From positions 2,795,656 through 2,835,655 of the forward strand of contig NZ_BAABXI010000001.1 of NCBI RefSeq assembly GCF_042854785.1: a stretch of 40,000 nt of DNA. The letters run 5' to 3'. A program made the translations under genes and the position numbers. The DNA comes from Bacteroides sp. f07. GTDB lineage: Bacteria; Bacteroidota; Bacteroidia; Bacteroidales; Bacteroidaceae. Shown one piece after another: positions 1 through 40,000 of this stretch. The notes beneath the pieces were generated by a model that had not been told where the DNA came from, did not search any database, and saw only the letters and a program-made list of their open reading frames with translations. How positions within the stretch are numbered: position 1 is the stretch's first letter; each line of letters opens with the position of its first letter.

Positions 1-97
1 TTGGTTTATCATAATTCACATGTTTTAATCGTTGTTTATACTAAAACAGGTGAATTGAAAAGCAGGGTGTATTAAAAATGATTTTTTTTAAAAGAAA

Positions 98-646
98 CTA
101 TAAAAAGTAGAAAAGCAGGTAATAATAATCCTTCAAATATCCGCGCAATTTACGATAGGCTATCTTCTTTTGAGAGTGTACCGTCTCTCCCGAAATATTC
201 AAAGCTTCCGCAATCTCCGGGTTGGTTTTTCCTTCAAGAGCCAGCCGCATAATGCTTTTCATCTGGGGCGGCAGCTTGTCGATAGCATCCACCAATATAC
301 GGTAGCTTTCTTCGGCGATAACTTTATCCTGAAAGAAAGAGTCTTTGCCCATTTCCATTACTTTTTGGGCATACTCGTTCATGACTTTGGTATGCTCCAA
401 CTCATTCAGGGACTTATTACGTACTGAAGTATAAAGGAAAGATTTAATCTGATGGACATACATAAAATCGTCCCGCAACTGCCACAACTTGACAAAACAT
501 TCCTGAACAATATCAGCGGCCAGCGCATCATCTTCAACATACTGATTAGCAAACATACATAGGGCTATGTAATATTTGTCAAATATAAAGCGGAACTGCG
601 CTTCATCAGTCAGTCTAATGCTTATGTTTTCAGTTGTGCGAATCAC
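98..646 (-). CDS. ECF-type RNA polymerase sigma-70 factor
   Basis: 182-aa ORF. It has a region-2-like segment (DIVQECFVKLW) and a C-terminal region-4 HTH (NPEIAEALNISGETVHSQKKIAYRKL), as in Bacteroidetes ECF sigma factors. Confidence 0.85.
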   Translation of the reverse strand: MIRTTENISIRLTDEAQFRFIFDKYYIALCMFANQYVEDDALAADIVQECFVKLWQLRDDFMYVHQIKSFLYTSVRNKSLNELEHTKVMNEYAQKVMEMGKDSFFQDKVIAEESYRILVDAIDKLPPQMKSIMRLALEGKTNPEIAEALNISGETVHSQKKIAYRKLRGYLKDYYYLLFYFL

Positions 647-712
647 GTATATCCTTTCTTTTGGTTACAAATATACCATTTGAAAATTATTTAACCAAAA
701 AAAAATGAATTA

Positions 713-1429
713 TCACAATCTTTGCCGCATTACAAAGCCCTCGAAAAAGTCATCACGATAGCTGTTGCCGATAGCAATTTCATACGATTTTATGAATATA
801 TCATTATTATCAAACGATTCAATGTGAGCGGTATTGACTATATATGACTTGTTTACCCGCAGAAAAGTGGCTTTAGGTAATAAGTCGAATATGGCTTTCA
901 GGCTCATACGGGTGATGATGCGCTGGTCGCCCAGTTGGATAATGACATAATCTTTCAGTCCTTCGATAAAGAGAATATCGGAGAAGCTGACTTTGAAATA
1001 CCGGCGTTCAGCCTTTACGAAGAAATATTCGGCGGCGACGATTGTTTCGATGGCTTCCTTTTCTTCTTTCAATAACAGGGAGTGATAGGCCAATGCTTTG
1101 TCCACTGCTTTTTGAAAACGTTCCGCTTCGACAGGTTTTATCAGATAGTCTATGGCATCCACTTCGTAGCTGTCCAGTGCATACTCCGTATAGGCAGTGG
1201 TGAAGATAACCAATGTCCGCTTTGAAATCGTCCGTGCAAATTCAATTCCCGTAATCCCCGGCATCTGAATATCCAGGAAGACTAAATCGACTCCGTGCTG
1301 CTCCATATATTCGGAAGCAGTAGCGGCACTGTTAAAGCTGCCTGCCAACTGAAGATTGCCTGTCTCTTCTATCAATAATTTCATGGCTTCGCGTGCCAAC
1401 GGTTCATCATCTACTATTATACAATTCAT
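713..1429 (-). CDS. LytTR-family two-component response regulator
   Basis: 238-aa ORF. N-terminal receiver domain (IIVDDEPLAREAM...DLVFLDIQMPGITG) and a C-terminal LytTR-type DNA-binding domain (ILFIEGLKDYV...VNKSYIVN). Its start overlaps the stop of the upstream kinase by 4 nt. Confidence 0.9.
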   Translation of the reverse strand: MNCIIVDDEPLAREAMKLLIEETGNLQLAGSFNSAATASEYMEQHGVDLVFLDIQMPGITGIEFARTISKRTLVIFTTAYTEYALDSYEVDAIDYLIKPVEAERFQKAVDKALAYHSLLLKEEKEAIETIVAAEYFFVKAERRYFKVSFSDILFIEGLKDYVIIQLGDQRIITRMSLKAIFDLLPKATFLRVNKSYIVNTAHIESFDNNDIFIKSYEIAIGNSYRDDFFEGFVMRQRL

Positions 1430-2469
1430 AATGTTATACTTAAAATTACGGAATAACGGGTTTCATCTTCTTTTAGCTCCAGTTGGTAGCAGTCGGGATA
1501 TAACAGCCCTAACCTGCGCTGAATATTCGCAAGGCCGATTCCGCCCACCTTGCCTTTGCTGACGGCAACGGACGGTTTGGAGTTCTCGCAATGAAACTCC
1601 AACCGGTTATCGTCTACTTTGAAAGAGATACGAACAGACGAAGGGTACTCGCTATCGAAACTATGTTTTACTGCATTCTCTACAAAAGGGATAAACAACA
1701 ACGGCTGAATCCAAATAGATTCAATATCCCCCTCTTGCTCCATTGTGAACCGGAAATTATCACGGCGTATCTTTTCGAGGTTCAGATAATCGTTCAGGAA
1801 ACGGATATCCGAAGCTAACGAGACTCTTTCGCGCGAACTGTCATTGATTTGATAGCGTAGCAAATCTTCGAGTTTGAACAGGACTTTGGAAGCCTCTTCC
1901 GGGTTTCTCTTTATCAGGACATTGGCGTTATTCAGCATATTGAAAAGGAAATGCGGGTTAATCTGATTTTTGAGAAACGTCAGTTCGGATTGCAAGGTGG
2001 TGGATTCCAGTTCGTCAATGCGCAGGTTGTAGCGCAGCCAATGGGTGAACAGTGATATGGCTGCCGAGCCTGCCGTAACGAAGCCCATCGTAAGTATCCC
2101 CGAGAAGGCATTGATAAATGTAGCAAATCCATCGGGATTCCTGACGGGCAGAATCACTTCAAAAAGTGCCCCCTGGGTAATCGAAAGAAAAGTGATTACC
2201 ACTAGATTCGTTAATATGGCAGCCCCGATATAACTGCCGAAACGATTCTTCAACAAGAAACGGGGTACTAATAAATACAAGTTCGCATATATCACCGCAT
2301 CCATAGACAAAAAGTAGACCAGGCATCCGACCAACCGTTTCCAAAAAGAGACGATTTGCAAAGGCTCGTACCAAAATACATTGATTGTAATCAGCAGGAC
2401 AGCCGATTGCAACAGGAGATGCCTGTGTATCCTGCAATGAGGACTTAACAGAAAAGAATTGATTGTCAT
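1426..2469 (-). CDS. LytS/YehU-type sensor histidine kinase (canonical paralog)
   Basis: Multi-TM N-terminus. H-box NQINPHFLFNMLNN, N-box FVENAVKHS, G-box GGIGLANIQRRL. I prefer the start at 2469 (MTINSF) because it forms an ATGA overlap with the stop of the upstream ORF. The track ORF extends to 2502. Confidence 0.85.
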   Translation of the reverse strand: MTINSFLLSPHCRIHRHLLLQSAVLLITINVFWYEPLQIVSFWKRLVGCLVYFLSMDAVIYANLYLLVPRFLLKNRFGSYIGAAILTNLVVITFLSITQGALFEVILPVRNPDGFATFINAFSGILTMGFVTAGSAAISLFTHWLRYNLRIDELESTTLQSELTFLKNQINPHFLFNMLNNANVLIKRNPEEASKVLFKLEDLLRYQINDSSRERVSLASDIRFLNDYLNLEKIRRDNFRFTMEQEGDIESIWIQPLLFIPFVENAVKHSFDSEYPSSVRISFKVDDNRLEFHCENSKPSVAVSKGKVGGIGLANIQRRLGLLYPDCYQLELKEDETRYSVILSITL

Positions 2470-3608
2470 GCTTCCCCCCCTTTCAGTTCCAGCCGTATGC
2501 ACTTCGTTGTCAATAACAGTTCGTAACGGTTGCCATACAGCAAGTTCAGTCTTTGCCTGATTCGCTCCAGTCCTTTGCCCGCAGAGAGGTCAAGTTCCGG
2601 ACAAATGCAAGTGAATATAACCGTGCCCCTCTCCGCTTGTAAATGGATTTTTAAGGAAACGGAAGCTGATAGTTGCCATTCGTGCAGCAACTTCACGACA
2701 TACTGCACAAAAGGGATGAAAAGCAAAGGCGGAACCAACATTCTGTTCACTTCTCCTTCCGAGGTAAGTTCATAGTTCAATCTCGCCGATGAACCCTGTT
2801 CCAATGTCAGATAATTGGTGAGGAAAGCGATTTCACTGCTAAGAAGCACTTTCTGCCGGCTACAATCATAGAGTTGGTAACGAAGCAACTGGCTCAACTT
2901 CATCAGCATTTTCGACGCCTTATCCGGCTCGCTTAATGTCAGTTCTCCCGAATGATGCAAGGTCTTGAAAAGGAGTTCCGGACTGACTTGTTCTTTCAGT
3001 TGCTCCACTTCGGAAAGCACGTGGGCTTTCTCCATTTGCGAGACGCGCTGATGGTCTATCATCCATTCTTTCAGGAGCACGGTCATCGTTCCGCCTATCA
3101 TGCAAAGCGTCGACAGTATAAAAGAAGAGATATAGTCCATTATCATCGGAACTGAAAAGTAGGCCCCCCGTGCATGGAGTTCCGGCCAGTGAGAATAAGC
3201 CAGATATTCTACTATCATCTGTATCAACAGCGCAATTATCATTGCAGCAGAGAGTAAGAATGAATAGGCGAGGTAACGCCTTTTCAGCAGGAATTTCGGG
3301 AACAGCCAAAAGAGGTTCAGACAAACGACAGCGACATAGGTGAGCAGATAGATGAAAGTAAATATATAAATCCAGGCGCCCAATATCTCCCGGTAGTCCA
3401 TAAAAAGAATAAAGACCTGATTGAAGGAAATAGTGCCCAGCACCATAATGAGCACCAGATACCGTACCCACCGGAATTCCGGACTGACGAGTAATTTATA
3501 TAAAAAGGCAGAGTCATTACCTGTTGCGATATTGCTTGTTGCGATATTGCCTGCTGCCATTGATTCGGTTGCCATACGCTTTATTGAGGGATTTATTAAG
3601 GAATACAT
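2466..3608 (-). CDS. LytS-type histidine kinase paralog with degenerate catalytic motifs (putative pseudokinase)
   Basis: 380-aa ORF that aligns with the downstream kinase. The H-box reads SPELLFKTLHH (His position is Glu) and the N-box reads FVQYVVKLL (Asn lost). TM-rich N-terminus. Confidence 0.7.
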   Translation of the reverse strand: MYSLINPSIKRMATESMAAGNIATSNIATGNDSAFLYKLLVSPEFRWVRYLVLIMVLGTISFNQVFILFMDYREILGAWIYIFTFIYLLTYVAVVCLNLFWLFPKFLLKRRYLAYSFLLSAAMIIALLIQMIVEYLAYSHWPELHARGAYFSVPMIMDYISSFILSTLCMIGGTMTVLLKEWMIDHQRVSQMEKAHVLSEVEQLKEQVSPELLFKTLHHSGELTLSEPDKASKMLMKLSQLLRYQLYDCSRQKVLLSSEIAFLTNYLTLEQGSSARLNYELTSEGEVNRMLVPPLLFIPFVQYVVKLLHEWQLSASVSLKIHLQAERGTVIFTCICPELDLSAGKGLERIRQRLNLLYGNRYELLLTTKCIRLELKGGEA

Positions 3609-3695
3609 TGTTACCGGAATCAGCTATTCCCAGCGTACACGGCTTCCCGGGCACGAAGATAAAGCTTTTTCCGGTAAGGTTTCTATACCATTTGG

Positions 3696-6050
3696 CTAAA
3701 ATTCAAGTTTATAACTCACATTTGTCAGTATCGTGGAACCGTCGCTGACATCTATCTTTCCGGTTTTCACGTTATATTCATGTCCGTAGTGTTCTTTCGC
3801 TCCGGTAAAGTTGAGTCCTTTCACGGCAAATTCATGGGATACTTTCTTCTTGTTGATGCGATAGCTGACGGTGTAGTTGCCGATAAACATGGGGGAATAT
3901 TGTTTGGAGAATGCTCTTGTTTCGTCATACTGCACTTCTTTGTCGGGGTGGTTCATCGTCGCTTCCACGTTAATCGGAGAATAGCGGTCGCCGCCTTGTA
4001 AGGTCAGCTTCAGATTGATGCTAAGGATATTCTGCTTGTTGCGTCCCAACATCCATTCTTTGCCGACAAGTCCGTTGATGACATAGTTCCGGTTGAACTT
4101 CGTGTTGTACCATTTTCCGTCTCCACCACGGTAGCGGGAATCGAACAGGGAGCCGGAAATCATGTAATAGAATCCTTTCTCCAAGAAGCGTTCGAGGGTG
4201 ATGTCGATTCCGATATTACGGCCTTTTCCTTTGTTGACGAGAGCGTCTTCCACATAGAAGTCAGAGCGGTTGAGCACGGAATAAGAGCTGTCCGCCATGA
4301 CAGGGACGTCGTGCAGGAACTGGATATACGGTTCTATTTTCAGATTCATCCGGTCGGAAATCTTGTAGCCGAAAGATAACATAATGTGCTGGGCTTTTGT
4401 GAAGTCGAGGTCTTTGTTGACAGACTTGTCGCCTGTGTTTTTCGTCTTTACAAAATAGACGTCCATTTTTTCCATGCGGCTGTACATTCCATAAGCGATG
4501 GCAAAAGTAGCTTTCGGGGTGGCTTGCCATTTCAGACCGGCACGGGGTTCGACAGACCATTTATTGTTCAGGGTCAGAAATTGTCCGTAGATGCCGGCGT
4601 TGAGAGTCCAGCGGTCGCCCAGTCCGACAGAGGAACTGTTGTAGGCGGAAATCAGGCTCGTATTGCCGTCGCCTTGGGAGACGGTTTCCAATAAATGAGC
4701 TTCATAAGGGGCGATGGCGAGGTTCATATTATAGAACATGGCGTTGTAGGTGAAGCCTGTCTTATTGGTGAACCGATTGCTGAATTTGCGGTTGAAGGTA
4801 CTGGTCAGTATCAGGTTGGTATGTTTCGATTCCAAGTCCATATAGGGAGTGGATTCCAAAGCATGGTTGAACATGGATGCCCCGCCGTCCAGTTGCGAGT
4901 AGGTGGCGGCAACGGTTGTTTTCAGTGATGCGTCGCTATTGAAGAAATAGCGGTGGCTGATTCCGCCGGCTGCCATATATTGCTTGTCGCGTGACTCGCT
5001 GCGGTCGCCAAGATACTCCCATTTCTCAGTATTCTTCTCCATGTCGCTTTTAAATTTGTCTATCAGGCTGGTTCCCCAAATGGAGAAAGTTCCGGCTTTC
5101 TGCGTCGGGAAGTTAAGTTTGAAGTTCAAGTCCTGATAGTCCATTGTTCCTCCGTCAAGATTGAGCAGTCCAGTGGTGGAGTAACGGTAGTTGAAGATAT
5201 ACGATGCTTTATGTTTCTTGCTCAAAGGGCCTTCGGAAGCGACGTCAATGCCCATGATTCCTACCTGGATGGTATTTTCATTCTTTTGGTTGTTTCCATT
5301 GCGCAGCTTCATGTCGAACACGCCGGATACGGCATTTCCATATTCCGCCGGGAAAGCTCCGGTGAAGAAATCGGAATTTCCGAGTACCTGTGAGCTAAGG
5401 GAAGAAAGGATTCCCCCGCCTAAGGTGGCAATATCCGCAAAATGATTCGGGTTAGGGATTTCTACGTCTTCCAGTCTCCATTGCAACAGATGGGGAGCAT
5501 TGCCGTGAATGGAAATCCCATTCGAGGAAACACTGGGAGCTACTCCGGCAAAAGCGGAAACCAGGCGTGCAGGGTCGTCAAATCCGCCTGCATAACGGCT
5601 TGCCTCTTCCACACTCAACATGCGTGCTCCGGTGGTAGCCATTTTGTTCATCGCCTCTTCTTTGTTTGTCCGGGCACGGACTACTACTTCGTTCAGTTCG
5701 TTCACACTCTCTTTCAGAGGTATCTCCAAGTAGATTTCTTTGGCGGAAGTCACCAATATTTCCCTGAAAACACCGGTTTCATATCCCATAAAGGCTGCCT
5801 CTACCGTATGCCGTCCGACAGGGACTTGCCGGATGGCGAAATGTCCGAGACTGTCCGTTGTCGTCCCCATTCCTTCTGTGCCTGCCAACTTCACCGTAGC
5901 ATACGGTATAGGATACTTCGAGTCTCCGTCGACTACAATCCCGCGAATCGTCTGAACGGGGCGGCTTTTCCGTTCCGATGTCTGCCCGAAAGCAGCTACG
6001 GACACCAATAAAGCAATTAATAAGAGTATCCACCCTCCATAACGATACAT
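3696..6050 (-). CDS. TonB-dependent outer-membrane receptor with N-terminal carboxypeptidase-regulatory-like domain
   Basis: The signal peptide MYRYGGWILLLIALLVSVAAFGQ begins at 6050. It is followed by IRGIVVD...YATVKL (CarbopepD_reg-like), a plug region and a C-terminal beta-barrel ending in ...SYKLEF. The track ORF continues in frame to 6173 through an HU-like 41-aa leader (see findings). Confidence 0.85.
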   Translation of the reverse strand: MYRYGGWILLLIALLVSVAAFGQTSERKSRPVQTIRGIVVDGDSKYPIPYATVKLAGTEGMGTTTDSLGHFAIRQVPVGRHTVEAAFMGYETGVFREILVTSAKEIYLEIPLKESVNELNEVVVRARTNKEEAMNKMATTGARMLSVEEASRYAGGFDDPARLVSAFAGVAPSVSSNGISIHGNAPHLLQWRLEDVEIPNPNHFADIATLGGGILSSLSSQVLGNSDFFTGAFPAEYGNAVSGVFDMKLRNGNNQKNENTIQVGIMGIDVASEGPLSKKHKASYIFNYRYSTTGLLNLDGGTMDYQDLNFKLNFPTQKAGTFSIWGTSLIDKFKSDMEKNTEKWEYLGDRSESRDKQYMAAGGISHRYFFNSDASLKTTVAATYSQLDGGASMFNHALESTPYMDLESKHTNLILTSTFNRKFSNRFTNKTGFTYNAMFYNMNLAIAPYEAHLLETVSQGDGNTSLISAYNSSSVGLGDRWTLNAGIYGQFLTLNNKWSVEPRAGLKWQATPKATFAIAYGMYSRMEKMDVYFVKTKNTGDKSVNKDLDFTKAQHIMLSFGYKISDRMNLKIEPYIQFLHDVPVMADSSYSVLNRSDFYVEDALVNKGKGRNIGIDITLERFLEKGFYYMISGSLFDSRYRGGDGKWYNTKFNRNYVINGLVGKEWMLGRNKQNILSINLKLTLQGGDRYSPINVEATMNHPDKEVQYDETRAFSKQYSPMFIGNYTVSYRINKKKVSHEFAVKGLNFTGAKEHYGHEYNVKTGKIDVSDGSTILTNVSYKLEF

Positions 6051-6344
6051 CTTCCGTGTGAGTTCTTCGCTCAACACTCTTTCCAACGTTTTAAGCACTA
6101 CCCCACATTCATCTACTGATACTCCCGAACGGGTTGCTATCTTCTCCAACAACATAGTTTTATTCATCTTCATGACTTATTCTGTTTTTTTATTTCGACA
6201 CGAAGATAAGGGACAGGACAGTGCACGTTTTTCAAATGAGACGAACGGGCTTTGTTTGTAGACAAGATATGGGATTCAGACCTACTTGTGAAACAATAAA
6301 ATTACGGTATAATTATAAAAGGTAGCAAAAAATCTACCAACCCC

Positions 6345-6374
6345 TTGCAAATAGTAGAACTTTTACTACCTTTG
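6345..6374 (+). promoter_or_regulatory. Candidate Bacteroides-type promoter for the hicA-remnant/hicB pair
   Basis: TACCTTTG at 6367-6374 matches the -7 consensus TAnnTTTG. A TTG at 6345-6347 lies 19 nt upstream. The box is 22 nt upstream of the ATG at 6396. Confidence 0.35.
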
Positions 6375-6395
6375 TTGTGTTGAAAAATAATTGAT

Positions 6396-6488
6396 ATGGT
6401 AAAGTCATCCGAATTTCATCGGCAGGGCACTAAAGAGATAGGAGAAGGATTAAGAAAGAAGATTATTAAGGATATGGAGCTTGAATAA
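6396..6488 (+). pseudogene. hicA: hicA toxin remnant (30-codon ORF, internally deleted)
   Basis: MVKSSEFHRQGTKEIGEGLRKKIIKDMELE keeps the HicA N-terminal KSSE(F/L) motif and the C-terminal KEIGxGLxKKIxKxxxL tail. It lacks the roughly 30 central residues of a normal ~60-aa HicA. It sits 53 nt upstream of hicB. Confidence 0.55.
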
Positions 6489-6541
6489 AGCTCTCTCATT
6501 TTCTACCATATATTGATTTTGATGTTATAAATTTTGCTAAC

Positions 6542-6937
6542 ATGGGAAAAATAAAGGTTACTATTGAAAAAGGCGCTGACTTATTCGGTGCATGGGCTGA
6601 AAATATTCCAGGCATTTACGGCGAAGGCAATACCGTACAAGAAACTAAAGATAATATTTTGGCAGCCGTTGAATTATACAAAAAGTATAATGATGAGATT
6701 CCTGCGGAGTTGCAAGGTGATATGGATATAGAGTGGTTTTTTGATGTACAATCTTTCTTGCAGTATTATAGCGGCATCTTTACCAAAGCTGCTTTGGAAA
6801 GAATTACAGGTATTAATCAAAAACAATTAGGTCATTATGCCTCAGGGCTTAAAAAACCACGGAGAGCACAAGTGGAAAAGATTGAAAACGCACTACGGGG
6901 ATTTATTAAAGATATGAGCATGATACACTTACTATAA
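6542..6937 (+). CDS. hicB: HicB-family antitoxin
   Basis: 131-aa ORF. The N-terminal HicB/UPF0150 fold signature is present (KVTIEKGADLFGAWAENIPGIYGEGNTVQETKDNILAAVELY), followed by a C-terminal HTH-like segment. Confidence 0.8.
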   Translation: MGKIKVTIEKGADLFGAWAENIPGIYGEGNTVQETKDNILAAVELYKKYNDEIPAELQGDMDIEWFFDVQSFLQYYSGIFTKAALERITGINQKQLGHYASGLKKPRRAQVEKIENALRGFIKDMSMIHLL

Positions 6938-6972
6938 AAGTATTTTAGTACATTTGAATGAATTGTTTAATT

Positions 6973-7004
6973 GGCTTCCAAACCTATGGAAGCCTTTTTA
7001 TTTA
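6973..7004 (+). terminator. Rho-independent terminator downstream of hicB
   Basis: GGCTTCC (6973-6979), an 8-nt loop, then GGAAGCC (6988-6994), followed by TTTTTATTTAT. Confidence 0.7.
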
Positions 7005-7136
7005 TCTCTTCACGGCACCAATAGCCAAACCTTTTCAATCCAAATGTTCTATATTTAAGATTACAGTAAAAAGCAGTTGCTCTAAAAAGAATGAAATACA
7101 GAATAAACTGTATAAATTAACGTGAGTTCGATATAA

Positions 7137-7949
7137 TCAGAACATAGCCAGTTGCCCGTCATTTACAAATTTCACCTCAATGGCGGGTTTCTTTTCAAAG
7201 AAACAATAGGCTGCTATTGCTGACAATGCATTTGCTATGAAGTTATTAAATGAACGATGTCTGGAGTGTTCAATCTGTGCAATGTTCTTCAATTCGTCAT
7301 TGACAGTTTCAATCAGAGCTCTCTTCCTAAGCAATATCTTATCAGCGATACTCATCAAGGAGTTCTTCATATTATTCTTGACCTTAGTAATCGTCTGTAT
7401 ACCATTAAGAAAGAGGTTCTCGAACAAAGTCTGACCGATATATCCCTTGTCCGCACACAATTTTCCCTTTATGTTTTCCAGAAACTTTCCTTGTTTCAAT
7501 GGTTCCCTGTCATCCACATTGCCGGGAGTAAACATAAAATTGAGAATCTCTCCTTTATCATTGATTATCAGATGCAGCTTGAATCCGAAGAACCATCCCA
7601 TAGAGCATCTTCCACGCTCGGCAAGTCCTTCGAAAGTCTTGTGAATCAATATTCGTTGGTTACGGCAGACACGGAAGGGAGTGGAATCGACAAAACTGAT
7701 ACCGGTACAACTGCCTAGCAGAACCTTTTTGATGAAAATGGTCAGAGGGAGAAGTATTTCTTTTTCCAGTTCCACAAAACGATTATAAGACACACATCGG
7801 GGAAACATTGGTATGTGAATATCCCAATTCACCACATTTGCAAGATAGTGTAGTTCATCAGGTTGTGTGAATACAGACAAATTGTTTAAGTCAATGTCTG
7901 GATTTCCAATAATGTAGTCATCCATATATTGTTTTACTTCATCTTTCAT
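7137..7949 (-). CDS. IS982-family DDE transposase (copy probably 5'-truncated or degenerate)
   Basis: The 270-aa ORF carries family motifs VSYNRFVEL, GISFVDSTP, GWFFGFKLHLIINDKGEI, NVDDREPL, ADKGY and IETVNDELKN. The N-terminal ~55 aa are shorter and more divergent than I remember for family members. I found no terminal inverted repeats by eye. Confidence 0.8.
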   Translation of the reverse strand: MKDEVKQYMDDYIIGNPDIDLNNLSVFTQPDELHYLANVVNWDIHIPMFPRCVSYNRFVELEKEILLPLTIFIKKVLLGSCTGISFVDSTPFRVCRNQRILIHKTFEGLAERGRCSMGWFFGFKLHLIINDKGEILNFMFTPGNVDDREPLKQGKFLENIKGKLCADKGYIGQTLFENLFLNGIQTITKVKNNMKNSLMSIADKILLRKRALIETVNDELKNIAQIEHSRHRSFNNFIANALSAIAAYCFFEKKPAIEVKFVNDGQLAMF

Positions 7950-7963
7950 ATTTTATTCATATT

Positions 7964-8019
7964 GACGATAATGGGTTGCAGCTTTCCGCCATTAGGCGGA
8001 ACAAGTGCTTGTTAGTAGC
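7964..8019 (-). repeat. attC-like site R1 (distal end of array, 3' of cassette 12)
   Basis: Plus strand: GACGATAATGG GTTGCAGCTTTCCGCC ATTA GGCGGAACAAGTGC TTGTTAGTAGC. Imperfect hairpin with a CCGCC/GGCGG inner stem. The outer arm TTAGTAGC pairs with GCTACTAA in R2. Confidence 0.8.
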
Positions 8020-8020
8020 A

Positions 8021-8689
8021 TCATTCCATTTTATACATTTTTTTCTCCCAACCTTTTAATTCTTGAAGAACAGGTTTAGGATTTTGCAATATCTGATTTA
8101 GAAATTCTATAAAGTTAGGTGCTAATACTTCCGTTGCAGGTGTTTCGTAATCAAAGAGGACAATTGCACCTTCTTTATTCTCATTATCTGTCAATTTAAG
8201 AGCTATCACGCCATAATCAGAATATTGACCTATCGCAAAATACCCTTTATCAAGAATTTCCTCTTGCAGTTCCTTATTATTTTCAATTAGGATTTTATTC
8301 CATGAATGAATGGGCTTTGGATATAGACGAACATCTAAATCCCAAAACATTTCATAAAAGTGTTTATATTTCAAGTAGGTCTTGTATGAAAGCGGAAGGA
8401 TAACATTTAATTTACTTTCTAATTTGGAAATATCCTCGTCTGAAATTTGATTATCTATCACTTTCCATACATGGTCTTTGTCCGTAATAATGTTCACCAT
8501 ATAATTAGTATGTTCCGGTTGAGTGACATATATCTTAACCGATTTCCCTTGAAGTATGCTATTATCTAACGAAGCCTGCATTTCAGGTTCTATGGGTTTC
8601 TCGTAAAAAGGAACATACATAAGATATTCTCTATGTTCTTTCACAAAGCCCAAGCATTCATCTACATATTTCTTTACTACTTCTTCCAT
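8021..8689 (-). CDS. Cassette 12: SMI1/KNR4 (SUKH-type) family protein, putative immunity protein
   Basis: 222-aa ORF. ISDEDISKLESKLNVILPLSYKTYLKY and a later GYFAIGQYSDYGVIALKL...GAIVLFDYE fit the SMI1/KNR4 pattern. No signal peptide. Confidence 0.65.
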   Translation of the reverse strand: MEEVVKKYVDECLGFVKEHREYLMYVPFYEKPIEPEMQASLDNSILQGKSVKIYVTQPEHTNYMVNIITDKDHVWKVIDNQISDEDISKLESKLNVILPLSYKTYLKYKHFYEMFWDLDVRLYPKPIHSWNKILIENNKELQEEILDKGYFAIGQYSDYGVIALKLTDNENKEGAIVLFDYETPATEVLAPNFIEFLNQILQNPKPVLQELKGWEKKMYKME

Positions 8690-8710
8690 ACTATTTTGTT
8701 TTTTAAATTC

Positions 8711-8764
8711 GCTACTAATTGTTTTCAGCTAATTGTTTTCAGTATTTAGTTGTTTGTTAGACCG
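8711..8764 (-). repeat. attC-like site R2 (degenerate, with 14-bp internal duplication)
   Basis: Plus strand: GCTACTAATTGTTTTCAGCTAATTGTTTTCAGTATTTAGTTGTTTGTTAGACCG. CTAATTGTTTTCAG occurs twice in tandem. The core TTGTTA contains the stop codon of cassette 11. Confidence 0.65.
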
Positions 8765-9065
8765 TTCCTAACTTATCATGTAACCCTGTTTGTGATAATA
8801 TTGAATAGAAATTATCAAATTTCCCGATCAGTTCATTAAAAGATGCGAACTCATATCTTTCGGAGAATAAACAATTCCCTGTTTCGATACTAAGGATTTC
8901 CATAACACAAGAATTATCATCCCATAGTGTTACACGACCTAAATTAGTATCATTATCTATATCAACATACATACTATGTACATAATCCGTATTTTCATGT
9001 ATTGTGTATGTACATGACTGATTATTAATCTGTTCTTTTATATAGGAAATGAATTTTCGTATCAT
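8757..9065 (-). CDS. Cassette 11: small hypothetical protein
   Basis: 102-aa ORF, acidic, no signal peptide. The stop TAA is the core TAA of site R2. The ATG is 8 nt downstream of the 3' end of intron 1. Confidence 0.6.
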   Translation of the reverse strand: MIRKFISYIKEQINNQSCTYTIHENTDYVHSMYVDIDNDTNLGRVTLWDDNSCVMEILSIETGNCLFSERYEFASFNELIGKFDNFYSILSQTGLHDKLGTV

Positions 9066-9114
9066 ATTATTTTATCGAGTAGGTCAGCCCTCTTTCGGGG
9101 GCTTTCCCCTCTAA

Positions 9115-9148
9115 GAACCGTACTTGATAGTTTCCCATCATACGGCTC
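9115..9148 (-). ncRNA. Group II intron domain V (copy 1)
   Basis: The minus strand reads GAGCCGTATGATGGGAAACTATCAAGTACGGTTC. It is 34 nt, with the AGC triad, a 2-nt bulge and a GAAA tetraloop. Confidence 0.9.
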
Positions 9149-9186
9149 AAGCATTTCTAAATTTAATTTTCATAAATTAAACCGGC

Positions 9187-10725
9187 TCAACTTACTTTCC
9201 TAAAAGTTTTCCCATTAGTCAGTTCTCGTTTCGCACAGAGTTTCCACGTAAGATATTCCTGCCATTGCGGGTCAAACGGATTGAGTTTTGCTTTGACCTT
9301 TCTATACCTTAAAATAGGGATGTCGGCTAATTGTTCCAACCTTATCCTTTCTTTGTTATCGGCTTTCTTGAAGTCTGTGGCGAACACCCAGTTTCTCTTC
9401 CCTTCCATTTTAAAATATCTCTCCTTTACCCATCGCCAAGTTTTCTTGTCATGTCTTCTGTGTGCCCACCTTTTGAGTTGTTTCACCAGTATGGTGTCCA
9501 GATCGCTGAACGTCTTCTTGGCGGATACAAATCTAAAGTAGTTGCCCCAACCTCTGAGTACCGGATTTAGTTTCCCGATCAAGTCCTCCTGTTTAGCGAC
9601 TTTATTCTTGAAGACCACTTCATGCGTTTTCTCCACAAACCTCTTGATACTCTTCTTTGAGGGTTTAATCAATACGTTCCTTTTATATCTTCGTATGTTA
9701 TATCCCAAGAAGTCGAACCCTTTAGTGATATGGGTTATCAACGTCTTCTCCTGCGAGAGTTCCAGTCCCCTGACGGCTAAAAAGTCTTTTAAGTCCTCCC
9801 TTATCTGTTCTAGCAGTTCCTTTGTGTCCGCTGAGACAACAAAATCATCCGCATAACGTATGAGATGAACTTTGGTACGGTAACGTTTACCGTTCACGTA
9901 CCTTTCTCTGTACTTCATTAGCAACATCTTTTCCATTCCATCCAGTGTGGCGTTTGCAAGTGTTGGCGATATAATACCGCCTTGCGGTGTTCCAGCCGTT
10001 GTAGGAGTGAGCAACTTGTTAAAGATAGCTCCACATTTCAACCACTTTCTTAGTATCTGCTTGTCGATTGGTACATTATCTACAAGCCATTCATGGCTGA
10101 TATTGTCGAAGCATCCTTTGATGTCTCCCTCCAATACCCACATCGGTGGGTTAGGTTGGTGGCTGAACAATATGTGTATCGCATCTATGGCATCTGCCGT
10201 ACTCCTGTATCTTCTGAACCCGTATGAGTTCGGGTCAGCCATTGTTTCCATTACCGGTTCGAGTGCCATTAGATATAACGCCTGCATTGCCCTATCTTTC
10301 ATGGTGGGTATGCCCAGCGGGCGTTTCTTGCCGTTGCTTTTGGCAATGTACACCCTTTTCAGTGGAAGTGGCTTGTAGCCCCTCCGTCTCAACGAAGCAA
10401 CCGCTTCGAGTTTATGCGCTTGGGTAGTCCATTTGATTTGGTCTACCCAAGCGGTTCTTTTTCCTTTGTTGGAAGTAACCCGTTTTACCGCCAGCGCTTT
10501 TGCGGCAAACGAGGTAGTCAGGATACGCTGCAAGGCTTTCACCTTTGCGTATCTCTTTTCCTTTTGAGCCTTTACAATCCGAGCTTGAAGCTTCCGCACA
10601 GCGGTTTGAAGCTTGTTCCAGTCTATGCTGTTCCAAGCCCCTTTGGGTCTGCTCCTGTGTGAAGACGCACACTTTGTTTTCACTCCGTCCATTTGCTTTT
10701 CTCCATTTAAAAGTTCTTCCTTCAT
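9187..10725 (-). CDS. Group II intron reverse transcriptase/maturase (copy 1)
   Basis: RT motifs RPLGIPTMKDRAMQ, TPQGGIISP and YADDFVV. Maturase X domain LNPVLRGWGNYFRF. No HNH/En domain. The start is uncertain: ATG at 10725 or 10692. The track ORF reaches 10875 by read-through of intron RNA sequence. Confidence 0.9.
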   Translation of the reverse strand: MKEELLNGEKQMDGVKTKCASSHRSRPKGAWNSIDWNKLQTAVRKLQARIVKAQKEKRYAKVKALQRILTTSFAAKALAVKRVTSNKGKRTAWVDQIKWTTQAHKLEAVASLRRRGYKPLPLKRVYIAKSNGKKRPLGIPTMKDRAMQALYLMALEPVMETMADPNSYGFRRYRSTADAIDAIHILFSHQPNPPMWVLEGDIKGCFDNISHEWLVDNVPIDKQILRKWLKCGAIFNKLLTPTTAGTPQGGIISPTLANATLDGMEKMLLMKYRERYVNGKRYRTKVHLIRYADDFVVSADTKELLEQIREDLKDFLAVRGLELSQEKTLITHITKGFDFLGYNIRRYKRNVLIKPSKKSIKRFVEKTHEVVFKNKVAKQEDLIGKLNPVLRGWGNYFRFVSAKKTFSDLDTILVKQLKRWAHRRHDKKTWRWVKERYFKMEGKRNWVFATDFKKADNKERIRLEQLADIPILRYRKVKAKLNPFDPQWQEYLTWKLCAKRELTNGKTFRKVS

Positions 10726-11347
10726 TTTGTAAAGAAACACCAGGCAGAAGTCAGCCTGCTTTCGCAGCGGGATAATGTCACCTTGCTTGTCACGCAGGCA
10801 TTGGCTCAATCCCGTATCCTCCCTCATTACAAGGGTGGCATTCGCTTTTTCCACCATCTCATACCCGCATACCATTCGGCTTTACTTACGTTCGGCTTAC
10901 CTGTCATTCATGGCAGGAGATATACGGGCTTACCAAGTTTCGCCCTCCAACTTACGGACGGATTAGGGTCTGTCCATCTGCCGACGGTGCTTTGTCCGTG
11001 TAACCCTCACCAAAAGAAAGGTTATCCGACCGTTTACCATTTTGGTCAAGGCTCGCCAGCATCTTGAGCCTTTCATTAGTCACGACAGTTCCCGACAGTT
11101 CAATTAATTTACCCATACCGTCCAGCTTAGCCCCTTAGTCGCCTGATGCTGGCGGCAGTTGATTCCCCTCACGGTTCTGTCTTCCCTTGCGGCGGGTTCG
11201 TTGTCGAACAGCTTCACACAACGTCATTGCTGGTGATGCATGTGTTCCAAGCTACTGCTGACGGAACAGCAGGTTCAGACAGCCTGTTTTCAACCCGTGA
11301 AATGGGTGCTGAACAATTAAGAGAGGCGACTTGCTTGTCGCACCTCA

Positions 11348-11407
11348 GTTGCTAATGGGTTGCAGCTAATCGCCATTTTAAGGCGATTGAGGTGCATGTT
11401 GTGTTTA
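11348..11407 (-). repeat. attC-like site R3 (occupied by intron 1)
   Basis: Plus strand: GTTGCTAATGGGTTGCAGCTAATCGCC ATTTTA AGGCGATTGAGGTGCA TGTTGTGTTTA. The ORF-proximal core is degenerate (TTGTG instead of TTGTTA; 1-nt deletion). Confidence 0.75.
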
Positions 11408-11427
11408 TTCCTTGCAATTTTAAGAAT

Positions 11428-11766
11428 CTATTCAGTAGTAATATCAAAATCTTGTTTATTTCTCCATGCTATCCTAAGATAATCACCTCTTATTAAACCT
11501 TTATCACGGTAATATCTAACTATTTCAGAGGGCGACCAATCCTTGCCATTGGAAAATAATGTTCCGATTTCTATTAACTTTTGAAAAAGAACTGCACGCT
11601 TTTCAACATCATCAGTAGGCATAGAAATAGAATAGTATGGTTCTACTTTTTCAAATCCAAGACTGATAAGTTCATTCTTAAAATTGTCATTATTATTAGC
11701 TATCAATATATTATTTCCTGCCAATTCAATAGCAACGACTTTATCTTTTAATTTTTCATTCATCAT
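11428..11766 (-). CDS. Cassette 10: small hypothetical protein
   Basis: 112 aa from ATG 11766 (MMNEKLKDK...). The track ORF starts at a GTG at 11775 that lies inside site R4. Confidence 0.6.
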   Translation of the reverse strand: MMNEKLKDKVVAIELAGNNILIANNNDNFKNELISLGFEKVEPYYSISMPTDDVEKRAVLFQKLIEIGTLFSNGKDWSPSEIVRYYRDKGLIRGDYLRIAWRNKQDFDITTE

Positions 11767-11768
11767 AT

Positions 11769-11825
11769 TAAACACTAATGTGTTTCAGCTAACTGCGTTT
11801 AGCTGTTTAGGTGATTGTTATGTGC
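11769..11825 (-). repeat. attC-like site R4
   Basis: Plus strand: TAAACACTAATGTGTTT CAGCTAA CTGCGT TTAGCTG TTTAGGTGATTGTTATGTGC, with a perfect 7-bp stem. The cassette 9 ORF reads through the core and stops in the loop. Confidence 0.75.
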
Positions 11826-12167
11826 CTTATTGTTCTCCTCTTCTATTTTCATAAGAAATATTTCTTGCAAATCGCCACTTATTATTTTACCGTTTAGAGT
11901 TAATTCAAAAAATCCTTCTTGTTCGGCAAAGGATGATACATTATCCAGTTTGGCAAAAACATTAGATAGGGTATCTGTCATAACTAAACGCACGAAAGTT
12001 TTTAGCTCTTTTCGCTGTTTTTCATTCAACTGGCTATATAACTCTTTACTATCATTCCAAGGCTCATAACCACCTTCTATTGATGGAGTATTTAGAGTGT
12101 TGAAATATCGACTTAAGTTATCCATTATTTCTTTTTTTAATGAATTGACAAATTCTACATCATTCAT
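11799..12167 (-). CDS. Cassette 9: small hypothetical protein
   Basis: 122-aa ORF, acidic, no signal peptide. Its 3' end overlaps site R4. Confidence 0.6.
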   Translation of the reverse strand: MNDVEFVNSLKKEIMDNLSRYFNTLNTPSIEGGYEPWNDSKELYSQLNEKQRKELKTFVRLVMTDTLSNVFAKLDNVSSFAEQEGFFELTLNGKIISGDLQEIFLMKIEEENNKAHNNHLNS

Positions 12168-12186
12168 ATTTTTCCATTTTTAAGTT

Positions 12187-12244
12187 GCACATAATGTCCG
12201 GCAGATAATCGACTATTAAGGTACTTTATCTGTTTGTTAGCAAT
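12187..12244 (-). repeat. attC-like site R5
   Basis: Plus strand: GCACATAATGTCCGG CAGATAA TCGACTATTAAGGTACT TTATCTG TTTGTTAGCAAT. The core TTA (12237-12239) is the stop codon of cassette 8. Confidence 0.8.
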
Positions 12245-12551
12245 CTAATTCATTTCCGTTTAATAATTCTATATCTCCTAATGCTTTATATTCCCTGTCC
12301 AAATCTTCTTTTGTGAATAGGTAATAATTGTCCTCAAATCTTGGCATATCATAGCCTTTTACAAAAGATAAGAAAGAGAATATTTCTGCATCTATATCTA
12401 TACCTTGATTATCCTTGTTATCCAAAGCAAATAATAGATTATCAGCTTTCATCGAAATTCTATTTCTAATACCTTCTACATTATATTCTTCATTATCAGG
12501 TAACTCTTTAAGTATCTGATAGAAGTTTATTATCTGTTGTTTTACTTTCAT
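12237..12551 (-). CDS. Cassette 8: small hypothetical protein
   Basis: 104-aa ORF, acidic. The stop codon is embedded in the R5 core. Confidence 0.6.
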   Translation of the reverse strand: MKVKQQIINFYQILKELPDNEEYNVEGIRNRISMKADNLLFALDNKDNQGIDIDAEIFSFLSFVKGYDMPRFEDNYYLFTKEDLDREYKALGDIELLNGNELDC

Positions 12552-12568
12552 TCATAATTTGTTTAGTG

Positions 12569-12624
12569 ATTGCTAATGGGATGCAGCTTGCCGCTGTTAG
12601 GTGGCACAGGTGCTTGTTATAAGC
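12569..12624 (-). repeat. attC-like site R6
   Basis: Plus strand: ATTGCTAATGGGATGCAGCTTGCC GCTGTTA GGTGGCACAGGTGC TTGTTATAAGC. The stem has one bulged base and one C:C mismatch. Confidence 0.8.
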
Positions 12625-13091
12625 TAATTTTCGTATTCAATCTTGTAATCTTCATATACATTGAATACAGTTTCACAATCAGATAAAATACTTTCAAGCA
12701 AAGGTTTGACCTCACTATTCCAATCCAACTTACCCAAACCTGCACCTATTTTCGGGAGCGACACAGTTTTAATACCTCTGCTTTCGCATACTTTTTTCAA
12801 GCGTTTCAAGCCTTTATTCAGATATGTAAGTTCTGCATGATACATATCCGGTTGTGTAGCGATGTAGATTATACCCGGAGAGAAACCTTTGATTTCTCCT
12901 ATAAACATATCACCTGCTTGAAACTTGGTGTTTCGTGTGTACTTCTTAAAGAGTTTTTGGATTTCAGGGAATTGACTTGATAGCTTAAAGGCAAGCCCAG
13001 TTCCTAATCCTTCTTGTGAGCCAACAGCCACACCTTGCGCTATGTACTCATCTTTGCTTTGCAATATATCTCCCGAAATGTATTTTATCAT
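12624..13091 (-). CDS. Cassette 7: macro-domain (ADP-ribose-binding/hydrolase fold) protein
   Basis: 155-aa ORF. MIKYISGDILQSKDEYIAQGVAVGSQEGLGTGLA..., a later KTVSLPKIGAGLG and a small size fit stand-alone macrodomain proteins. Confidence 0.6.
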   Translation of the reverse strand: MIKYISGDILQSKDEYIAQGVAVGSQEGLGTGLAFKLSSQFPEIQKLFKKYTRNTKFQAGDMFIGEIKGFSPGIIYIATQPDMYHAELTYLNKGLKRLKKVCESRGIKTVSLPKIGAGLGKLDWNSEVKPLLESILSDCETVFNVYEDYKIEYEN

Positions 13092-13111
13092 ATTGTTTCC
13101 GTTTTTCTGTT

Positions 13112-13170
13112 GCTTATAATAGGTTTGTGAATAACTGACCGTTAAGGCAGTTCATTCGCTTGTTACCAAT
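13112..13170 (-). repeat. attC-like site R7 (same subfamily as R12)
   Basis: Plus strand: GCTTATAATAGGTTTGTGAATAACTGACC GTTA AGGCAGTTCATTCGC TTGTTACCAAT. In the cassette-sense strand the stem GAATGAACTG/CAGTTATTC has one extrahelical G. Confidence 0.8.
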
Positions 13171-13173
13171 ATT

Positions 13174-13461
13174 TCAATCTCCACTTACCCAAATTGTGTT
13201 TTTATCTATTATCATAGGACGCAAATTCTTAACGAACTCTATTATAATTTTCATTGATTGTTTATCCGACGTCTTTATATAATCATTTGCCAAATTAATA
13301 AGTAATTCAAGATTTTGAGGTATCAATCTTGTATCTCCATATTCATCAATACTCAATCCTGTCTTTACATGAAACTGCAAGAAGACGGGTTGTAATATTC
13401 TCAATTCAACATCATTCAAAGCGAAGTGATGATTATTCATTGTATTGCTAAAATCTAACAT
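13174..13461 (-). CDS. Cassette 6: small hypothetical protein
   Basis: 95-aa ORF with no recognisable motifs. Confidence 0.55.
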   Translation of the reverse strand: MLDFSNTMNNHHFALNDVELRILQPVFLQFHVKTGLSIDEYGDTRLIPQNLELLINLANDYIKTSDKQSMKIIIEFVKNLRPMIIDKNTIWVSGD

Positions 13462-13476
13462 TTCAATTATTTGTTT

Positions 13477-13532
13477 ATTGGTAATGGTAGCTAACCGACC
13501 TTTACGGGGAGGTTAAGCCGCTTGTTACCTGC
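13477..13532 (-). repeat. attC-like site R8
   Basis: Plus strand: ATTGGTAATGGTAGCTAACCGACC TTTAC GGGGAGGTTAAGCCGC TTGTTACCTGC. The cassette-sense stem GCTTAACC/GGTTAGC has one extrahelical T. The core TTA (13525-13527) is the stop codon of cassette 5. Confidence 0.8.
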
Positions 13533-13860
13533 TTTTTCGAGTTATTACAATATCATCAAAACTTAATAGCAAAGACTGACCGTTTGGTCTATATTCCTTC
13601 CAATCTTCAATGTCGGGACTTTCATAATCCATCATTATATGATAAAAGGAGTAAAGACCGAAATTTTCTTGAGGTAAGTCCGGCAGACTATGTATGTCAT
13701 AACATCCAACACCTTCCAATCCTTTTTCTTCAATCCGTTTTAACCATCCTAAAGCCTTATCTATTTGTTGAAGATAGGGAAGTTCCTGTTGATTGCCATG
13801 CTTCAAAGCATCAACAGTTTTTATTCGTTCTTTTTGTAATAACTCAATTATATCTTTCAT
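13525..13860 (-). CDS. Cassette 5: small hypothetical protein
   Basis: 111 aa from ATG 13860 (MKDIIELLQKE...). The track ORF extends to 13950 only because intron domains V/VI happen to be open in frame (MLEPYDGKLSSTVLRGG...). Confidence 0.6.
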   Translation of the reverse strand: MKDIIELLQKERIKTVDALKHGNQQELPYLQQIDKALGWLKRIEEKGLEGVGCYDIHSLPDLPQENFGLYSFYHIMMDYESPDIEDWKEYRPNGQSLLLSFDDIVITRKSR

Positions 13861-13910
13861 TTTATTTATCGGATAGGTCGGAGGCATTGCTGCCCCTTTC
13901 CCCCCCCTAA

Positions 13911-13944
13911 GAACCGTACTTGATAGTTTCCCATCATACGGCTC
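13911..13944 (-). ncRNA. Group II intron domain V (copy 2)
   Basis: Identical 34-nt GAGCCGTATGATGGGAAACTATCAAGTACGGTTC on the minus strand. Confidence 0.9.
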
Positions 13945-14021
13945 AAGCATTTCTAAATTTAATTCTCATAAATTAAACCGGCTCAACTCGCTTTCCTTGA
14001 GGTCTTTCTCTTAGTCAGTTC

Positions 14022-15536
14022 TCATTTAGCACGGAGTTTCCACATCATATATTCCTGCCATTCGGGGGCGAACGGGTTCATTTCTGCTTTAACTTTCCTA
14101 TACCTTAAAATAGGGATGTCGGCTAATTGTTCCAACCTTATCCTTTCTTTTTTATCGGCTTTCTTAGAGTCTGCGGCAAAGCCCCAGTTTCTACGCCCTT
14201 CCGTTTTGAAATATCTCTGTTTCACCCATCGGCGGCTTTTCTTGGGATGTCTTCTGCTTGCCCATCTCTTGAGTTGCCTTACCAAGATGGAGTCCAGATT
14301 GCTGAACGTCTTCTTGGCAGATACAAACCTAAAGTAGTTTCCCCATCCTCTCAGTACGGGATTGAGCTGCATAATCAAATCCCCCTGTTTGGCGGTCTTG
14401 TTCCCGAATATAACCTCGTGAGTCTTTTCCACAAATCTTTTCACGCTCTTCTTTGCGGGTTTTATCAATATGTTCTTTTTGTATCGGCGTATATTGTAAC
14501 CCAAAAAGTCAAAGCCCTCGGTGATATGTGTAATCAGCGTTTTCTCCTCCGATAGTTCCAGCCCCCTGACGGCTAAGAAGTGTTTCAAGTCCTCTTTGAC
14601 TTGTTCCAGCAGTTCCCTTGTGTCAGCTGATACGACAAAGTCATCCGCATAACGTACCAAATGGACTTTGGGGCGATATCGTTTTCCGTTCACGTATCTT
14701 TCCCTGTACTTCTTTAGCAACATCTTTTCCATTCCGTCCAACGTGGCGTTCGCCAACGTCGGCGATATAATGCCACCTTGCGGTGTCCCTGCCGTTGTGG
14801 GGGAGAGTAACTTGTTGAAGACCGCTCCGCATTTCAGCCACTTCTTTAATATCTGCTTGTCGATTTGTACATTATCCACAAGCCACTCGTGGCTGATGTT
14901 GTCAAAGCACCCTTTAATGTCTCCCTCCAGTACCCATTGTGGCGGGTTAGGCTGGTGGCTGAACATTATATGCAGCGCATCTATGGCGTCCGCTGTGCTT
15001 CTGTATCTTCTAAACCCGTATGAATTCGGGTCTGCGGTCGTTTCCGTCACAGGTTCGAGAGCCATCAGATATAATGCCTGCATTGCCCTGTCTTTCATGG
15101 TGGGTATGCCCAACGGGCGTTTCTTGCCATTGCTCTTGGCGATGTACACCCTTTTCAGTGGAAGTGGCTTATAGCCTCTCCGTTTTAACGAAGTTACTGC
15201 TTCGAGCTTTTGCGCTTGGGTAGTCCATTTTATATTGTCCACCCCTGCGGTTCGTTTCCCTTTATTGGAAGTGACACGTTTGACTGCCAGCGCTTTCGCA
15301 GCAAACGAGGTAGTCAAGATACGTTGCAAGGATTTTACCTTGTTGTATCTCTTTTCCTTTTGAGCCTTTACAATCCGTACCTGAAGCTTTCGCACAACAG
15401 CTTGTAGCTTGTCCCAGTCCATACTGTTCCAAGCTCCTTTCGGTCTGCCCCTGCGTGAAGATGCACACTGTGTTTTCACTTCGTTCATTTGCCTTTCTTC
15501 ATTTAAAAGTTCTTCATTCGTTTTGTAAAGAAACAC
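14022..15536 (-). CDS. Group II intron reverse transcriptase/maturase (copy 2)
   Basis: 504-aa ORF that aligns with copy 1 throughout. I counted about 60 substitutions in about 470 aligned residues by hand, with no frameshifts. YADDFVV and the X domain are intact. An alternative start is ATG 15488. Confidence 0.9.
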   Translation of the reverse strand: MFLYKTNEELLNEERQMNEVKTQCASSRRGRPKGAWNSMDWDKLQAVVRKLQVRIVKAQKEKRYNKVKSLQRILTTSFAAKALAVKRVTSNKGKRTAGVDNIKWTTQAQKLEAVTSLKRRGYKPLPLKRVYIAKSNGKKRPLGIPTMKDRAMQALYLMALEPVTETTADPNSYGFRRYRSTADAIDALHIMFSHQPNPPQWVLEGDIKGCFDNISHEWLVDNVQIDKQILKKWLKCGAVFNKLLSPTTAGTPQGGIISPTLANATLDGMEKMLLKKYRERYVNGKRYRPKVHLVRYADDFVVSADTRELLEQVKEDLKHFLAVRGLELSEEKTLITHITEGFDFLGYNIRRYKKNILIKPAKKSVKRFVEKTHEVIFGNKTAKQGDLIMQLNPVLRGWGNYFRFVSAKKTFSNLDSILVRQLKRWASRRHPKKSRRWVKQRYFKTEGRRNWGFAADSKKADKKERIRLEQLADIPILRYRKVKAEMNPFAPEWQEYMMWKLRAK

Positions 15537-16148
15537 CAGACGGAAGTCTGCCTGTTTTCACAGTGGAATGATGTCGCTTCGCTATTTTATATTATGTATG
15601 GCTACGCTCAATTCCTATCCTCCCTCATTACAAGGGTGGCGTTCGCTTTCTCCATCCTCTCATACCCGCATACCGTTCGGCTTTACTTGCGTTCGGCTTA
15701 CCTGCTGTTCATGGCAGGAGATATACGGGCTTACCAAGTTTCGCCCTCCAACTATCGCCCGGGTTAGAGCCCGTCCATCTGACGGCGGTGCTTTGTCCGT
15801 GTAACCCTCACAACAAGAAAGGTTATCCGACCGTTTACCATTTTGGTCAAGGCTCGCCAGCATCTTGAGCCTTTCATTAGTCACGACAGTTCCCGACAGT
15901 TCAATTAATTTACCCATACCGTCCAGCTTAGCCCCTTAGCCACCTGATGCTGGCGGCAGTTGATTCCCCTCGCGGTTCTATCTTCCCTTGTGGCGGGTTC
16001 GTTGTCGAACAGCTCCACACAACGTCATTGCTGGTGATGCATGTGTTCCAAGCTACTGCTGACGGAACAGTAGGTTCAGACAGCCTGTTTTCAACCCGTG
16101 AAATGGGTGCTGAACAATTAAGAGAGGCGACTTGCTTGTCGCACCATT

Positions 16149-16206
16149 GTTGCTAATGTCCAGCGGCTAACTGACTTTTCAGAAGTTAAGCCGTTTGTTA
16201 TCAGTC
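16149..16206 (-). repeat. attC-like site R9 (occupied by intron 2)
   Basis: Plus strand: GTTGCTAATGTCCAGCGGCTAACTGAC TTTTC AGAAGTTAAGCCG TTTGTTATCAGTC. The cassette-sense stem CGGCTTAAC/GTTAGCCG has one extrahelical T. Confidence 0.8.
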
Positions 16207-16212
16207 ATATTT

Positions 16213-16584
16213 TTATTCAGAGCTTTTATATTTACTATATTTCTCAATCCATCCCTCTTGAGAATATAATTCACCACACAATCCATCAGATATGTCAGCC
16301 AAAGATGTCACATCTTTTTCTGAATTAGAAATCTTCCAATCATCAATATCTTGTTCAAAAAAGAACAGAGTATTATGAATTGTGGAATCCACCATTTTAT
16401 AGACTATTTGCCTTATGAGTTCTACATCTTCATTTTTAAGGTTATTTATGGCTTCATGTAGTTTCCGGTCAGATGTACTTTTCATGTGCCCTGAAACAGT
16501 TCCTTCAAAAACAAATAAGCTATTATCCCTTACGCTTTTGACGAAATCTTTTCCAAATTGATTTAGTATTTCTTTTGTTTCCAT
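16213..16584 (-). CDS. Cassette 4: small hypothetical protein
   Basis: 123-aa ORF, acidic, no signal peptide. Confidence 0.6.
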   Translation of the reverse strand: METKEILNQFGKDFVKSVRDNSLFVFEGTVSGHMKSTSDRKLHEAINNLKNEDVELIRQIVYKMVDSTIHNTLFFFEQDIDDWKISNSEKDVTSLADISDGLCGELYSQEGWIEKYSKYKSSE

Positions 16585-16598
16585 TTTATTTCTTTTTT

Positions 16599-16654
16599 GA
16601 CTGATAATGTTTGGCAGCGTGCCGCTTTAAGCGGTGTGCTGTTTGTTAGCAACC
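16599..16654 (-). repeat. attC-like site R10
   Basis: Plus strand: GACTGATAATGTTTGG CAGCGTGCCGC TTTAA GCGGTGTGCTG TTTGTTAGCAACC. On the plus strand the stem holds three G:T wobbles. On the cassette-sense (minus) strand these same positions are A:C mismatches. The cassette 3 ORF reads through the core and stops in the loop. Confidence 0.8.
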
Positions 16655-17028
16655 TCTTTAATACTAACGTCTCCCAACACTACAATATAAGAGTTGAAGG
16701 TCATTCCATTCACTTCTTCTTCATCTCCGTCAGCCTTAACAAGACTTTTAAGAAGGCTTGAAACTGGAACTAATAATTGAGGATTGTCGGTCGATGATTT
16801 ATACTTTGTATAAATCGCATTTATTTGATGGACTGTTCCTTGTAGAGTAAGTAGTCCGTCACTTGTTTCATAATGCGCATCGTAGATATATTCTATTGTT
16901 TGGGTGATGTCAGTTAATGTTTTATTAAAAGCAAAAACATCCCATTTAACCATATCGCCTATGCTGAATGGTTGACCGCAACATTGCATCTGCCATCCTT
17001 CATAAAGTACTGTACAATATGTTTTCAT
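16627..17028 (-). CDS. Cassette 3: small hypothetical protein (EGWQMQCCGxPF motif)
   Basis: 133-aa ORF. The N-terminal Cys-rich motif YEGWQMQCCGQPFSIGDMVKW recurs, as I recall, in uncharacterised small proteins. The 3' end overlaps R10. Confidence 0.6.
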   Translation of the reverse strand: MKTYCTVLYEGWQMQCCGQPFSIGDMVKWDVFAFNKTLTDITQTIEYIYDAHYETSDGLLTLQGTVHQINAIYTKYKSSTDNPQLLVPVSSLLKSLVKADGDEEEVNGMTFNSYIVVLGDVSIKEVANKQHTA

Positions 17029-17044
17029 ATCTTTTATTTTTATT

Positions 17045-17101
17045 GGTTGCTAATGGTTTGCAGCTAATCGCTTTCAGTACGATTAGCCACATGTTATCGG
17101 C
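17045..17101 (-). repeat. attC-like site R11 (looks like an unoccupied intron target)
   Basis: Plus strand: GGTTGCTAATGGTTTGCA GCTAATCG CTTTCAGTA CGATTAGC CACATGTTATCGGC, with a perfect 8-bp inner stem. The left half is nearly identical to R3. Confidence 0.8.
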
Positions 17102-17108
17102 ATATTGA

Positions 17109-17480
17109 TTATTTAATGATAGTCAAATCTCCATCTACAAATCCCACTGCGATATGTTCTACTTTAAAAAGTTTTAAATCAGTAAGATCCTTGATTAAAT
17201 CTTTGAGGATAGGTGCAACAATTTCTAACACTTCTTCCCATTTTAGATTGCCTGAGATTTCAAAATCAGGACAACTCCTTTGAGTTGGTTCAAAACTTTC
17301 ATCACATGCCCAATCTTCATCCTTTTCATCAAACCAAGTAGAGCCGACCATTTCTATGCCATAAGGTTCATAAAGATTAAAGCTCAAAGCCACAATATCA
17401 GAAGGCAATTCTTCTGTTTTATCAATATTGACAATCCATTTTTTGATAATTTCCTTTAAATCATTCGTTTTAGTATTCAT
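17109..17480 (-). CDS. Cassette 2: small hypothetical protein
   Basis: 123-aa ORF, very acidic, no signal peptide. Confidence 0.6.
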   Translation of the reverse strand: MNTKTNDLKEIIKKWIVNIDKTEELPSDIVALSFNLYEPYGIEMVGSTWFDEKDEDWACDESFEPTQRSCPDFEISGNLKWEEVLEIVAPILKDLIKDLTDLKLFKVEHIAVGFVDGDLTIIK

Positions 17481-17514
17481 TTTTCTTCCTATTAAAAATT
17501 AAACATTTTATTAA

Positions 17515-17572
17515 GCCGATAATGGTTTGTGAATAGCTGACCATTAGGGCAGTTCATTCACTTGTTATTCGC
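17515..17572 (-). repeat. attC-like site R12 (same subfamily as R7)
   Basis: Plus strand: GCCGATAATGGTTTGTGAATAGCTGACC ATTA GGGCAGTTCATTCAC TTGTTATTCGC. Confidence 0.8.
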
Positions 17573-17575
17573 ATA

Positions 17576-18202
17576 TTATTCCTGTTGCCAATATGGGTGC
17601 AAAGCTGTTTCAGCTTTGAAATTCGGGATGTTAAATTCATAAATCCAATCAAGGCGAGTCCAAATGCCAGAGTTTTCACCGACCATAAGCATCCTTTCAT
17701 TACAAAAAACAGCTTCCATTTCATAAGGGCGACGACCAATTTCAAAGTTCATAACTATAAACCGAACAGGGGATTTCTCTTGCTTTGGAATCACAATAGA
17801 ATTGCATTGAAAAACCGATTTAGCTTGTTTACCTATGGACTTGTTGTTTTTACTCATTGCTTCAATAGCTTTCTTTGCGTTTCTTGATACCACCTTTGGA
17901 TTGTAACCTGGACCATATTGGGGGTTGATATCAGCAGGCAATAAGTTCATTTGCCTTGATAGCTTTACAAGTCCCTCGATAATCATCTCTTTTATATTCA
18001 TTGGGTTGATTTTACAAAACTCTTCCCATGCGGCAAGTTGTTTTTCTGTAGGAGAATTTTCATCCCCGACATCAAACCACGCAACAAAATCCCCGTCCAA
18101 AGAATTTATGTTAATTGAATGTTCGGTTTCATATAATCCAAGTTCTCCAATTCTCCAAAATTGGGGATTAAAACTTGATATGTTATTTATTGTTTTAGTC
18201 AT
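17576..18202 (-). CDS. Cassette 1: hypothetical protein
   Basis: 208-aa ORF, the first after the recombinase. No signal peptide and no recognisable motifs. Confidence 0.6.
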   Translation of the reverse strand: MTKTINNISSFNPQFWRIGELGLYETEHSININSLDGDFVAWFDVGDENSPTEKQLAAWEEFCKINPMNIKEMIIEGLVKLSRQMNLLPADINPQYGPGYNPKVVSRNAKKAIEAMSKNNKSIGKQAKSVFQCNSIVIPKQEKSPVRFIVMNFEIGRRPYEMEAVFCNERMLMVGENSGIWTRLDWIYEFNIPNFKAETALHPYWQQE

Positions 18203-18214
18203 TTTCTTTCCTTT

Positions 18215-18266
18215 GCGAATAACGTTATGCTAACAGCGGTCATTTAATGTTTCGCTGTTATTTTTT
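18215..18266 (-). repeat. First site of the array (attI-like position, between recombinase stop and cassette 1)
   Basis: Plus strand: GCGAATAACGTTATGC TAACAGCG GTCATTTAATGTTT CGCTGTTA TTTTTT, with a perfect 8-bp stem. In cassette sense the junction core reads ACGTTATTCGC, with G rather than A before TTA, unlike the other sites. Confidence 0.65.
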
Positions 18267-18278
18267 CTAAGTATTTTA

Positions 18279-18719
18279 TTAAATCTCTTCTTCTAAAATA
18301 TCGTCCAACGGACTTTTAATTTTGCTTTTGTAAGTGTCTGCAATATGGACGTACATCTCTGTTGTCTTAATATTTTCATGCCCCAACAGTTCTTTTATGA
18401 TTTTCAAGTCCGTTCCTTGTTCTATTAAATGTGTAGCGAACGAATGGCGGAACAAGTGGGGATATACTCTTTTTGTTATACCTGCTTCATGGGCTATCTC
18501 TTTCAGTTTTTTGGAAACGATACTTTCAGAGAATTGTACTCCGGCTTCACGTTCAAAAAGCCACTTTTCCGACTGATATGCTATCCTATATTCTTCCAGT
18601 TTATTGATAAACGGTTTGGATAGCAGCGTATATCGGTCTTTCTTCCCCTTCCCCTTTCCCTGTCGCACATGTATCAGTGAACAGGAAATGTTTATATCAT
18701 CCGGTTTTAAATTCAGCAT
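18279..18719 (-). pseudogene. Tyrosine recombinase, C-terminal catalytic half only (XerD-like; N-terminal half missing)
   Basis: The 146-aa ORF starts just after where the box-I Arg should be (MLNLKPDDI...). It keeps GKGKKDR, HLFRHSFATHL, LLGHENIKTTEMYVH and the C-terminal IKSPLDDI. Only about 50 aa lie between KDR and GIT, so the IntI-specific extra domain is absent. The upstream sequence is closed by stops in the same frame. Confidence 0.8.
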
Positions 18720-18761
18720 TATGTTAATTCATTTTCTTATCTACTTAATGACAATATTGGG

Positions 18762-18769
18762 CAAATTTA
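18762..18769 (-). promoter_or_regulatory. Candidate -7 promoter box upstream of recombinase remnant and array
   Basis: The minus strand reads TAAATTTG (TAnnTTTG consensus) about 43 nt upstream of ATG 18719. I saw no clear -33 TTTG. Confidence 0.3.
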
Positions 18770-19050
18770 CGCTATTTCCTTCTATTCTCTATTCTGATTT
18801 TCATCACATACATTCTGATAACTCATCAATATCGGTATAACGTCCCTAAAATACGGTTTTATTTCATCACCCACAAAAAAGCTGTTAGTTTTTTCCTCTA
18901 TCCTATAAAATAGTCTCTCTTGACTGGCAATTGCACAATGATCTGTTACATAATTCATAACTATACAATGATCAGTCTCCTATTCTCAGCATTTATAAAT
19001 GCCACTATGAGATCATTGCCGTTCATCGATTTCACCTGATTGTCGAAATA

Positions 19051-19080
19051 CCGATGAATAAGGAGATAGCGGGTGAAAGC
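19051..19080. repeat. Inverted repeat, left copy (core)
   Basis: The reverse complement of CCGATGAATAAGGAGATAGCGGGTGAAAGC matches 19395-19424 at 28 of 30 positions. Weaker similarity extends to roughly 19028-19122. Confidence 0.85.
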
Positions 19081-19162
19081 AAGTGGTAAATTCAAGTAAA
19101 ACTGAACATCAGCGGTTTCACCCTGTCTTTTCAAAATATCCCTTGAGCTAAAACAAATATCA

Positions 19163-19225
19163 TTATAGCTAATCCGGATATGCTTATAGCTAATCGAAAT
19201 ATGCTAATAGCAAATCCGCTGTCAG
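19163..19225. repeat. 3 x 21-bp tandem direct repeat (TTATAGCTAATCnnnATATGC)
   Basis: Units at 19163-19183 (TTATAGCTAATCCGGATATGC), 19184-19204 (TTATAGCTAATCGAAATATGC) and 19205-19225 (TAATAGCAAATCCGCTGTCAG, degenerate). They contain the GCTAAT motif also found in the cassette-site cores. Confidence 0.8.
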
Positions 19226-19246
19226 GTATTAATAGATAATCCATCA

Positions 19247-19334
19247 GGATCTATATATCCAACACATTGAATCTATATACTTACCGCATTGAATCTATAT
19301 ATTCAGCACGGTGGCTCTATATGTCCAGCAATCG
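19247..19334. repeat. 4 x 22-bp tandem direct repeat (GRMTCTATATRYYY...), iteron-like
   Basis: The four units are GGATCTATATATCCAACACATT, GAATCTATATACTTACCGCATT, GAATCTATATATTCAGCACGGT and GGCTCTATATGTCCAGCAATCG. Confidence 0.85.
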
Positions 19335-19394
19335 GTATAAATAAATTTGAAAGGTGAAAGCAATAACGGGAGATTTCACCTTAATTTTCTCTAC

Positions 19395-19424
19395 GCTTTC
19401 ACCCGCTATCTGCTTATTCATCGA
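19395..19424. repeat. Inverted repeat, right copy (core)
   Basis: GCTTTCACCCGCTATCTGCTTATTCATCGA. It lies inside a plus-strand open frame (19347-19529, TTG-initiated) whose translation resembles a recombinase N-terminal SAM-like domain. Confidence 0.85.
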
Positions 19425-19840
19425 TGTTTCAGAGATAAGGTGAAACAGGTGGAATTTATAAGTCAAAAGTTCATGTTATACTTATGTGAATCAGTAATTA
19501 ATTTGATACCTTCGGTTTACCTCTACTGATTATTAAAGATAAAACAACTTTTGTTTCTTCTCTCATTCCCCTGCATTTTCACAATTCCGCGACAAAGAAC
19601 AAACTCATTTTCTTCTTGGTTTATCATGGATATTGAATAAGAAAAACATAACAGAATAAGCAATAATTCATAATTAGCCTATCCAAATGAGAAATATAAA
19701 CGATAAATGATTACTATTTACTCTACAAATCCACTCATTTCCTACTATAAAACCAGAGTAATCGCAACAAAACAGATTTCGATATATAGGTCAAAAAAAA
19801 TCCTTTTTTAGTTGGCTATACAAAATTATCTTCAAAAAGA

Positions 19841-20329
19841 CTACAATACGACAATCAATCCTATGACAGTCAATGCCGTATATACACAGTTGATATAAAA
19901 GGCAACCATTAATAACCGGGGGATATATTCCGGATTCTTGAATAAGGATGAAGCCTGACTGACCAACAAAGAAAGGAAAAGTACAAGACTAAAAATGACC
20001 TGGCTTATCAGCAACCATACCGGATATTCCGGTATAGAAGATACTGCCCATGTCTGAAGCAAAGGAGTAATGTTTTGCAAAAAGACATGAGCGGCAAAAT
20101 AACTCAAAGAAGGTACAACTTCCTTTTTCTGCCGCAGAAGTGCATTTATTGCATAAATACCCATTCGAATTTGTCCCACCAGTATGGAAAGTTGAAAAAA
20201 GTAGAAAATCCAAGATATTGGATTTTCCGTGATTCTATCGGTTACGAAGTAATCATAAAAACAGAGTGAGGACACGCAGCTTATTGCTATAAGTCCGGCA
20301 CAAATAAATGAAGCACTTCTTTTATTCAT
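19841..20329 (-). CDS. Hypothetical integral membrane protein
   Basis: 162-aa ORF with about 5 hydrophobic spans and no recognisable motifs. Confidence 0.55.
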   Translation of the reverse strand: MNKRSASFICAGLIAISCVSSLCFYDYFVTDRITENPISWIFYFFQLSILVGQIRMGIYAINALLRQKKEVVPSLSYFAAHVFLQNITPLLQTWAVSSIPEYPVWLLISQVIFSLVLFLSLLVSQASSLFKNPEYIPRLLMVAFYINCVYTALTVIGLIVVL

Positions 20330-20384
20330 AACTTGCAGTATTCATCTCTACTTTACAATATATCTCCCCAAGCAGGCTTAACCG

Positions 20385-20984
20385 TTAAGGAAAAAATCCG
20401 GTTTTGTCTTTATCGGTTATTTCCCGAATTACCTTACAAGGGACTCCTGCGGCAATTACATTTTCCGGAATATCCTTGGTTATCACACTCCCTGCACCAA
20501 TCACCGAATTCTGTCCGATAGTAACGCCACCCATAATATGAACTCCAGCACCAATCCATACATTATCTCCAATAGTTATCGGACGGGCATAACATCCGCC
20601 CATGACACGTTCCTGCGGGTCGAGTGCATGATTTGCCGTGTACAGCCCTACTCGTGGACCAAACAACACATTATCGCCTATCGTAATATGATTCCCGTCC
20701 AACATGATACAATCAAAATTAGCGAAGAAATTATTCCCGATACTTATATTAAATCCGAATTCACACCGGAAGTTGGGTTCAAAGTGAACACTATCGCCGA
20801 TATGTTTCAACAGTTTTCCCAATAACGCTTCACGGATTTCTTTAGGTTTCCCATATGTAGCATTGTATTCATTAGTCAGAAAGACTGCCTGCTCCCTTCT
20901 CTGAACCAGTTCCGCAGACAAATCATTATACATTTCTCCTGAAAGCATTCTTTCACTCAATTTTTTATTTTCCATATATGTCAT
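20385..20984 (-). CDS. Maltose/galactoside-type sugar O-acetyltransferase (left-handed beta-helix)
   Basis: The N-terminal Mac domain (MLSGEMYN...ELVQRREQA) is followed by hexapeptide repeats (ITIGDNVLFGPRVGLYT...ITIGDNVWIGAGVHIMGGVTIGQNSVIGAGSVI). Confidence 0.85.
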   Translation of the reverse strand: MTYMENKKLSERMLSGEMYNDLSAELVQRREQAVFLTNEYNATYGKPKEIREALLGKLLKHIGDSVHFEPNFRCEFGFNISIGNNFFANFDCIMLDGNHITIGDNVLFGPRVGLYTANHALDPQERVMGGCYARPITIGDNVWIGAGVHIMGGVTIGQNSVIGAGSVITKDIPENVIAAGVPCKVIREITDKDKTGFFP

Positions 20985-20993
20985 GGCGTTTTC

Positions 20994-21536
20994 TTAAAGT
21001 CCCTTTGTTATCACCGGAAGTCCGAAGAAGCCTTTCTGTAAAGTCAGTGTCTTTGTTTTGCCTGTCCGTGTCTTATTATAAGTAGAAAGTGATACGTGCA
21101 ACGTTTCCACCGTCCCATTCTCAAAAGCCACTTGCAGATAGTATTCCTTACGCACACCATCCGACACATAACGCCGTCTACCTACCCTGCGTGTTTTCTT
21201 ATGCGTCTCCTGATACTTCTTCTGCACAATAACTTTTTCTTCCTGCGTCGAAGCAGGATCCGCCAGGCAATAATTGCCCACAAGGAACAGTGCATAACTG
21301 ACAGCCCCCACACAAATCACATGAGAAAGCAGATTGAGTATTTTATCTTCCCCCGCCGTCAGCCATGCCCACTTTTTATAAAGGGGAATTGTAAGAGCAG
21401 CTATCATCAAAGCCACTCCGACAGGTATCCACCAATCGGCCAACGTATCTTCATAAACAATATAGCCGACGGCACACGAAATAATAACTATAAAAAGCAT
21501 CAGTACACGAAGTACCTTAATAAATACAGATTTCAT
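20994..21536 (-). CDS. Hypothetical membrane protein
   Basis: 180-aa ORF with three N-terminal TM spans and a basic C-terminal soluble domain. Confidence 0.55.
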   Translation of the reverse strand: MKSVFIKVLRVLMLFIVIISCAVGYIVYEDTLADWWIPVGVALMIAALTIPLYKKWAWLTAGEDKILNLLSHVICVGAVSYALFLVGNYCLADPASTQEEKVIVQKKYQETHKKTRRVGRRRYVSDGVRKEYYLQVAFENGTVETLHVSLSTYNKTRTGKTKTLTLQKGFFGLPVITKGL

Positions 21537-21570
21537 GATATTGCAGTATTAACTCTGCAAATATACGGAA

Positions 21571-23763
21571 TTAGTCAGATAAAAGAGAAAGTCGCGCCAT
21601 CAAATAGCAAACGGTGGATTCCGCTCCCTGGTTCAAATTGATATTATTTTCTTCCAGTCCGTCATAACATCCACCGGTAGCCGGATTGTAAACAATCTGG
21701 TGCAAATGATTATTTCCCAGAAACCAGTTGAAAGCATCTCTTTGCATACGAAGATATTTTTCTTCCTTAAAAACCTGATAAAACGTTTTCAAAGCAATCA
21801 CCATCCCCGCCACATCCACGGGCTGTTCGCCAAATCCATGGCTGCTCTTCCCTTTATGCATCCATCCCTGATTGGAAACCACCTGAATACGATTCCCTAC
21901 AAATACTTTCTTCAACAGGAACTCGAAAGATTCATGAGCTATTTCTTTATACTCTTCCCTGCCGATAGCCAAATGAGCCAATAACATAGCTTCCGGCAAG
22001 ATAGCGTTATCATAAGTGAGATACGTCTCAAACCATCGCCAATGAGCTTCCGCCGTCCGACGATATATCTGAGCCAGTTTGTTAGCCAACAGCCAAATGC
22101 ACGCATCAGTCTGCGCCGAAGGACATTCGCGGCTATAATAATAGAAGCCTTTAAGCATAAAAGCGATACTGCGGGGAGACTCTATCCGGTCGAACCGTTG
22201 GAAGGTACGTTTGAGAACAGCTTCAGCCTCTTCCTTCCACGGGGCGGGAAAATGTCCGGCACAAGAAATAAAATATCCCAAAGCACAAACAGCACGTCCA
22301 TTACTATCATCCAGCCCCACTTCCTGATTTTGTGAGGTGAATATTCCATCTTTATCTACATAATTCAGAAAAGAACCGTCCGGCTGCTGACAGTAACGGA
22401 TAAAGTTCAGATAGGTCTTGACATATCGTTCTTTCACTTTTCCCTGTCCCGTAGCAACCATCTGACACATCGCCATTAACGCACGTGCCGTATCATCCAA
22501 TGTATATCCGGTGGAACTGTCCGGACGATTTCCCTTCGAAAACTGGATAATACCCCACTGCCGGCTCATGCGCCGGATATGATAGGTGTCTATGGGAGGC
22601 AGGGAGTAAATCAGTTCGTCTTCGACCCTACCTGTTTTCTGGAAAAGACAGGCATAGGCAATAGCCACATTCTCCCAAGCTGTAGCTGCTGTCTTCTGCA
22701 AGCCGACAAGTTTCATCTTAGTCCGCAGCTTTTCATCGGCAAGCAGATGATTGGCAGCTTCGGACAATTGCGCAGAATTCTTAAAGTCGAAGATAATACC
22801 GGAATCATCACTCAACAATTCCAACGCATGAGGAATAGGAGTAGCTATAATCGGACATCCGCAACTCAGCGCATATACAAATGTACCGCTCACGGCCTGA
22901 TTCGGGTCGCTTGAAGTAAAAAGATACACATCCGTCAACTGCAAATATTCCAATAAGACAGGAAGTTCAAGATATTGATTGATAAAGAGCACATATTCTT
23001 CCAGATGCAACTCCTTTATTTTCGCTTCCAGGAAGTTACGATACTTCTCTCCTTCCTGTTTCAGCACTCCCGGATGCGTTTTGCCGATAATAAGAAATAT
23101 CACGGAAGGATTGGCTTCCACAATAGCCGGTAAGGCATCCAAAGTGGTCTCAATACTTTTGCCGGGACTAAGCAGGCCAAAAGTGGAAAGCACGCGTCTG
23201 CCCGACAGTTGATAGAAATCTTTTAGTTTGCTCTTGTCTCTGAACGACACTAAATGGGTTCCGTGAGGAATCACCGTGATTTTATCTTCATCCACCTGAT
23301 AATCCCGCAGGAGAATCTCGCGGGAGTTTTGCGTCATCACTACCAGATTGGCACAAGCTGCCATCATTCTTCCCACACTCCGGTACAGGGCGGGGGAAGG
23401 TTGCGATAGTACCGTATGAAAGACAAGAATCACAGGTTTGAGAAGTTGCTGCAACATTTGCAGAAAGGCTTCTTCCTGCGCTGCATATAGCCCGAATTCG
23501 TGCTGTACAAGCACCATTTTAACTTCAGAATTTTCATTCAATTGCCTGGTCAAAGCAGCATAGGCAGAAACATCCGAAGTATTAAGAACGTATTCCACAT
23601 CTTCCGTATACGTGTGTTGTTCCGTGTCGGACTCCACCGCACATATCTTTATAGAGTAAGAATCTCCAAACTTTGACAGGATAGCCCGGATTAAGTCCTG
23701 GGCAAAAGTGGCTATGCCACATTCACGAGGAGGATAAGTAGTAATACATATTATTTTTCTCAT
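21571..23763 (-). CDS. GT4-family glycosyltransferase fused to a C-terminal domain of unknown function
   Basis: 730-aa ORF. The N-terminal ~380 aa are GT4-like (MRKIICITTYPPRECGIATF...; the E-x7-E region PSLYEGFGL is replaced by TSSDPNQAVSGTFVYAL). The C-terminal ~340 aa are Trp- and Tyr-rich and helical, with no GT motif. ATGA overlap with the upstream GH130 gene. Confidence 0.7.
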   Translation of the reverse strand: MRKIICITTYPPRECGIATFAQDLIRAILSKFGDSYSIKICAVESDTEQHTYTEDVEYVLNTSDVSAYAALTRQLNENSEVKMVLVQHEFGLYAAQEEAFLQMLQQLLKPVILVFHTVLSQPSPALYRSVGRMMAACANLVVMTQNSREILLRDYQVDEDKITVIPHGTHLVSFRDKSKLKDFYQLSGRRVLSTFGLLSPGKSIETTLDALPAIVEANPSVIFLIIGKTHPGVLKQEGEKYRNFLEAKIKELHLEEYVLFINQYLELPVLLEYLQLTDVYLFTSSDPNQAVSGTFVYALSCGCPIIATPIPHALELLSDDSGIIFDFKNSAQLSEAANHLLADEKLRTKMKLVGLQKTAATAWENVAIAYACLFQKTGRVEDELIYSLPPIDTYHIRRMSRQWGIIQFSKGNRPDSSTGYTLDDTARALMAMCQMVATGQGKVKERYVKTYLNFIRYCQQPDGSFLNYVDKDGIFTSQNQEVGLDDSNGRAVCALGYFISCAGHFPAPWKEEAEAVLKRTFQRFDRIESPRSIAFMLKGFYYYSRECPSAQTDACIWLLANKLAQIYRRTAEAHWRWFETYLTYDNAILPEAMLLAHLAIGREEYKEIAHESFEFLLKKVFVGNRIQVVSNQGWMHKGKSSHGFGEQPVDVAGMVIALKTFYQVFKEEKYLRMQRDAFNWFLGNNHLHQIVYNPATGGCYDGLEENNINLNQGAESTVCYLMARLSLLSD

Positions 23764-24791
23764 TTGATTTGTTTTATTAATTCATCCAATAACTCTGTCA
23801 GTTGTACTGACACGCAAGCCACATATTTGTCGGCTGCTCCATAATAGATGTAGAGAGTGTCGCCAAACAAGGCAGTGCCCGTGGGGAAACAAACTCTGTT
23901 GACTACGCCGGACAGTTCATATTCTGTCGCAGGCGTGAACAACGGATAAGGCAAACGGGATATTTCAATAGCCGGATTGTCTATATCCAACAAAGCCGCG
24001 CAAGCGGAATAAACATAACCGGAAGGAGTATCATACACACTGTGATAAATCAGCAGCCACCCCACGCCCGTCTCTATCGGGGGACATCCGGCTCCGATGT
24101 AACTCGACTCATGGTCGTGATAGGGAGCCAGCAGGATACGTTTGGCAAAATTCTGATAGTATCTTTTCCAGAACTCTTTCGTCAGCATATCAAGACGTTC
24201 TACCGCCACATACTGGATATCAGGACGGATACGATGCATAAAGTAAAACTTCCCATTGATTTTACGGGGAAAGAATACTACATTCTTATCCATCATATAA
24301 AGCGGATGTCCTTTCTCATTTGTCGCTTCCCGCTTATTGCCGGAACGGAAATACTTGCTGATGATAGCCTGTTGGGTACGAAGCATTTCCCGGAATTGCG
24401 GATAGGTTATCTGGGAAGTAATAATGCCCTTTTTCTCGAAATGCCTCAAATCGGAAGAAACTGCCAAGGCTCCCACAGCACTATATCCATCATAGGCTGT
24501 ATAAGTGAGATAATAGAGGTCTTCTATTTTCACAATTCGGGGGTCTTCCACTCCTTGGCACTCATAATCAAACTCGGAAGCCAACAGGGGAACCGTATCC
24601 CTCTCTACTACAGTCAAAGGGCCTTCAAGCCGGCAATAACCGATGGATGAATAATTTCCTTTTTTTACTGCACGATAAAACATATGCACCGTATTTCCTT
24701 CGGCAATCACCGCCGGATTCATCACACCTTCGTTTTCAAACTCAAGTGAAGTACCTTCCAAAATAATACCTTCTCTTTTTACTCGCACCAT
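23760..24791 (-). CDS. GH130 (DUF377/PF04041-type) glycoside phosphorylase/hydrolase-like protein
   Basis: 343-aa ORF. GVMNPAVI...HMFYRAV...IGYCRL...GVEDPRIVKIEDLYYLTYTAYDG...ALAVSSDL fits the 5-bladed propeller family signature. Confidence 0.7.
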   Translation of the reverse strand: MVRVKREGIILEGTSLEFENEGVMNPAVIAEGNTVHMFYRAVKKGNYSSIGYCRLEGPLTVVERDTVPLLASEFDYECQGVEDPRIVKIEDLYYLTYTAYDGYSAVGALAVSSDLRHFEKKGIITSQITYPQFREMLRTQQAIISKYFRSGNKREATNEKGHPLYMMDKNVVFFPRKINGKFYFMHRIRPDIQYVAVERLDMLTKEFWKRYYQNFAKRILLAPYHDHESSYIGAGCPPIETGVGWLLIYHSVYDTPSGYVYSACAALLDIDNPAIEISRLPYPLFTPATEYELSGVVNRVCFPTGTALFGDTLYIYYGAADKYVACVSVQLTELLDELIKQIK

Positions 24792-25076
24792 TATGCCTTG
24801 GGTATTATGCTCATTCCTTTGTCACTCTTACTCTGCTTTTCTCTCTGATAATCAGTCAGTACTTTAATCTTCTTGTCCGATTTTCCTTTCTTTGCTTCTC
24901 TTTTTTTCTCTTGACCTTTCATAATTCATTTCTTTTTTAGGATAGTTTATATTCGGGGATAAAATAGACGGGATTTCCTTTCTTGCAAGTTACGGTATTA
25001 ATTCCCGGAAATACGACAAACTTCTGATTATTATTCTTTTATAACAGTAAAGGACATTAAGCAGAAAGACAAGACA

Positions 25077-25114
25077 TAGAAAAGGCAACTAATCCATAAT
25101 TTGAAGTAGTTGCC
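25077..25114 (-). terminator. Rho-independent terminator after the PKD/LamG gene
   Basis: The 8-bp perfect stem GGCAACTA (25084-25091) / TAGTTGCC (25107-25114) is followed on the minus strand by TTTTCT. Confidence 0.5.
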
Positions 25115-25146
25115 TTTAATTAAAAATTGCAGAAGTATTATATTTC

Positions 25147-26691
25147 TTATTTCATACTATCATAAAGTGCTTTTGCTTCCGCTGCCGTGAATGCACGGTT
25201 ATACACCAGATAATCATCTATATAGCCATCCATAAAGTTTTCATAAGAACGAGAACCCTCTGCTCCTCTATACATTGCACCGATAAAATAAGGTTTCCGG
25301 TCAATAGGTTTCAAGCCTTTATTGAGTGCTTCCGCTTCTTTTACCCCGTCAATATACAAATAAGTGCTTCCATTGGCATGCACACATACATAATGATGCC
25401 ACTCTCCATCCGTCATAGCTTTTGTCTTATAATCGGTCCAGTTTCCGGAAAGACCTGTATACTCAATGACGTATCTTATGAACGGATTGGACTTCTGAAA
25501 CCTGAACCAAGTCTGCTTATTCTTTCCATCTGCACTGGCATTAGGACCAGATCCATGCTGGAATACACCTATATTAGTAGCTGTCTTATTCGATGTTTTC
25601 ACCCAGAAAGAGGTAGTCACCGGAGTGGCCTGGAAGTCTAATGCATCATTATCCGGCAACGACAAGAAAGCATAATTCTGATTATCCTTACTTCTGAACT
25701 CGGCACAAGTAAATCCTTCCTTACGGGCAGGTGCATTAAAGTTGACATCCATATTATCTCCCAGTTTAAGAACTTCCGGATGAATGCCATTAGGACCCAT
25801 ATCTTTACTGTCACCCTCAAACGGATAGAAAAGAACAATATCTTTACCAGGCAATACAGTGATATATCCTTCCTGCTCGGCTGTAGAAGTATTCATATCA
25901 TTAGAAGCGACTAAAGTAACTTTATACCTACCGGCAGTTGAATAAGCGACAGTCGGATTCTGCTCATTGGAAGTAGAGGGCGTTCCACCTTCAAATGTCC
26001 AGTTCCAGTGAGTAGGACGTCCCAAGCTGGCATCTTTGAATGATACGGTTTCACCTTCTATAACCATACACCGGTCTGCCGTGACGTCTGCCGCTACTGA
26101 GTTCTTATCAATAATATTCAGATAGTTCTCTTTTGTAAGCGTAGCCGTCGTCTTGGGATTAGTAACGGTCAACTTCACAGAGTAGACTCCCGGTTCAAAT
26201 ACCAGACTCGGATTCTGTTCTGTCGATGTAACGGTACGACCTTCTGTAGGAATAAATTCCCACAACCAGGTAGACGGGAAGCCTATGGACAAATCCGTGA
26301 AACCAATAGTCTCATCACTCAATGCCTGGGTTTTATTGGATTTAAAAGCTACAGTAATTTCATCAGGATAGACAACAGTTATATATTGCTGTATCTCTGT
26401 TTCTGCATTGTCAGTCCCCCGGCCTACTCTTAATTTCACGGTATAAGTTCCCGGATAATTATATACAATTTCCGGGCTGAACAAGTTAGACACACTGGGT
26501 TCACCACCCTCAAAAGCCCAGTCCCATCGTACAGGCTCTCCGGCAGACTTATCCATAAAACAGACCTTCTCCCCGGCAGATATGGTTTGCTTGTCTGAAA
26601 TAAAATCTGCATTCAACAGTACTTGTTCTTCGTCTTTGCAGGCATAAAAGCCCCCTACACATACGAGCAAGAAATATATTATCTTTTTCAT
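25147..26691 (-). CDS. Surface lipoprotein with repeated PKD-like domains and C-terminal LamG/concanavalin-like domain
   Basis: Lipoprotein signal MKKIIYFLLVCVGGFYAC. Three or four repeats match the pattern F.D.S.G.P..W.W.F.GG.P..S..QNP...Y...G.Y.V.L. The C-terminal region has the laminin-G-like pattern (GEWHHYVCV...GSTYLYIDG). Confidence 0.75.
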   Translation of the reverse strand: MKKIIYFLLVCVGGFYACKDEEQVLLNADFISDKQTISAGEKVCFMDKSAGEPVRWDWAFEGGEPSVSNLFSPEIVYNYPGTYTVKLRVGRGTDNAETEIQQYITVVYPDEITVAFKSNKTQALSDETIGFTDLSIGFPSTWLWEFIPTEGRTVTSTEQNPSLVFEPGVYSVKLTVTNPKTTATLTKENYLNIIDKNSVAADVTADRCMVIEGETVSFKDASLGRPTHWNWTFEGGTPSTSNEQNPTVAYSTAGRYKVTLVASNDMNTSTAEQEGYITVLPGKDIVLFYPFEGDSKDMGPNGIHPEVLKLGDNMDVNFNAPARKEGFTCAEFRSKDNQNYAFLSLPDNDALDFQATPVTTSFWVKTSNKTATNIGVFQHGSGPNASADGKNKQTWFRFQKSNPFIRYVIEYTGLSGNWTDYKTKAMTDGEWHHYVCVHANGSTYLYIDGVKEAEALNKGLKPIDRKPYFIGAMYRGAEGSRSYENFMDGYIDDYLVYNRAFTAAEAKALYDSMK

Positions 26692-26722
26692 ATCAATCTA
26701 TTTTTTAATTCTATGCATTGTT

Positions 26723-27832
26723 TTATTGCAACTGTGACAACTCAACATTCTGAAAAGCAATACCGCCGATATTCTTGAATCCATATTCATATAACACTCC
26801 AATCGTACCGTCAGGATAACGGGCAATATCAGAATATCCTCCATAATCACTGCCTGTATAGGAATATTGCTTCTTCCAGGTTACGCCGTCGTCCTCGCTC
26901 ATCTTCAACGTATTATTATTGCGATTGGTCTGGCTATCCGGATTCGAGAACAAAATAATTCCTTTACCATCATCTCCCAAACCGTAAAAGAGTATGGAAC
27001 CCTGACATATCGGCTCTTTCAATGTAGTGTACTTACACGGACTCCATGTCAGTCCACCATCCGTACTGGTGGAAACCATTCTATATTTCTCTGTATTGGA
27101 CTGCTTACGCATATTCAGCATTAAATCACCGTTACTTAATTCGGTTACGGTACTTTCATTCGTATAGTCCACGTCCATGATACCACCCAAATGCCAGGTT
27201 TCCCCTTTATCATCCGAGTATATCACATGAGAACGCCCCGCACCGGAAGTAGTGGTATTGTGATTACACGGAACCACAATTCTCCCCTTATGAGGTTCAA
27301 ACTGTTTTACTATTCCATGACAAGGTCCCGTAGCATACCATCTGTATTTGTCAGGGGTGACGGAAGCGGTTATGTCTTTTTCTTTTGCCCATGTCAATCC
27401 CTCATCATCCGAATAAGTCATAAATATGGAATTAGTCCCCGTTGCTCCCGGATTCCAGCAAGATAATAAAATGACGCGATTGATATCCGGAAGATAAATA
27501 GGCACTTGATTACGGCAACGATTTTCGCCATCATCCTTGACCGTTATCAACGGTCCCCAAGTCTTCCCTTTATCTGTAGAACGCTTTAATACGATGTCGA
27601 TATCCCCTTCATCTTCAGGTCCATTACGACGTCCCTCGGCAAATGCCAATATCGTGCCACTATTAGTAATCACCATAGTGGGAATTCTGAAATAAGCATA
27701 TCCTTCCCTATTGATAGAATAAGGCTTGCTTGTGGGAACCGGTAAAGAAGATATGCTCGGCTCCACATCATTGCATGCTGTCGATATAAACAACAGGCAC
27801 ACCCATACAAATATTAAGTTTAAATTCTTCAT
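26723..27832 (-). CDS. GH33 exo-alpha-sialidase (compact, lipoprotein)
   Basis: Lipobox LFISTAC. FRIP-like YFRIPTM. Five Asp-boxes: STDKGKTW, SDDEGLTW, SDDKGETW, STDGGLTW, SEDDGVTW. Confidence 0.85.
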   Translation of the reverse strand: MKNLNLIFVWVCLLFISTACNDVEPSISSLPVPTSKPYSINREGYAYFRIPTMVITNSGTILAFAEGRRNGPEDEGDIDIVLKRSTDKGKTWGPLITVKDDGENRCRNQVPIYLPDINRVILLSCWNPGATGTNSIFMTYSDDEGLTWAKEKDITASVTPDKYRWYATGPCHGIVKQFEPHKGRIVVPCNHNTTTSGAGRSHVIYSDDKGETWHLGGIMDVDYTNESTVTELSNGDLMLNMRKQSNTEKYRMVSTSTDGGLTWSPCKYTTLKEPICQGSILFYGLGDDGKGIILFSNPDSQTNRNNNTLKMSEDDGVTWKKQYSYTGSDYGGYSDIARYPDGTIGVLYEYGFKNIGGIAFQNVELSQLQ

Positions 27833-27844
27833 TGCTTCTACTTT

Positions 27845-29305
27845 TTAATAACCGTCAGTTTGTTCCAAATTAGGATTCAAGTCAATCATCTTCTTCAAAA
27901 TCGGGAAATACAATGGAGTGGATTTACCAACCAGATTAGGTATATAACTATAAATATCAATAGTACCCGCATGGTGCGCCCGCATCAAGTCAGGCCAACG
28001 TTTCAACTCAAAACATAATTCCCTGCCCCGTTCGTCCAATATTTCTTTCTGCACTACTTTCTGATCCATGCTTCCGGTATAAGCTCCGATTCCGGCACGA
28101 TTACGGGTAGAGAACATGGCATCAATAGCCTTTTGTACATTGTCACCACCCAGGTAACATAACAATTCCGCTTTCAGCAATTTGACTTCGCCCAAACGAT
28201 AGACTACGATATCATTATCATAATAACGGTCGTCAGTATAAGCTGTCCCCCGAAATTTGTTCTGTGAAGTAAAGACTACCGCCCCTTTTGAATTTATGGC
28301 ATTGATGTACGCTGACGAAGCCCGGTTGTCCTTATCACTAAAAAGTGAAATCAGACGAGGAGACGGAGCATACACATGGCGGGCTATTGTGGAATTAGTA
28401 TACGGAATGTCTTCTTTGTTCACGATATCGTTAGTCAGCAGTCCGGCTGCGGCAGACATGGACAACGTAGACATATACATATTGTTATATTCATCTTTCT
28501 TCAGATAAATAGAGAAAATGATTTCGCTGTTCTTCTTGTTTGCCACATCGAAAATATCCGCATATTTATCCATCATACTCACTCCACACTTTTCCACTTC
28601 TTCCAATGCGGAAATTGCATCCGTCAAGTCATTCTTGTCATTACTCTTCTGAACTGTATATTTCCATGCCAACGCTTCTGCTTTCAGACATAATGCAGCA
28701 GGTCTTGAAATCCGGTTCTTATCCAGAATATTCGTTTCCGGGAACAAGTCGATTGCAGTCCGGACGTCTGAAAGAATTTGCGTCATCACTTCAGAAGCCG
28801 CATTACGCGCCGGACGTGATTCCTTATCATAGGATTCCGTCGGATTTAAAACAATAGGCACGTCTCCCCACATCTGAGTTAAAGTGAGGTAAGCCTTTGC
28901 CCTGAAAGTATATGCCTGCGCCAAAATACGTTTCTTCTCATTTTCCAATGTAAAGTCAATTCCCGGAGCATATTTGATTATCATATTACAATGATGAATG
29001 TTCTCATAGAAAGTACGCCAGTCCAATCCATATTCTTCATTCAACTCATGCTGATGCGAACGCGAAACGCCGCCAATCACTCCCGATACCATAGCATCTC
29101 CACGGTCTTCTCCATACAGAGTAGTACTAGTCATTCCTCTATAATCCGAATAAAGACCATTCAGGTAACCTTTCACGTCAGATTCCGCTTTCCAATAATT
29201 TGCCATAGTTATTTCAGAAATAGGCTCTATCTCCAAAATAGATTCACAACTACCCAAACTGCAGGCAGCCATTATACTAAACATTATTAATTTAGTTCTC
29301 ATCAT
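27845..29305 (-). CDS. SusD/RagB-family nutrient-binding outer-membrane lipoprotein
   Basis: 486-aa ORF directly downstream of SusC. Lipoprotein signal (...AACSLGSC). TPR-like helical composition typical of SusD. Confidence 0.85.
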   Translation of the reverse strand: MMRTKLIMFSIMAACSLGSCESILEIEPISEITMANYWKAESDVKGYLNGLYSDYRGMTSTTLYGEDRGDAMVSGVIGGVSRSHQHELNEEYGLDWRTFYENIHHCNMIIKYAPGIDFTLENEKKRILAQAYTFRAKAYLTLTQMWGDVPIVLNPTESYDKESRPARNAASEVMTQILSDVRTAIDLFPETNILDKNRISRPAALCLKAEALAWKYTVQKSNDKNDLTDAISALEEVEKCGVSMMDKYADIFDVANKKNSEIIFSIYLKKDEYNNMYMSTLSMSAAAGLLTNDIVNKEDIPYTNSTIARHVYAPSPRLISLFSDKDNRASSAYINAINSKGAVVFTSQNKFRGTAYTDDRYYDNDIVVYRLGEVKLLKAELLCYLGGDNVQKAIDAMFSTRNRAGIGAYTGSMDQKVVQKEILDERGRELCFELKRWPDLMRAHHAGTIDIYSYIPNLVGKSTPLYFPILKKMIDLNPNLEQTDGY

Positions 29306-29319
29306 CGTTTACTTTAATG

Positions 29320-32300
29320 TTACATTGTAAATTTTACAGAGAATATAAACTGGCGCGGGCGGGAATATTTACCGGCATCAGCACCAATTACCTCAGGAGT
29401 AAGTCCGTCATAGGCAGTCCAATATCCTAAATTATAGACAGCAGCCGTCAAGTCCAACGTTTCAATCTTAGCGGCACGCAACCACTTGGTACGTAACGGA
29501 TACGACAGGGAGACTTCACGAAATGCCAGATAGTCACCTTTCTTTATATATAAAGTATTGGCACTACCACCGCTAAAACCAATTGTCGAGCTGCTTGGAC
29601 GACCATGGTTACGCTTTCCATTGTCCCAGTCGGACTCCACATCATAACGGGGAATAGAAGCTATATCACCCGGCTTGTGCCACATCTTGCTACTGGCTAC
29701 ATCATGAATCGTTGCAAAGTTATTCCGTGAATTTGCGTTCGCCTGTGCCCTGAAATGGTTATCAATCACATTACCTAACGAAAAGTCCGTAGCAATCCGT
29801 AAAGTAAAATTCTTGTAAGTGAAAGTATTATTGAAAGACCCCATCTTATCTGGATGAATATAACCTACGAACACCATGTCTTTGGAGTTGATGATACCAT
29901 TTCCATCCACATCACGCCAGATTGCATCACCGGCACATTTTCCTTTACCCAGCCATCCGGAAGATACTCCTTCATCATATGGAGCATTGGCCGCATCCTC
30001 ATCCGTAGAATAAACTCCGTCCAACTGATAAGCAAAGCGGGAACCGAAGCGCTCTCCTTCCGCAAATCCGCCAACCTCAACATATTTTCCCAACTTCGGG
30101 TCGAAAATGATTCCGCCACCGGTACGATTCTTATCTGCACCATTATTGGGCAATTTACCGATTGTTGTTCTCCAAATCGAGAAGTTGGCATCTATATTCC
30201 AACGGAAATCATGAGTTTGTATCGGAATCGCATTGATAGCGATTTCCACCCCTTTCGTGTTCAAAGAACCGAAATTGGACTTGATGGAAGCAAATCCCGT
30301 TTCCGACCATAAGTTCTCGTTCAACAAACGGTTTGTTGTCTTTTTATAATAGGCATCGAAAGACAGATTGATGCGGTTATTCAGGAAACCGGCTTCAAGC
30401 CCCAAATCGGTTGAGGTTGTTTCTTCCCATAACAGATTACGGTTCATAAGCACCGTATTCAAGATACCTGCTTCGCCTGCATAGTTCTTACCGGCTTCAT
30501 AAGAGCCTTCCGTATTTTCGAGCGCAAGATTGTCATATCCTGTTTTTCCCCAACTGGCTCTAAGTTTCAAATTGCTGACTACTTTCGACAAAGGTTCAAA
30601 GAAAGCTTCACGATGCATGTTCCATCCGGCAGATACACCCGGAAAAGCTGCAAACTTGTGATTGGCCGCAAAGTGGGAAGAACCGTCATAACGGATACTT
30701 GCAGAAAACAGGTATTTCATATCATAATTGTAATTGACACGTCCAAAGTAACTGTTCATCTTCTTCTCCTCAAAAGTGGAAGTAGTCTTGGCTGATTCAG
30801 CCGCAATACCGTTCAGTGTTTCAATATAATCCGATGTACCGCCATAACCGGAGCCGCTGAAACGATACCAGTTATCATAAATATAGTTGCCACCGGCCAT
30901 CAAATCCAAATTATGCTTATCCTTTATTGTCTTCGTATAGTTCAAAATAAGGTCATACTGATAATGCAGGTCCATATTATGCGCTTCGGACACCGGTCTG
31001 TTCTTCACCACTTCATTGTATCTTTCGAAATTATGGTCTTTACCTTCATTATTGGTGTACGAGAACATGGGTTTGAGATGCAGTCCCGGAATAATTTCCC
31101 AATCCAGTTCGGCAGAAAGATTGATTCGGCTCACCCTGTTTTCCTTTTCCTGATAATAAACTTCATGCAGACGAGTACGGAATGAGCTTGTCAGCTCACC
31201 CGGAGCCGGAGTTCCGTCTTCATAATATTGGCGTACCGTAGGTGGCATCTTGGCAGCCCGCGACATTACATTGTTCTCGTTAATGCCCGCTGTTGTTCTC
31301 ATGGAGTAGTTTACCATACCTCTTACTGTAAGGTTCTTGCGAATCTTGTACGAAGCATTTGTCAGAAAACTCCAACGATTGTAATTAGTACCTACAACAA
31401 TACCGTCTTGAGTAAGATAACCCAAACTCATATAGTAAGTCGCTTTCTCGTTACCCCCGCTGAAGTTTATATTAAAATCATGATTGACCGGTGTCTGGAA
31501 GAGATTATCCTGAAAGTCCGTTTCCTTAAAAATCAACATCTTGCCGGGATTGGCAGGGTCTTCCATCATCTCCCACCCCTGGTTATACAACAGATCCTCT
31601 ACATACCCCTGACCATAATTAGTTATATAGTCATCCAGAAAAGCGGTCGTATTCAAAGCATTCCGTTTGTTGGCAGTGCTCATTGCAAACGTGCCTGACA
31701 GATATTTATCCGGGTCGGTTGTATGTAGCGCAGCCGTACGGGTTGCGGTAAGATACTCACGGGCACCGGACAACGGCATTCTTTTCGGCTGGTGGTCTAC
31801 AGACAATCCATAGCTGAAAGAGATGCTTCCTTTACCTGCTTTTCCCTGTTTGGTCGTAATCATAACGATACCACGGGAAGCCTTTGAACCATAAATAGCT
31901 GTCGAAGCTGCGTCTTTCAGTACTTGTATCGTTTCTATATCCGCATAATTAATATCCTTCATAGTACGAATCACACCATCAATGATTACCATAGGAGAAT
32001 CACTTTCAGGTGCGGTAGTCGTTCCGCCGCGTACTATAATCTGAGGATCGGATCCCGGCTGGCCGGAATTTACACGGATTTCCATTCCCGGTACTTTACC
32101 CTGCAACATTGACATCGGATTTCCTGTCGGTGAAATTGCCATATCTTTTGAATCCACCTTAGTGATGGCACTCGTCAATGCTGTCTTAGACTGTTTACCA
32201 TACCCGATAACAACAACATCCGACAAGGCAACCGAACTGCTTTTCATCGTCACCAGGATGTTGCTCCGCCCCTTCACCGGTATTTCCAGTTTTTCCATTC

Positions 32301-32583
32301 CTACAAATGAAAATACCAGAATACCATCTGCCGGAGCAATGATGGAATATTTCCCATCCAAATCTGTTACTGTTCCTTGTTGAGAACCTTTCACCAGAAC
32401 CGAAACCCCTATTAACGGTTCGCGTGTATCGTCCAAAACAACTCCGTTCACAGTTACCTTCTTTTGTTCTATACCCGAAGCTTCGAGTGAAGCCGAAAAT
32501 GCAGGCATGTAGAAAGAGAGGATAACCAGTAAGATACTCGGCATGCGGAATAGCTTACTCTTTAATAAAAATGCATTTAACAT
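29320..32583 (-). CDS. SusC/RagA-family TonB-dependent transporter
   Basis: 1087-aa ORF. CarbopepD_reg-like N-terminus (VTVNGVVLDD...GVSVLVKG), plug (VVVIGYGKQSK...) and a barrel ending in ...FIFSVKFTM. Confidence 0.9.
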   Translation of the reverse strand: MLNAFLLKSKLFRMPSILLVILSFYMPAFSASLEASGIEQKKVTVNGVVLDDTREPLIGVSVLVKGSQQGTVTDLDGKYSIIAPADGILVFSFVGMEKLEIPVKGRSNILVTMKSSSVALSDVVVIGYGKQSKTALTSAITKVDSKDMAISPTGNPMSMLQGKVPGMEIRVNSGQPGSDPQIIVRGGTTTAPESDSPMVIIDGVIRTMKDINYADIETIQVLKDAASTAIYGSKASRGIVMITTKQGKAGKGSISFSYGLSVDHQPKRMPLSGAREYLTATRTAALHTTDPDKYLSGTFAMSTANKRNALNTTAFLDDYITNYGQGYVEDLLYNQGWEMMEDPANPGKMLIFKETDFQDNLFQTPVNHDFNINFSGGNEKATYYMSLGYLTQDGIVVGTNYNRWSFLTNASYKIRKNLTVRGMVNYSMRTTAGINENNVMSRAAKMPPTVRQYYEDGTPAPGELTSSFRTRLHEVYYQEKENRVSRINLSAELDWEIIPGLHLKPMFSYTNNEGKDHNFERYNEVVKNRPVSEAHNMDLHYQYDLILNYTKTIKDKHNLDLMAGGNYIYDNWYRFSGSGYGGTSDYIETLNGIAAESAKTTSTFEEKKMNSYFGRVNYNYDMKYLFSASIRYDGSSHFAANHKFAAFPGVSAGWNMHREAFFEPLSKVVSNLKLRASWGKTGYDNLALENTEGSYEAGKNYAGEAGILNTVLMNRNLLWEETTSTDLGLEAGFLNNRINLSFDAYYKKTTNRLLNENLWSETGFASIKSNFGSLNTKGVEIAINAIPIQTHDFRWNIDANFSIWRTTIGKLPNNGADKNRTGGGIIFDPKLGKYVEVGGFAEGERFGSRFAYQLDGVYSTDEDAANAPYDEGVSSGWLGKGKCAGDAIWRDVDGNGIINSKDMVFVGYIHPDKMGSFNNTFTYKNFTLRIATDFSLGNVIDNHFRAQANANSRNNFATIHDVASSKMWHKPGDIASIPRYDVESDWDNGKRNHGRPSSSTIGFSGGSANTLYIKKGDYLAFREVSLSYPLRTKWLRAAKIETLDLTAAVYNLGYWTAYDGLTPEVIGADAGKYSRPRQFIFSVKFTM

Positions 32584-32653
32584 AAATTGTAGATTACAAG
32601 TTAATAACTCTAATTTTAGGTTTTTCTATTTTCTCGTCTCATATATTATAAAA

Positions 32654-34078
32654 TTATTTGGCAACAAAAGGAGAAGCCGGCAATCCGAAGTTTGAAAATA
32701 AATTCAACGGCTGATAATTCCTGAACCCGTACTTAACCCCTACCGGTTCGGGAACTTGTTCGCTAGTCAGCACCACTTTGGTTTTATTATCAAAAAGAAC
32801 AGCCTTCGCCGGATAATAAACACCATCTTTTCCGGCAATCTCAAATCCGACAATTTCCCGGTCATACGATGTCATCCCCATTTCCGCGTAATCGAACTCC
32901 ACAATTATTTTTTCTTTATCTATTGCAAAAGACTTGTAAAGAGGACCGCTATAAGGTGTTCCGCTACGCTGGTAAGTTTTTGCCAATGCCCACAGGGCAA
33001 GCCGTTTCCCTACACTCTCCTTGTCAGAGGGATGTACACAGGTACGATTTCCAATATCCACCGTGACAACCATACCTGCATTGGGAATCTCCTTCAAACA
33101 TTCCAATTGTACTTGCCGGATTTCAGCAGCATCCGTCTTATCCGCATTTTTCCGCCCGTAATCATAGGGGGCTATCTGCACATAATAAAAAGGAAATTCG
33201 CCCTGGTTCCATTCTTTCCGCCAAGACTCTACCATCGCCGGAAACAACCGTTTATATACCTGAGGATTATTTAAGTTACTTTCGCCCTGATACCAGATAG
33301 TACCTTTAATGGTGAATTGCTTTATCGGATGAATCATCGCATTGTATAGTAACGTAGGTTCATCTTTCGGTCTGGCAATGTCTTTAGGGTCTTTGGTCAG
33401 TACTGATAAAGATATTTCCGGAAACTTTTCCGTATATACCTCTTTATTAATCCACGACTCAATCTTGGAACCGCCCCAACTGGAACAAATGACGCCTACC
33501 GGCACATTCAAAATTTTACGCAGATAACTTGCAAAGAAATAGGCAGTGGCACTGAAATCCGCAACATTAGCCGGAGTAGATTCCATCCAGGAAGTTGCCA
33601 TACAATCATCCAGCAATGTCTGGCTACTATTTATTTTAAGCGTAACCATACGGATATTATCAGATGGCGAAGCTGTTGCAATTACGTCACATGAGCCTTT
33701 TACCGATTGTCCCCTGAATCCCTTTACAGGCATTTCCATATTCGACTGTCCCGAACATAACCATACTTCTCCTATCAGGACATTGGTTAGTGCCACCGGT
33801 TCCCCGTCGGATATGGTAATAGTATAAGGGCCGCCGGCAGAAGGCGTCTGTACCTGTAGCTTCCATGTACCGTCCGATGCGGAAGTGGTTGTATAGGTTT
33901 TATTATCCCAAGATGTTTTAACTGTGATTTTTCGGGAACGGGCAGCCCATCCCCACAGATTAGCATTGGTATTCTGCTGCAATACCATATCATTCCCTAT
34001 TATTGCCGGTAGCTTTACCTTTGCTACCAAAGGTAAAAGACAAAGCATACCGGCAATTATGCATAGTACCTTTTTCAT
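32654..34078 (-). CDS. Sialate O-acetylesterase (SASA/SGNH-type)
   Basis: 474-aa ORF with a signal peptide. The GEVWLCSGQSNME catalytic Ser motif and WYQGESN are typical of sialic-acid 9-O-acetylesterases. Confidence 0.85.
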   Translation of the reverse strand: MKKVLCIIAGMLCLLPLVAKVKLPAIIGNDMVLQQNTNANLWGWAARSRKITVKTSWDNKTYTTTSASDGTWKLQVQTPSAGGPYTITISDGEPVALTNVLIGEVWLCSGQSNMEMPVKGFRGQSVKGSCDVIATASPSDNIRMVTLKINSSQTLLDDCMATSWMESTPANVADFSATAYFFASYLRKILNVPVGVICSSWGGSKIESWINKEVYTEKFPEISLSVLTKDPKDIARPKDEPTLLYNAMIHPIKQFTIKGTIWYQGESNLNNPQVYKRLFPAMVESWRKEWNQGEFPFYYVQIAPYDYGRKNADKTDAAEIRQVQLECLKEIPNAGMVVTVDIGNRTCVHPSDKESVGKRLALWALAKTYQRSGTPYSGPLYKSFAIDKEKIIVEFDYAEMGMTSYDREIVGFEIAGKDGVYYPAKAVLFDNKTKVVLTSEQVPEPVGVKYGFRNYQPLNLFSNFGLPASPFVAK

Positions 34079-34097
34079 GATTTATAGTTTTAAATGA

Positions 34098-35333
34098 TTA
34101 ATCTTTCATATCAATGGTCTTAGGCCGCAGACATGTGACCAAAATGACCAGCATAATCAATACGAATATCGCCAGAAGCGCGAAATCGCGTCCCAAATGT
34201 CCGGCATCCGTAGATTCTCCCAAGATACCGGTTATTGCCGCTCCCGCAAATACTCCGCACATATTCATAATACCATAAGCCGTCGCCCTGTAACGGGCTG
34301 AAACAAACTGGCAAAGAATCGGCATATTATTTGCGTCGAACATTCCGAATCCCACTCCGAACAAAACTGTTCCCATCACCAATGCGAAAATGGAATGACC
34401 GAATCCGATGAACAATAAAGAGGGGATAATAAAAGCCAATCCCAAAGCTCCCGTATATACTCTTCCACGCACATTTTTGAGCACCCATCGGTCAGATATA
34501 TATCCACCGGCTAAAACTCCGAACAGTGAAGATAAAGCGATGGAGATGGTAGACATCGGTCCTGCCACGGAAATATCAATAGACAGGCTCTCAGAAAAGA
34601 GAGTCGGCAACCAGTTTTTTGCCGCCCATCCCGGAGTGCCCGGCACGCAGAAGTAAAACAAGATAATCCAGAAAAAGACATTGGAGAACAACATACCCAA
34701 GCTTTTCAGAACCGGTATCTTTTTCACTTTCTCTTGTATGGCAGAGACAGTTCCCCTTTCCTTATCCCGTAAGAAAAAAGCCAGAATGACGCCATATCCT
34801 ATACCAATAATACCAAACCAGTGGAATGTACTATGCCAGGAATACATGGCGGCAAAAGTAGCTCCGAAACCACCTATTGCCTGCCCGACATAAAGTCCCG
34901 TCATATGTATTCCCACTGCCAGCGAACGTGTCTTGTCCTGATGAAAATCAGCTATCAGAGACAGTGCGGCGGGCAAGTATAGCGCTTCACTCACTCCCAT
35001 AATTCCACGAAGCCAGTAAAGCTGGTCAAAAGTAGTGGCATACCCCATCAGGTAAGTAACTCCGGACCATATACACAAACTGCCTACAATCAACCATTTA
35101 CGGCTCATACGGTCGCCGATAATCCCGGAAATGGGACTCATCAGTCCGTATATCCACAGGAAGACCGCCATCAATCTGCCGAAATTGGCTGCCGATTCCA
35201 GTTCACGGACATCTGTCATCATAGGAATCCGCATGGTAGAGAGCATCTGCCTGTCCATATAGTTGAGTAAAGCAACTCCCCATAACAATCCGACTACCAC
35301 CCAAGGATATATATTTGAAGTTTTACTGTTCAT
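34098..35333 (-). CDS. MFS transporter (probable sialic acid/anionic sugar importer by context)
   Basis: 411-aa ORF with about 12 TM spans. LNYMDRQ and GxxxDRxxRK motifs of ACS-type MFS carriers. Confidence 0.8.
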   Translation of the reverse strand: MNSKTSNIYPWVVVGLLWGVALLNYMDRQMLSTMRIPMMTDVRELESAANFGRLMAVFLWIYGLMSPISGIIGDRMSRKWLIVGSLCIWSGVTYLMGYATTFDQLYWLRGIMGVSEALYLPAALSLIADFHQDKTRSLAVGIHMTGLYVGQAIGGFGATFAAMYSWHSTFHWFGIIGIGYGVILAFFLRDKERGTVSAIQEKVKKIPVLKSLGMLFSNVFFWIILFYFCVPGTPGWAAKNWLPTLFSESLSIDISVAGPMSTISIALSSLFGVLAGGYISDRWVLKNVRGRVYTGALGLAFIIPSLLFIGFGHSIFALVMGTVLFGVGFGMFDANNMPILCQFVSARYRATAYGIMNMCGVFAGAAITGILGESTDAGHLGRDFALLAIFVLIMLVILVTCLRPKTIDMKD

Positions 35334-35336
35334 GAC

Positions 35337-36977
35337 CTACCTGTTTAGAATTTCCGTCAAATCAATTTTAATAAAAGCCATATTTGCCTGGCTGCTTTCA
35401 TATAATATCCCTATTGAATTTTCATCTATTGAAGTGATACTGGAATAACCGGCACTACGATATTGGTCAAACAGAATCCAGTATTTCTCAGGCCATGTCA
35501 GTCCGTCGTCAAAACTAACTTTCAAAGTCAATTTATCCCGTGTCTTATAATCACTGGGATTGGCAAATAATAGTATGCTTTTCTTTTCTCCATCCACAGT
35601 ATAATCATGGCGATGTAAACTTGCCATACACGTCGGTTCCACCAATGCTTTCCGTGACGTGGGATGCTCTGTCCATGTTTCGCCCAAGTCTGTCGTCGTA
35701 CAGATTCTCCGGCCATTCACTTCTTTATTACCCCGATTTCTGTTATCGCGCATATTCAGCATTACAGTACCGTCACTTAATTGGGCTGCATTACATTCCG
35801 TCACATTCGAATAAGCCGGATTGCTGGTTGTCCATGTCTTTCCGTGGTCTTTACTATATGTAATATTGGAGAATGCTGCTCCTTTATCATCACGTCCTTG
35901 TGTAGGAAAGACCAGAGTACCATCCGCCAGTGTTATTCCTTGTCCGGGAGCCGGAGCAAACAACCACCATTCTGGGCGTTTGGTCTTACCTGTTATATTA
36001 TCGGGGAAGCTCCATGTCAGTCCGTCATCCGTGCTTTTAGTTATCAGGAACTGACAGGTCTCTTTCAGACCAGTTCCGGGTTGCGAGCCTTTCTTTCGCC
36101 ACTGGTGTATCCAGTAAGTACTGTTTTCATTCAAGCCCTCTATCCACTTGCCATTATCATCCAATGCACCGTGCATCCACAATCCGGCTATATAAATATC
36201 ATTTGTGTGTTTATCCACAAGGATGCACGCATCACTCACTCCATTAAACTTTTGCGGCAGTCCTCCCCATTCTCCCATATCCAACACCGTCTGGATGGGT
36301 TGCCATGTCAGTCCTTTGTCAAAGCTACGATGAAGAGCGATATCTATGTTTCCCTGCAAATCGCGAGTCAAATCATAACGGGCATCAAATATAGCCAGCA
36401 GAGTTCCGTTGTTACTGGTAGCCAATCCCGGAATACGTGAAGAAACAATACCATCCTGTCCTTTCTGTCTTAGTGCCACTCCCACTCTTAGGGGGATAGC
36501 CTCCTTATTCGAGACTTTCAGTTCTCCCCGACTGGTTTTTATCCGGCTGCAATTCACACTAATGCGGTGTGTCAATGGAACCGTATCCTTCAATGTCACT
36601 GCTATCCAAAACGACAAGGAATCATCTTTCACTTGTATATTATCTGTAAAAGATATCTTCCGTGCAGCGGGCATCGGTTTACATATCAGACGGGATTCAT
36701 CTATCAGCCCGTTTTTATGAGTTCCATATACCGCAACAGAAAGGATATCAGACAAGTCCGTACTTCCTTGCAAATCGACATCAATCTGCCGGATAGTGTA
36801 AGGACGGCTGCCTGTTTGAATCAAAGTTGCCTTAATAGTCGGATTAATCTGCTTCTTGACCAAAACAGGGATGACAGGCCTTTCCAGTTCGAACCTTATA
36901 TCTTTACCCAAAGATATATCCGGTATCCATAGCAAAATCATCGAAAATATGATAAATATTTTCTTACTTACTTTCAT
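35337..36977 (-). CDS. nanH: GH33 sialidase with N-terminal accessory domain
   Basis: 546-aa ORF with a signal peptide. RIP motif (SSRIPGLA). Asp-boxes SFDKGLTW, STDDGLTW, SKDHGKTW, TTDLGETW, SFDDGLTW. Confidence 0.85.
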   Translation of the reverse strand: MKVSKKIFIIFSMILLWIPDISLGKDIRFELERPVIPVLVKKQINPTIKATLIQTGSRPYTIRQIDVDLQGSTDLSDILSVAVYGTHKNGLIDESRLICKPMPAARKISFTDNIQVKDDSLSFWIAVTLKDTVPLTHRISVNCSRIKTSRGELKVSNKEAIPLRVGVALRQKGQDGIVSSRIPGLATSNNGTLLAIFDARYDLTRDLQGNIDIALHRSFDKGLTWQPIQTVLDMGEWGGLPQKFNGVSDACILVDKHTNDIYIAGLWMHGALDDNGKWIEGLNENSTYWIHQWRKKGSQPGTGLKETCQFLITKSTDDGLTWSFPDNITGKTKRPEWWLFAPAPGQGITLADGTLVFPTQGRDDKGAAFSNITYSKDHGKTWTTSNPAYSNVTECNAAQLSDGTVMLNMRDNRNRGNKEVNGRRICTTTDLGETWTEHPTSRKALVEPTCMASLHRHDYTVDGEKKSILLFANPSDYKTRDKLTLKVSFDDGLTWPEKYWILFDQYRSAGYSSITSIDENSIGILYESSQANMAFIKIDLTEILNR

Positions 36978-37094
36978 AGTATCTTTATTTTAGGTAATTT
37001 TGAACGCATTTAACTAGATTAGGGGGAGATAGACAGGAAGTAAAGTAGCTAACCCCAGCAATACACTTTTACTGTCATCTCCTCTTTCTTATCA

Positions 37095-38006
37095 CTAGAA
37101 CTCAAAGAATTTTATCGCATCCAAATCACTTTTTAGTTTTTCATACTCTTCCGCTGAAAAAGTTTTTATCGGCAACCGGCAACTGCCGCAATCAATACCT
37201 ATCAGTTTCATGATAGCTTTACCGCCACGTACACCTCCACCATATTTTATAATAACTTCCACTGTACGTATCGACTTCATCTGCCAGGCACGTGCCGTTT
37301 CCACCTCATTTTTCTTCATAGACTCAAAAATGGCATGGTAGACATTAGGGATATAATTGTATGTACTTCCCACACCTGCCACTGCTCCCATAGACAAACC
37401 TGCAATCAGAATCTCGTCAAAGCCATGCAATACTTCAAATTTATGCTGCTCCAAGTCGATGCAAGCCCCCATCTCCATCAGGTTATTATGAGTAAATTTC
37501 GTACCTACCAAGTTGGGCATTTTCTTCTTACCCTCTACCAAAAATTTATCTACCGACAAGTTAACTCCTGTGATTGACGGCATATTATAATAATAGAAAG
37601 GCAACTCACTGGCAACCTGACAAATCGGCGTAAAGAAATCGACCAGTTCATCTACTGTCCCCGGCTTGAAAAAAGAAGGGGCAATTGAAGCGATAGCATC
37701 AGCTCCCGTTTGTGCGGCATGACGTGCCAGTTCCATGGCATTCCGCTGACAGTTTGAACCGACATGTGCAATCACCTTGAAACGCTTGGCGGCAGAAGCT
37801 ACCCATTTTTCAAGAATTGCCTTACGCTCGTCAATCGTCAACGAAGAAAATTCACCGGTTGTACCGCACACAAATACCCCTTTCACGGGGGTGGATGCTA
37901 TCCAGTCGGCATACTTATCAATAACAGATAAATTCACATCCCCATTTTCATCCATTGGAGTGAAGGTGGCCGCAACCATACCTTCCAGTCTTTCATAATT
38001 GTTCAT
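37095..38006 (-). CDS. nanA: N-acetylneuraminate lyase (DHDPS/NanA family)
   Basis: 303-aa ORF. GVFVCGTTGEFSSLTIDERK motif, a Schiff-base Lys region (LVGTKFT) and sialic-acid locus context. Confidence 0.8.
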   Translation of the reverse strand: MNNYERLEGMVAATFTPMDENGDVNLSVIDKYADWIASTPVKGVFVCGTTGEFSSLTIDERKAILEKWVASAAKRFKVIAHVGSNCQRNAMELARHAAQTGADAIASIAPSFFKPGTVDELVDFFTPICQVASELPFYYYNMPSITGVNLSVDKFLVEGKKKMPNLVGTKFTHNNLMEMGACIDLEQHKFEVLHGFDEILIAGLSMGAVAGVGSTYNYIPNVYHAIFESMKKNEVETARAWQMKSIRTVEVIIKYGGGVRGGKAIMKLIGIDCGSCRLPIKTFSAEEYEKLKSDLDAIKFFEF

Positions 38007-38030
38007 AGTGCATTTAATTAGATTATTATT

Positions 38031-39110
38031 TTATTTCAACTTTCGGAAAGTTCCTTTCAATATTAACGGTGTCCGTATGCCGGGCTGTACCTCACCGCTT
38101 ACTACAAACACTTGGTTTCCAATAGAAACAGCATTTGTAGTAACAGGGACAGGATAAGGACAGTCGAACGAATCGACCAGAGAATCCGTATCCGTACTGA
38201 CCACCCGCAGTTTACGGCTGAATCCCGGATGTCCGGAAGATGTAGGCAAAATCTCTTCCACTCCTCCCAATAGCAGAATCTTGTCTTCTCCATAAGGTAG
38301 GGCAGTACCCGCCATTACCGGAAAAGAACCGGTCATTTTATTCCATTTCTTAGTGTCCGGTTCAAATACGTACCCCTCCGTATATTCCACCATCGCCTCA
38401 TCCGGTGCATAACTTCTTCCACTGAAGAGGTAAAACCGTCCTCGTTGAGCCACACCTACCGCATAAGAAAGGGAAGGGCCGTCCCACCCCGGCATTTCCT
38501 GCCATCCTTTCTCTTTATGAAGTAAATCAAGCATATAAAAATGATGAGTCGACCGTTCATTTAACATAGACTCCTGCCCCCCAGCAATATAAATACAATT
38601 ATCACAAATTGCTCCCGCTGCATTAGCCAACGGAACCGGCAAAGACGGATAACTGACAGAATCTATCACAAACGAATCTCCTTCTTTTTTTATCAGAAAT
38701 ACTTTATCACTACACTGCGCACGGTCGCATCCTCCGATACACAATAAACCTTCCGGCAAACTTATTGAAACCCCATAAGCAAGCGGACGGTCGAGGAAAT
38801 CATCATACACAGTCCATTCCTTTGTATCCAAGTCGTAACTATACAAAGCAGCCCACCAAGTCTTAACACCACCCTCCCAAGGATATTTGTCAGGAAAGTT
38901 GGCACCACCCAGCACAAGCAACTTACCTTCCACTATCCCGGAATATGCACCTGCTAATCCAACATTCTCCGACATACCGATGCATCCTGGGAGCAGCAAT
39001 GTATTTTCCCATTGTACCTCTATCCCTTTTCCTCCTTTTCTAAAACAAGATGTATTCATAGACAATAAAATTAAGGATAAACATGAAATTATCAGATGCC
39101 GCTTTTTCAT
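38031..39110 (-). CDS. nanM: Kelch-repeat N-acetylneuraminate mutarotase-like protein
   Basis: 359-aa ORF with a signal peptide. Repeated LLVLGG/IYIAGG/ILLLGG kelch-blade motifs. Adjacent to nanA. Confidence 0.7.
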   Translation of the reverse strand: MKKRHLIISCLSLILLSMNTSCFRKGGKGIEVQWENTLLLPGCIGMSENVGLAGAYSGIVEGKLLVLGGANFPDKYPWEGGVKTWWAALYSYDLDTKEWTVYDDFLDRPLAYGVSISLPEGLLCIGGCDRAQCSDKVFLIKKEGDSFVIDSVSYPSLPVPLANAAGAICDNCIYIAGGQESMLNERSTHHFYMLDLLHKEKGWQEMPGWDGPSLSYAVGVAQRGRFYLFSGRSYAPDEAMVEYTEGYVFEPDTKKWNKMTGSFPVMAGTALPYGEDKILLLGGVEEILPTSSGHPGFSRKLRVVSTDTDSLVDSFDCPYPVPVTTNAVSIGNQVFVVSGEVQPGIRTPLILKGTFRKLK

Positions 39111-39859
39111 ATACCTTCTATCTTTTCACTTTCTTCTTTCTCCGCCATCAATTCCTGGCTACGGTTTACCTTGAAAATCTTATAGACTTCAAAATGTCTT
39201 TCGATAGCATCCCGGTAGCCTTTCTCATCCCCCTTCTTGATAAAGTCCAGCAAATCGGCATGAGTAGCTATCCGACCGCTTTTGCTCATTTCTATATTTA
39301 TGGGTTTCAAGTAATCCTTGAATTTCTCTTTCACATAGACAAGTATAGGATGAATGATTTCCTGAAATTCAGATATGATTTTATTTCCGGTGATTTTATA
39401 CAGTTTCGTATGAAAAGCCGATTCACTAATCAATGCATATTCGTTATTCTCAAAAACGATACCCATTTTTACGATTTCGCTCAGTTCCTCGATGTCCTTA
39501 GGAGTTATCTTACGGAAAATGTCAGTTGATATTCCTATTTCAAGTGCAATTCTGAAATCCAACAAGTCCAAAATTGTTTCTTCACTCAAGACACGGGGGT
39601 CTATCACTCTTTTCATTCCCCCCAAAATGGAAGGTTCAGTCAGAACCATTCCCTTGCGGGGACGCGCATGAATCAACCCCATCATTTTCAGACGGCTCAA
39701 TGCCTCTCTGACAACACTCCTTGCAACTCCCAGTTCCGCCGCCAGACTATTCTCATTAGGAATAGAGTCTCCACGTCCTAAATCATTCTTTTTGAAGTAG
39801 GTAAGCAGACTGTCTTCTACCTGGTCGATTAACGTTGTTTGATTGATTTCTATCTTCAT
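39107..39859 (-). CDS. GntR/FadR-family transcriptional regulator (FCD domain)
   Basis: N-terminal wHTH (IPNENSLAAELGVARSVVREALSRLKMMGLI) and a helical C-terminal FCD-like domain. ATGA overlap with the nanM-like gene. Confidence 0.85.
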   Translation of the reverse strand: MKIEINQTTLIDQVEDSLLTYFKKNDLGRGDSIPNENSLAAELGVARSVVREALSRLKMMGLIHARPRKGMVLTEPSILGGMKRVIDPRVLSEETILDLLDFRIALEIGISTDIFRKITPKDIEELSEIVKMGIVFENNEYALISESAFHTKLYKITGNKIISEFQEIIHPILVYVKEKFKDYLKPINIEMSKSGRIATHADLLDFIKKGDEKGYRDAIERHFEVYKIFKVNRSQELMAEKEESEKIEGI

Positions 39860-39876
39860 ATCATTAGGCTTTTGTT

Positions 39877-39909
39877 ATTTGTATTATTTGTCAGACAAAT
39901 AATACAAAT
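39877..39909. promoter_or_regulatory. Perfect 16+1+16 bp palindrome, candidate GntR-type operator
   Basis: ATTTGTATTATTTGTC a GACAAATAATACAAAT. The centre TGTCAGACA fits the GT-N-AC core of GntR/FadR operators. It lies 18-50 nt upstream of the regulator ATG. Confidence 0.5.
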
Positions 39910-40000
39910 GCAATATTAAGGGATTTTTTTTAGAATACAAGAAGATAATAATAGAAAAATAAGCATATATGTTGAAAAACATACTTTAGGATATGAACGG

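What the first reader, a model, noticed from the sequence alone, without database searches (positions are those of the whole stretch)
7964..18266. Integron-like array: 12 co-oriented small-ORF cassettes separated by 13 copies of a 52-60 bp imperfect-palindrome site
- **Layout.** On the minus strand the order is: recombinase remnant, R13, then 12 ORFs of 95-222 aa, each followed by a site (R12 down to R1).
- **Site consensus (cassette sense).** N8-TAAC-AA(R), stem arm of about 10-14 nt, short loop (often containing TAA), second stem arm, (Y)CA-TTA-N8.
- **Packing is very tight.** Every stop codon lies within about 20 nt of its site. Three cassettes (5, 8, 11) use the core TAA itself as the stop. 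Two (3, 9) read through the core and stop in the hairpin loop.
- **No internal promoters seen.** I found no TAnnTTTG box between cassettes, so expression probably depends on an upstream promoter, as with an integron Pc.
- **Composition.** The cassettes are visibly more AT-rich than the flanks.
- **Differences from canonical integrons.** The core is TAAC/ATTA rather than RYYYAAC/GTTRRRY. The recombinase is XerD-like, co-oriented with the cassettes, and lacks the IntI-specific domain.
- **Possible precedent.** From memory, recombinase-associated orphan-immunity arrays (rAID-1) with conserved intergenic sequences have been reported in Bacteroidales. I cannot check whether this site architecture has been described.
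Basis: partly seen in the sequence, partly recalled or inferred. Interest (0 to 1): 0.9.

Follow-up and report, generated by a model that had tools for sequence, protein, structure and literature searches.

The report
Decayed rAID-1 immunity-gene cassette array
This is a Bacteroides "rAID-1" locus, an already published integron-like array of orphan toxin-immunity gene cassettes separated by small hairpin recombination sites; this copy has a crippled recombinase, two group II introns and an IS-truncated end.

Summary
On the minus strand, 7964-18266 carries a tyrosine-recombinase remnant, one attI-like site, and 12 low-GC single-ORF cassettes each ending in a 44-53-nt imperfect palindrome (TAACA...stem-loop...CATTA).

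**Sites.** They are far above chance and confined to the array. The stem covaries across 126 distinct sites from 32 loci. The strand complementary to the ORFs folds better.

**Modularity.** In other strains and metagenomes the same cassettes sit among different neighbours, with homology starting and ending exactly at the TTA core. One cassette is inserted precisely at ...TAACGTTA| just after the recombinase gene.

[quoted passage not shown] 2019), found in over half of Bacteroidales genomes.

- Two 2.27-kb group IIB introns sit exactly 9 nt after the TTA core. Their EBS2 loop pairs with the site core CATTAG.
- The recombinase is only residues 226-362 of a roughly 367-aa enzyme and lacks catalytic Arg-I.
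- The far end of the array is cut by an IS982-type fragment.

**Open.** Folded single-strand recombination is inferred, not shown.

The parts
18279..18719 (-). Tyrosine recombinase remnant, 146 aa. It corresponds to residues 226-362 of a 367-aa rAID integrase. The N-terminal extension, the SAM-like core-binding domain and catalytic Arg-I are missing.
   Evidence: Pfam PF00589 profile positions 42-170/172. 54% identity to the B. ovatus rAID integrase over residues 226-362. A 290-bp deletion relative to L011 removes AGLRISELLNL.
18762..18769 (-). Candidate Bacteroides -7 promoter box, TAAATTTG, 43 nt upstream of the remnant's ATG. It is a possible driver of the whole co-oriented array. This is a consensus match only.
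It consists of the hairpin AACAGCG-N14-CGCTGTT, then GCA, then the palindrome TAACGTTA. Cassettes are inserted immediately after the final TTA (18220|18219).
   Evidence: The sequence is conserved after the recombinase stop codon in L011, L092, L093 and L094. The empty versus filled site comparison is window/L005 versus L001. The first-position TriTu cassette junction is in L011.
17520..18219 (-). Cassette 1: ORF 17576-18202 (208 aa, no family hit) plus site R12 (17520-17567).
17051..17519 (-). Cassette 2: ORF 17109-17480 (123 aa) plus site R11 (17051-17096).
16605..17050 (-). Cassette 3: ORF 16627-17028 (133 aa, DUF6578) plus site R10 (16605-16648). The stop codon lies in the hairpin loop.
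16154..16604 (-). Cassette 4: ORF 16213-16584 (123 aa, weak DUF6547 hit) plus site R9 (16154-16200).
13868..16144 (-). Group II intron 2, 2277 nt, IIB/chloroplast-like type, with an intact RT-maturase ORF (14022-15536). It is inserted 9 nt 3' of the TTA of R9 and is co-oriented with the cassettes.
   Evidence: Rfam RF02012 and RF00029. Pfam RVT_N/RVT_1/GIIM. Best solved relative is 6me0, E 5e-159. EBS/IBS pairing.
13482..13867 (-). Cassette 5 proper: ORF 13525-13860 (111 aa) plus site R8 (13482-13527). The core TAA is the stop codon. The cassette formally begins at 16153, with intron 2 lying in its leader.
13117..13481 (-). Cassette 6: ORF 13174-13461 (95 aa) plus site R7 (13117-13165). A 95%-identical copy sits at the first array position in other strains.
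12574..13116 (-). Cassette 7: ORF 12624-13091 (155 aa, Macro domain) plus site R6 (12574-12619). The same cassette occurs in metagenome locus L170, end to end, with different neighbours.
12192..12573 (-). Cassette 8: ORF 12237-12551 (104 aa) plus site R5 (12192-12239). The core TAA is the stop codon.
11776..12191 (-). Cassette 9: ORF 11799-12167 (122 aa) plus site R4 (11776-11820). The ORF reads 19 nt into the site.
11353..11775 (-). Cassette 10: ORF 11428-11766 (about 112 aa) plus site R3 (11353-11405, with a degenerate 5' core AACACAAC).
9074..11343 (-). Group II intron 1, 2270 nt, about 86% identical to intron 2, with RT-maturase ORF 9187-10875. It is inserted 9 nt 3' of the TTA of R3.
8716..9073 (-). 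Cassette 11 proper: ORF 8757-9065 (102 aa, TriTu immunity protein) plus site R2 (8716-8759, barely folds). The same cassette sits at the first position in L011, with homology ending exactly at 8716.
7969..8715 (-). Cassette 12: ORF 8021-8689 (222 aa, SUKH-1/SMI1_KNR4 immunity family) plus site R1 (7969-8014).
7137..7968 (-). Truncated cassette 13, fused in frame from about 7715 downward to an IS982-type DDE transposase fragment. This is the IS-truncated distal end of the array.
   Evidence: Pfam DDE_Tnp_1_3 from residue 79 of ORF 7137-7949.

Best explanation
The locus is a chromosomal rAID-1 array: an integron-like platform that stores promoterless, single-gene cassettes encoding orphan immunity proteins against interbacterial toxins.

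**Proposed mechanism**
- Each cassette runs from the base after one TTA core to the next TTA. It ends in an attC-like site: TAACA, then a covarying imperfect stem-loop, then a 5-6-nt spacer, then CATTA.
- A XerD/IntI-related tyrosine recombinase excises cassettes by site x site recombination.
- The same enzyme re-inserts them at an attI-like site (hairpin-GCA-TAACGTTA|) directly downstream of its own gene.
- Strand exchange occurs at or within the TTA.
- The sites most likely act as folded single strands of the strand complementary to the ORFs.
- Cassettes are probably read from a promoter upstream of the recombinase.

**State of this copy**
- It is decayed. Its recombinase is a catalytically dead remnant, so any movement must depend on a recombinase supplied in trans.
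- Two group IIB introns have homed into it by pairing their EBS2 loop with the conserved CATTAG core of the site.
- An IS fragment has cut off the distal end.

**Shown**
- The site family, its restriction to arrays, and the stem covariation.
- Cassette modularity with breakpoints at TTA.
- Insertion at the attI-like site.
- The recombinase truncation.
- Intron identity and position.

**Inferred**
- Catalysis by this recombinase family.
- A single-stranded, bottom-strand substrate.
- Operon-type expression.
- The immunity function of the 7 cassettes that have no family hit.
For: **Sites**
- Ten pattern hits against 1.66 expected, and none outside the array.
- The nhmmer profile found no hit in about 1.2 Mb of flanks and unrelated loci.
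- The covariance model finds 140 sites (126 distinct) in 32 loci. All are co-oriented within a locus.
- Core length from TAAC to TTA is 44-52 nt.

**Structure**
- The covariation score is 0.268, against 0.136 +/- 0.008 in shuffles (0 of 500 reach it). Slid controls give 0.015-0.087, except +1.
- Pair 18-68 is AU 87 / GC 29. Pair 20-66 is CG 87 / AU 36.
- 98% of 120 sites fold better than their shuffles, with mean z -2.4.

**Strand**
- The bottom strand folds at -7.87 kcal/mol and the top strand at -6.12 (p 5e-15).
- In the outer stem, top-strand A.C mismatches number 81 against 11 G.T.
- The difference holds after a composition control, z -3.5 against -2.7.

**Modularity**
- L001 and others carry an extra cassette inserted at ...GCATAACGTTA|CCAAT...CCATTA|TTCGC. 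The empty site in the window is ...GTTA|TTCGC.
- L011 has the TriTu cassette at the first position, with homology ending at the A of TTA.
- Ten cassette pairs, 88-100% identical, align end to end between arrays. All 13 evaluable neighbours are different cassettes.

**attI-like site.** It is conserved in five loci.

**Recombinase**
- The best NCBIfam hits are integron integrase TIGR02249 (189.7 bits, below cutoff, two stretches) and archaeal XerA.
- The PDB hits XerA and IntI4 agree.

**Cassette content.** TriTu, SUKH, Macro, DUF6578.

**System identity.** Ross et al. 2019, and the B. ovatus reference-type array with hits from the same site model.
Against: - No recombination event was observed directly. 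Strain differences could in principle arise by homologous exchange of array segments.
- The local recombinase is inactive. Even so, strains sharing the same truncated allele differ by one first-position cassette. This needs an unidentified enzyme acting in trans, or allelic replacement.
- Three of the 13 sites fold no better than shuffles.
- Inner-stem pairing is poorly captured by fixed alignment columns.
- The alignment used for the covariation count was fitted to the model's structure, which biases it toward that structure.
- Only 5 of 12 cassettes have a family hit, and only 3 of those are recognised immunity-type families.
- Genome-wide absence of the site outside arrays was tested only on flanks and sampled loci, not on a complete genome.
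Confidence: 0.85

Rival explanations
1. The array and recombinase are as described, but the sites act as ordinary double-stranded core sites (dif/Xer-like, with two inverted binding arms), not as folded single strands.
For: The recombinase is about as close to XerA, XerC and XerD as to IntI. It lacks the IntI insertion that contacts the extrahelical bases of folded attC. The attI-like TAACGTTA is a perfect double-stranded palindrome.
Against: - The arm sequences differ between sites while staying complementary. A protein reading duplex arms would conserve sequence, not pairing.
- Mismatches are almost all A.C on the top strand, which are G.T wobbles on the bottom strand (81 against 11). The bottom strand is also more stable. 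Duplex DNA would show no such asymmetry.
- The crossover lies at one end of a 46-nt palindrome, not around a central 6-8-bp spacer.
Confidence: 0.12
2. The palindromes are RNA-level or generic elements: intercistronic mRNA hairpins, terminators, or REP-like repeats. The gene order differences between strains arise by homologous recombination.
For: The sites sit between every pair of genes in a single-orientation cluster. They fold and overlap stop codons.
Against: - No T-tract follows them, and none was picked up by the terminator scan.
- The sense (mRNA) strand is the worse folder.
- No copies were found in flanks or unrelated loci.
- Cassette junctions share only TTA between the attI-like and attC-like partners (GCATAACGTTA against CAAACCATTA). 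That is too little homology for homologous recombination.
Confidence: 0.03

Closest known systems
rAID-1, recombinase-associated acquired interbacterial defence (Ross et al. 2019, Nature; bioRxiv 10.1101/471110)
   Same: - A XerD-family recombinase gene lies at the 5' end.
- Short genes are co-oriented, with low GC (0.33 here; the criterion is <= 0.41).
- Immunity families are present (SUKH, TriTu, Macro).
- The intergenic motifs are repeated.
- The host is a Bacteroides chromosome.
- The site model from this window also hits a typical B. ovatus array.
   Different: - The recombinase is a 146-aa remnant that would fail the published search criterion.
- Two group II introns and an IS fragment are present.
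- The held papers give motifs only. They describe no folding, crossover point or attI-like site.
Integrons, especially sedentary chromosomal integrons and CALIN arrays
   Same: - Cassettes are promoterless, with one ORF plus one imperfect-palindrome site.
- Structure is conserved more than sequence.
- R''-like TAAC and R'-like TTA boxes are separated from the stem by an asymmetric unpaired spacer.
- The bottom strand is favoured.
- Insertion occurs at a dedicated site next to the recombinase gene.
- The crossover lies in the (G/A)|TTA core.
- The recombinase's best-scoring NCBIfam hit is integron integrase.
   Different: - There is no IntI-specific insertion.
- The recombinase has a roughly 95-aa N-terminal extension.
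- The recombinase is co-oriented with the cassettes, not divergent.
- The 3' core is ATTAGCA rather than GTTRRRY in 116 of 120 sites.
- The sites are shorter (44-52 nt) and uniform in length.
Group IIC-attC introns of integrons (Leon and Roy; PMC3001079), and group IIB introns reported in integrons (PMC7923331)
   Same: Mobile group II introns have specialised in homing into the recombination sites of a cassette array.
   Different: - The introns here are IIB-like. The RT is closest to T.el4h, and both EBS1 and EBS2 are present.
- The target is recognised by EBS2 pairing with the site core CATTAG, not by a stem-loop.
- They insert in the sense strand and are co-oriented with the cassettes, so they can splice out of the array transcript.
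- IIC-attC introns insert in the bottom strand, opposite to transcription.
Xer/dif and archaeal XerA recombinases
   Same: XerA is the closest solved structure by sequence (5hxy, E 1e-37). The catalytic motifs HxxR and Y are shared.
   Different: Xer enzymes resolve chromosome dimers at a single 28-bp double-stranded dif site. They have no cassette array.

Membership tests
rAID-1 (criteria of Ross et al. 2019) | [quoted passage not shown] | tested here: inconclusive
   The reference sequence is not held. The remnant is 54% identical over 140 aa to the 367-aa integrase of a typical B. ovatus rAID array. The allele at the same locus in L011 is 53-54% identical over 238 aa. At 146 aa the remnant cannot reach E 1e-100.
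rAID-1 (criteria of Ross et al. 2019) | Two or more co-directional downstream genes with GC <= 41%. | tested here: met
   Twelve ORFs, all on the minus strand, with GC 0.276-0.374 (pooled 0.329); the flanks have 0.43-0.45.
rAID-1 (criteria of Ross et al. 2019) | [quoted passage not shown] | tested here: met
   Model R1 finds 140 sites in 32 loci, plus sites in B. ovatus and P. massiliensis records. The post-stop motif is conserved in five loci.
rAID-1 (criteria of Ross et al. 2019) | The genes encode orphan immunity proteins. | tested here: inconclusive
   TriTu, SUKH-1/SMI1_KNR4 and Macro are recognised. DUF6578 and DUF6547 have unknown function. Seven ORFs have no family hit. No toxin neutralisation was tested.
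Integron (IntI + attI + attC; IntegronFinder definition, PMC4889954) | An integrase carrying the IntI-specific insertion near patch III (intI_Cterm). | tested here: not met
   TIGR02249 and PRK15417 match in two stretches and fall below cutoff. The stretches printed are query 3-136 to integron-integrase profile positions 44-176 and query 136-231 to IntI4 2a3v residues 226-318. This implies that about 45-50 IntI residues have no counterpart.
Integron (IntI + attI + attC; IntegronFinder definition, PMC4889954) | attC sites with RYYYAAC ... GTTRRRY boxes. | tested here: not met
   The 5' box TAAC fits. The 3' box is CATTA(G/T)C, with A instead of G in 116 of 120 sites. The attC covariance model itself was not available.
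Integron (IntI + attI + attC; IntegronFinder definition, PMC4889954) | Imperfect palindromes conserved in structure, with bottom-strand folding. | tested here: met
   Covariation; strand asymmetry. This is computational evidence only.
Integron (IntI + attI + attC; IntegronFinder definition, PMC4889954) | Cassettes move as units and insert at a site next to the integrase gene. | tested here: met
Integron (IntI + attI + attC; IntegronFinder definition, PMC4889954) | intI is transcribed divergently from the cassettes. | tested here: not met
   The recombinase and the cassettes are on the same strand.
Group IIC-attC introns | A class C ribozyme and IEP, no EBS2, insertion in the bottom strand opposite to cassette transcription. 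| tested here: not met
   The IEP is closest to the IIB T.el4h maturase. An EBS2/IBS2 pairing is present and covaries in a relative. The introns are co-oriented with the cassettes.
Rho-independent terminators / REP elements | A GC-rich stem followed by a T-run, or scattered genome-wide copies. | tested here: not met
   No site appears in the terminator scan. There are no copies outside arrays in the sequence examined.

The most novel reading that the evidence does not exclude
The most novel reading not excluded has three parts.
1. rAID sites are true attC-type substrates, recombined as folded bottom-strand hairpins with the crossover at (A/G)|TTA. The enzyme is a sister lineage of integron integrases that lacks the IntI-specific I2 insertion.
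2. Hairpin-based cassette capture would then be broader and older than integrons proper. It may extend to Flavobacteriia, where 45-49%-identical recombinases sit next to co-oriented ORFs separated by about 128-nt attC-like palindromes.
3. The system has its own dedicated group IIB introns, which home by pairing EBS2 with the site cores (CATTAG here, CTAAC in locus L183).
Probability: 0.45. Interest if true: 0.7.

Novelty: new member of a known kind. Interest (0 to 1): 0.35.

Why it matters
**What is known.** rAID arrays are present in over half of sequenced Bacteroidales genomes. They were detected in 551 of 553 human gut metagenome samples. They shape who survives type VI secretion attacks.

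**What this locus and its relatives add.**
- They give concrete, testable predictions. The cassette unit runs from TTA to TTA. The insertion point is TAACGTTA| just after the recombinase stop codon. The folded strand is the complement of the ORFs.
- An IntI-like enzyme without the I2 domain may suffice for hairpin-site recombination.
- The locus shows how such arrays decay through recombinase truncation, intron invasion, intron-intron deletion and IS truncation.

The existence and function of the system itself are not new.

Tried and rejected
- **Genome-contig scan.** It returned only distant relatives (<= 54% identity) and no Bacteroides genome. The site profile has no hits in these loci. They served as negative controls and gave the Flavobacteriaceae lead.
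- **RNAalifold on the MAFFT alignment of the 12 sites.** It predicted no structure, because bulges shift the register. I supplied a hand-derived structure instead.
- **Metagenome 15-mer scan.** Ninety-one of the 120 hits were chance matches in non-gut samples with no full site.
- **P0120.** I hoped it was a B. fragilis rAID recombinase. It is an unrelated locus in a gliding Bacteroidota genome.
- **IIC-attC idea.** I first thought the introns were IIC-attC-like, recognising the hairpin. The RT's closest relative and the EBS2 pairing reject this.
- **Deletion of cassettes 5-6 in L001.** I first read it as site x site excision, but the junction does not fit. It fits homologous recombination between an intron at R9 and a former intron 9 nt after the TTA of R7. 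The target CAACA there is perfectly complementary to EBS1 (the EBS1 loop was identified).
- **The 1.1-kb stretch upstream of the remnant.** It holds a 93-nt inverted repeat and 22-bp repeats. It has no match outside this chromosomal locus and remains unexplained.


Full report
**1. What is there**

On the minus strand, the window between 7964 and 18266 holds the following, in order:
- a 146-aa tyrosine-recombinase fragment (18279-18719);
- a special site (18215-18262);
- twelve co-oriented ORFs of 95-222 aa, each followed by a short imperfect palindrome.

- Stop codons lie from 25 nt upstream to 19 nt downstream of the T of TAAC.
- Cassettes 5, 8 and 11 use the core TAA as their stop codon.
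- Cassettes 3 and 9 read 19 nt into the site.
- The gap from TTA to the next ATG is 9-39 nt.
- Cassette ORFs have GC 0.33, against 0.43-0.45 in the flanks.

The 141-aa ORF begins inside an intron, so cassette 5 really starts at 13860.

**2. The sites are real and specific**

- TAACAN{33,43}CATTA matches 10 times in the window, against 1.66 +/- 1.3 in shuffles.
- Nine of those matches are array sites on the minus strand. None lies outside the array.
- An HMM of the 12 sites found nothing at E <= 1 outside close-relative arrays. The search covered the window's flanks, the upstream flanks of related loci, and 80 unrelated recombinase loci, about 1.2 Mb in all.
- None of the sites is followed by a T-run.
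- A covariance model built from the 12 sites with a hand-derived stem recovered 140 sites, 126 of them distinct, in 32 loci. The loci came from other strains and from a metagenome scan.
- Within each locus all sites are co-oriented and spaced 0.3-1.2 kb apart, with up to 16 in 12 kb.
- TAACA is present in 117 of 120 sites and CATTA in 116 of 120. The distance from TAAC to TTA is 44-52 nt.

**3. The sites are hairpins, and the favoured strand is the complement of the ORFs**

- As single-stranded DNA, 9 of the 13 window sites fold with z <= -1.9. R2, R6 and R8 do not.
- Over 120 distinct sites the mean z is -2.4, and 98% fold better than their shuffles.
- The six outer stem pairs covary. Pair 18-68 is A-T in 87 sites and G-C in 29. 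Pair 20-66 is C-G in 87 and A-T in 36.
- The covariation score is 0.268, against 0.136 +/- 0.008 in shuffles (0 of 500 reach it). Slid controls give 0.015-0.087, except the +1 slide, which reflects a frequent one-base bulge.
- One caveat applies. The alignment was fitted to the model, which favours the structure.
- Non-Watson-Crick cells in the outer stem are almost all A.C on the ORF strand: 81, against 11 G.T. These are G.T wobbles on the complementary strand.
- Accordingly the complementary (bottom) strand is more stable, at -7.87 against -6.12 kcal/mol (p 5e-15). This holds relative to each strand's own shuffles, z -3.5 against -2.7.
- This argues against an mRNA-level role and against a purely duplex site. 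It parallels integron attC sites, which recombine as folded bottom strands (established knowledge; PMC2727003 and PMC3458562 were listed).

**4. Cassettes are modular and the breakpoint is the TTA core**

Contigs carrying the identical 146-aa remnant come in two forms.

| Form | Junction sequence |
|---|---|
| Window and L005 (empty site) | ...GCATAACGTTA\|TTCGCAAAGG (cassette 1) |
| L001, L002, L004, L006-L010 (filled site) | ...GCATAACGTTA\|CCAATAAAC...[95-aa ORF]...CAAACCATTA\|TTCGCAAAGG |

- The extra unit in the second form is 95% identical to window cassette 6. In the window, cassette 6 is bounded by ...CCATTA|CCAAT and ...CTATTA|TAAGC.
- L011 is the same chromosomal locus (flank 99.2% identical) but has different cassettes. 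Its first cassette is the window's TriTu cassette 11. Homology begins right after GTTA| and ends at window 8716, the A of TTA.
- I cut all arrays at TTA and compared the pieces. Ten cassette pairs from different arrays, 88-100% identical, align from first base to last. In all 13 evaluable cases the neighbouring cassette is unrelated.
- The two partners at the first-position junction share only TTA. Homologous recombination is therefore an unlikely cause, and site-specific exchange at or within TTA is the natural reading.

**5. An attI-like site**

- The sequence after the recombinase stop codon is conserved in five loci with otherwise different cassettes.
- Its form is TACTTAGRAAAAATAACAGCS-loop-SGCTGWTAGCATAACRTTA|. 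Sequences diverge immediately after the final TTA.
- It corresponds to the motif Ross et al. reported 3' of the recombinase gene.

**6. The recombinase**

- A complete enzyme is 367 aa. It has an N-terminal extension of about 95 aa with no Pfam match, a SAM-like core-binding domain, and a catalytic domain.
- The window fragment equals residues 226-362 of that enzyme.
- Relative to L011 it has a clean 290-bp deletion that removes the start codon and Arg-I (AGLRISELLNL).
- L011's own 238-aa ORF already lacks about 130 N-terminal residues.
- The enzyme here is therefore dead.
- Strains with the same dead allele still differ by a first-position cassette. That implies either a recombinase acting in trans or allelic replacement.
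- By profile, the family scores best with integron integrase TIGR02249 (189.7 bits, below the 265 cutoff, in two stretches) and archaeal XerA (189 bits). XerC and XerD score lower.
- In the PDB the order is XerA, then IntI4, then XerD. The IntI4 match is split where IntI carries its specific insertion.
- The family is thus IntI-like but lacks the defining IntI domain.

**7. The introns**

- Both have Rfam D1-D4 and D5-D6 matches and intact RT-maturase ORFs without an endonuclease domain.
- They are about 86% identical to each other.
- The RT is closest to the group IIB T.el4h maturase, 6me0, E 5e-159. They are therefore not IIC-attC introns.
- Both start GTGCGAC exactly 9 nt after the TTA core: TTA-GCAACAATG| and TTA-GCAACTGAG|.
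- A loop at intron positions 265-270 (CTAATG) is complementary to exon positions -14..-9 (CATTAG), which is the site core.
- A second loop at 329-334 differs between the two introns (TTGTTG and TTTTGG). The differences keep pairing with their different -5..-1 exon bases (CAATG and CUGAG).
- The loop assignments are supported by a 64%-identical relative in L183. Its equivalent loops (GTTAG and CTCGAC) pair with CTAAC and GTCGAG of its own 5' exon. That intron sits inside a site and uses the other core, TAAC.
- L001 lacks cassettes 5-6. Its junction fits recombination between two intron copies rather than site x site excision.
- The introns are co-oriented with the cassettes. Integron IIC-attC introns are not.

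**8. Cassette content and context**

- Pfam recognises TriTu immunity protein, SUKH-1/SMI1_KNR4, a Macro domain, DUF6578 and, weakly, DUF6547. Seven ORFs have no hit.
- The distal end is a truncated thirteenth cassette fused to an IS982-type transposase fragment.
- The locus lies in a chromosome between polysaccharide-utilisation and glycosyltransferase genes on one side and a TonB-type receptor gene on the other.
- The exact remnant protein is annotated in Bacteroides sp. f07.
- The only Bacteroides-type -7 box near the array start is TAAATTTG, 43 nt upstream of the remnant's ATG.

**9. Comparison with what is known**

- Ross et al. 2019 defined rAID-1 by exactly this architecture. [quoted passage not shown]
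- A 2025 preprint still calls the biogenesis mechanism unknown.
- My searches of the held literature found no description of site folding, the crossover point, strand bias or intron homing for rAID. That library is incomplete.
- The system fails the formal integron definition on four points: no IntI insertion, ATTAGCA rather than GTTRRRY, a co-oriented recombinase, and short uniform sites.
- It nevertheless works like an integron in every respect that could be tested here.

**10. Verdict**

The finding is real and correctly interpreted, but it belongs to a published and very common system. The added value lies in the site-level anatomy, the evidence for the crossover point, and the intron association. 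Interest is moderate to low for the finding as stated. It would be higher if the hairpin, bottom-strand mechanism with an I2-less enzyme were confirmed.

Noticed in passing
window 18720-19840 (inverted-repeat arms 19030-19122 and 19353-19445; tandem repeats 19249-19322): The 1.1-kb stretch that replaces the recombinase N-terminus holds a 93-nt inverted repeat (71% complementary). The repeat flanks 230 nt that contain three 22-bp tandem repeats (ATCTATATA...). The stretch is found only at this chromosomal locus among all loci fetched. Its function is unknown.
   Followed up: partly
L017 12871-12998 and 13798-13925; L023 13109-13234 and 15326-15455: In two Flavobacteriaceae genomes a recombinase 45-49% identical to the rAID enzyme, also without the IntI insertion, is followed by co-oriented ORFs. 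The ORFs are separated by about 128-nt imperfect palindromes, CAACA...(5-6-nt bulge)...CGTTGT. These look like classical attC sites and like a long version of the rAID site.
   Followed up: partly
L183 380-2900: A 64%-identical group II intron is inserted inside a rAID-type site (TAACAAGGTCGAG|intron|ATAACAGC...CCATTA). Its EBS2-equivalent loop GTTAG pairs with the 5' core CTAAC. A second intron lineage therefore targets these sites through the other core.
   Followed up: partly
L001 15130-15260 versus window 13108-13861: Strain GCA_011075405 lacks cassettes 5 and 6. The junction (intron 3' end followed by GAAAAACGG) fits homologous recombination between an intron at R9 and a former intron 9 nt after the TTA of R7. 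It does not fit site x site excision.
   Followed up: yes
L094 1-12339: A rAID recombinase (frameshifted into 177 + 192 aa) with Imm-NTF2 and Imm26 cassettes lies next to RteC, topoisomerase, DUF1896 and DUF3945 genes. That is a CTnDOT-type conjugative element context, so some arrays are carried on mobile elements.
   Followed up: no
window 7137-7949: The ORF fuses the N-terminus of a thirteenth cassette to an IS982-type DDE transposase fragment (Pfam match from residue 79). The array's far end was lost to an IS event.
   Followed up: partly
Plasmid records (Acinetobacter spp., Chondrinema): About 45%-identical recombinases are annotated as TnpF or lie under 'IS91 family transposase' features on Acinetobacter and other plasmids. 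The wider protein family is not confined to cassette arrays.
   Followed up: no
L093 4753-4952: Two sites lie only 137 nt apart, forming a mini 'cassette' with no ORF. It is 99% identical to the end of the preceding cassette. This looks like a partial duplication or an empty cassette.
   Followed up: no
window, whole: GC skew is negative on the + strand throughout, and nearly all genes are on the minus strand. If this reflects replication direction, the ORF strand of the cassettes is the lagging-strand template. The better-folding bottom strand would then be on the leading-strand template, the arrangement I recall (not checked here) as reported for sedentary chromosomal integrons. This is a weak inference from 40 kb.
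   Followed up: no

Follow-up and report, generated by a model that had tools for sequence, protein, structure and literature searches.

The closest described relatives of the locus studied here are the rAID-1 arrays of Bacteroidales, in which a XerD-family recombinase is accompanied by integron-like intergenic repeats (Ross et al. 2019, bioRxiv 10.1101/471110); an earlier name was 'polyimmunity loci' beside XerC/D recombinases (Zhang et al. 2012, PMC3482391). Such arrays are reported from more than half of the Bacteroidales genomes sequenced, and the immunity genes that they carry, which protect against type VI secretion toxins, from nearly every surveyed human gut metagenome. The mechanism of rAID biogenesis was still called open in a 2025 preprint (PMC12247911), and integron surveys list almost nothing in Bacteroidetes (PMC9024848). 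The locus class is already known and its motifs have been described; in the published rAID-1 accounts we found neither cassette boundaries nor cassette-specific complementary arms, and no attI junction or point of crossover was given there. We found no published description of the cassette-site anatomy (arms, R stem, attI junction and TTA crossover).

Here, we analysed a window of 40,000 nucleotides from Bacteroides sp. f07, which carries at 8012-18222 an array of 12 cassettes whose ORFs are all co-oriented, the ORF sense being the minus strand. GC content is 0.32-0.38 in the array windows (introns left out) versus 0.42-0.50 in the flanks. The 12 intergenic sites are homologous to one another. 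Read in ORF sense, one cassette consists of TTA and six cassette-specific nucleotides, an immunity-type ORF, and six complementary nucleotides followed by TAA, after which its 3′ end is completed by C, an imperfect hairpin of about 36-41 nt and A. The cassettes and the distal end of the array are as follows (arms in ORF sense, start arm / end arm).

17523..18222, minus strand: cassette C1, site 17520-17567, arms TTATTCGCA / TGCGAATAA, ORF 17576-18202 (208 aa)
17054..17522, minus strand: cassette C2, site 17051-17096, arms TTATCGGC / GCCGATAA, ORF 17109-17480
16608..17053, minus strand: cassette C3, site 16605-16648, arms TTAGCAACC / GGTTGCTAA, ORF 16627-17028 (DUF6578)
16157..16607, minus strand: cassette C4, site 16154-16200, arms TTATCAGTCA / TGACTGATAA, ORF 16213-16584
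13485..16156, minus strand: cassette C5 (exception), site 13482-13527, start TTAGCAACAATG followed by an intron and the native body, end GCAGGTAA, ORF 13525-13860 (111 aa)
13120..13484, minus strand: cassette C6, site 13117-13165, arms TTACCAATA / TATTGGTAA, ORF 13174-13461
12577..13119, minus strand: cassette C7, site 12574-12619, arms TTATAAGC / GCTTATAA, ORF 12624-13091 (Macro/DarG-like)
12195..12576, minus strand: cassette C8, site 12192-12239, arms TTAGCAATC / GATTGCTAA, ORF 12237-12551
11779..12194, minus strand: cassette C9, site 11776-11820, arms TTATGTGC / GCACATAA, ORF 11799-12167
11356..11778, minus strand: cassette C10, site 11353-11401, start TTAGTGTTTA, end TAAACAC-AAC (1-nt deletion), ORF 11428-11775
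8719..11355, minus strand: cassette C11 (exception), site 8716-8759, start TTAGCAACTGAG followed by an intron, decayed end arm GGTC--TAA
8757-9065, minus strand: ORF of C11, TriTu immunity protein (Pfam TriTu 2.1e-28)
7972..8718, minus strand: cassette C12, site 7969-8014, arms TTAGTAGC / GCTACTAA, ORF 8021-8689 (SUKH/SMI1-KNR4 immunity family)
7137..7971, minus strand: distal array end, with a 13th cassette-like start TTATCGTC at 7964-7971 that runs into a DDE transposase ORF
7137-7949, minus strand: DDE transposase ORF (DDE_Tnp_1_3 2.3e-68)

Other contexts of the array-end cassette start and its transposase were sought among the fetched loci, and none was found. The cassette proteins are of immunity type (TriTu, SUKH/SMI1-KNR4, and a Macro protein with a sub-threshold DarG match), and a DUF6578 protein is also present. 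The locus is best assigned to the rAID-1 arrays, with immunity-type genes in one orientation downstream of a truncated Xer-like tyrosine recombinase. The rAID-1 definition asks for at least two co-directional downstream genes with a GC content of at most 41%, which the window provides in its 12 co-oriented cassette ORFs, and for toxin-immunity-related genes and conserved intergenic motifs, both of which occur in the array. The window shares with described rAID-1 loci a Xer-like tyrosine recombinase at the 5′ end, co-oriented short low-GC orphan immunity genes (TriTu, SUKH and others) and conserved intergenic motifs 'reminiscent of integrons'; moreover, the locus of Paraprevotella clara YIT 11840 (L031), a species named by Ross et al., carries the site type of the window. 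Unlike them, the window has a truncated recombinase, cassettes broken by two group II introns, and an array that ends in a transposase gene.

The original prediction held that cassette termini are reverse-complementary in 10 of the 12 cassettes, and every start/end pair that it tabulated proved correct in ORF sense. Perfect self runs including the TTA were found in 9/12 cassettes, extending over 8 nt in C2, C7, C9 and C12, 9 nt in C1, C3, C6 and C8, and 10 nt in C4; the ends of C10, TTAGTGTTTA and TAAACAC-AA, mismatch only by a 1-nt deletion. No match appeared when the start and end arms of C5 and C11 were compared in the window. The proposed permutation of self against non-self arms gave a summed identity at positions 4-9 of 56 for the true pairing, versus 28.2 ± 4.7 (maximum 49) for permuted ones, and 0 of 200,000 permutations reached the observed score; mean identity was 4.67/6 for self pairs and 2.14/6 for non-self pairs. 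The further claim that arms are unique to each cassette was partly borne out: they are cassette-specific overall, but TTAGCAAC-type arms recur in C3, C8 (TTAGCAAT), C5 and C11.

The complementarity is general. An HMM built without the arms, used to find sites in other loci, returned 248 sites in about 50 loci, every one on the recombinase/ORF strand. In a set of 113 distinct, independent cassettes of other genomes (about 50 loci), self arms formed Watson-Crick pairs in 88-92% of cases at positions 4-8 (27-50% for non-self arms). The rate dropped to 75% at the ninth position and 41% at the tenth and then to background (~28%), indicating a sharp extent of 9 bp; all four pair types were present among the self-arm pairs. 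Perfect self runs of at least 8 nt occurred in 70% of 120 cassette clusters, versus 1.6% of non-self pairs, and a family-wide permutation over these clusters gave a sum of 603 versus 266 ± 13, with 0 of 20,000 permutations as high. The likeness that had been drawn to the TTRRRY start and RYYYAAC end of integron cassettes is therefore apt, with each start complementing the inverse core of its own site in 10/12 window cassettes and as the prevailing pattern in the sets of 113-120 cassettes. Within cassette clusters, arm changes were scarce and mostly uncompensated, with 2 compensatory double changes versus about 8 genuine single ones, and thus do not demonstrate ongoing selection for pairing; the arms could be an inheritance from cassette birth.

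When circle junctions were reconstituted, they folded into a two-tier hairpin, with z scores of -3.5 to -5.4 for nine bottom-strand junctions and -1.1 to -5.4 for top strands. The site combines an outer R stem and a bulged inner stem with an unpaired spacer, spans 44-49 nt, has an ATTA core and shows covariation. In a consensus fold of 40 sequences, hand-thinned from a random 60 and with 8 junctions of non-matching arms left out of the helix-1 figures, 94.6% of cells were paired versus 73.1% in shuffles, and the covariation score was 0.65 versus 0.24, with 0 of 500 shuffles as high; the unbiased rates of arm pairing are the position-wise figures from the 113 cassettes given above. Of 88 junctions, 76 were more stable as the bottom strand, which is antisense to the ORFs (Wilcoxon p = 4e-14). 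On this strand, the basal pair of the outer stem is an invariant T·G, and G·T pairs, which are C·A mismatches on the ORF strand, occur at inner pairs in up to 16/40 sequences.

Arms and hairpin travel with the ORF. As the original prediction had required of homologues elsewhere, C1, C2, C5, C6, C7, C8, C10 and C11 were found in other arrays with both of their own arms and the 3′ hairpin kept, and these eight stood beside other neighbours or in first position. Homologues of C1 (72% identical) in L021, L022 and L004 keep its arms beside other neighbours, and C7 likewise has other neighbours in L002, L004 and L100; C8 is followed in L004 by a cassette other than that of the window. C2 opens the array in L048 and is internal in L031, and C6 comes first after attI in L021 and is internal in L042, in each case with unchanged arms. 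The C10 homologue in L043 is a first cassette with an intact end, AAACACTAAC, and the C11 homologue is the first cassette in L001, with arms TTAGCAACC / GGTCGCTAA. In 53 pairs from 24 clusters with differing upstream neighbours, the upstream site was 65% identical and the cassette's own downstream site 93%. The 3′ site moves together with the ORF upstream of it. Identity between arrays breaks at [A/G]↓TTA (the arrow marks the junction). The crossover had been placed immediately 5′ of the TTA, with which these breaks are consistent, but it can be positioned only within [A/G]^T^T^A^N.

At the recombinase side, the cassette series is closed by an attI-like junction at 18220, next to which the following features lie.

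18223..18270, minus strand: attI-like site, in ORF sense ...AATAACAGCGAAACATTAAATGACCGCTGTTAGCATAAC-G↓TTA, then the first cassette
18279..18719, minus strand: recombinase remnant of 146 aa, the C-terminal catalytic half of a Xer-like tyrosine recombinase (Pfam Phage_integrase 7.8e-28)

In 34 other loci, the attI block is constant up to ATAAC[G/A] and is followed by many different first-cassette starts, which begin with TTA, but with TTC in 5/34 loci. The base before the TTA is G in 20 loci and A in 14, a mixture that would not be predicted by a fixed cleavage point with a single attI sequence. An attI beside the recombinase gene, as in integrons, is thus found in these 34 loci, and homologues of C2, C6, C10 and C11 lie directly after it elsewhere, which points to insertion at this site.

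The recombinase remnant is 96% identical to the 238-aa protein P0002, and about 290 bp encoding the N-terminal 92 residues are deleted relative to the syntenic locus L001, as judged by tblastn and a reading of L001. Without this N-terminal half, recombination here cannot be cis-encoded, and the cassettes of the window are probably immobile in the absence of a recombinase acting in trans. The remnant is also 71% identical to P0013 over 145 aligned residues (P0013 residues 108-250), and P0013-type recombinases (91%) head arrays in species named as rAID-1 examples, such as P. clara YIT 11840. Its matches to the NCBIfam models for XerA, XerC and integron integrase all fall below the cut-offs; the integron integrase model TIGR02249 is matched by the remnant only at 238-314, and for the full-length relative from L021 (372 aa) it gave 204 bits in 2 stretches against a cut-off of 265. 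Members of the family carry the catalytic motifs R..KGxKDR..HxLRH..H..Y; they also end in ...IKSPLD, a C-terminal tail like that of IntI, and are extended at the N terminus. The L021 relative aligns with VchIntIA (2a3v) in two blocks, between which its residues 272-286 (15 aa) face IntI4 184-241 (58 aa), and the alignment to XerA (PDB 5hxy) is continuous (6.6e-39). The IntI-specific insertion (I2 helix region, between KGxKDR and HxLRH) was sought in the L021 relative and is absent. The locus would therefore be integron-like in its working but is not a member of the integron family. In integrons, the IntI insertion contacts extrahelical bases; recognition of a folded site by a recombinase without it must therefore differ from that in integrons, if it occurs at all.

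Both exceptions to the arm rule contain a group II intron in ORF orientation.

13868..16144, minus strand: group II intron copy 2, 12 nt after the A↓TTA crossover, in C5; RT/maturase ORF 14022-15536
9074..11343, minus strand: group II intron copy 1, 12 nt after the crossover, in C11; RT/maturase ORF within 9187-10875

Rfam scores were 101 and 96 bits for group-II-D1D4-7 and 68 and 64 bits for Intron_gpII, the intron ORFs have RVT_N/RVT_1/GIIM domains, and the ends read 5′ GTGCG and 3′ ...CGAT, with exon junctions checked against intron-less copies; the ribozyme domains, RT/maturase ORF, 5′ GUGYG and 3′ AY of bacterial group II introns are accordingly present. The introns always lie 12-13 nt downstream of CATTA, in the 5′ UTR of the next cassette. 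In C5, the first 12 nt are foreign and joined through the intron; its eight intron-less copies start with TTACCTGCTAAG and end with GCAGGTAA, a perfect match, and the C4-side junction of C5 is also joined via an intron to a C7 body in L109. The swapped 5′ end of C5 is explained by homologous recombination between copies of the intron, each lying 12 nt into a different cassette. In C11, a deletion has shortened the end arm by 2 nt, and the deviation of both cassettes from the rule is best read as later, secondary damage. Group II introns at a fixed cassette position would act as portable homology that reshuffles cassette ends. The group IIC-attC introns of integrons likewise are group II introns with an RT/maturase at a fixed position beside hairpin recombination sites, but they insert in the bottom strand, antisense to the cassette genes (PMC3001079), whereas the window introns, group II by Rfam, are in sense orientation.

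We put the probability at about 85% that the locus is an integron-like rAID-1 cassette array from a gut Bacteroides, with the halves of a hairpin site at the cassette ends and circular cassettes recombined at the TTA by a Xer-like recombinase. Together, the two 9-nt arms would make up the outer stem (R box) of one recombination site, each supplying half of it, and this stem is contiguous only in the closed-circle cassette. The Xer-like tyrosine recombinase encoded just upstream of the arrays, as the putative catalyst, would exchange strands at the conserved TTA, with the junction A↓TTA where two cassettes meet and either G or A before the TTA at the attI-like site; the bond cleaved would be one of those at this core. 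Strand exchange there would lead to excision of cassettes as circles and their re-insertion, with the first position preferred; a model with a circular intermediate is the simplest. As in integrons, the folded bottom strand would probably serve as the substrate.

A Xer/dif-like recombination of duplex DNA, by two sequential strand exchanges, would also produce circles, with the arms as inverted half-sites of a duplex core and no folded single strand. The array recombinase has its best overall sequence similarity to Xer enzymes (XerC/D and archaeal XerA), aligning continuously with XerA/XerC/XerD and lacking the IntI insertion; the attI junction TAAC-G-TTA is a compact duplex palindrome, and its G/A dimorphism might reflect exchange of either strand. 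Xer enzymes themselves act on a single duplex dif, where they resolve chromosome dimers, and are not tied to cassette arrays with hairpin sites. Against the duplex reading, the arms lie about 40 nt apart in the circle junction, compared with 6-8 bp in duplex core sites, the sequence between them is an imperfect hairpin with covariation, and a duplex substrate would not select for the strand asymmetry of the pairing (T·G, G·T, bottom strand in 76/88), which together make this explanation improbable.

Strand asymmetry also bears on the idea that arms and hairpins act in RNA, processing, stabilising or terminating cistrons and being carried along as UTRs, with homologous recombination between repeats varying the arrays. 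All cassettes are indeed co-transcribed one way, with hairpins in intergenic UTRs and arms in 5′ and 3′ UTRs, but the better structure forms on the strand antisense to the mRNA, where G·T corresponds to a C·A mismatch in the transcript. Breakpoints fall exactly at the invariant TTA and not at variable positions of the repeats, the same cassettes occur directly beside attI, and homologous recombination between 44-49-nt sites of 65% identity would not yield such precise junctions; we regard this account as very improbable. Least credible of all is a cassette that is a miniature transposon, its terminal inverted repeats (TTAxxxxxx ... xxxxxxTAA) moved by a transposase such as the array-end DDE enzyme. 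Terminal inverted repeats are a hallmark of DNA transposons and the DDE transposase ORF abuts the array, but these repeats differ between cassettes apart from the TTA, so no single transposase could recognise them. Target-site duplications are absent, every insertion has the same orientation and the same position, either within an existing site or at attI, and the conserved partner of the arrays is a tyrosine recombinase, not a transposase.

The integron-like reading rests on a close parallel. Both systems have promoter-less single-gene cassettes in an array beside a tyrosine recombinase gene and attI, cassettes ending in an imperfect palindrome of similar build (R stem outside, unpaired spacer, inner stem with bulges), the start/inverse-core complementarity described above, and a crossover beside a conserved TT. 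First-position insertion and selection of structure on the bottom strand, suggested here by the folding and G·T evidence, would be further shared traits. In contrast to integrons, the window-type recombinase has 15 aa where VchIntIA has 58 and scores below the integron-integrase cut-off, and its gene is co-oriented with the cassettes in the rAID-type array. The window sites are short, their downstream core is ATTA and not GTTRRRY, which places T·G instead of C·G at the stem base, and their R stem varies over 6 bp, compared with 4 in integrons. The cassette-specific arms, 9-bp R stem, attI junction and TTA crossover provide a concrete, testable model of the recombination substrate and product.

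We lean slightly towards the view that rAID-type arrays are a second integron-type lineage of gene capture that surveys have missed, in which a Xer-like recombinase reads folded bottom-strand hairpins without the IntI domain. The odds are likewise just above even that this lineage takes in further arrays of Bacteroidota whose recombinases are 38-50% identical; among those we examined, two (Paludibacter and Microbacter) have sites of about 125-145 nt with the pattern xxxxxTAAC...G↓TTAxxxxx. Cassette capture in integron style would then not be bound to the IntI clade or its hallmark domain, and annotation tools requiring IntI and a canonical attC could consequently overlook many arrays, a large class of medical relevance. 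If a second lineage exists, the integron mechanism would have evolved twice or would predate the IntI insertion, and gut Bacteroidales would build their anti-T6SS immunity repertoires by true cassette capture.

The tandem array spans 7969-18270, with every ORF on the minus strand, and is accompanied or interrupted by the following features:

18279-18719, minus strand: C-terminal catalytic half of a tyrosine recombinase, 146 aa (Pfam Phage_integrase, 7.8e-28)
between the recombinase ORF and the first cassette: attI-like sequence, ending ...GCTGTTAGCATAAC-G and followed directly by TTATTCGC
13868-16144, minus strand: group II intron (Rfam, with an RT/maturase ORF)
9074-11343, minus strand: group II intron (Rfam, with an RT/maturase ORF)

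On the plus strand, each of the 12 intergenic sites has the form arm'-TAA-T-[36-41 nt]-G-TTA-arm, which becomes arm'-TAA-C-[hairpin]-A-TTA-arm in the sense of the ORFs; the arms are the short, cassette-specific start and end sequences. The GC content of the array is 0.32-0.38, compared with 0.42-0.50 in the flanks. Immunity-type cassette products include TriTu, SUKH/SMI1-KNR4, a DarG-like Macro domain and DUF6578, and several products have no family match. The ORF of cassette C7 (12624-13091) encodes a stand-alone Macro domain resembling the N-terminal ADP-ribosyl-glycohydrolase half of the DarG antitoxin (NCBIfam NF048014, 2e-20, under the model's cut-off), and its product may confer immunity against an ADP-ribosylating toxin. 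Past the last site, at 7137-7971, a 13th cassette-like start (TTATCGTC) is fused directly to a 270-aa DDE_Tnp_1_3 transposase ORF, whose first ~45 residues may stem from a disrupted cassette. A search of 6000-8100 revealed no terminal inverted repeats of an IS, and the fusion occurred in no other context among the fetched loci.

The original prediction held that the two ends of a cassette are reverse-complementary in 10 of the 12 cassettes. Every row of its table of starts and ends is right when read in ORF sense, and the complementarity was confirmed: nine cassettes carry perfect runs of 8-10 nt including TTA/TAA. The count of ten stands as these nine together with C10, whose end arm lacks 1 nt, while C5 and C11 break the rule. 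Summed over the six variable positions, identity was 56 for self arms and 28.2 +/- 4.7 (maximum 49) for permuted pairings, and the self sum was reached in 0 of 200,000 permutations.

A genome scan with a related recombinase as the query returned 80 loci, and the same site type lay downstream of the recombinase in gut Bacteroidales loci from Alistipes, Bacteroides, Parabacteroides, Phocaeicola, Prevotella, Paraprevotella, Odoribacter and Butyricimonas. Site detection by regular expression and a folding-energy filter picked up many false hits within coding sequence and was superseded by an iterated nhmmer profile, which spans TAAC...ATTA only and leaves the arms out. With this profile, 248 sites were located in some 50 loci, every one on the recombinase strand; the 199 cassettes that they delimit fall into 120 sequence clusters. 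Of the cluster representatives, 70% had a perfect self run of 8 nt or more, versus 1.6% of non-self pairs, and none of 20,000 permutations reached the self-arm sum. The self-arm pairs include all four pair types, and non-self arms were paired at 27-50% over positions 4-9.

Watson-Crick pairing of self arms by position
Position 4: 89%
Position 5: 92%
Position 6: 88%
Position 7: 89%
Position 8: 89%
Position 9: 75%
Position 10: 41%
Positions 11-18: ~28%, equal to background

Because pairing drops after position 9-10, the outer stem is a defined 9-bp element consisting of TTA and six cassette-specific bases. Compensatory arm changes within clusters were also considered as proof of selection, and this line was dropped since there were only two compensated events. 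At 13032-13079 of locus L020, a tandem cassette duplication sets a cassette's own start right after its own site, and this forms a natural complete palindromic site (TGCACATAAC...ATTATGTGCA) within a linear array. Recombinases 90-91% identical to the query P0013, each accompanied by the same attI block, are present in eight genera or more, namely those listed above (L020-L042), which would imply recent horizontal spread of the whole platform.

The arms moved with their cassettes. When the same cassette had different upstream neighbours (53 pairs, 24 clusters), the upstream site was 65% identical and the cassette's own downstream site 93%, and the 10-nt start arm was shared in 81% of the pairs; with different downstream neighbours (41 pairs, 27 clusters), the own site was 92% identical. 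Elsewhere, eight of the 12 window cassettes recur next to other neighbours and keep the same arms, in agreement with the expectation that both arms travel with the ORF. C5, C7 and C8 had other neighbours and unchanged arms; C6 and C10, likewise with the same arms, are the first cassettes of L021 and L043, respectively; C2, again with the same arms, is first in L048 and internal in L031; 72%-identical homologues of C1 carry identical arms; and C11 is the first cassette of L001. Identity between contexts stops on the 5′ side at an invariant motif, between its [A/G] and its TTA, and on the 3′ side past the hairpin, between ...A and TTA. These limits define a cassette as TTA-arm...arm'-TAA-C-hairpin-A, the same layout as in integrons. 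C6 is preceded by G at attI in L021 and by A at its internal position in the window, so the base before TTA is not part of the cassette. Strand exchange is predicted to fall within [A/G]^T^T^A^N.

At the attI of 34 loci, a constant block ...AATAACAGCCAAATCGGCTGATAGTATAAC (..ATAAC) is followed by G in 20 and by A in 14, and then by TTA (TTC in 5 of the 34) and many differing cassette starts. The junctions compared were those of L001, L020-L058 and the window (18223). The A form occurs chiefly, not exclusively, in a divergent recombinase lineage. This G/A dimorphism is not predicted by one cleavage point and one attI sequence.

Circle junctions were reconstituted in silico by joining each cassette's own end arm, site and own start arm; the circular product of C1, for example, would read ...TGCGAATAAC-AAGTGAATGAACTGCCCTAATGGTCAGCTATTCACAAACC-A-TTATTCGCAAAGG. 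When the junctions fold, an asymmetric internal loop separates a 9-10-bp outer stem from a bulged inner stem with its loop. For the nine rule-abiding window cassettes, z-scores ranged from -3.5 to -5.4 on the bottom strand and from -1.1 to -5.4 on the top strand. A consensus fold of 40 diverse bottom-strand junctions, hand-thinned from a random 60 minus 8 with non-matching arms, contains 19 pairs, and compensatory changes occur at 14 of these; the thinning involved no selection on the inner helices, and the unbiased rates for the outer stem are those of the positional pairing over 113 cassettes. In this alignment, 94.6% of cells were paired versus 73.1% in shuffles, the covariation score was 0.65 versus 0.24 (equalled in 0 of 500 shuffles), and sliding the partners by 1-3 columns lowered pairing to 28-58%. 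At the foot of the outer stem, the bottom strand invariably has T·G where the ORF strand has C·A, and at inner pairs up to 16 of the 40 sequences have G·T. For 76 of 88 junctions, the bottom strand was more stable than the top strand (Wilcoxon p = 4e-14). This strand asymmetry points to selection acting on the antisense DNA strand in its folded form, and it counts against reading the sites as mRNA hairpins.

Both exceptions to the arm rule have better-matched copies elsewhere. The C11 homologue in L001 has the start TTAGCAACC and the end GGTCGCTAA, perfect but for one mismatch, and the end arm of the window copy has 2 nt more deleted (GGTC--TAA). Eight intron-less copies of C5 begin with A, then TTACCTGCTAAG and AAATAAAATG, and end in GCAGGTAAC, a perfect match; in the window, TTAGCAACAATG and then the intron take the place of the first 12 nt, and the 3′ exon begins exactly at AAATAAA. 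Unlike the IIC-attC introns of integrons, which are antisense and in the bottom strand (PMC3001079), both window introns are in sense orientation, each 12 nt past the cassette crossover. In the metagenome scan, the intron 5′ end was always 12-13 nt past CATTA, with many different native cassette starts upstream. The C4-side junction (TTAGCAACAATC plus intron) is joined to the body of C7 in L109, and in L100 the intron stands behind the native start of C7. Over the initial 300 nt the two window introns are 96-99% identical, and past that point identity is about 85%, a pattern that suggests recombination or gene conversion between intron copies. Homologous recombination of intron copies at equivalent positions in different cassettes would produce hybrid cassette starts, and it offers the simplest reading of the C5 start. 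Alternatively, the 12 nt might have travelled with the intron, by 5′-exon co-conversion or as an intron 'cassette'; we rejected this because one intron family follows many different native cassette starts. A match of each intron's EBS1 to its own 5′ exon was also sought, and no convincing complementary motif was found.

The window recombinase ORF is identical to a 'Bacteroides sp. f07' hypothetical protein. Among its fuller relatives, the closest is P0002 (238 aa, 96% identity) from L001, a syntenic metagenome scaffold that shares the flanking genes and the ~1.1-kb leader and has a different array. Relative to L001 (9994-10286), the window has a ~290-bp deletion that leaves the recombinase without its N-terminal 92 residues; the window recombinase is therefore a remnant, and no N-terminal remnants were found elsewhere in the window. 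It also has an extra Gly-Lys (GKGKGKK vs GKGKK), and the 238-aa L001 recombinase is itself shorter than the 372-aa ORF of B. oleiciplenus (L021). The ORF-free leader upstream of the remnant (18720-19840, ~1.1 kb), conserved in L001, contains a 93-nt imperfect inverted repeat (19030-19122 and 19353-19445, 71% complementary) enclosing three 22-bp tandem repeats (19249-19322). This repeat structure might be an invertible or regulatory element.

The full-length L021 recombinase aligned continuously with XerA (5hxy; 6.6e-39) but in two blocks only with VchIntIA (2a3v), where 15 of its residues face 58 of IntI4, the region that holds the IntI-specific domain. An intact recombinase is present, for example, in Bacteroides oleiciplenus YIT 12058, Paraprevotella clara YIT 11840 and B. 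fragilis NCTC 9343. It scored 204 bits against the integron-integrase model, whose cut-off is 265. Recombinases from Paludibacter, Microbacter, Maribellus and Flavobacterium, 38-50% identical to the query, also lack the IntI insertion. The recombinase's C-terminal ...IKSPLD tail resembles that of IntI; the array differs from integrons in that its recombinase gene is co-oriented with the cassettes and its sites are 44-49 nt long with a downstream ATTA core. The locus works like an integron, but one defining feature, the IntI-specific domain, fails. In Bacteroidetes, IntegronFinder 2.0 reported next to no integrons (PMC9024848). In its overall picture, with a Xer-like recombinase, short immunity genes of low GC content in one orientation and motifs conserved between the genes, the locus matches the rAID-1 systems described from Bacteroidales (Ross et al. 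2019, 10.1101/471110), which had been noted earlier as polyimmunity loci adjoining XerC/D recombinases (Zhang et al. 2012, PMC3482391). These papers call the intergenic repeats 'reminiscent of integrons', and cassette boundaries are absent from them. A literature search on the rAID recombination mechanism, Bacteroidales attC-like sites and cassette circles found nothing past Ross et al. 2019 and its follow-ups.

These environmental Bacteroidota relatives of the recombinase (L059, L061, L084 and L093) have arrays with longer repeats downstream of it. The sites of L061 and L084 read xxxxxTAAC...(~125-145 nt)...G, followed by TTAxxxxx, and in the few of their cassettes that were checked, starts complement ends (TTAGCAGC/GCTGCTAA, TTAGGCGG/CCGCCTAA and TTAGGGGGC/(A)CCCCCTAA). 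We regard a possible arm rule in these environmental Bacteroidota as a lead.

Taken together, arm specificity and the co-travel of arms with the ORF support the original prediction that cassettes move as circles in the manner of integrons. From these patterns, we infer a circular intermediate, a single-stranded substrate and catalysis by the adjacent recombinase. The rAID-1 class is already named and called integron-like, and we found no description of its site-level anatomy in the literature. This anatomy consists of the points where cassettes begin and end, an R stem of 9 bp that is specific to each cassette, attI, the putative crossover window and the strand asymmetry, and it makes gene capture by rAID-1 arrays directly testable.

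Follow-up and report, generated by a model that had tools for sequence, protein, structure and literature searches.

The two cassettes that stand downstream of group II introns in this Bacteroides array have mismatched ends, and the mismatches appear to have arisen in two different ways. In the reading favoured here, to which a probability of about 75% is given, an intron family invaded a rAID-like cassette array, cassette c5 acquired a foreign 5′ terminus through homologous recombination between intron copies, and cassette c11 kept its own start and lost terminal complementarity through a 2-nt deletion at its 3′ end.

Organization of the Cassette Array

The window, the whole stretch of 40,000 nucleotides that was analysed, contains a minus-strand array of 13 cassettes (c1 to c13). 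The following features define its 5′ part:

18279-18719, minus strand: 5′-truncated tyrosine recombinase gene (Pfam PF00589, profile positions 42-170 only)
17042-17053, minus strand: native start of c3, TTAGCAACCAAT, complementary to the c3 end GGTTGCTAA
16157-16200, minus strand: attC-like site of c4, the constant left flank of intron B

The crossover was set at (A or G)/TTA, where the slash marks the crossover, and for each cassette the 12 nt at either end were tabulated. Perfect terminal complementarity of 8-10 nt is found in 9 of 12 cassettes (c1-c4, c6-c9, and c12), and the mean complementary run for non-cognate pairs of starts and ends is 3.4 nt. In related arrays, at least 8 of 9 bases are complementary in 41 of 51 distinct intron-free cassettes, counting single cassettes only with identity taken across the first 9 bases; some of the remaining 10 are site-calling errors made by the script. 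Cassettes were called automatically with an nhmmer model built from 12 sites, and because this procedure missed some sites and misplaced some R″ boxes, the counts of perfect runs that it gave are unreliable. Alignment of 12 sites indicates that the window cassettes are bounded by imperfect inverted repeats with R″ complementarity of the integron type. Every site inside the array is a hybrid, with halves derived from two cassettes.

Since the native start of c3 pairs with the end of the same cassette, TTAGCAAC is an ordinary cassette terminus here. It is also the commonest cassette start in the sample. In an automated census of the sampled arrays TTAGCAAC opens 10 of 68 unique inter-site segments (some of which hold more than one cassette), and it starts at least 6 distinct intron-free cassette sequences.

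A rAID-1 array is recognized by a XerD-like tyrosine recombinase at its 5′ end that shares more than 44% identity with BF9343_RS08045 and by at least 2 co-directional downstream genes with a GC content of 41% or less, immunity-type products, and repetitive intergenic sequences (10.1101/471110). The downstream genes in the window have these properties: the 13 cassettes are co-directional, carry intergenic repeats, contain the immunity-type families TriTu, SUKH, Macro, and DUF6578, and are low in GC (measured over 1 kb at a time, 32-39% in stretches made up mainly of cassettes and 41-49% within the introns). The recombinase gene shares the direction of the cassettes and lies as a fragment at the 5′ end of the array. 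Its homology to a longer homologue in a related array (L057), itself a partial copy, begins at residue 90 of the latter, and the integrase evidence in the window consists of the truncated C-terminal part of PF00589 only. The region matches an integron-like array of orphan immunity cassettes and fits the description of the rAID arrays of Bacteroidales.

The starts of c5 and c11 both lie directly 5′ of a group II intron. Cassette c5 runs from 16156, where it opens with TTAGCAACAATG, to 13525, where it closes with ...GCAGGTAA (complementary run of 3 nt), and c11 runs from 11355, opening with TTAGCAACTGAG, to 8757, closing with ...CGGTCTAA (complementary run of 4 nt). The coordinates, strings, and expected starts given for these cassettes in a preliminary description are correct as read. 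That description regarded c5 and c11 as the only cassettes to break the complementarity rule; both do, and so does c10, which starts TTAGTGTTT, ends AAACAC-AA following a 1-nt deletion, and fails strict complementarity. The expectation that c5 and c11 would not re-form a proper site on excision was overstated, as all sites within the array are already hybrid and the recombinase gene is truncated.

Identity and Class of the Introns

The two introns and their encoded proteins are as follows:

13868-16144, minus strand: group II intron B, 2277 nt, GTGCG...CCGAT (Rfam RF02012 and RF00029; Pfam RVT_N, RVT_1, and GIIM; alignments)
14022-15536, minus strand: IEP ORF of intron B, with a premature stop private to this copy
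9074-11343, minus strand: group II intron A, 2270 nt (Rfam, Pfam, and alignments)
9187-10722, or 9187-10875 from an upstream ATG, minus strand: intact IEP of intron A (ORF)

Both introns run GTGCG...CGAT, in keeping with the conserved group II boundaries (5′ GUGYG, 3′ AY), and possess domains V and VI, with Rfam scores over the two copies of 68 and 63.5 bits for RF00029 and 101 and 96 bits for RF02012. Matches to RVT_N, RVT_1, and GIIM (Pfam) place a reverse transcriptase and a maturase (X) domain in both copies, while no endonuclease domain was detected by Pfam in either IEP. Among solved structures, the T.el4h maturase (6ME0), described as IIB1/CL1 (PMC8643678), comes closest to the intron A IEP (E = 1e-154). 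The IEP scores 519 bits against this CL1 maturase versus 117-122 bits against IIC reverse transcriptases, and domain V reads GAGCCGTAT, with an AGC triad. The intron family in the window is group II and, judged by similarity, IIB1/CL1-like. The features of IIC-attC introns are absent, in that the intron lies on the strand of the cassette ORFs, 12-13 nt past the R′ crossover, and the triad is AGC (not CGC) in combination with a CL1-like IEP.

Domain VI of intron B is altered. Because its IEP is truncated as well, this intron may fail to splice. If the introns do splice, the ligated exons would be TTAGCAACAATG-AAATAAAATG for intron B and TTAGCAACTGAG-AAAATAAT for intron A.

Target Site Recognition

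The elements proposed to pair with the 5′ exons are as follows:

15810-15815, minus strand: proposed EBS1 of intron B, TGTTGT (type 1), pairing 6/6 with the present exon ACAATG and 4/6 with the native c5 sequence GCTAAG
11009-11014, minus strand: proposed EBS1 of intron A, TTTGGT (type 2), pairing 6/6 with ACTGAG
11074-11079 (intron A) and 15875-15880 (intron B), minus strand: proposed EBS2, CTAATG, complementary to CATTAG at exon positions -14 to -9

Eleven distinct insertion sites were found for this family, all located 12-13 nt past the CA/TTA crossover. The 5′ exons at these sites vary, which contradicts the suggestion that TTAGCAAC always accompanies the intron. Furthermore, five other testable intron-bearing cassettes (L001, which is c7, and L018, L020, L022, and L027) keep their own terminus, with 7-8 nt complementary to their own end. 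Consequently, co-conversion of the donor exon, one of the explanations considered in the preliminary description, is not general.

Looking for a perfect complement to the 6 terminal exon bases did not reveal EBS1 in either intron, and the element was found by way of two relatives (L002 and L003) with G-U pairs allowed. Folding predicts that the proposed EBS1 occupies a hairpin loop. It exists in two variants, each associated with one of two exon types, with an own-site pairing total of 58/66 that is reached in 37 of 20000 label permutations, pointing to EBS1-IBS1 pairing in this family. The proposed EBS2 (intron nt 265-270) is unpaired in the local fold, and the chance of a random hexamer match within about 600 nt is about 0.15. 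A distant relative (L002) carries CAAAG at the aligned EBS2 place and CTTTG in its exon. The EBS2 assignment is proposed from the one complementary hexamer, its position, and this one distant relative.

According to the proposed mechanism, the intron would insert in the sense strand 12-13 nt past the recombinase crossover CA/TTA, with EBS2 pairing with the conserved crossover core CATTAG and EBS1 pairing with cassette bases 7-12. The presence of TTAGCAAC at two insertions would then be expected, because this commonest cassette start supplies the full IBS2 and the first two IBS1 pairs. If confirmed, the pairing of EBS2 with the crossover core would amount to a simple programmable rule for targeting cassette starts.

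Stem-loop recognition of the IIC type was first suggested by the constant 12-nt offset. It was rejected following the identification of introns at sites that have CATTAG and an IBS1 without an attC-like match (L025, L030, L036, L028, and L031), and is likewise disfavoured by the AGC triad and the CL1-like IEP.

The Foreign 5′ Exon of Cassette c5

The two parts of c5 that are separated by intron B are as follows:

16145-16156, minus strand: 5′ exon of intron B, TTAGCAACAATG, foreign to c5, the native 12 nt of which are TTACCTGCTAAG
13525-13867, minus strand: rest of c5, comprising the 3′ exon from AAATAAA to the end GCAGGTAA (ORF 13525-13860, 111 aa)

The identical c5 protein is encoded without an intron in 9 contigs, where the cassette reads CA/TTACCTGCTAAG-AAATAAA-ATG and ends G(C/T)AGGTAA, and a 92%-identical allele with the same start is present in 6 further contigs. 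Both sets bear out the intron-free start predicted for c5, TTACCTGC. Homology between the window and the intron-free c5 arrays begins exactly at 13867, the first base of the 3′ exon. These comparisons show that c5 no longer has its own 12-nt 5′ exon, TTACCTGCTAAG, and carries in its place TTAGCAACAATG, an exon from another cassette.

The sampled arrays contained neither a donor cassette natively starting TTAGCAACAATG (expected to start CATTAGCAACAAT(G/C) and end ...ATTGTTGCTAA) nor an intron-bearing c5 with the native exon (TTACCTGCTAAG/GTGCGACAAG), the c5 parent being seen intron-free only. Both parents of the c5 junction are therefore presumed. An exact-protein look-up with the 141-aa extended c5 ORF returned no record, and two scans of viral_contigs with 15-mers of the 5′ exons returned more than 200 chance matches, none in an attC-like context.

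In the model of Leon and Roy, the intron joins a recombination site to new genes, and c5 and c11 would never have had a matching 5′ end. In both cassettes the intron does separate a recombination site from an ORF. However, many other arrays contain c5 and c11 as ordinary cassettes that lack an intron and have complementary termini, in some cases in first place beside the recombinase, and the published model concerns IIC-attC introns, which occupy the other strand (PMC7923331, PMC3001079). Such cassette genesis, also put forward in the preliminary description, is extremely improbable.

Proposed Recombination between Intron Copies

One further feature bears on the origin of the c5 junction:

13108-13119, minus strand: native 5′ terminus of c7, TTATAAGCAACA, an empty target site of the intron family (intron-bearing counterparts in L001, L015, and sister arrays)

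The c4 site is followed by TTAGCAACAAT(G/C) and then the intron at 14 of 14 c4-intron junctions (13 fetched loci, of which L029 and L047 are one contig, and the window). For c7, all three states were found: the empty site TTATAAGCAACA in the window, the native exon with the intron in L001 and L015 (TTATAAGCAACT-intron-GAAAAACGG), and c4-TTAGCAACAAT(C/G)-intron-GAAAAACGG with c5-c6 missing in the independent assemblies L047, L048, L051, and L052. Because the c4 arm joins c7 where c5-c6 is absent, the pattern is one of deletion and not of conversion. The c5 junction is exact at the intron site, and the intron copies are, as judged from their alignment, mosaics. Introns A and B differ in 7 columns of the first 300 nt and by about 15% thereafter, intron B and L047 differ in 34 columns of the first 450 nt and in almost none in the middle, and, of the 11 differences between intron B and L051, 8 lie in the final 334 columns of a 2284-column alignment (binomial P = 2e-5). 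The EBS1 of intron B, which matches its present exon better (6/6) than the native c5 exon (4/6), agrees with a recombinational origin.

Homologous recombination between intron copies is the most likely explanation of the c5 exon swap. One intron copy would have occupied a TTAGCAACAATG-type cassette beyond c4 in the downstream direction, the other c5, and recombination between the two would have deleted the intervening DNA to give a chimeric intron. There is precedent for this process in chimeric genes that are joined exactly at a group II intron site via DNA recombination (PMC7947834). A right-hand crossover for import of c5-c6 from an L058-type array was sought and none was found, the mismatches being evenly spread.

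The swap could also reflect retrohoming with co-conversion, wherein the intron entered the native c5 (and c11) sites and brought along about 12 nt of donor 5′ exon, as might happen if cDNA synthesis continued into a donor transcript that had not been spliced. Exon co-conversion is not usual in bacterial retrohoming. Consistent with such an event, the stretch replaced in c5 is exactly the 12-nt 5′ exon, the changes in c11 cluster in the last 4 exon bases of a cassette that is otherwise 97.5% identical to L057, and both present exons pair 6/6 with the EBS1 of the resident intron. In contrast, the own exon of the recipient is kept in five other insertions, the same exon and c4 left flank are joined to c7 in sister arrays that lack c5-c6, c4 adjoins an intron-free c5 in no array retrieved, and the EBS1 of intron B fits the native c5 site poorly (4/6). 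Co-conversion is consequently considered very unlikely.

Among the contigs retrieved, the c4-intron-c5 join is found in the window only, as would be expected if it were a chimera produced during assembly by the collapse of two near-identical intron copies. An assembler could, in principle, go wrong at a repeat of 2.3 kb, and the differences between intron B and its nearest relative cluster at the 3′ end, as a mis-join would give. An assembly artefact is nonetheless unlikely, given that the analogous hybrid join c4-intron-c7 occurs in at least 4 independent assemblies, the rest of the window array is collinear with sister arrays at 98.7% identity or more, and the c5-c6-c7-c8 block occurs elsewhere.

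End Deletions in Cassettes c11 and c10

The relevant parts of c11 and c10 are as follows:

11344-11355, minus strand: 5′ exon of intron A, TTAGCAACTGAG, of which the first 8 nt equal the native c11 start and the last 4 nt differ from CGAT(T)
8757-9073, minus strand: rest of c11, encoding a TriTu immunity protein (ORF 8757-9065, Pfam PF24689), with the end CGGTCTAA at 8757-8764
11399-11406, minus strand: c10 end, AAACACAA, with a 1-nt deletion relative to AAACACTAA in other arrays

Intron-free c11 had been predicted to start TTAGACCG. Instead, all intron-free alleles start TTAGCAACCGATT and end GGTTGCTAA or GGTCGCTAA, corresponding to GGT(T/C)GCTAA; in the 7 contigs concerned, the fuller ends read GGTTGCTAAC or GGTCGCTAAC. 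The end of the window copy, GGTC--TAAC, is the native end minus 2 nt, and this deletion is private to the window. These results show that TTAGCAAC is the start belonging to c11 and that complementarity was lost via the 2-nt deletion in the 3′ end (GGTCGCTAA to GGTC--TAA). The claim that both introns are preceded by a shared exon core foreign to the following cassette holds for c5 and fails for c11, the intron-free alleles of which begin in the same way. Shared starts among intron-free homologs, named in advance as the outcome that would separate the mismatch from the intron, were found for c11 and not for c5. Of the three explanations in the preliminary description, recombination between intron copies is the best fit for c5.

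The 102-aa c11 allele is present in 18 contigs; among the 10 matches listed, intron sequence lies upstream in 6 of the 6 with enough upstream sequence. Cassette c11 may itself have undergone an exon swap, in this instance involving two TTAGCAAC-type cassettes. Its 5′ exon finishes in the 4 nt TGAG in place of the native CGAT(T), in a cassette the rest of which closely resembles L057 (see above), and a candidate donor, a cassette starting TTAGCAACTTGG, follows c10 elsewhere.

Where the window c10 reads AAACAC-AAC, other arrays read AAACACTAAC. The end deletions of c10 and c11 look like decay in an array with a truncated recombinase gene. Both 3′-end deletions flank intron A, which is perhaps not a coincidence.

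Implications for Array Evolution

Human gut Bacteroidales are rich in rAID arrays, the construction of which has been called an open question (PMC12247911). The terminal-complementarity table shows that rAID cassettes obey integron-like rules with a crossover at CA/TTA, and the intron data point to a recombinase-free route by which arrays may lose and re-join cassettes. The c5 case is known biology, most likely intron-copy recombination, in a new setting. Mismatched cassette ends can have two sources, intron-mediated recombination or small end deletions, and intron-free alleles are needed in each case to tell them apart. A broader proposal, with a likelihood that falls slightly short of even, is that an IIB1/CL1 lineage has become a specialist for rAID cassette 5′ ends via EBS2-CATTAG pairing. 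Its dispersed copies might then act as a recombinase-independent engine that deletes and re-joins cassettes, giving mismatched half-sites and reshaping arrays even after loss of the recombinase.

Comparison with Known Systems

The array resembles the rAID-1 arrays in having a co-directional tyrosine recombinase, integron-like intergenic repeats, and a low-GC series of short immunity genes (TriTu, SUKH, and Macro) (10.1101/471110; PMC12247911), and differs in the 5′ truncation of its recombinase gene. The word "intron" is absent from both rAID papers (10.1101/471110 and PMC12247911).

The relaxase chimeras of Ll.LtrB and Ef.PcfG (PMC7947834) are similar in that intron copies serve as portable homology, with one left arm and differing right partners. 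In contrast to those chimeras, the exons described here are non-coding cassette termini (recombination half-sites) and not protein domains, and the outcome, as read from sequence alone, is that whole cassettes are deleted or re-joined.

UHB.I2, from a soda-lake cassette array, is likewise an IIB1/CL1 intron in cassette orientation directly after an attC (PMC7923331). It differs in being a single occurrence with unusual boundaries (UUGCG..GU), for which no target rule, population data, or hybrid junctions are described (PMC7923331), and its host and array type differ.

The IIC-attC introns (S.ma.I2 and relatives; PMC3001079, PMC7923331) likewise form a lineage that specialises in cassette-array recombination sites. 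Their insertion point is TTGT/T in R″ on the bottom strand, where they lie antisense to the cassettes, and they recognize a DNA stem-loop and a 3-4 bp IBS1 without an EBS2 (PMC3001079, PMC7923331). In contrast, the intron described here is sense-oriented, lies 12-13 nt 3′ of the R′ crossover, and has an AGC triad, an apparent EBS2, and a CL1-like IEP.

Organization of the cassette array

The immunity-gene cassettes c1 to c13 form an integron-like array that holds two group II introns, A (in c11) and B (in c5).

18279-18719, minus strand: tyrosine-recombinase ORF upstream of the cassettes, C-terminal part only
About 18.3 kb to 7.1 kb, minus strand: co-directional array of 13 short cassettes
16144-13868, minus strand, sense to the cassettes: group II intron B (RF02012 and RF00029)
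11343-9074, minus strand, sense to the cassettes: group II intron A (RF02012 and RF00029)
7137-7971, minus strand: c13, starting at 7971 with TTATCGTC and cut by a DDE transposase insertion sequence (PF13612)

The cassettes are set apart by imperfect inverted repeats of 50-56 nt that start with (T/C)AACA and end with (C/A)ATTA. Their GC content is low (32-39% in the 1-kb windows where cassettes predominate), and their products belong to the TriTu, SUKH, Macro, and DUF families. The Pfam PF00589 match of the recombinase ORF begins at profile position 42, and homology to the longer recombinase of a related array (L057) begins at residue 90 of the latter, indicating that the gene is 5'-truncated. 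An ORF call of this kind (144-146 aa) is shared by the sister assemblies L047, L049, L050, L053, and L054. The 0.8 kb upstream of the recombinase (region 18279-19500, minus strand) contains the short direct repeats tatatagattcaatg and gattagctataa, three copies of each. At the other side, the insertion sequence in c13 forms the end of the array and is also present in sister contigs L073, L075, and L078. A 95% identical homologue of c6 is the first cassette beside the recombinase in L047, L050, and L053 (about 2025-2312 in L047), and in the window c6 is found only downstream of c5; these placements are consistent with cassette excision and re-insertion at the first position. Downstream of the array, a 50-nt direct repeat (80% identical; 27108-27157 and 35749-35798, plus strand) falls within the large cluster of minus-strand genes, its copies 8.6 kb apart.

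Terminal complementarity of the cassettes

The first and last 12 nt of each cassette were tabulated with the crossover set at [A/G]|TTA. The own ends of c1-c4, c6-c9, and c12 are perfectly complementary over 8-10 nt, and the mean complementarity of non-cognate start/end pairs is 3.4 nt. The preliminary description held that c5 and c11 are the only cassettes with mismatched ends and that both carry a 5'-exon core foreign to the cassette that follows. The mismatches are real, and the strings and coordinates reported for them agree with the tabulated ends: c5 starts with TTAGCAACAATG and ends with GCAGGTAA (3 nt complementary), while c11 starts with TTAGCAACTGAG and ends with CGGTCTAA (4 nt). These two are not the only exceptions, however, as c10 (start TTAGTGTTT, end AAACAC-AA) is complementary over 2 nt owing to a 1-nt gap. 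The interpretation is half right, since the native 12 nt have been replaced in c5, whereas c11 has its own start and a deletion at its end.

End deletions in c10 and c11

Intron-free c11 alleles (89-91%) on seven contigs start with TTAGCAACCGATT AAAA(T/C)AAT ATG, contrary to the predicted TTAGACCG, and end with ...GGAACGGTTGCTAAC or ...GGAACGGTCGCTAAC. Because these alleles share the TTAGCAAC start, TTAGCAAC is c11's own, and the mismatch is due to the loss of 2 nt from the opposite end, where the window reads GGAACGGTC--TAAC; this deletion also makes the stop codon of the 102-aa product. The 102-aa allele occurs on 18 contigs; among the ten listed, intron sequence lies upstream in all six with enough sequence and c12 lies downstream in every one. 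The exact protein of c10 is found in 7 contigs, all with the intact end AAACACTAAC.

The last four bases of the c11 exon are TGAG, compared with CGAT(T) in the native start, although c11 and L057 share 97.5% identity over the body of the cassette. Since the exon is equally near to the native start and to TTAGCAACTTGG, the start of the cassette after c10 in other arrays (10/12 positions each), c11 may have undergone a second exon swap, between two TTAGCAAC-type cassettes.

Both recombination sites that flank intron A have small private deletions in the R'' box: AAACAC[T]AAC in c10 (11399-11406, minus strand) and GGTC[GC]TAAC in c11 (8757-8764, minus strand). The TAAC core is intact at the other ten sites of the window. 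Chance may account for the adjacency of the deletions to intron A (about 3%, post hoc); alternatively, they may lock the intron-bearing cassette in place. They are read here as probable decay, the recombinase gene of the array being truncated.

The intron family and its target sites

Introns A and B each encode a protein (IEP) with RVT_N, RVT_1, and GIIM domains; no endonuclease domain was detected in either IEP. Among proteins of solved structure, the closest relative of the IEP is the T.el4h maturase (6ME0, E=1e-154), with a score of 519 bits compared with 117-122 bits for IIC reverse transcriptases, and domain V contains an AGC triad. Three changes are private to intron B in an alignment with 18 other copies, none of which has them. 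One, a C-to-T, creates a premature stop about 13 codons short of the normal IEP end (region 14022-14070, minus strand); the others are GG inserted in domain VI and a second C-to-T, located 6 nt from the 3' splice site (region 13868-13900, minus strand). Judged from its sequence, intron B may be immobile or poorly splicing. In a metagenomic contig (L076; ERZ27316147 k141_120846, 1-2500), three consecutive tyrosine-recombinase genes (407+, 335, and 335 aa) occupy the expected place of intron A's 5' part, an arrangement that resembles the insertion of a recombinase-trio element into the intron. At the 3' junction of L022, the intron splits the ATG of the downstream cassette (..AATA|TGAAAAGAG..), so that the downstream protein could be produced only once the intron is spliced out.

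Copies of the intron were gathered from species genomes by a scan at the protein level, from metagenomes by exact matching of the intron's first 19 nt, and from exact-protein look-ups. These yield 11 distinct insertion sites, A and B included, and at all 11 a CATTA motif precedes the intron, which begins 12 nt past the TTA (13 nt at two sites). The 5' exons vary by site (e.g., TTATAAGCAACT, TTAGCTGCTGAA, TTATCAACAAAA, TTAGTTGCAATA, TTAGCCACCTGA, TTAGTGATAACA, and TTATCAACGGAA); consequently, TTAGCAAC is not carried along by the intron, and the proposal that it always accompanies the intron is refuted. At the five sites with enough downstream sequence (L001 (c7), L018, L020, L022, and L027), the cassette end is complementary to the 5' exon over 7-8 nt, except in L027, where an 8/9 match is broken by one mismatch. 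Normal insertions therefore retain the recipient's terminus, and co-conversion of a donor exon, one of the explanations first offered, is not supported. Cassette genesis is not supported either.

The exon-pairing site EBS1 was traced through the relatives L002 and L003. A predicted hairpin loop at intron nt 325-338 holds one of two hexamers that are candidates for EBS1: TGTTGT (type 1), which adjoins exons of the form xCAAYR, and TTTGGT (type 2), which adjoins exons of the form ACYGAR. Pairing of EBS1 with its own site covers 58/66 positions, a total reached in 37/20000 label permutations. The candidate EBS2, CTAATG, lies 60 nt upstream of EBS1, is unpaired in the predicted local fold, and is complementary to the conserved crossover core CATTAG at -14 to -9; L002 has CAAAG at the aligned position, opposite exon CTTTG. 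Pairing between EBS2 and the core would explain the constant 12-13 nt offset, and the site is probably chosen through EBS1/EBS2 pairing with the cassette start. Some intron sites without an attC-like match (L025/L030/L036 and L028/L031) keep CATTAG-N2-3-IBS1, which argues for recognition by base pairing over hairpin structure. TTAGCAAC provides a perfect IBS2 and an A-C that would pair with the last two EBS1 bases. It starts 10/68 unique inter-site segments in an automated census of sampled arrays, where some segments span more than one cassette. Intron-free cassettes that begin with it have at least six distinct sequences, one of which is c3 of the window. That two insertions have TTAGCAAC in common is unremarkable.

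Origin of the foreign 5' exon of c5

The identical 111-aa protein of c5 occurs in 14 contigs, and all nine among those listed are intron-free. These copies read ...CA|TTACCTGCTAAG AAATAAA ATG and end with G(C/T)AGGTAA, and a 92% identical allele on 6 further contigs has the same start, confirming the predicted native start TTACCTGC. Alignment of the intron-free arrays with the window begins exactly at 13867, the first base past intron B. The replaced part of c5 is thus precisely the 12-nt 5' exon.

An exact-protein look-up of c4 covered 20 contigs. The c4 site is followed by TTAGCAACAAT(G/C) and then the intron at 12/12 fetched loci with a readable 5' junction, an order also present in L029, another stretch of L047's contig. 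Four independent assemblies extend far enough to show what comes after the intron (L047, L048, L051, and L052), and in each it is GAAAAACGG... instead of c5; GAAAAACGG corresponds to c7 starting at base 13, and both c5 and c6 are missing. The own 12 nt of c7, TTATAAGCAACA, sit in the window as an empty site, and in L001 and L015 c7 contains the intron and keeps its native exon. The c7 site is thus seen empty, invaded, and as a hybrid with the intervening cassettes lost, the set of states that marks recombination between intron copies in direct orientation.

Comparison of the intron copies shows them to be mosaics. Between A and B, only 7 columns differ over the first 300 nt, and beyond that the number is 15-40 per 150 columns; A is like L001 in the ORF and unlike it in the 5' part; and between B and L047, the first 450 nt contain 34 differing columns and the middle almost none. 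From its nearest relative, L051, B differs at 11 columns, 8 of which fall in the last 334 of 2284 (P=2e-5), the pattern that recombination of a single left copy with various right-hand partners would be expected to leave. The EBS1 of intron B would pair at 6/6 positions with the present exon ACAATG and at 4/6 with the native GCTAAG of c5, which would itself pair 6/6 with a type-2 intron; it is concluded that the left arm of intron B probably belongs with the TTAGCAACAATG exon. In the proposed event, c5 would have been joined to the c4-side left arm through homology between intron copies. The contigs retrieved here include no parent cassette of the TTAGCAACAATG type and no c5 that has both an intron and the native exon. 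The c4-intron-c5 join is present in the window only among these contigs, and the intron is a 2.3-kb repeat, as would be the case for an assembly chimera across that repeat, an explanation that is considered improbable. Recombination between intron copies is the best-supported cause of the foreign exon.

Comparison with known systems

In the rAID-1 systems of Bacteroidales, a tyrosine recombinase is accompanied by immunity genes that share one orientation, and the intergenic repeats are integron-like (bioRxiv 10.1101/471110; PMC12247911); the window array fits this description in all three respects. The word "intron" is absent from both rAID descriptions, and no account of an IIB1/CL1-like intron family targeting the first 12 nt of rAID cassettes was found in the literature searched. 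The reshaping of rAID arrays by such a family thus appears to be an undescribed setting within that literature. T.el4h, whose maturase is the nearest solved relative of the IEP, is an IIB1 intron with a CL1 reverse transcriptase (PMC8643678). As a mechanism, recombination between intron copies belongs to a known kind: relaxase genes provide documented chimeras that arose at the DNA level, with the join precisely at the site of a group II intron (PMC7947834).

Follow-up and report, generated by a model that had tools for sequence, protein, structure and literature searches.

Two diverged group II introns at recombination sites of an interbacterial-defence array in Bacteroides sp. f07

Described intron systems and how the locus compares

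T.el4h (Th.e.I3) from Thermosynechococcus elongatus and EcI5 from E. coli are IIB1 introns with chloroplast-like 1 (CL1) reverse transcriptases (RTs); EBS2 of IIB introns lies in an internal loop (PMC8643678). The two introns described here, A and B, belong to the window (the whole 40,000-nucleotide stretch of Bacteroides sp. f07 DNA that was analysed). Like T.el4h and EcI5, they have a GUGCG 5' end, an AGC domain V, a hairpin loop carrying EBS1, a domain I internal loop carrying EBS2 and a 5' exon recognised by 6 + 6 bp, and their RT aligns to that of T.el4h over its whole length. However, their target is the repeated core of the recombination sites in an immunity-gene array, whereas that of T.el4h and EcI5 is a single homing site. 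Their EBS2 covers positions -14 to -9, while position -14 of EcI5 belongs to a separate IBS2a pairing immediately upstream of IBS2. Unlike T.el4h, they encode no C-terminal extension, the RT aligning only to residues 18-477 of the 562-aa solved protein.

The IIC-attC introns of integrons (e.g., S.ma.I2) are also En-less group II introns and colonise recombination sites of cassette arrays, which gives them many equivalent targets per genome. Unlike A and B, they belong to class C and lack EBS2. Class C introns have no EBS2 and an EBS1 of only 3-4 bp. The IIC-attC introns recognise the folded bottom strand of attC and TTGT/T in R''; their orientation is antisense to the cassettes (PMC7923331), as an initial annotation of the window had stated. 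In contrast, the introns described here are IIB1/CL1 elements in sense orientation. They pair with the core on the top strand, at the R' end, and hairpin-free places are also among their insertion points.

Sonbol and Siam (2021, PMC7923331) described one IIB1/CL1 intron, UHB.I2, just past an attC site in metagenomic DNA from a hypersaline lake. It shares with A and B its class, an RT without endonuclease, the orientation of the cassettes, a position adjoining the 3' side of the recombination site and an AT-rich 3' exon. However, UHB.I2 occurs once, in a classical integron or CALIN; its boundaries are atypical (UUGCG...GU) and its flanking exons show no conserved sequence. A and B, by contrast, belong to a multi-copy lineage of gut Bacteroides: they lie in a rAID-1 array, their IBS2 is a defined, conserved part of the site core, and their EBS1 exists in covarying alleles.

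RmInt1 from Sinorhizobium meliloti (IIB, class D) is likewise En-less and targets a repeated element via EBS1 and EBS2. At replication forks it prefers the lagging-strand template in single-stranded form (PMC8643678); the introns described here would use the same strand and might share the dependence on forks. They differ by their RT class and by their target, which for RmInt1 is not a recombination site but the insertion sequence ISRm2011-2.

The array and the anatomy of the two introns

The introns are carried by an array whose limits were drawn from the ORF list, Pfam, G+C content and the published definition of recombinase-associated interbacterial-defence (rAID) arrays.

7950..18278, minus strand: rAID-1-type array
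18279..18719, minus strand: truncated tyrosine recombinase of the array (Pfam PF00589, profile positions 42-170 only)

It holds 14 short, co-oriented cassettes of low G+C (0.35-0.41 vs 0.42-0.44 in the flanks), encoding SUKH, Macro, TriTu, DUF6578 and other families (Pfam) and separated by sites of the form TAACAA...hairpin...CATTA. The initial annotation counted 7 and 2 cassettes downstream of the introns; the ORF count gives 6 intact ones between the introns, then 2 intact and one IS-disrupted after intron B. Under the definition used (10.1101/471110, Ross et al., bioRxiv; PMC12247911), this is a rAID-1 array and not a classical integron. Like the rAID-1 arrays of Bacteroidales (Ross et al. 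2019), it combines a co-oriented tyrosine recombinase, short low-G+C orphan-immunity cassettes, repeated intergenic motifs and a Bacteroides host. However, its recombinase, 146 aa long and read in the same direction as the cassettes, is truncated: compared with the 238-aa gene of L082, a 289-bp deletion took the box I arginine together with the N-terminal domain. The rAID literature searched mentions neither introns nor reverse transcriptases in such arrays and holds no report of this intron lineage.

Both introns are complete:

13868..16144, minus strand: intron A, 2277 nt (Rfam RF02012 and RF00029 above threshold)
13911..13944, minus strand: domain V of intron A, 34 nt with AGC triad (domain VI branch-point A at 13874)
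14022..15488, minus strand: RT/maturase ORF of intron A (ATG at 15488; RVT_N, RVT_1 with YADD, GIIM; no En)
9074..11343, minus strand: intron B, 2270 nt (Rfam, alignment to A, domain V/VI fold)
9115..9148, minus strand: domain V of intron B (domain VI branch-point A at 9080)
9187..10692, minus strand: RT/maturase ORF of intron B (homologous ATG at 10692; the mechanical ORF reaches 10875)

The domain I model RF02012 matches them at 96 and 101 bits (threshold 34) and the domain V/VI model RF00029 at 63.5 and 68.1 bits (threshold 40). Each begins with GTGCG (16144-16140 in A), has a domain V of 34 nt that carries an AGC triad, and folds a domain VI in which a single A bulges out, 7 nt before the 3' end. 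Intron A ends in ...CCGAU, with 13868 as last nucleotide; its boundaries come from the A-B alignment and from intron-free array homology, which starts exactly at 13867. Both RT ORFs are uninterrupted, with Pfam RVT_N, RVT_1 and GIIM domains and YADD, and Pfam finds no HNH/En domain in either; the 562-aa form of the intron B protein is annotated as 'group II intron reverse transcriptase/maturase [Bacteroides sp. f07]'. The initial description of two complete introns, with these terminal hallmarks and intact En-less RT/maturases, is thus borne out.

The best solved relative of the RT is the T.el4h maturase (6me0_C; 532 bits, E 1.2e-158, over 469 residues), while the same RT scores 160 bits against LtrA and 117-124 bits against class C RTs. 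By this likeness to one solved CL1 protein, the introns are assigned to En-less members of group IIB1 (chloroplast-like 1). They are 85.7% identical overall and about 97% identical across the first 330 nt of domain I; the overall value rules out that they are recent duplicates. Their RTs share 86.8% protein identity, with a dN/dS of about 0.08 and a dS of about 0.9, the former showing purifying selection on both ORFs.

Insertion points and exon pairing

Intron A follows the 123-aa cassette, in one of 12 inter-cassette sites that share one plan, and intron B follows the 115-aa cassette:

16145..16200, minus strand: rAID site holding intron A, with TAACAAAC, the imperfect hairpin GGCTTAAC/GTTAGCC and CATTAGCAAC
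11344..11407, minus strand: rAID site holding intron B, from the sequence

The 5' exon ...CATTAGCAACAATG and the 3' exon AAATAAAATG flank intron A; ...CATTAGCAACTGAG and AAAATAATATG flank intron B. The equal offset initially reported is correct, each intron starting 4 nt past CATTAGCAAC, which is 14 nt past the C of CATTAG. So is the orientation: both are in sense to the cassettes, on the minus strand, with the next ATG 7 nt (A) and 8 nt (B) after the intron. However, they had been placed directly after the stem-loop, and the site hairpin stops several nucleotides upstream of the core. In comparisons with related arrays, array-to-array homology breaks in or beside ATTA; because cassette homology breaks at this core, the intron sits in the leader of the next cassette. 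The 5' and 3' exons of intron A are unlike one original leader in the same comparisons.

The elements of the pairing are the following:

15875..15880, minus strand: EBS2 of intron A, CUAAUG, at intron positions 265-270; unpaired, in an internal loop of domain I
15810..15815, minus strand: EBS1 of intron A, UGUUGU, at intron positions 330-335; in the terminal loop on a 7-bp stem
11074..11079, minus strand: EBS2 of intron B, CUAAUG, the same as in A
11009..11014, minus strand: EBS1 of intron B, UUUGGU, differing from A at two positions
16145..16158, minus strand: 5' exon target of intron A, IBS2 CATTAG (16158-16153), spacer CA, IBS1 ACAATG (16150-16145)
11344..11357, minus strand: 5' exon target of intron B, IBS2 CATTAG (11357-11352), spacer CA, IBS1 ACTGAG (11349-11344)

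EBS2 is complementary to the conserved core CATTAG at -14 to -9, and EBS1 pairs with the six variable bases at -6 to -1, 6/6 for A with ACAAUG and 6/6 for B with ACUGAG. The two differences between the EBS1 sequences follow those between the exon ends; paired by hand with the site of the other intron, either EBS1 reaches only 4/6. When each intron's own EBS1 and EBS2 were matched against both strands of the intron-less window, its own site ranked first among about 71,000 positions, with 12/12 bases paired, which goes beyond chance. Pairing, which the initial annotation had left to be looked for, therefore exists at both sites and varies with the exon ends.

Relatives support these assignments. 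In the consensus fold of 46 of them, all seven stem pairs of the EBS1 hairpin hold in at least 44, six with compensatory changes, while the EBS2 column is unpaired and covaries with each relative's 5' exon. Among 56 junctions, EBS1 pairs 6/6 with its own exon in 33; the rate with other introns' exons is 10%. Pairing is sometimes imperfect: IBS2 is shifted by 1 nt in 3/14 distinct junctions, and only 3-4/6 bases of IBS1 pair at L123 and L101. EBS3 and EBS2a were not located in A and B. As far as can be seen, the introns choose their sites by base pairing to the conserved core, and the hairpin is apparently not the determinant.

Relatives at other sites, alternatives and proposed mobility

Near-identical relatives occur in gut metagenomes at 14 or more distinct 5' junctions. 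Among 14 of these, 11 lie in TAACAA-hairpin-CATTA (rAID-like) sites, all in sense, so the association with this kind of site extends beyond the window. The three others have neither TAACAA box nor hairpin but keep CATTA at -14 or -15. CATTA is thus present at 14/14 junctions, at a constant distance of 14 or 15 nt, while the offset to GCAAC varies (1, 4 or 5 nt); position +1 is A at 13 of 16 distinct 3' junctions. In short-read contigs across near-identical introns, the pairing of 5' and 3' flanks may be chimeric. Copies are 99.5-100% identical at 7 junctions in one sub-lineage and at 5 in the other, which suggests recent mobility. The hairpin may still contribute, e.g., by exposing the core in single-stranded DNA; its presence at 11/14 sites is confounded with that of the core.

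With a probability of about 85%, A and B are two diverged members of one canonical En-less IIB1 lineage specialised on rAID-1 sites of Bacteroidales. That they are assembly artefacts or relics without present activity is very improbable. For each of the two lineages in the window, A and B, only one 5' site was found, and frameshifted or interrupted copies exist elsewhere (L090, L091, L093); but the ORFs with their YADD motif are intact and under constraint, as is every ribozyme hallmark, the source contig measures 3.7 Mb, the junctions recur in independent assemblies (those of intron B in L090-L097, L105 and L106), and the sister sub-lineages are nearly invariant across their 7 and 5 junctions.

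Could the common offset be inherited, a single insertion having been spread by cassette duplication or by movement through the recombinase? An intron 9 nt past the inferred crossover formally belongs to the next cassette and could move along with it, and the start of domain I is well conserved between A and B. Nevertheless, this origin is highly unlikely: the cassettes and sites around A and B are unrelated, the introns differ by 14% (RT dS about 0.9), each EBS1 matches the exon of its own intron but not that of the other, near-identical relatives occupy a dozen other sites with other cassettes, and the recombinase of the f07 array is truncated.

Hardly credible is the parallel with class C and IIC-attC introns drawn in the initial annotation, by which the folded site hairpin and a 3-4 nt motif would be recognised and the offset would be a distance from the stem-loop: an imperfect hairpin does precede both window insertions and 11/14 lineage junctions, and class C RTs also lack an endonuclease, but the RT falls outside the stem-loop-targeting class by its scores (532 bits to CL1 T.el4h vs 117-124), the domain V triad is AGC whereas that of class C is CGC (PMC7923331), covarying 6-bp EBS2-IBS2 and 6-bp EBS1-IBS1 pairings exist, three insertions are hairpin-free, and it is the distance to CATTA, not to GCAAC, that is fixed.

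The core lies on the sense strand, and therefore every in-site insertion is in sense, 9 nt downstream of ATTA. EBS1 occurs as two alleles, UGUUGU (A) and UUUGGU (B), fitting different cassette leaders. By analogy with other group II introns, the array transcript would carry the intron and the RT/maturase would aid splicing, restoring the leader; the lariat RNP would then reverse-splice into other sites. Being without endonuclease, it would use the single-stranded lagging-strand template at forks, with the nascent lagging strand priming cDNA synthesis. Between 8 and 40 kb, plus-strand GC skew ranges from -0.13 to -0.20, and almost every gene lies on the minus strand; G is enriched on the sense strand, which would be the lagging-strand template if the direction of replication is read from GC skew alone. 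Unspliced copies may reduce the expression of downstream cassettes, and several copies could supply homology for intra-array rearrangements.

In the window, the leader of the Macro cassette also contains a near-cognate target that is empty:

13107..13121, minus strand: TATTAT-AA-GCAACA followed by G, with predicted insertion between 13108 and 13107

It is the third-best site for A-type EBS sequences (11/12). The same position is filled in L115 (5' exon ending in CCATTATAAGCAACT) and gives the 3' exon GAAAAACGG in L105, L106, L110 and L111.

Two introns of probable IIB1/CL1 type

The two group II introns of the window lie on the minus strand and were delimited from their own sequence and from their alignment with each other.

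Intron A: 16144→13868, minus strand, 2277 nt
Intron B: 11343→9074, minus strand, 2270 nt

Their exon junctions (...CATTAGCAACAATG|A|AAATAAAATG and ...CATTAGCAACTGAG|B|AAAATAATATG) are those already written in the initial annotation. Both introns begin with GTGCG (A at 16144, B at 11343), in agreement with the group II consensus GUGYG. The Rfam matches in the window consist of two domain I and two domain V/VI, arranged as two colinear sets: RF02012 (domain I, threshold 34) gives 96 bits for A and 101 bits for B with the full model covered, and RF00029 (domain V/VI, threshold 40) gives 63.5 and 68.1 bits, respectively. Domain I is also alignable by nhmmer with domain I of 80 relatives. In both introns, domain V has 34 nt with an AGC triad, and domain VI folds with a single bulged A located 7 nt from the 3' end. 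The RT/maturase ORF of each is free of interruptions; its product matches the full RVT_N, RVT_1 and GIIM profiles of Pfam and carries YADD, and the Pfam search found no HNH/En domain in either protein. The initial description of two complete introns lacking an endonuclease domain thus holds.

The RTs of A and B are 86.8% identical with a dN/dS of ~0.08, which indicates that purifying selection kept both of them. At the nucleotide level, the introns share 85.7% identity overall, a value that rises to ~97% in the first 330 nt of domain I. Judged from these identities, A and B are related lineages and not the products of a recent duplication. An exact look-up of the 504-aa mechanical ORF of RT A found no exact protein match. 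Just upstream of both RT start codons lies a conserved hairpin followed by GTGTTTCTTT (10741-10758 and 15537-15554, minus strand). A terminator scan flagged this weak hairpin; it is more likely a domain IVa stem binding the RT than a terminator. A sigma-70 promoter scan, whose model does not cover Bacteroides promoters, gave promoter-like sites at chance level.

The initial annotation likened these introns to class C, in particular to the IIC-attC introns that target stem-loops in integrons. The RT aligns end to end with the T.el4h maturase (6ME0 chain C; 532 bits, E 1.2e-158); against LtrA its score is 160 bits, and the class C RTs 7UIM and GsI-IIC (6ar1) give 124 and 117 bits, respectively. 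Its best solved relative is by far this CL1 protein, ML and class C proteins reaching at most 160 bits; the intron T.el4h (Th.e.I3) belongs to IIB1 and its RT to CL1 (PMC8643678). Membership of the RTs in CL1 is therefore strongly indicated by the scores against solved RT proteins. In the same way, the AGC triad of domain V argues against class C, whose triad is CGC (PMC7923331).

The rAID-1 array and its sites

The introns reside in an array of 14 short co-oriented ORFs located between 18278 and ~7950, with a G+C content of 0.35-0.41 versus 0.42-0.44 in the flanks. On the same strand, the array is preceded by a recombinase remnant, recognized by Pfam and by comparison with a locus from other assemblies, L082 (1995-2711).

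Tyrosine-recombinase fragment: 18279-18719, minus strand, upstream of the cassettes

Arrays of the rAID-1 type, known from Bacteroidales, comprise a tyrosine recombinase followed by at least two co-oriented short genes of less than 41% G+C with conserved intergenic motifs (10.1101/471110; PMC12247911). The window array, from Bacteroides sp. f07, displays the same-strand recombinase fragment, the 14 low-G+C cassettes and 12 inter-cassette sites that all consist of TAACAA(R)C followed by an imperfect hairpin and by [C/T/A]ATTA[G/T/C]. Predicted immunity proteins, as expected of rAID-1 cassettes, are encoded in the window (SUKH/SMI1_KNR4, TriTu, Macro, DUF6578) and in sister arrays from other samples (Imm9, Imm10, Imm19, Imm21, Imm42, Imm44). 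Integrons have an IntI-type integrase divergent from the array and attC sites with R'' RYYYAAC and R' GTTRRRY. The recombinase of the present array is compact (238 aa in L082) and points in the same direction as the cassettes. Although the plan of its sites (TAAC...hairpin...ATTA) is analogous to that of attC, they end with CATTAG in place of GTTRRRY. The context is thus an rAID-1 array and no classical integron.

Compared with the 238-aa gene of L082, 289 bp are missing from the window recombinase: it starts with MLNLKPDD..., and both the box I arginine (AGLRISE) and the N-terminal domain are absent. Read from its sequence, the recombinase is probably inactive here, and the array would probably be immobile unless served in trans. 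Similarly shortened products are called in loci L105, L108, L109 and L112 (146 aa) and L107 (144 aa).

When the same cassettes are compared across arrays, homology breaks within or right beside the ATTA core. For example, CATTA|TGTGCAAC is found versus CATTA|CCAGCTATC, ATTATAAGCAAC is common to the right of different upstream sites, and the break lies at GTTA| in the site that follows the recombinase gene. We infer that the recombinase would cross over at the ATTA core, the introns lying 9 nt downstream, in the leader of the next cassette. The site after the recombinase gene (18221-18270, minus strand; TAACAGCG...CCGCTGTTAGCATAACGTTA|) is constant up to GTTA and then varies with the first cassette, as seen against 2720-2790 of L082; it behaves like a primary site of the attI type. 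L082 has the TriTu cassette in first place; in the window, this cassette comes after intron B.

At the other end, the reading frame of the last cassette (7137-7949, minus strand) continues into the C-terminal part of a DDE transposase (Pfam DDE_Tnp_1_3, DDE_Tnp_1), which we take from its sequence to be IS982-like; an IS fragment thus marks the distal end of the array. Between a 162-aa gene and the recombinase fragment, ~1.1 kb (18720-19840) carries no minus-strand ORF of at least 60 aa and contains short direct repeats, tatatagattcaatg occurring two to three times and gattagctataa about three times.

Probable target recognition by base pairing

By eye, EBS2 (CUAAUG, intron positions 265-270) is complementary to the core CATTAG at -14..-9, and the EBS1 loop (intron positions 330-335) to positions -6..-1 of the 5' exon. 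EBS1 is UGUUGU in A, pairing 6/6 with ACAAUG, and UUUGGU in B, pairing 6/6 with ACUGAG, so that the complementarity to the exon ends sought in the initial annotation can be drawn for both. The EBS1 loops of A and B differ at only two positions, both following exon differences, and hand pairing of either site with EBS1 of the other intron reaches only 4/6. When every position of the intron-less window was scanned on both strands (~71,000 positions), the own site of each intron came out as its single best, with 12/12 paired. The third-best is an empty site:

Empty A-type target: TATTAT-AA-GCAACA|G, insertion point 13108|13107, leader of the Macro cassette

This position is occupied in locus L115, with its own 5' exon CCATTATAAGCAACT|, and gives the 3' exon GAAAAACGG in L105, L106, L110 and L111. 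Among the empty rAID-like sites collected, 22 of 70 would pair at 11/12 or better with one or other EBS1 allele. Since the regex survey of 80 rAID-like sites presupposes ATTA, conservation of the core rests on the 12 inter-cassette sites of the window.

The same segments were mapped in the wider family, from an alignment of domain I of 64 introns whose RTs are 53-66% identical. Their EBS columns change with the 5' exon of each intron (CCAUGG/CCGUGG, CCACGUU/AACGUGG, UGUCA/UGACA), and EBS1 pairs 6/6 with its own exon in 33 of 56 junctions, versus 10% with the exons of other introns. In the RNAalifold consensus of 46 relatives, EBS1 forms the loop that closes a 7-bp hairpin, whose stem shows many compensatory pairs, and EBS2 is an unpaired internal stretch, which is the IIB arrangement (PMC8643678). 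Of the 16 distinct 3' junctions, 13 have A at +1, which would suit a U at EBS3. Another register of EBS1, CUUGUUG with CAACAA at -8..-3, was discarded because the splice junction would stay unpaired and because this pairing does not hold at other junctions.

Junctions of the lineage were collected by look-ups of the closest RTs and neighbouring cassettes and by scanning metagenome contigs with the first 30 nt of the intron; the close relatives were thus retrieved via P0001 and P0004, neighbouring cassette proteins and the DNA scan of the intron 5' end. The RT scan of reference genomes yielded only relatives at most 64% identical, located in coding sequences and in a conjugative element, which served for mapping EBS1 and EBS2 and were left out of the site association. 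The collection holds 14 distinct 5' junctions, all from human-gut material. Eleven are at rAID-like sites, always in sense; on recombination sites as targets, on sense orientation and on the association with these sites, the initial annotation was right. The other three are:

L120: inside a gene, sense
L123/L126: near the start of a secreted-protein gene, antisense
L099: in the H-box of a histidine kinase

These three junctions have no TAACAA box and weak or no upstream folding, and they carry CATTA[G/A] at -14 or -15. Over the whole set, the distance to CATTA is 14 nt at 11 junctions and 15 nt at 3, whereas the distance to GCAAC varies (1, 4 or 5 nt). A fixed offset of 4 nt after CATTAGCAAC was rejected, as GCAAC lies 1 or 5 nt away elsewhere while CATTA stays at -14/-15. 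The nearly constant CATTA distance and the insertions without hairpin are what recognition by base pairing predicts, unlike recognition of a hairpin. The hairpin, whose presence is confounded with that of the core, may possibly contribute to site choice.

The class C-like reading therefore fails. Class C introns lack EBS2, pair EBS1 with IBS1 over only 3-4 bp and have the CGC triad, whereas a 6-bp EBS2-IBS2, a 6-bp EBS1-IBS1 and AGC are found here (class C features from PMC7923331); IIC-attC introns insert after a stem-loop, in the attC bottom strand and antisense, whereas all 11 rAID-like insertions are in the top strand and in sense. Together with the RT scores (532 bits for CL1 versus 117-124 for class C) and the three hairpin-less insertions, this strongly indicates that the introns are canonical IIB1/CL1-type introns, probably guided by EBS2 and EBS1.

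The sense orientation results from pairing to a motif of the top strand. From 8 to 40 kb, the plus-strand GC skew is -0.13 to -0.20 and nearly all genes are on the minus strand; the negative skew makes the sense strand the G-rich strand. The G-rich strand is usually the template of lagging-strand synthesis. Introns without En such as RmInt1 prefer the lagging-strand template (PMC8643678). Going by the skew, the sense strand of the introns would be the lagging-strand template, fitting introns that lack En.

Niche, mobility and possible array rearrangements

The IIC-attC introns occupy an analogous niche in integrons, but they belong to class C, recognize the folded bottom strand and lie antisense (PMC7923331). 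The nearest known parallel is UHB.I2: this IIB1/CL1 intron, present as a single copy in a soda-lake metagenome, lies in sense just downstream of an attC, and no conserved exon sequence was found for it (PMC7923331). Compared with UHB.I2, the present introns add a multi-copy lineage, an IBS2 inside the core of the site and two EBS1 alleles, and they occupy another type of array, rAID-1 in gut Bacteroides. The words intron and reverse transcriptase are absent from the rAID descriptions (10.1101/471110; PMC12247911), and literature searches found no report of group II introns together with rAID arrays. This is thus a known kind of intron in a newly described homing niche, the rAID sites. An En-less lineage of probable IIB1 type has converged on recombination sites repeated along cassette arrays, a niche known from the IIC-attC introns, by another mode of recognition: EBS2 would read the conserved core and two EBS1 alleles fit the variable leader. 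Its orientation, sense, is also the opposite one.

Two sub-lineages, one with UGUUGU and the other with UUUGGU, are 99.5-100% identical across 7 and 5 junctions; near-identical copies at several junctions indicate that the family was mobile recently. The EBS1 alleles run against the overall intron phylogeny (loci L098-L101 and L115-L127 versus window A and B): the two sub-lineages are 97.5% identical and differ in EBS1 allele, and the L115 intron is 93.5% identical to B yet carries the A allele. This distribution points to repeated switching or to recombination within the highly conserved domain I. An apparently active IIB1 intron native to Bacteroides, with targeting rules that seem readable from its sequence, could seed targetron-type tools for gut Bacteroidales.

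In nearly every human gut microbiome, arrays of the rAID type are both abundant and expressed; the way in which they are constructed has been posed as a question (PMC12247911). A 2.3-kb mobile ribozyme between a site and an immunity gene could alter the expression of downstream cassettes. It could, in addition, promote rearrangements of rAID arrays and fragment their short-read assemblies.

The surroundings of intron A bear on this point. Homology with intron-free arrays carrying the 111-aa cassette begins exactly at +1 of the 3' exon (13867), and the 9 nt upstream of the junction are GCAACAATG in the window versus CCTGCTAAG in these arrays; the 5' exon (16145) and the 3' exon of intron A thus do not make the leader of the 111-aa cassette of intron-free arrays. 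By hand pairing, CCTGCTAAG| is 6/6 for the UUUGGU allele and GCAACA| is 6/6 for UGUUGU. In L105, L106, L110 and L111, the same 5' exon and an A-type intron lead straight into the Macro cassette, and the gap left by the missing 111-aa and 95-aa cassettes lies precisely at the splice junction. Cassette insertion by the recombinase does not account for this difference, as a crossover at ATTA puts new cassettes upstream of the intron. The data rather suggest homologous recombination between intron copies in different leaders, or assembly chimeras: short-read contigs across near-identical 2.3-kb repeats may be chimeric, which bears on the arrangement of the L105 type.

That the introns are more than parasites and take part in array dynamics, even in cassette genesis, is an unlikely proposition. 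Spread over the leaders of various cassettes and over ordinary genes, intron copies would provide portable homology, and through recombination between them segments could be lost, exchanged or joined precisely at splice junctions. An intron that encodes an RT and lies in sense between a site and the following ORF could join new genes to sites. The IIC-attC introns were reportedly proposed by Léon and Roy to join new genes to sites in integrons. Hints in this direction come from one contig in which the intron connects the 5' exon of a histidine kinase with a cassette leader, from the two-cassette difference between strains at the 3' junction of intron A, and from the exons of intron A, which do not make up one cognate leader.

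Two further arrangements were encountered. On one metagenome contig (L093, 1781-4999), the RT ORF of intron B is broken by three tandem tyrosine-recombinase genes, an arrangement that resembles a "recombinase in trio" element. In L081 (10001-12499), an RT relative is an 832-aa ORF with the order RVT_N-RVT_1-GIIM-RVT_1-GIIM, which may be a nested or tandem intron and lies beside genes for a relaxase, TraG and ParA that belong to a conjugative element.

Follow-up and report, generated by a model that had tools for sequence, protein, structure and literature searches.

The intergenic repeats of a recombinase-associated gene array in Bacteroides sp. f07 resemble integron attC sites, and a comparison of about 130 related sites indicates, as far as sequence and predicted folding go, that, like attC sites, they form single-stranded hairpins from the non-coding strand. 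We consider it likely, with a probability of roughly 0.7, that the repeats are the attC analogues of a rAID-1 array and are recombined as a folded antisense single strand. A single strand as substrate, cleavage at TAA|Y and the adjacent recombinase as the enzyme are what we infer from this comparison; what the data show directly is that the stem covaries, that the bulge keeps one position, that the wobbles favour one strand, and where the cassettes begin and end and are shuffled.

The window (the whole stretch of 40,000 nucleotides analysed here) contains a rAID-1 cluster, a system already known from Bacteroidales as recombinase-associated acquired interbacterial defence gene clusters (Ross et al. 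2019; bioRxiv 10.1101/471110); the assignment follows from the array layout, the low GC content and the Pfam families, which fit the rAID-1 criteria of that study. As in rAID-1, a XerD-like recombinase gene, here a remnant (96% identical to the 372-aa B. fragilis protein P0198 over residues 229-372), stands at the head of 12 co-oriented small genes of low GC content (0.33-0.37 in the array vs 0.42-0.46 in the flanks), repetitive sequences lie between the genes, and the Pfam matches (SUKH/SMI1-KNR4, TriTu immunity protein, Macro, DUF6578) include the SUKH and TriTu immunity families. More than half of Bacteroidales genomes carry rAID-1, and the published account of the repeats goes no further than MEME motifs and the words 'reminiscent of integrons' (bioRxiv 10.1101/471110); the mechanism of rAID biogenesis was still termed open in a 2025 preprint (PMC12247911). 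A literature search for rAID hairpin structure, exact cassette boundaries, a fixed extrahelical base or a strand bias found no description of these. On the recombinase side the array ends in an attI-like junction (R13) and a truncated Xer/IntI-like tyrosine recombinase gene, and 12 attC-like sites (R1-R12; TAAT...GTTA on the plus strand) precede this junction. The first-pass annotation was attached to positions 12569-17572, a segment that spans R6-R12 only. The features are as follows (CM, covariance-model score; fold energies in kcal/mol).

7137-7949, minus strand: IS982-family transposase gene (NF033520, 225.7 bits), abutting R1
7961-18268, minus strand: rAID-1 cassette array, 12 small ORFs in one orientation, an attC-like site after each
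8021-8689, 8757-9065, 11428-11775, 11799-12167, 12237-12551, 12624-13091, 13174-13461, 13525-13860, 16213-16584, 16627-17028, 17109-17480 and 17576-18202, minus strand: cassette ORFs (ORF list)
7969-8014, plus strand: R1, attC-like, CM 57.3 bits; circular-form fold -14.5, z -4.9; bulged base C on plus (G on sense), G:G mismatch on plus
8716-8759, plus strand: R2, attC-like, AT-rich, CM 45.2 bits; weak fold of only -1.0; R'' flank 2 nt shorter than in the same cassette of locus L001 (11090-11146)
9079-11343, minus strand: group II intron copy 1 (Rfam RF02012, RF00029), with RT/maturase ORF 9187-10875
11353-11401, plus strand: R3, attC-like, CM 52.8 bits; GTTG where the others have GTTA (1-nt loss in the core)
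11776-11820, plus strand: R4, attC-like, CM 52.0 bits; fold -10.6 (plus) vs -8.7 (sense)
12192-12239, plus strand: R5, attC-like, CM 50.2 bits; fold -9.8 (plus) vs -8.7 (sense)
12574-12619, plus strand: R6, attC-like, CM 56.3 bits; bulge G and C:C mismatch on sense; fold -13.6 (plus, z -4.3) vs -7.6 (sense, z -1.2)
13117-13165, plus strand: R7, attC-like, CM 50.0 bits; fold -11.1 (plus) vs -8.8 (sense)
13482-13527, plus strand: R8, attC-like, CM 42.7 bits; chain logic broken, R'' flank unlike the start of its own cassette, which holds intron copy 2
13873-16144, minus strand: group II intron copy 2 (Rfam; TIGR04416, 365 bits), with RT/maturase ORF 14022-15536
16154-16200, plus strand: R9, attC-like, CM 50.2 bits; fold -13.7 (plus) vs -14.1 (sense)
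16605-16648, plus strand: R10, attC-like; fold -17.0 (plus) vs -14.6 (sense)
17051-17096, plus strand: R11, attC-like; fold -14.0 (plus) vs -15.2 (sense), the sense strand being better
17520-17567, plus strand: R12, attC-like, CM 50.3 bits; fold -14.4 (plus) vs -12.3 (sense)
18220-18260, minus strand: R13, attI-like junction, adjoining the recombinase stop codon
18279-18719, minus strand: rAID tyrosine recombinase remnant, 146 aa (NCBIfam and Pfam matches)

The cassette boundaries are defined by complementary flanks. In the window and 24 loci, the TTA+N6-10 at the start of a cassette was complementary to the N6-10+TAA before its own site in 95 of 119 consecutive site pairs (criterion, at least five contiguous complementary nucleotides directly beyond TAA/TTA), with a mode of 6-7 and a maximum of 10 nucleotides; as a control, the left and right flanks of one and the same site, taken in array context, were complementary in one case out of 146. 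The first-pass annotation had let the outer arm pair (N8+TAA with TTA+N8), and this is true of the circular form, rebuilt by joining the left flank of site k+1 to site k, for the 10 of 12 window sites that obey the chain rule. It is not true of the array, where the flanks are not complementary and remain unpaired, so that the R box comprises TAAT/GTTA only; in the circular form the R-box complementarity amounts to 9-13 bp. Shuffling at these boundaries is seen among 26 identical site cores that occurred at least twice, with different next-cassette flanks in 19 and different own-cassette flanks in five, and divergence climbs from 0.15-0.2 to 0.4-0.6 precisely past ATTA. Relative to the recombinase gene, all 146 covariance-model matches are downstream and share one orientation. 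At the junction itself, the sense strand of R13 reads ...AATAACAGCG-N15-CGCTGTTAGCATAACG|TTATTCGC, and the first cassette begins at TTATTCGC. This post-stop sequence is conserved: ending in ...ATAAC(G/A)|TTA, it is present at at least 14 related loci, in each of which the next 6-8 nt complement the flank of the attC-like site that comes first.

Compensatory change, not conservation of the sequence, maintains the stem. In an alignment of 113 distinct sites from 25 Bacteroidales sources (146 matches in all), 91.6% of the stem cells pair vs 69.1% in shuffles (0 of 500 shuffles reached the observed value), double changes occur at all nine stem pairs and in 226 cells vs 73 expected, and the covariation score is 0.68 vs 0.29; slid controls pair at 48% or less. 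A single extrahelical base occupies the same column of the ORF-proximal arm in 112 of the 113 distinct sites, 8 nt 5' of GTTA. In attC numbering this is position 16 of the R''-L'' arm, the place of the first extrahelical base in canonical attC sites, G16 in the VCR (PMC2727003). Its identity is not conserved (T33, C29, A26, G24). Within the window, the model alignment places one extra base in this column of all 12 sites (sense strand: G in R1, R6, R7 and R12; T in R8 and R9; C in R3; A in R2, R4 and R5), and the minimum-free-energy (MFE) structures of R10 and R11 are without a bulge. The bulged bases that the first-pass annotation reported for R3, R6-R9 and R12 agree with this alignment, and the C:C mismatch it described in R1, R3 and R6 (G:G on plus) is also found in R4. 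The bubble next to the core, which it had described as never pairing, exists on the sense strand of nearly all 146 sites, where CA(A/T) after TAA opposes an unpairable (N)CA before TTA; the plus strand has T.G and G.T there, which are paired in the MFE folds, and the bubble is partly closed by wobbles.

The better-folding strand is antisense to the cassette genes (plus in the window). Among non-Watson-Crick pairs in the model alignment, 117 are G:T when read on the antisense strand and 10 when read on the sense strand; this covariance model was seeded on the antisense strand and favours G:U, and a strand-neutral aligner, free of that bias and with smaller counts, gave 35 vs 6 for isolated mismatches inside helices. 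The 113 sites are related, not independent; with one representative per cluster the counts are 51 vs 7 (90% identity) and 21 vs 5 (80%), and 70% single-linkage leaves three clusters, at which the wobble test loses power. A second, independent site type, whose recombinases are only about 52% identical, has 41 G:T on the antisense strand vs one on the sense strand. With DNA parameters, 70 of 80 distinct circular-form sites have their lower MFE on the antisense strand (mean -13.1 vs -11.4 kcal/mol, Wilcoxon p = 7e-12), and for the inner part alone the antisense strand is more stable in 53 sites and the sense strand in 20. In the window the bias is modest (nine sites folded both ways: plus better in six, one tied, sense better in two; z of rebuilt sites -4.0 to -6.1 on plus and -1.2 to -6.4 on sense), and it is decisive only in the larger family. 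The three inner G:T wobbles noted earlier on the plus strand of R10 are indeed A:C on the sense strand. The first-pass annotation had proposed attC-like, structure-specific recognition of a single strand, a proposal that stood or fell with a consistent bulge position and a strand bias in a larger set; the bulge column is consistent and the wobbles are one-sided in the family, and together with the covariation they support the proposal.

A recombination mechanism that would accommodate these features starts from a cassette consisting, on the sense strand, of TTA+N6-10, one ORF, N6-10'+TAA-C, a spacer, an imperfect stem-loop and CA. In the excised circle the cassette ends would pair into the R box, adjoined by the asymmetric bubble and then by the L stem with its one extrahelical base on the ORF-proximal arm. 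The folded gene-antisense strand, which corresponds to the bottom strand of integrons, would be recombined by the Xer/IntI-like tyrosine recombinase encoded at the array head, which would cleave TAA|Y and carry out the exchange with the attI junction just past its own stop codon.

The array of the window has itself decayed. Its recombinase remnant covers residues 229-372 only and therefore lacks the first catalytic Arg along with the N-terminal and core-binding domains; the deletion is visible by comparison with the syntenic locus L001. The IS982-family transposase gene marks the distal end of the array. The two introns (97% identical over 300 nt) lie 9 nt beyond the TAA (sense: TTA) of R3 and, likewise, of R9, and intron copy 1 is an insertion in the array, not part of a site. 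With this remnant, two decayed sites, two introns and an inserted IS, the array is probably frozen, barring action in trans by a second recombinase.

The recombinase family bears on two other explanations. More than 5,200 clusters match it at E <= 1e-40, and it is about equally close to the structures of VchIntIA (2a3v, 1.3e-37) and XerA (5hxy, 7e-39). An ordinary integron with a degraded integrase gene and plain attC sites, with nothing non-canonical, would show the same layout of array, attI and tyrosine recombinase, and both the match to TIGR02249 ('integron integrase', 204.8 bits) and the C-terminal SPLD tail shared with IntI4 point in this direction. We nevertheless regard it as very improbable: the TIGR02249 score is below the cut-off of 265, full-length recombinases of the family are 370-376 aa long and most of the 120 matches listed 369-376 aa, a conserved N-terminal domain of about 95 aa, extra relative to IntI, is present in 22 of 22 aligned recombinases, the IntI insertion is missing (IntI4 residues 186-241 correspond to 13 residues in the member compared, from locus L002, and other aligned members have no extra segment there), and R' is A|TTA, not G|TT, in about 140 of 146 sites. 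Moreover, IntegronFinder surveys reported almost nothing in Bacteroidetes (PMC9024848), although rAID-1 is so widespread in Bacteroidales. Since the segment with which IntI reads extrahelical bases is missing, the likeness to integrons lies in the DNA and not in a protein module. Arms ending in TAA, as seen here, are also a property of dif, and the repeats could be classical duplex core sites whose palindromic arms are bound as by Xer at dif and whose two strands are both exchanged, with the hairpin as a by-product of the dyad; the Xer-like length of the recombinase without the IntI insertion and the palindrome TAAC-GTTA within attI are in line with this. It is unlikely, since duplex sites should conserve sequence, whereas double changes in the stem are far in excess (226 vs 73), since no preference for G:T over A:C is predicted (117 vs 10 observed; 35 vs 6 with the neutral aligner), and since the fixed one-base asymmetry of the arms and a 'central region' of 40 nt are unlike a core site.

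Two further explanations concern the hairpin and its wobbles. If the hairpins were elements of the cassette mRNA that terminate, process or stabilise a polycistronic transcript between its genes, a site would be expected where it is found, in every intergenic spacer, on the transcribed side and 3' of each ORF, and rAID genes are expressed (bioRxiv 10.1101/471110); yet the non-Watson-Crick positions of the sense strand are A:C mismatches and not G:U, 70 of 80 sites have the weaker fold on this strand, the stem is not followed by a run of T, and an RNA role leaves unexplained that cassette linkage breaks at the site ends, all of which makes such a role highly unlikely. Little credence is likewise given to the antisense wobble excess as a mutational artefact, e.g. 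of strand-biased deamination, in place of selection for folding. Strand-biased mutation pressure does exist, as is evident from the uniformly negative plus-strand GC skew of the window, but the outer N8 flanks in the same alignments show no such excess (11 sense G:T vs three A:C outside the invariant C:A), and composition-matched shuffles account for -0.23 of the -0.86 kcal/mol difference in the inner stem. The wobble bias is 10- to 40-fold, which to our knowledge far exceeds known strand asymmetries.

As putative attC analogues of rAID-1, the sites can be compared with those of integrons, which are recombined by IntI as folded bottom strands (MacDonald 2006; Bouvier 2009, PMC2727003). Common to both are an imperfect hairpin with outer R box, unpaired asymmetric spacer and L stem, an extrahelical base on the ORF-proximal (R''-L'') arm at equal distance from the core, an R'' ending in AAC with a G after the AAY triplet on the bottom strand, a site that belongs to the upstream ORF and whose last half belongs to the next cassette, a match to attI of just 3 nt, and better folding of the gene-antisense strand. 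They differ in R' (A|TTA here, G|TTRRRY in integrons), with a closing pair of T.G (bottom strand) or A/C (top strand) as the result, in R-box complementarity in the circular form (9-13 vs 7 bp), and in the extrahelical bases (one, unconserved, vs two or three with a conserved G). The rAID recombinase differs from IntI in lacking the additional domain and in its extra N-terminal domain, and its gene is co-oriented with the cassettes. In Treponema-type 'inverted' integrons, integrase and cassettes are likewise on one strand and attI directly follows the integrase gene; the integrases of that group reportedly have the IntI additional domain, which the rAID recombinase lacks. In both sequence and fold the recombinase is matched best by archaeal XerA (5hxy), with a catalytic domain of the same length class and no IntI insertion; however, Xer acts on one 28-bp duplex dif per replicon, whereas here arrays of covarying hairpins of 44-52 nt bound mobile genes. 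Finally, group II introns lie near the cassette hairpins, as do group IIC-attC introns, but the latter are in the bottom strand, opposite to cassette transcription (PMC3001079), whereas both introns of the window are in sense orientation.

The array lies on the minus strand of the window, and its components were located as follows.

Components of the cassette array in the window of Bacteroides sp. f07 (coordinates of the whole window)
7137-7949: IS982-family transposase gene, closing the array
~7961-18268, minus strand: cassette array of 12 small ORFs, each with a repeat on its 3' side (ORF and repeat scan)
One per ORF within the array: attC-like repeats R1-R12, 44-49 nt, TAAT...GTTA on the plus strand, all matching one covariance model
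9079-11343 and 13873-16144, minus strand: group II introns interrupting the array, 97% identical over the 300 nt compared
18220-18260, minus strand: R13, a junction related to the repeats, at the upstream end of the array (in minus-strand terms)
18279-18719, minus strand: tyrosine recombinase remnant ORF of 146 aa, at the upstream end of the array

The criteria for rAID-1 clusters were taken from Ross et al. (bioRxiv 10.1101/471110): a recombinase, at least two co-directional downstream genes with a GC content of 41% or less, and orphan immunity genes with repetitive intergenic motifs. The locus contains a recombinase remnant that is 100% identical to a protein of Bacteroides sp. f07 and 96% identical to residues 229-372 of P0198 (a 372-aa recombinase of B. 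fragilis), the gene being truncated; 12 co-oriented ORFs with a GC content of 0.33-0.37 in the cassette stretches (0.42-0.46 in the flanks within the window); and genes for SUKH, TriTu and Macro proteins with 12 repeats. The cassette ORF families assigned with Pfam were SUKH/SMI1-KNR4, TriTu immunity protein, Macro and DUF6578. More than half of the sequenced Bacteroidales, and almost every adult gut metagenome examined, have clusters of the rAID-1 type, whose repeats have so far been described through MEME motifs only (bioRxiv 10.1101/471110); gene acquisition by rAID clusters is still termed an open question (PMC12247911), and almost no elements were found in Bacteroidetes by IntegronFinder 2.0 (PMC9024848). 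No structural account of the repeats was found in the literature searched (the subscription text of the 2019 Nature article lay outside that search), and Rfam, which lacks an attC family, had none that matched the repeat sites, the sole Rfam matches in the window being the group II introns.

A metagenome contig, L001, is syntenic with the window: the flanking genes are common to both, the recombinase gene is less truncated (238 of ~372 aa, compared with 146 aa in the window; window 18279-19800, L001 8900-10720), and the cassettes are different. Two truncated recombinases next to different cassettes imply that a recombinase acts in trans or that the entire array was replaced. The TriTu cassette is the first in L001 and the eleventh in the window. 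A non-coding stretch of ~1 kb upstream of the recombinase gene is also common to both, with inverted repeats near 19045-19085 and 19395-19435, and the region at 19150-19340 carries short direct repeats, namely gctaatc-type units and atctatata, the latter in several copies spaced by ~20 nt; these direct repeats are present in L001 as well. Two sites of the window have decayed: R3 (11398-11401) reads GTTG instead of GTTA and has lost one base, and the R'' flank of R2 (8756-8767) is 2 nt shorter than that of the same cassette in L001, as would fit a recombinase that has ceased to maintain the array.

The recombinase family has more than 5,200 matching clusters (E <= 1e-40), and its full-length members are 370-376 aa long. 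The domain order is a conserved N-terminal domain of ~95 aa, a SAM-like core-binding domain and the catalytic domain; among solved structures, XerA (7e-39) and VchIntIA (1.3e-37) come closest. The additional domain specific to IntI (I2 helix region) is absent, with 13 residues in place of residues 186-241 of IntI4, the stretch that contains this domain, and with a split alignment to VchIntIA; the TIGR02249 integron-integrase model scored 204.8 bits, below its cut-off of 265. The remnant in the window is collinear with XerC and, since it keeps residues 229-372 only, has lost the first catalytic arginine. The AlphaFold model of the full-length recombinase (pLDDT 60, shallow alignment) is confident only in the N-terminal domain, and Foldseek searches with it returned mostly XerA and IntI4, along with a SUI1/YciH-like match of the N-terminal domain that is too weak to use. 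This domain, for which there is no Pfam match, has the motifs KPRI.LS, AYLP and FFDRYV..AFIDYSA (L002:9602-9890, L012:9611-9890, two related loci) and a confident beta-beta-alpha-beta-beta-alpha-beta prediction; it may be considered a candidate to take the place of the missing IntI domain.

For the sites of the window, the first-pass annotation had proposed attC-like hairpins on the cassette-sense (minus) strand, with an outer arm in which N8+TAA pairs with TTA+N8. This arm pairs in ten of the 12 sites when they are rebuilt in circular form, i.e. with the left flank of site k+1 joined to site k as in an excised cassette, and is unpaired in the array context; the right flank of site k finds its complement in the left flank of site k+1, so the complete hairpin is available only in the circularised cassette. 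The proposed bubble by the core is present, CA(A/T) on the sense strand standing unpairable opposite (N)CA; read on the plus strand, these positions are T.G and G.T. The bulged bases were likewise recovered as listed for the sense strand (G in R6, R7 and R12; T in R8 and R9; C in R3), with further bulges in the same alignment column in R1, R2, R4 and R5, while R10 and R11 fold without one. The C:C mismatches noted in R1, R3 and R6 are real and R4 has one too, and the wobbles of R10 are confined to the plus strand. In eight of the 12 sites (R2-R5, R7-R9, R11) and in most family members, the inner stem has a further TAAY / RTTA motif with the polarity of the outer core (e.g. 16164-16172, 16185-16193), hence in direct orientation; descriptions of canonical attC sites give the L boxes an orientation opposite to that of the R boxes.

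The wider family was sampled by a scan with the recombinase alignment, one genome per species, which gave 80 loci. A covariance model built on the 12 window sites, seeded on one strand, then found 146 sites (113 distinct) in the window and 24 Bacteroidales loci, sites that are, in all counts, related to one another; it replaced a regular expression with 7-of-8 flank matching, which missed true sites, the complementary flank often being limited to 6 nt. All 146 sites lie downstream of the recombinase gene and in one orientation relative to it. The model detected no sites at the loci of more distant recombinases (Marinilabiliales, Prolixibacteraceae and others), and a generic TTA-N7...N7-TAA scan of the 80 loci was too noisy in AT-rich DNA to tell arrays from background at the distant ones. 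One environmental Bacteroidales MAG (L030) has a recombinase of ~50% identity and larger repeats of ~135 nt (13500-13670, 16646-16816, 20107-20277) bounded by CTAAC...AACG|TTA, with an attI-like ...GATACG|TTAGCA after the recombinase gene; its antisense strand folds into one long imperfect hairpin in two of the three copies, and its sense strand into separate small hairpins. The family may thus extend beyond gut Bacteroidales, with a G|TTA core.

Covariation, suggested at the first pass as a check on a larger alignment, bears out the hairpin. Among the 113 distinct sites and nine stem pairs, 91.6% of the cells hold standard pairs, against 69.1% after shuffling, and none of 500 shuffles reached the observed pairing; both-sided changes occur in all nine modelled pairs (226 double-change cells, 73 expected), and pairing falls to 28-48% when the partners are slid. 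A consistent bulge position had also been predicted, and a single unpaired column of the ORF-proximal arm is occupied in 112 of the 113 sites, with a nearly uniform base identity on the folding strand (T33, C29, A26, G24). Numbered as in canonical attC sites, this column, 8 nt 5' of GTTA, corresponds to position 16 in the R''-L'' arm, where G16, the first extrahelical base of VCR2/1, is located and where the identity of the base matters little (PMC2727003). With a strand-neutral aligner, 61 of 80 distinct circular-form sites had a single bulge on the ORF-proximal arm (46 of 63 bulges at nt 11-12 from the T of TAAC), and approximately three extra bases lay on the other arm, beside the R box; neither this aligner nor the model alignment showed a second conserved bulge.

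The boundaries of the cassettes follow from the flanks. In 95 of 119 consecutive site pairs, at least five contiguous complementary bases lie directly beyond TAA/TTA (mode 6-7, maximum 10); in the control, which compared the left and right flanks of each single site in its array context, only one of 146 was complementary. For 26 identical site cores seen more than once, the following sequence differs in 19 and the preceding sequence in five, and pairwise divergence rises from 0.15-0.2 to 0.4-0.6 right after ATTA; hence a site moves together with the ORF that precedes it, and linkage breaks at A|TTA, which is the integron cassette rule. Past the stop codon of the recombinase gene, the junction ...AATAACAGCCAAATCGGCTGATAGTATAAC(G/A)|TTA is conserved; it is complementary to the first site by the same rule in at least 14 loci, and therefore serves as attI. 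The layout is that of an integron platform, with attI by the recombinase gene and cassettes of one ORF and one site whose boundaries fall inside the core triplet. Five identical site cores (e.g. TAACAAACAGCAAACCGACTGAATAAGCGGAACGCTGCCAAACATTA) are joined to different upstream cassettes (loci L002, L005, L006, L007, L009 and L021), one of them with four different own-cassette flanks; near-identical sites serving unrelated genes are also a feature of the Vibrio VCRs, and the observation bears on the origin of new cassettes.

It had further been proposed that the two strands of a site fold unequally. In the window alone the bias is modest: nine circular-form sites, folded as DNA on both strands, gave z of -4.0 to -6.1 for the plus (antisense) strand and of -1.2 to -6.4 for the sense strand. 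The inequality does hold in the family: of 80 distinct circular-form sites, the antisense strand had the lower MFE in 70, the sense strand in eight, and two were ties (whole sites, means -13.1 and -11.4 kcal/mol; Wilcoxon p = 7e-12). For the inner part alone, the lower MFE was on the antisense strand in 53 sites and on the sense strand in 20, with a difference of -0.86 kcal/mol, for -0.23 of which composition-matched shuffles account. The wobble pairs are one-sided. In the model alignment, 117 G:T pairs form on the antisense and 10 on the sense strand (815 Watson-Crick, 75 other), falling to 51 and 7 with one representative per 90% cluster and to 21 and 5 with one per 80% cluster; 14 of the 80% clusters favour the antisense strand and one the sense strand. 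With the strand-neutral aligner, isolated mismatches flanked by Watson-Crick pairs were G:T on the antisense strand in 35 cases and on the sense strand in six, with 31 more being transversions. A second sequence type (17 sites) next to recombinases that are only ~52% identical has the same architecture and 41 against one G:T pairs in favour of the antisense strand.

Such a polarity could come from a general mutational cause; however, the outer flanks are free of an antisense G:T bias, which speaks against it. For an mRNA element, the sense strand would have to pair, and a site recognized as duplex would have no polarity, so the pattern points to folding of the antisense strand, which would be under selection as in integrons. 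A role as RNA terminator was rejected in view of the wobble polarity and the absence of T runs. The GC skew of the plus strand is negative in almost every 1-kb window of 7001-40000, and the predicted folding strand may therefore be the leading-strand template, although a gene-strand bias could give the same skew; in sedentary chromosomal integrons, the folding strand has been reported on the leading-strand template.

With a probability of roughly 0.6, rAID-1 represents a second lineage of integron-type machinery, which would pair folded single-stranded DNA sites of attC geometry with a Xer-like recombinase devoid of the IntI domain. Cassettes would be captured through a folded hairpin that combines an R box with an asymmetric bubble and has its extrahelical base at position 16. 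The enzyme would be a tyrosine recombinase from which the IntI domain was absent from the start or has been lost, and which would have the new conserved N-terminal domain instead. The IntI domain is thought to be essential for reading attC-type sites, and the choice of strand in integrons is attributed to extrahelical bases read by this domain; the same DNA geometry without it would mean another mode of bulge reading, or that DNA shape alone is enough. If so, single-strand recombination of the attC type would be no monopoly of IntI, and would be active in more than half of the human gut Bacteroidales. The analysis supplies the question of gene gain by rAID clusters with testable parts, i.e. 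TAA|Y cassette boundaries, an attI junction, a predicted folded substrate and a predicted active strand, and the covariance model would allow annotation of rAID arrays and orphan cassettes in gut metagenomes, including those from which the recombinase gene is absent.

Group IIC-attC introns of integrons lie in the bottom strand (PMC3001079), and this identity was rejected for the two introns of the window on account of their orientation, both running in the direction of the cassette genes. Each is located 9 nt past the TTA of a site (R3, R9), after the same exon sequence ATTAGCAAC, and the cassettes with introns are those whose boundary complementarity fails. Chromosome dimer resolution by Xer uses one 28-bp duplex dif site, in which two inverted arms enclose a centre of 6-8 bp, whereas the window has an array of 12 gene-tied sites of 44-49 nt.

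The integron differs from rAID in several respects. Approximately 140 of the 146 rAID sites have (C/A)CA|TTA in R' as opposed to the canonical G|TTRRRY, with A replacing the G of GTT (rAID attI has G or A there) and a closing pair T.G on the bottom strand, A/C on top; the rAID R box spans 9-13 bp in circular form and only TAAT/GTTA in the array; there is one bulge of non-conserved base, unlike the conserved G in L'' and the second or third base 6-8 nt on in attC. The rAID recombinase lacks the IntI insertion, and its gene is co-oriented with the cassettes, unlike in a canonical integron. Since neither the IntI domain nor the GTT core was found, the locus is not classed as an integron. The likenesses to attC are an R box, an unpaired asymmetric central spacer and an L stem, kept by structure and not by sequence; an extrahelical base in the same position of the ORF-proximal arm; AAC in R'', where the rAID (N)TAAC fits RYYYAAC; a G after the AAY triplet on the bottom strand; and a site owned by the upstream ORF, with a three-base match with attI and bottom-strand polarity. 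As far as can be told from sequence, the locus would work like an integron.

What the first reader, a model, noticed from the sequence alone, without database searches (positions are those of the whole stretch)
18279..19125. The array-associated recombinase is truncated, is not an IntI, and is co-oriented with the cassettes
- **Truncation.** Only the C-terminal 146 aa are open. They contain the HxxR and H...Y residues and a C-terminal IKSPLDDI tail like IntI's SPLD. The ORF begins just after the position of the first catalytic Arg, and everything upstream is closed by stops.
- **N-terminal remnant.** A degenerate fragment (frame ...AFTRYLLIHRYFDNQVKSMNGNDLIVAFINAE..., about 19110-18961) resembles the RYSxNTIKSY / DIxxFI pattern of XerD-like SAM-domain N-termini. 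It is out of register with the catalytic half.
- **Not IntI.** The spacing between GKGKKDR and the HxxR box is about 50 aa, so there is no IntI-type insertion.
- **Implication.** The array is probably frozen unless a paralog acts in trans. The clean cassette termini argue that it was active recently.
Basis: partly seen in the sequence, partly recalled or inferred. Interest (0 to 1): 0.6.

Follow-up and report, generated by a model that had tools for sequence, protein, structure and literature searches.

The report
Deleted recombinase of rAID immunity array
The recombinase gene that heads this Bacteroides-type "rAID-1" array of anti-toxin immunity genes has lost its first 235 codons through one clean deletion of about 0.71 kb. 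This is ordinary gene decay in a known system, but closely related strains with the same dead gene still differ by one precisely bounded cassette next to it.

Summary
**Confirmed**
- Window 18279-18719 (-) is a 146-aa C-terminal piece of a tyrosine recombinase.
- It belongs to the XerD-like recombinases of rAID-1 arrays (Ross et al. 2019).
- It lacks the IntI-specific insertion.
- It points the same way as the cassettes, as rAID-1 recombinases normally do.

**Deletion**
- An intact ortholog of 379 aa (L053, 97% identical) maps one deletion of about 712 bp.
- The deletion removes the start codon, codons 1-235 and the first catalytic Arg.
- It keeps the upstream region with a Bacteroides -7 promoter box.
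- Its junction creates the ATG of the remaining ORF.

**Not an artefact**
- The same junction occurs in independent assemblies.

**Refuted**
- The "N-terminal remnant" at 18961-19110 is one arm of a 0.5-kb repeat scattered through the genome.
- That repeat has five more copies in this genome and lies upstream of the promoter region.

**"Frozen" is not supported**
- Loci that share the deletion differ by a 361-bp cassette inserted exactly at 18220|18221.
- The same cassette, with the same ends, sits in an unrelated array.
- No rAID-type paralog exists in this genome, so a recombinase acting in trans or strain-to-strain recombination is inferred.

**Verdict**
- This is a decayed member of a known system, of modest interest.

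The parts
18279..18719 (-). 3' remnant of the rAID-1 tyrosine recombinase gene. The ORF is 146 aa and corresponds to residues 236-379 of the intact 379-aa ortholog, plus a 2-aa GK duplication.
   Evidence: It is 97% identical to L053 and 72-75% identical to L012/L015-type full-length proteins.
18717..18726 (-). Deletion junction. The last base of the retained 5' UTR plus the TG of former codon Leu236 form the new ATG at 18719-18717.
   Evidence: The identical junction is found in L154 and in all contigs that carry the 144- or 146-aa product.
18642..18659 (-). GKGKGK stretch with a 6-nt in-frame tandem duplication next to the catalytic Lys. Intact orthologs and the 144-aa allele lack the duplication.
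18761..18769 (-). TAAATTTGC, a match to the Bacteroides -7 promoter consensus TANNTTTGY, retained 43 nt upstream of the new ATG.
   Evidence: The consensus is taken from PMC12632263. The block is conserved in L053 and G415.
18726..18963 (-). Native upstream region of the recombinase gene. It is homologous to the region upstream of intact orthologs.
   Evidence: 90% identity to L053:2714-2952 and 84% identity to L136:3819-4009.
18995..19499 (.). Non-coding repeat scattered through the genome (MITE-like), with an internal 93-nt inverted repeat and 22-bp tandem repeats.
   Evidence: No Rfam match was found.
18215..18262 (-). Recombinase-proximal (attI-like) site: an inverted repeat TAACAGCG...CGCTGTTA followed by ...ACGTTA. 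The cassette boundary is at 18220|18221.
   Evidence: Homology to G415 ends at 18220, and homology to L053 ends a few bases further on, at 18214. The polymorphic cassette inserts exactly at 18220|18221.
8021..18220 (-). Co-oriented cassette array with hairpin-type sites between the genes. It holds immunity-type genes (SUKH, TriTu, DUF6578, DUF6547, Macro) and two group II introns at about 9074-11273 and 13868-16074.
   Evidence: GC content is 31-34.5% against 42% in the flank.

Best explanation
**What it is**
- The locus is a rAID-1 (recombinase-associated acquired interbacterial defence) array.
- Its XerD-like tyrosine recombinase gene was inactivated by a single deletion of about 712 bp (up to 733 bp).

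**What the deletion removed**
- The last few bases of the 5' UTR, the start codon and codons 1-235.
- That covers the family-specific N-terminal extension, the SAM-like DNA-binding domain and the start of the catalytic domain, including the first catalytic Arg.

**What the deletion left**
- The native promoter region, now fused to codon 236. The junction happens to create an ATG.
- A 146-aa C-terminal fragment that keeps Lys, His-x-x-Arg, His and Tyr.
- The fragment lacks Arg-I and all DNA-binding parts, so it cannot recombine DNA on its own (inferred from established tyrosine-recombinase chemistry).

**Expression (inferred)**
- Transcription from the retained promoter probably still runs through the fragment into the co-oriented immunity cassettes. 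Immunity expression would then survive while self-catalysed cassette turnover is lost.

**Cassette change after the deletion**
- Strains that share the deletion differ by one precisely bounded cassette at the recombinase-proximal site.
- At least one cassette insertion or excision, or import of a recombined segment from a related strain, therefore happened after the deletion.
- If it was site-specific, it needed a recombinase supplied in trans, for example from a second rAID locus or one carried on a plasmid or ICE.
For: **Identity and truncation**
- Pfam Phage_integrase matches only profile positions 42-170 of 172.
- Full-length orthologs of 371-379 aa exist in related genomes.
- In the tree, the fragment sits in a 100%-supported clade with the recombinase of Parabacteroides gordonii MS-1, a genome used as a rAID-1 example by Ross et al..

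**Deletion mapping**
- L053:2714-2952 matches window 18963-18726.
- L053:3686-4184 matches window 18718-18214.
- L053:2974-3685 has no counterpart in the window. G415 gives the same picture.
- The N-terminal 225 aa are found nowhere in this genome.

**Not an artefact**
- The exact 146-aa product is on 17 contigs from independent samples, in the same context.
- A 144-aa allele with the same junction is on others.

**Promoter**
- TAAATTTGC is retained at 18769-18761.
- 11 of 17 orthologs have TAnnTTTG 32-71 nt upstream of their predicted start.

**rAID-1 features**
- More than ten co-oriented small ORFs, 31-34.5% GC, repeated hairpin sites, and SUKH, TriTu and DUF6578 genes.

**Event after the deletion**
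- A 361-bp cassette is inserted exactly at 18220|18221 in 11 fetched contigs from at least 10 samples: L041-L045, L144, L146, L160 and the three NCBI records.
- In the 1.8 kb compared (L160 excepted, which was only checked by blastn at 99.9%), the flanks are 99.9-100% identical to the window. L138 is 99.4% identical over 10.5 kb.
- The same cassette, 97.5% identical in DNA, sits in another array (L145) with the same ends.
Against: **Transcription and translation**

**Direction of the cassette event**
- Gain versus loss is unresolved. The three lineages are about equidistant, with 17-21 mismatches in 3.5 kb.
- The only rooting character is a 6-nt repeat indel, which can recur by slippage.

**Trans-acting recombinase**
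- This genome has no candidate of the rAID type.
- The trans-acting recombinase is therefore hypothetical here. Homologous recombination with a strain that has an intact recombinase could explain the polymorphism instead.

**Membership criterion**
- Direct identity to the reference recombinase BF9343_RS08045 was not measured.
Confidence: 0.85

Rival explanations
1. The array is truly frozen. The first-position cassette difference arose in a strain with an intact recombinase and was moved onto the deletion background by homologous recombination, with crossovers in the 3' recombinase remnant and in the 208-aa cassette. The reverse is also possible: the deletion allele was moved onto different arrays.
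For: - No rAID-type recombinase is left in this genome.
- A related array (L158) shares the recombinase 3' end and the first cassette at 97.6% identity but has a different order downstream, which shows that related arrays circulate.
- A second difference between strains (window 13108-13861) ends at an intron boundary and fits homologous recombination between intron copies.
Against: - It needs two crossovers within about 0.4-0.6 kb on either side.
- The flanks of the forms with and without the cassette are 100% identical over 1.8 kb.
- No donor with an intact recombinase and these flanks was found.
Confidence: 0.3
2. The truncation is an assembly or frameshift artefact, and the real gene is intact.
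For: None was found.
Against: - The identical junction and product appear in 17 contigs from independent isolates and metagenomes.
- The 144-aa allele shows the same junction.
- The missing 0.7 kb is absent from the whole 6.33-Mb assembly.
Confidence: 0.02
3. The 5' half was displaced by a rearrangement or insertion, and a degenerate N-terminal remnant survives upstream at 18961-19110.
For: A weak 20-residue match of the peptide to the start of the SAM-like domain (35% identity, E=0.1 against a single sequence).
Against: - The stretch is part of a repeat with five more copies in this genome in unrelated contexts, and the repeat also occurs in other genomes of the genus.
- The same peptide reads out on the opposite strand from the other arm of the inverted repeat.
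- It has no Pfam hit.
- It lies upstream of the conserved promoter region, where no coding sequence of this gene ever was.
Confidence: 0.03
4. The 146-aa fragment is retained because it does something, for example as a regulator, or as a subunit that poisons or assists an incoming full-length recombinase. It would then not be mere debris.
For: - The ORF is open and has an ATG behind the native promoter.
- The protein is identical in 17 contigs.
Against: - The strains are so close that identity says nothing about selection.
- A 6-nt duplication has arisen beside the catalytic Lys.
- Other members of the family are decaying in different ways: a frameshift in G415 and an in-frame TGA in G147.
Confidence: 0.1

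Closest known systems
rAID-1 (recombinase-associated acquired interbacterial defence) gene clusters of Bacteroidales. Sources: Ross et al. 2019, bioRxiv 10.1101/471110 / Nature 575:224; follow-up PMC12247911.
   Same: - An XerD-like tyrosine recombinase at the 5' end.
- A co-oriented array of short, low-GC genes that include immunity families (SUKH, TriTu).
- Conserved integron-like repeats between the genes.
- The recombinase clusters with the one in P. gordonii MS-1.
   Different: - Only the last 144 (+2) codons of the recombinase remain.
- The published search rule (a full-length hit at about E 1e-100) would miss this locus.
- A chromosomal, well-assembled array without a working recombinase was not described in the two papers read.
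Integrons with an inactivated intI, and CALINs (clusters of attC sites lacking an integron integrase; Cury et al. 2016).
   Same: - A cassette array with hairpin recombination sites whose own recombinase is missing or dead.
- The idea that cassettes could still be moved by a recombinase supplied in trans.
   Different: - The recombinase family lacks the IntI-specific insertion and falls below the IntI model cut-off.
- The gene is co-oriented with the cassettes, not divergent.
- The sites end in ...CATTA, not GTTRRRY.
XerA, XerC and XerD chromosome-dimer resolvases
   Same: - The same fold and catalytic residues, and a Lys-to-His spacing with no insertion.
- The best NCBIfam model is the XerA type, NF040815, at 216 bits.
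- The best solved structure is XerA, 5HXY.
   Different: - All Xer models score below their cut-offs.
- There is an extra N-terminal extension of about 100 aa, and an SPLD tail shared with IntI.
- In the tree, E. coli XerC and XerD and this genome's own Xer-like genes fall outside the clade.

Membership tests
rAID-1 system (Ross et al. 2019) | [quoted passage not shown] | tested here: inconclusive
   - The remnant is 97% identical to an intact 379-aa ortholog.
- It is 72-75% identical to the type present in P. gordonii MS-1, a published rAID-1 genome, and lies in a 100%-supported clade with it.
- Only 146 aa remain, so the full-length criterion cannot be met.
- The reference protein itself was not compared.
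rAID-1 system (Ross et al. 2019) | [quoted passage not shown] | tested here: met
   Thirteen small ORFs lie on the minus strand between 8021 and 18202, not counting the two intron RT ORFs.
rAID-1 system (Ross et al. 2019) | Downstream genes with a GC content of 41% or lower. | tested here: met
   The cassette blocks are 31.0-34.5% GC. The chromosomal flank is 42.4% and the recombinase remnant 37.9%.
rAID-1 system (Ross et al. 2019) | Repetitive, integron-like sequences between the genes. | tested here: met
   Repeat families D2 and D3 are present. Every intergenic site has the layout TAACA-stem-loop-stem-CATTA.
rAID-1 system (Ross et al. 2019) | Cassettes that encode interbacterial immunity-type proteins. 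| tested here: met
   Pfam hits are TriTu (8757-9065), SUKH/SMI1_KNR4 (8021-8689), DUF6578, DUF6547 and Macro. Protective function was not tested.
Integron integrase (IntI) | The IntI-specific additional domain between the catalytic Lys and the His-x-x-Arg box. | tested here: not met
   - TIGR02249 matches in two stretches. The first ends at profile position 179 on the full-length orthologs, and the C-terminal match begins at about position 238 on the fragment.
- In the alignment, IntI1 and IntI2 carry about 35 extra residues that are absent here, in the intact orthologs and in XerC/XerD.
Integron integrase (IntI) | A score above the curated model cut-off (TIGR02249, 265 bits). | tested here: not met
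   Full-length orthologs score 204-207 bits and the fragment 105 bits. No match in this genome exceeds the cut-off.
Integron integrase (IntI) | The integrase gene is transcribed divergently from the cassette array. | tested here: not met
   The remnant and the cassettes are on the same strand. The same holds in the intact loci L012, L015 and L053.
XerC/XerD | A score above the curated cut-offs (TIGR02224, 335 bits; TIGR02225, 330 bits) and grouping with the housekeeping Xer proteins. | tested here: not met
   Full-length orthologs score 178-191 bits. E. coli XerC and XerD and this genome's L002 and L004 form a separate group in the tree.

The most novel reading that the evidence does not exclude
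rAID arrays may not depend on their own linked recombinase. On this reading, an array whose recombinase had already been deleted still gained (or precisely lost) a cassette at its recombinase-proximal site. A recombinase acting in trans would have done this, coming from a transient plasmid- or ICE-borne rAID element or from a non-cognate host recombinase. The promoter-preserving deletion would then be a selected state that fixes a useful set of immunity genes while keeping it expressed.
Probability: 0.3. Interest if true: 0.6.

Novelty: new member of a known kind. Interest (0 to 1): 0.38.

Why it matters
- How rAID arrays are built is still unknown, and PMC12247911 calls it an area of active research.
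- This lineage is a natural recombinase-null mutant with a known, clean deletion, an apparently intact promoter, and near-isogenic relatives that differ by one cassette at the proximal site.
- Two questions therefore become testable. Is the linked recombinase needed for cassette gain, loss and expression? Can it be supplied in trans?
- The locus also shows that searches keyed on a full-length recombinase will miss decayed arrays.
- In itself, a pseudogenised recombinase is ordinary.

Tried and rejected
- **N-terminal half elsewhere:** I looked for the missing half in the window and in the genome with tblastn and the genome search. Nothing scored better than E=0.1.
- **Rfam:** a search of 18700-19900 gave no match.
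- **IntI from control genomes:** this failed, as no control genome scored above the cut-off. I took IntI1 and IntI2 from plasmid records instead.
- **Upstream 162-aa membrane protein:** a search for strains carrying it, to find an ancestral intact allele, found no exact match on record.
- **Rooting the haplotypes:** I tried SNP patterns, but the three lineages are equidistant, so gain versus loss of the cassette stays open.
- **Other arrays in this genome:** I looked for arrays that might bring their own recombinase. Only two solitary sites turned up, and neither shows a recombinase-sized ORF within 4 kb or lies near any of the genome's recombinase matches.
- **Rejected readings:** an assembly artefact, a rearranged 5' half, and membership of IntI or XerC/XerD.

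Full report
**1. What is at the coordinates**

Window 18279-18719 (-) is an open frame of 146 aa. It matches Pfam Phage_integrase at E=7.8e-28, but only over profile positions 42-170 of 172. The two short ORFs upstream of it (18782-18958 and 18961-19134) match no Pfam family at E<=1.

Everything downstream on the same strand is a run of short ORFs separated by repeated sites. Two group II introns interrupt this run. An IS transposase sits at the far end, at 7137-7949.

**2. What family the fragment belongs to**

Searching 300 genomes of the same family with the fragment gave 23 further matches in 17 genomes.
- Almost all are open frames of 370-416 aa. Examples are L012 (376 aa) and L015 (371 aa), which are 72-75% identical to the fragment over their last ~145 residues.
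- These proteins have an N-terminal extension of about 100 aa with no Pfam match, then a SAM-like domain (PF13495), then the catalytic domain.
- A scan of species-representative genomes found the L012 type at 98-99% identity in Paraprevotella xylaniphila, Parabacteroides gordonii MS-1, two Odoribacter genomes and Parabacteroides distasonis.
- The same type occurs at 98% on a Phocaeicola massiliensis plasmid.

Ross et al. [quoted passage not shown] They also describe integron-like repeats between the genes. P. gordonii MS-1 is one of their example genomes.

The window meets the array criteria.
- More than ten co-oriented ORFs are present.
- GC is 31-34.5%, against 42% in the flank.
- The repeated sites have the layout TAACA-stem-loop-stem-CATTA.
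- The cassettes include TriTu, SUKH, DUF6578, DUF6547 and Macro families.

In a maximum-likelihood tree, the fragment lies in a 16-member clade with 100% support that contains the P. gordonii protein. Its nearest neighbour is L053, an intact 379-aa ORF from a metagenome-assembled genome labelled Parabacteroides sp., at 97% identity. It does not cluster with phage integrases.

**3. Not IntI, not XerC/XerD**

The evidence from profile models, solved structures, a direct alignment and the tree agrees.
- **Profile models.** Full-length orthologs score highest on the XerA-type model NF040815 (207-216 bits; cut-off 220).
  - Next comes the integron-integrase model TIGR02249 (204-207 bits; cut-off 265).
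  - XerC and XerD follow at 178-191 bits (cut-offs about 330).
- **IntI region skipped.** The TIGR02249 match falls into two stretches. The first ends at profile position 179, and the C-terminal match (seen on the fragment) begins at about 238.
- **Solved structures.** The closest are XerA (5HXY) and VchIntIA (2A3V, again in two stretches), ahead of E. coli XerD.
- **Direct alignment.** IntI1 and IntI2 carry about 35 extra residues between the Lys and the His-x-x-Arg box. Those residues are missing here, in the intact orthologs and in XerC/XerD.
- **Shared tail.** The C-terminal SPLD motif is shared with IntI1 but not with XerC/XerD.
- **Spacing.** The Lys27-to-His88 spacing is 61 residues.
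- **Tree.** E. coli XerC and XerD and this genome's own Xer-like genes (L002, L004) group apart. IntI1 and IntI2 fall, with weak support and on a long branch, among environmental Bacteroidota relatives of the family.

Co-orientation is the rule in this family.

**4. How the gene was truncated**

Two related loci map the lesion.
- **L053 (intact).** L053:2714-2952 aligns to window 18963-18726 at 90% identity, and L053:3686-4184 aligns to window 18718-18214 at 96.4%.
- **G415 (same genus).** L136:3819-4009 aligns to 18912-18725, and L136:4739-5231 aligns to 18718-18220.

The window therefore lacks L053:2974-3685. That is 712 bp, or 733 bp if the 7 bases AACATAA at the junction are filler.

The deletion removes the last 6 nt of the 5' UTR, the start codon, codons 1-235 and the first base of codon 236. 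The last A of the left flank plus the TG of the former Leu236 codon form the ATG of the 146-aa ORF. Arg-I (R232) is lost. Lys, His-x-x-Arg, His and Tyr remain.

No trace of the N-terminal 225-235 residues exists in the window or anywhere in the 6.33-Mb assembly.

The upstream block is conserved in the window, L053 and G415. It contains TAAATTTGC (18769-18761), a match to the Bacteroides -7 promoter consensus TANNTTTGY (consensus from PMC12632263). Of 17 orthologs examined, 11 have the motif 32-71 nt upstream of their predicted start. From these facts I infer that the promoter is retained and now drives the fragment and probably the array. This inference was not tested.

The window allele also has a 6-nt tandem duplication (GKGK to GKGKGK) beside the catalytic Lys.

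**5. The truncation is real**

The exact 146-aa product is recorded on 17 contigs from independent isolates and metagenomes, in the same gene context. A 144-aa allele without the 6-nt duplication has the identical deletion junction (L154, L161).

**6. The 'N-terminal remnant' is something else**

The stretch 18961-19110 lies in one arm of a 93-nt inverted repeat (19030-19122 / 19353-19445). The plus strand of the other arm gives the same peptide.

Window 18995-19499 is a ~505-bp repeat with five more copies (75-85% identical) in unrelated intergenic places in this genome. Further copies occur in other genomes of the genus.

The peptide's best match to the intact recombinase is 20 residues at 35% identity, with E=0.1 against a single sequence. 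The stretch also lies upstream of the conserved promoter region. This likewise contradicts the earlier unchecked note e1-2473996, which read the two arms as recombinase 5' fragments.

**7. Is the array frozen?**

This genome has no second recombinase of the family. The best other match is 43% identical and groups with XerC/XerD.

Yet loci that share the deletion are not identical.
- **With the cassette.** The fetched contigs L041-L045, L144, L146 and L160 and three NCBI records (GCA_011075405.1, GCA_003359115.1, GCA_003359055.1) carry a 361-bp cassette encoding a 95-aa protein.
  - That is 11 contigs from at least 10 samples.
  - The cassette is inserted exactly between window 18220 and 18221.
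  - The junctions read ...ACGTTA|CCAAT... and ...CCATTA|TTCGC....
- **Without the cassette.** The window, L040, L154, L159 and L161 lack it.
- **Flanks.** Over the 1.8 kb compared, the flanks of the cassette-bearing contigs are 99.9-100% identical to the window. L160 was checked only by blastn, at 99.9%.
- **Cassette as a unit.** The inserted cassette is only 95% identical to the window's internal copy at 13104-13495. It is 97.5% identical, with an identical protein, to a cassette in an unrelated array (L145), where it has the same two ends.
- **Boundary.** Homology between the window and G415 ends at 18220, and homology to L053 ends a few bases further on, at 18214.

Only 3 nt (TTA) are shared at the two junctions, so a repeat-mediated deletion at exactly this point is unlikely.

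All haplotypes share the deletion junction. At least one cassette-boundary event is therefore younger than the deletion, unless the deletion allele or the cassette was moved between strains by homologous recombination.

The direction of the event cannot be decided. The three lineages are about equidistant, with 17-21 mismatches per 3.5 kb, and the only rooting character is the 6-nt repeat indel.

A second difference is that window 13108-13861 is absent from GCA_011075405.1. It ends at the 3' end of an intron, and recombination between intron copies explains it better.

**8. Verdict**

The truncation, the non-IntI status and the co-orientation hold. The remnant does not.

The locus is a decayed member of the known rAID-1 system, so it is not a new kind of element. 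Recombinase decay also occurs in relatives: a 1-nt frameshift in G415 and an in-frame TGA in G147.

The precise, promoter-sparing deletion and the cassette polymorphism that followed it make this a convenient natural null mutant for testing how rAID arrays are maintained.

Noticed in passing
window 18995-19499; own genome C1:588229-588798, C2:89852-90402, C3:853282-853852, C3:508107-508672, C3:216193-216757: A non-coding repeat of about 505-570 bp is scattered through the genome. It has a long internal inverted repeat and 22-bp tandem repeats, and its copies are 75-85% identical in unrelated intergenic sites. It also occurs in several other genomes of the genus and has no Rfam match. Its nature (MITE-like?) is unknown.
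   Followed up: partly
window 13108-13861 compared with L138:15212-15217: A 754-bp segment (one cassette of about 113 aa plus the 95-aa cassette) is present in the window but absent from GCA_011075405.1. The boundary is exactly the 3' end of group II intron 2, which suggests loss or gain by recombination between intron copies.
   Followed up: partly
window 11345-11357 and 16145-16158 (intron 5' junctions): Both group II introns begin (GTGCGAC...) 9 nt after the ...CATTA cassette boundary, within CATTAGCAAC(N4), and in the same orientation as the cassettes.
   Followed up: partly
own genome C1:2726305-2726353 and C1:3067551-3067598 (outside the window): Two solitary sites closely resemble the array's hairpin sites (85-92% identical to the site after the 208-aa cassette). 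Each follows a small ORF, and neither has a recombinase-sized ORF within 4 kb or lies near any of the genome's recombinase matches. They may be solo cassettes.
   Followed up: partly
L136:4017-5169 (G415:C77): The orthologous recombinase in a genome of the same genus (95.8% identical in DNA over the 3' part) is split into two frames by a 1-nt deletion near L136:4630. Another relative (G147:C20) has an in-frame TGA. Recombinase decay seems to recur in this family.
   Followed up: partly
L046-L050; plasmid OY726013.1 24439-25566: One recombinase type (L012-like) is 98-99% identical across Paraprevotella, Parabacteroides and Odoribacter genomes. It also sits on a 46-kb Phocaeicola massiliensis plasmid, which indicates recent horizontal spread of whole rAID heads.
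   Followed up: no
tree: IntI1 and IntI2 fall inside the wider clade of Bacteroidota and environmental relatives of the rAID recombinase, not with XerC/XerD. Support is weak and the branch is long. The rAID proteins also share the SPLD tail with IntI1.
   Followed up: partly
L158 (ERZ26858784 NODE_6330): A related array has the same recombinase 3' end and the same first cassette (97.6% identical) but a different order of cassettes downstream (126 aa, Macro, DUF6578, 87, 150, 195 and 121 aa). This shows array reshuffling between lineages.
   Followed up: no
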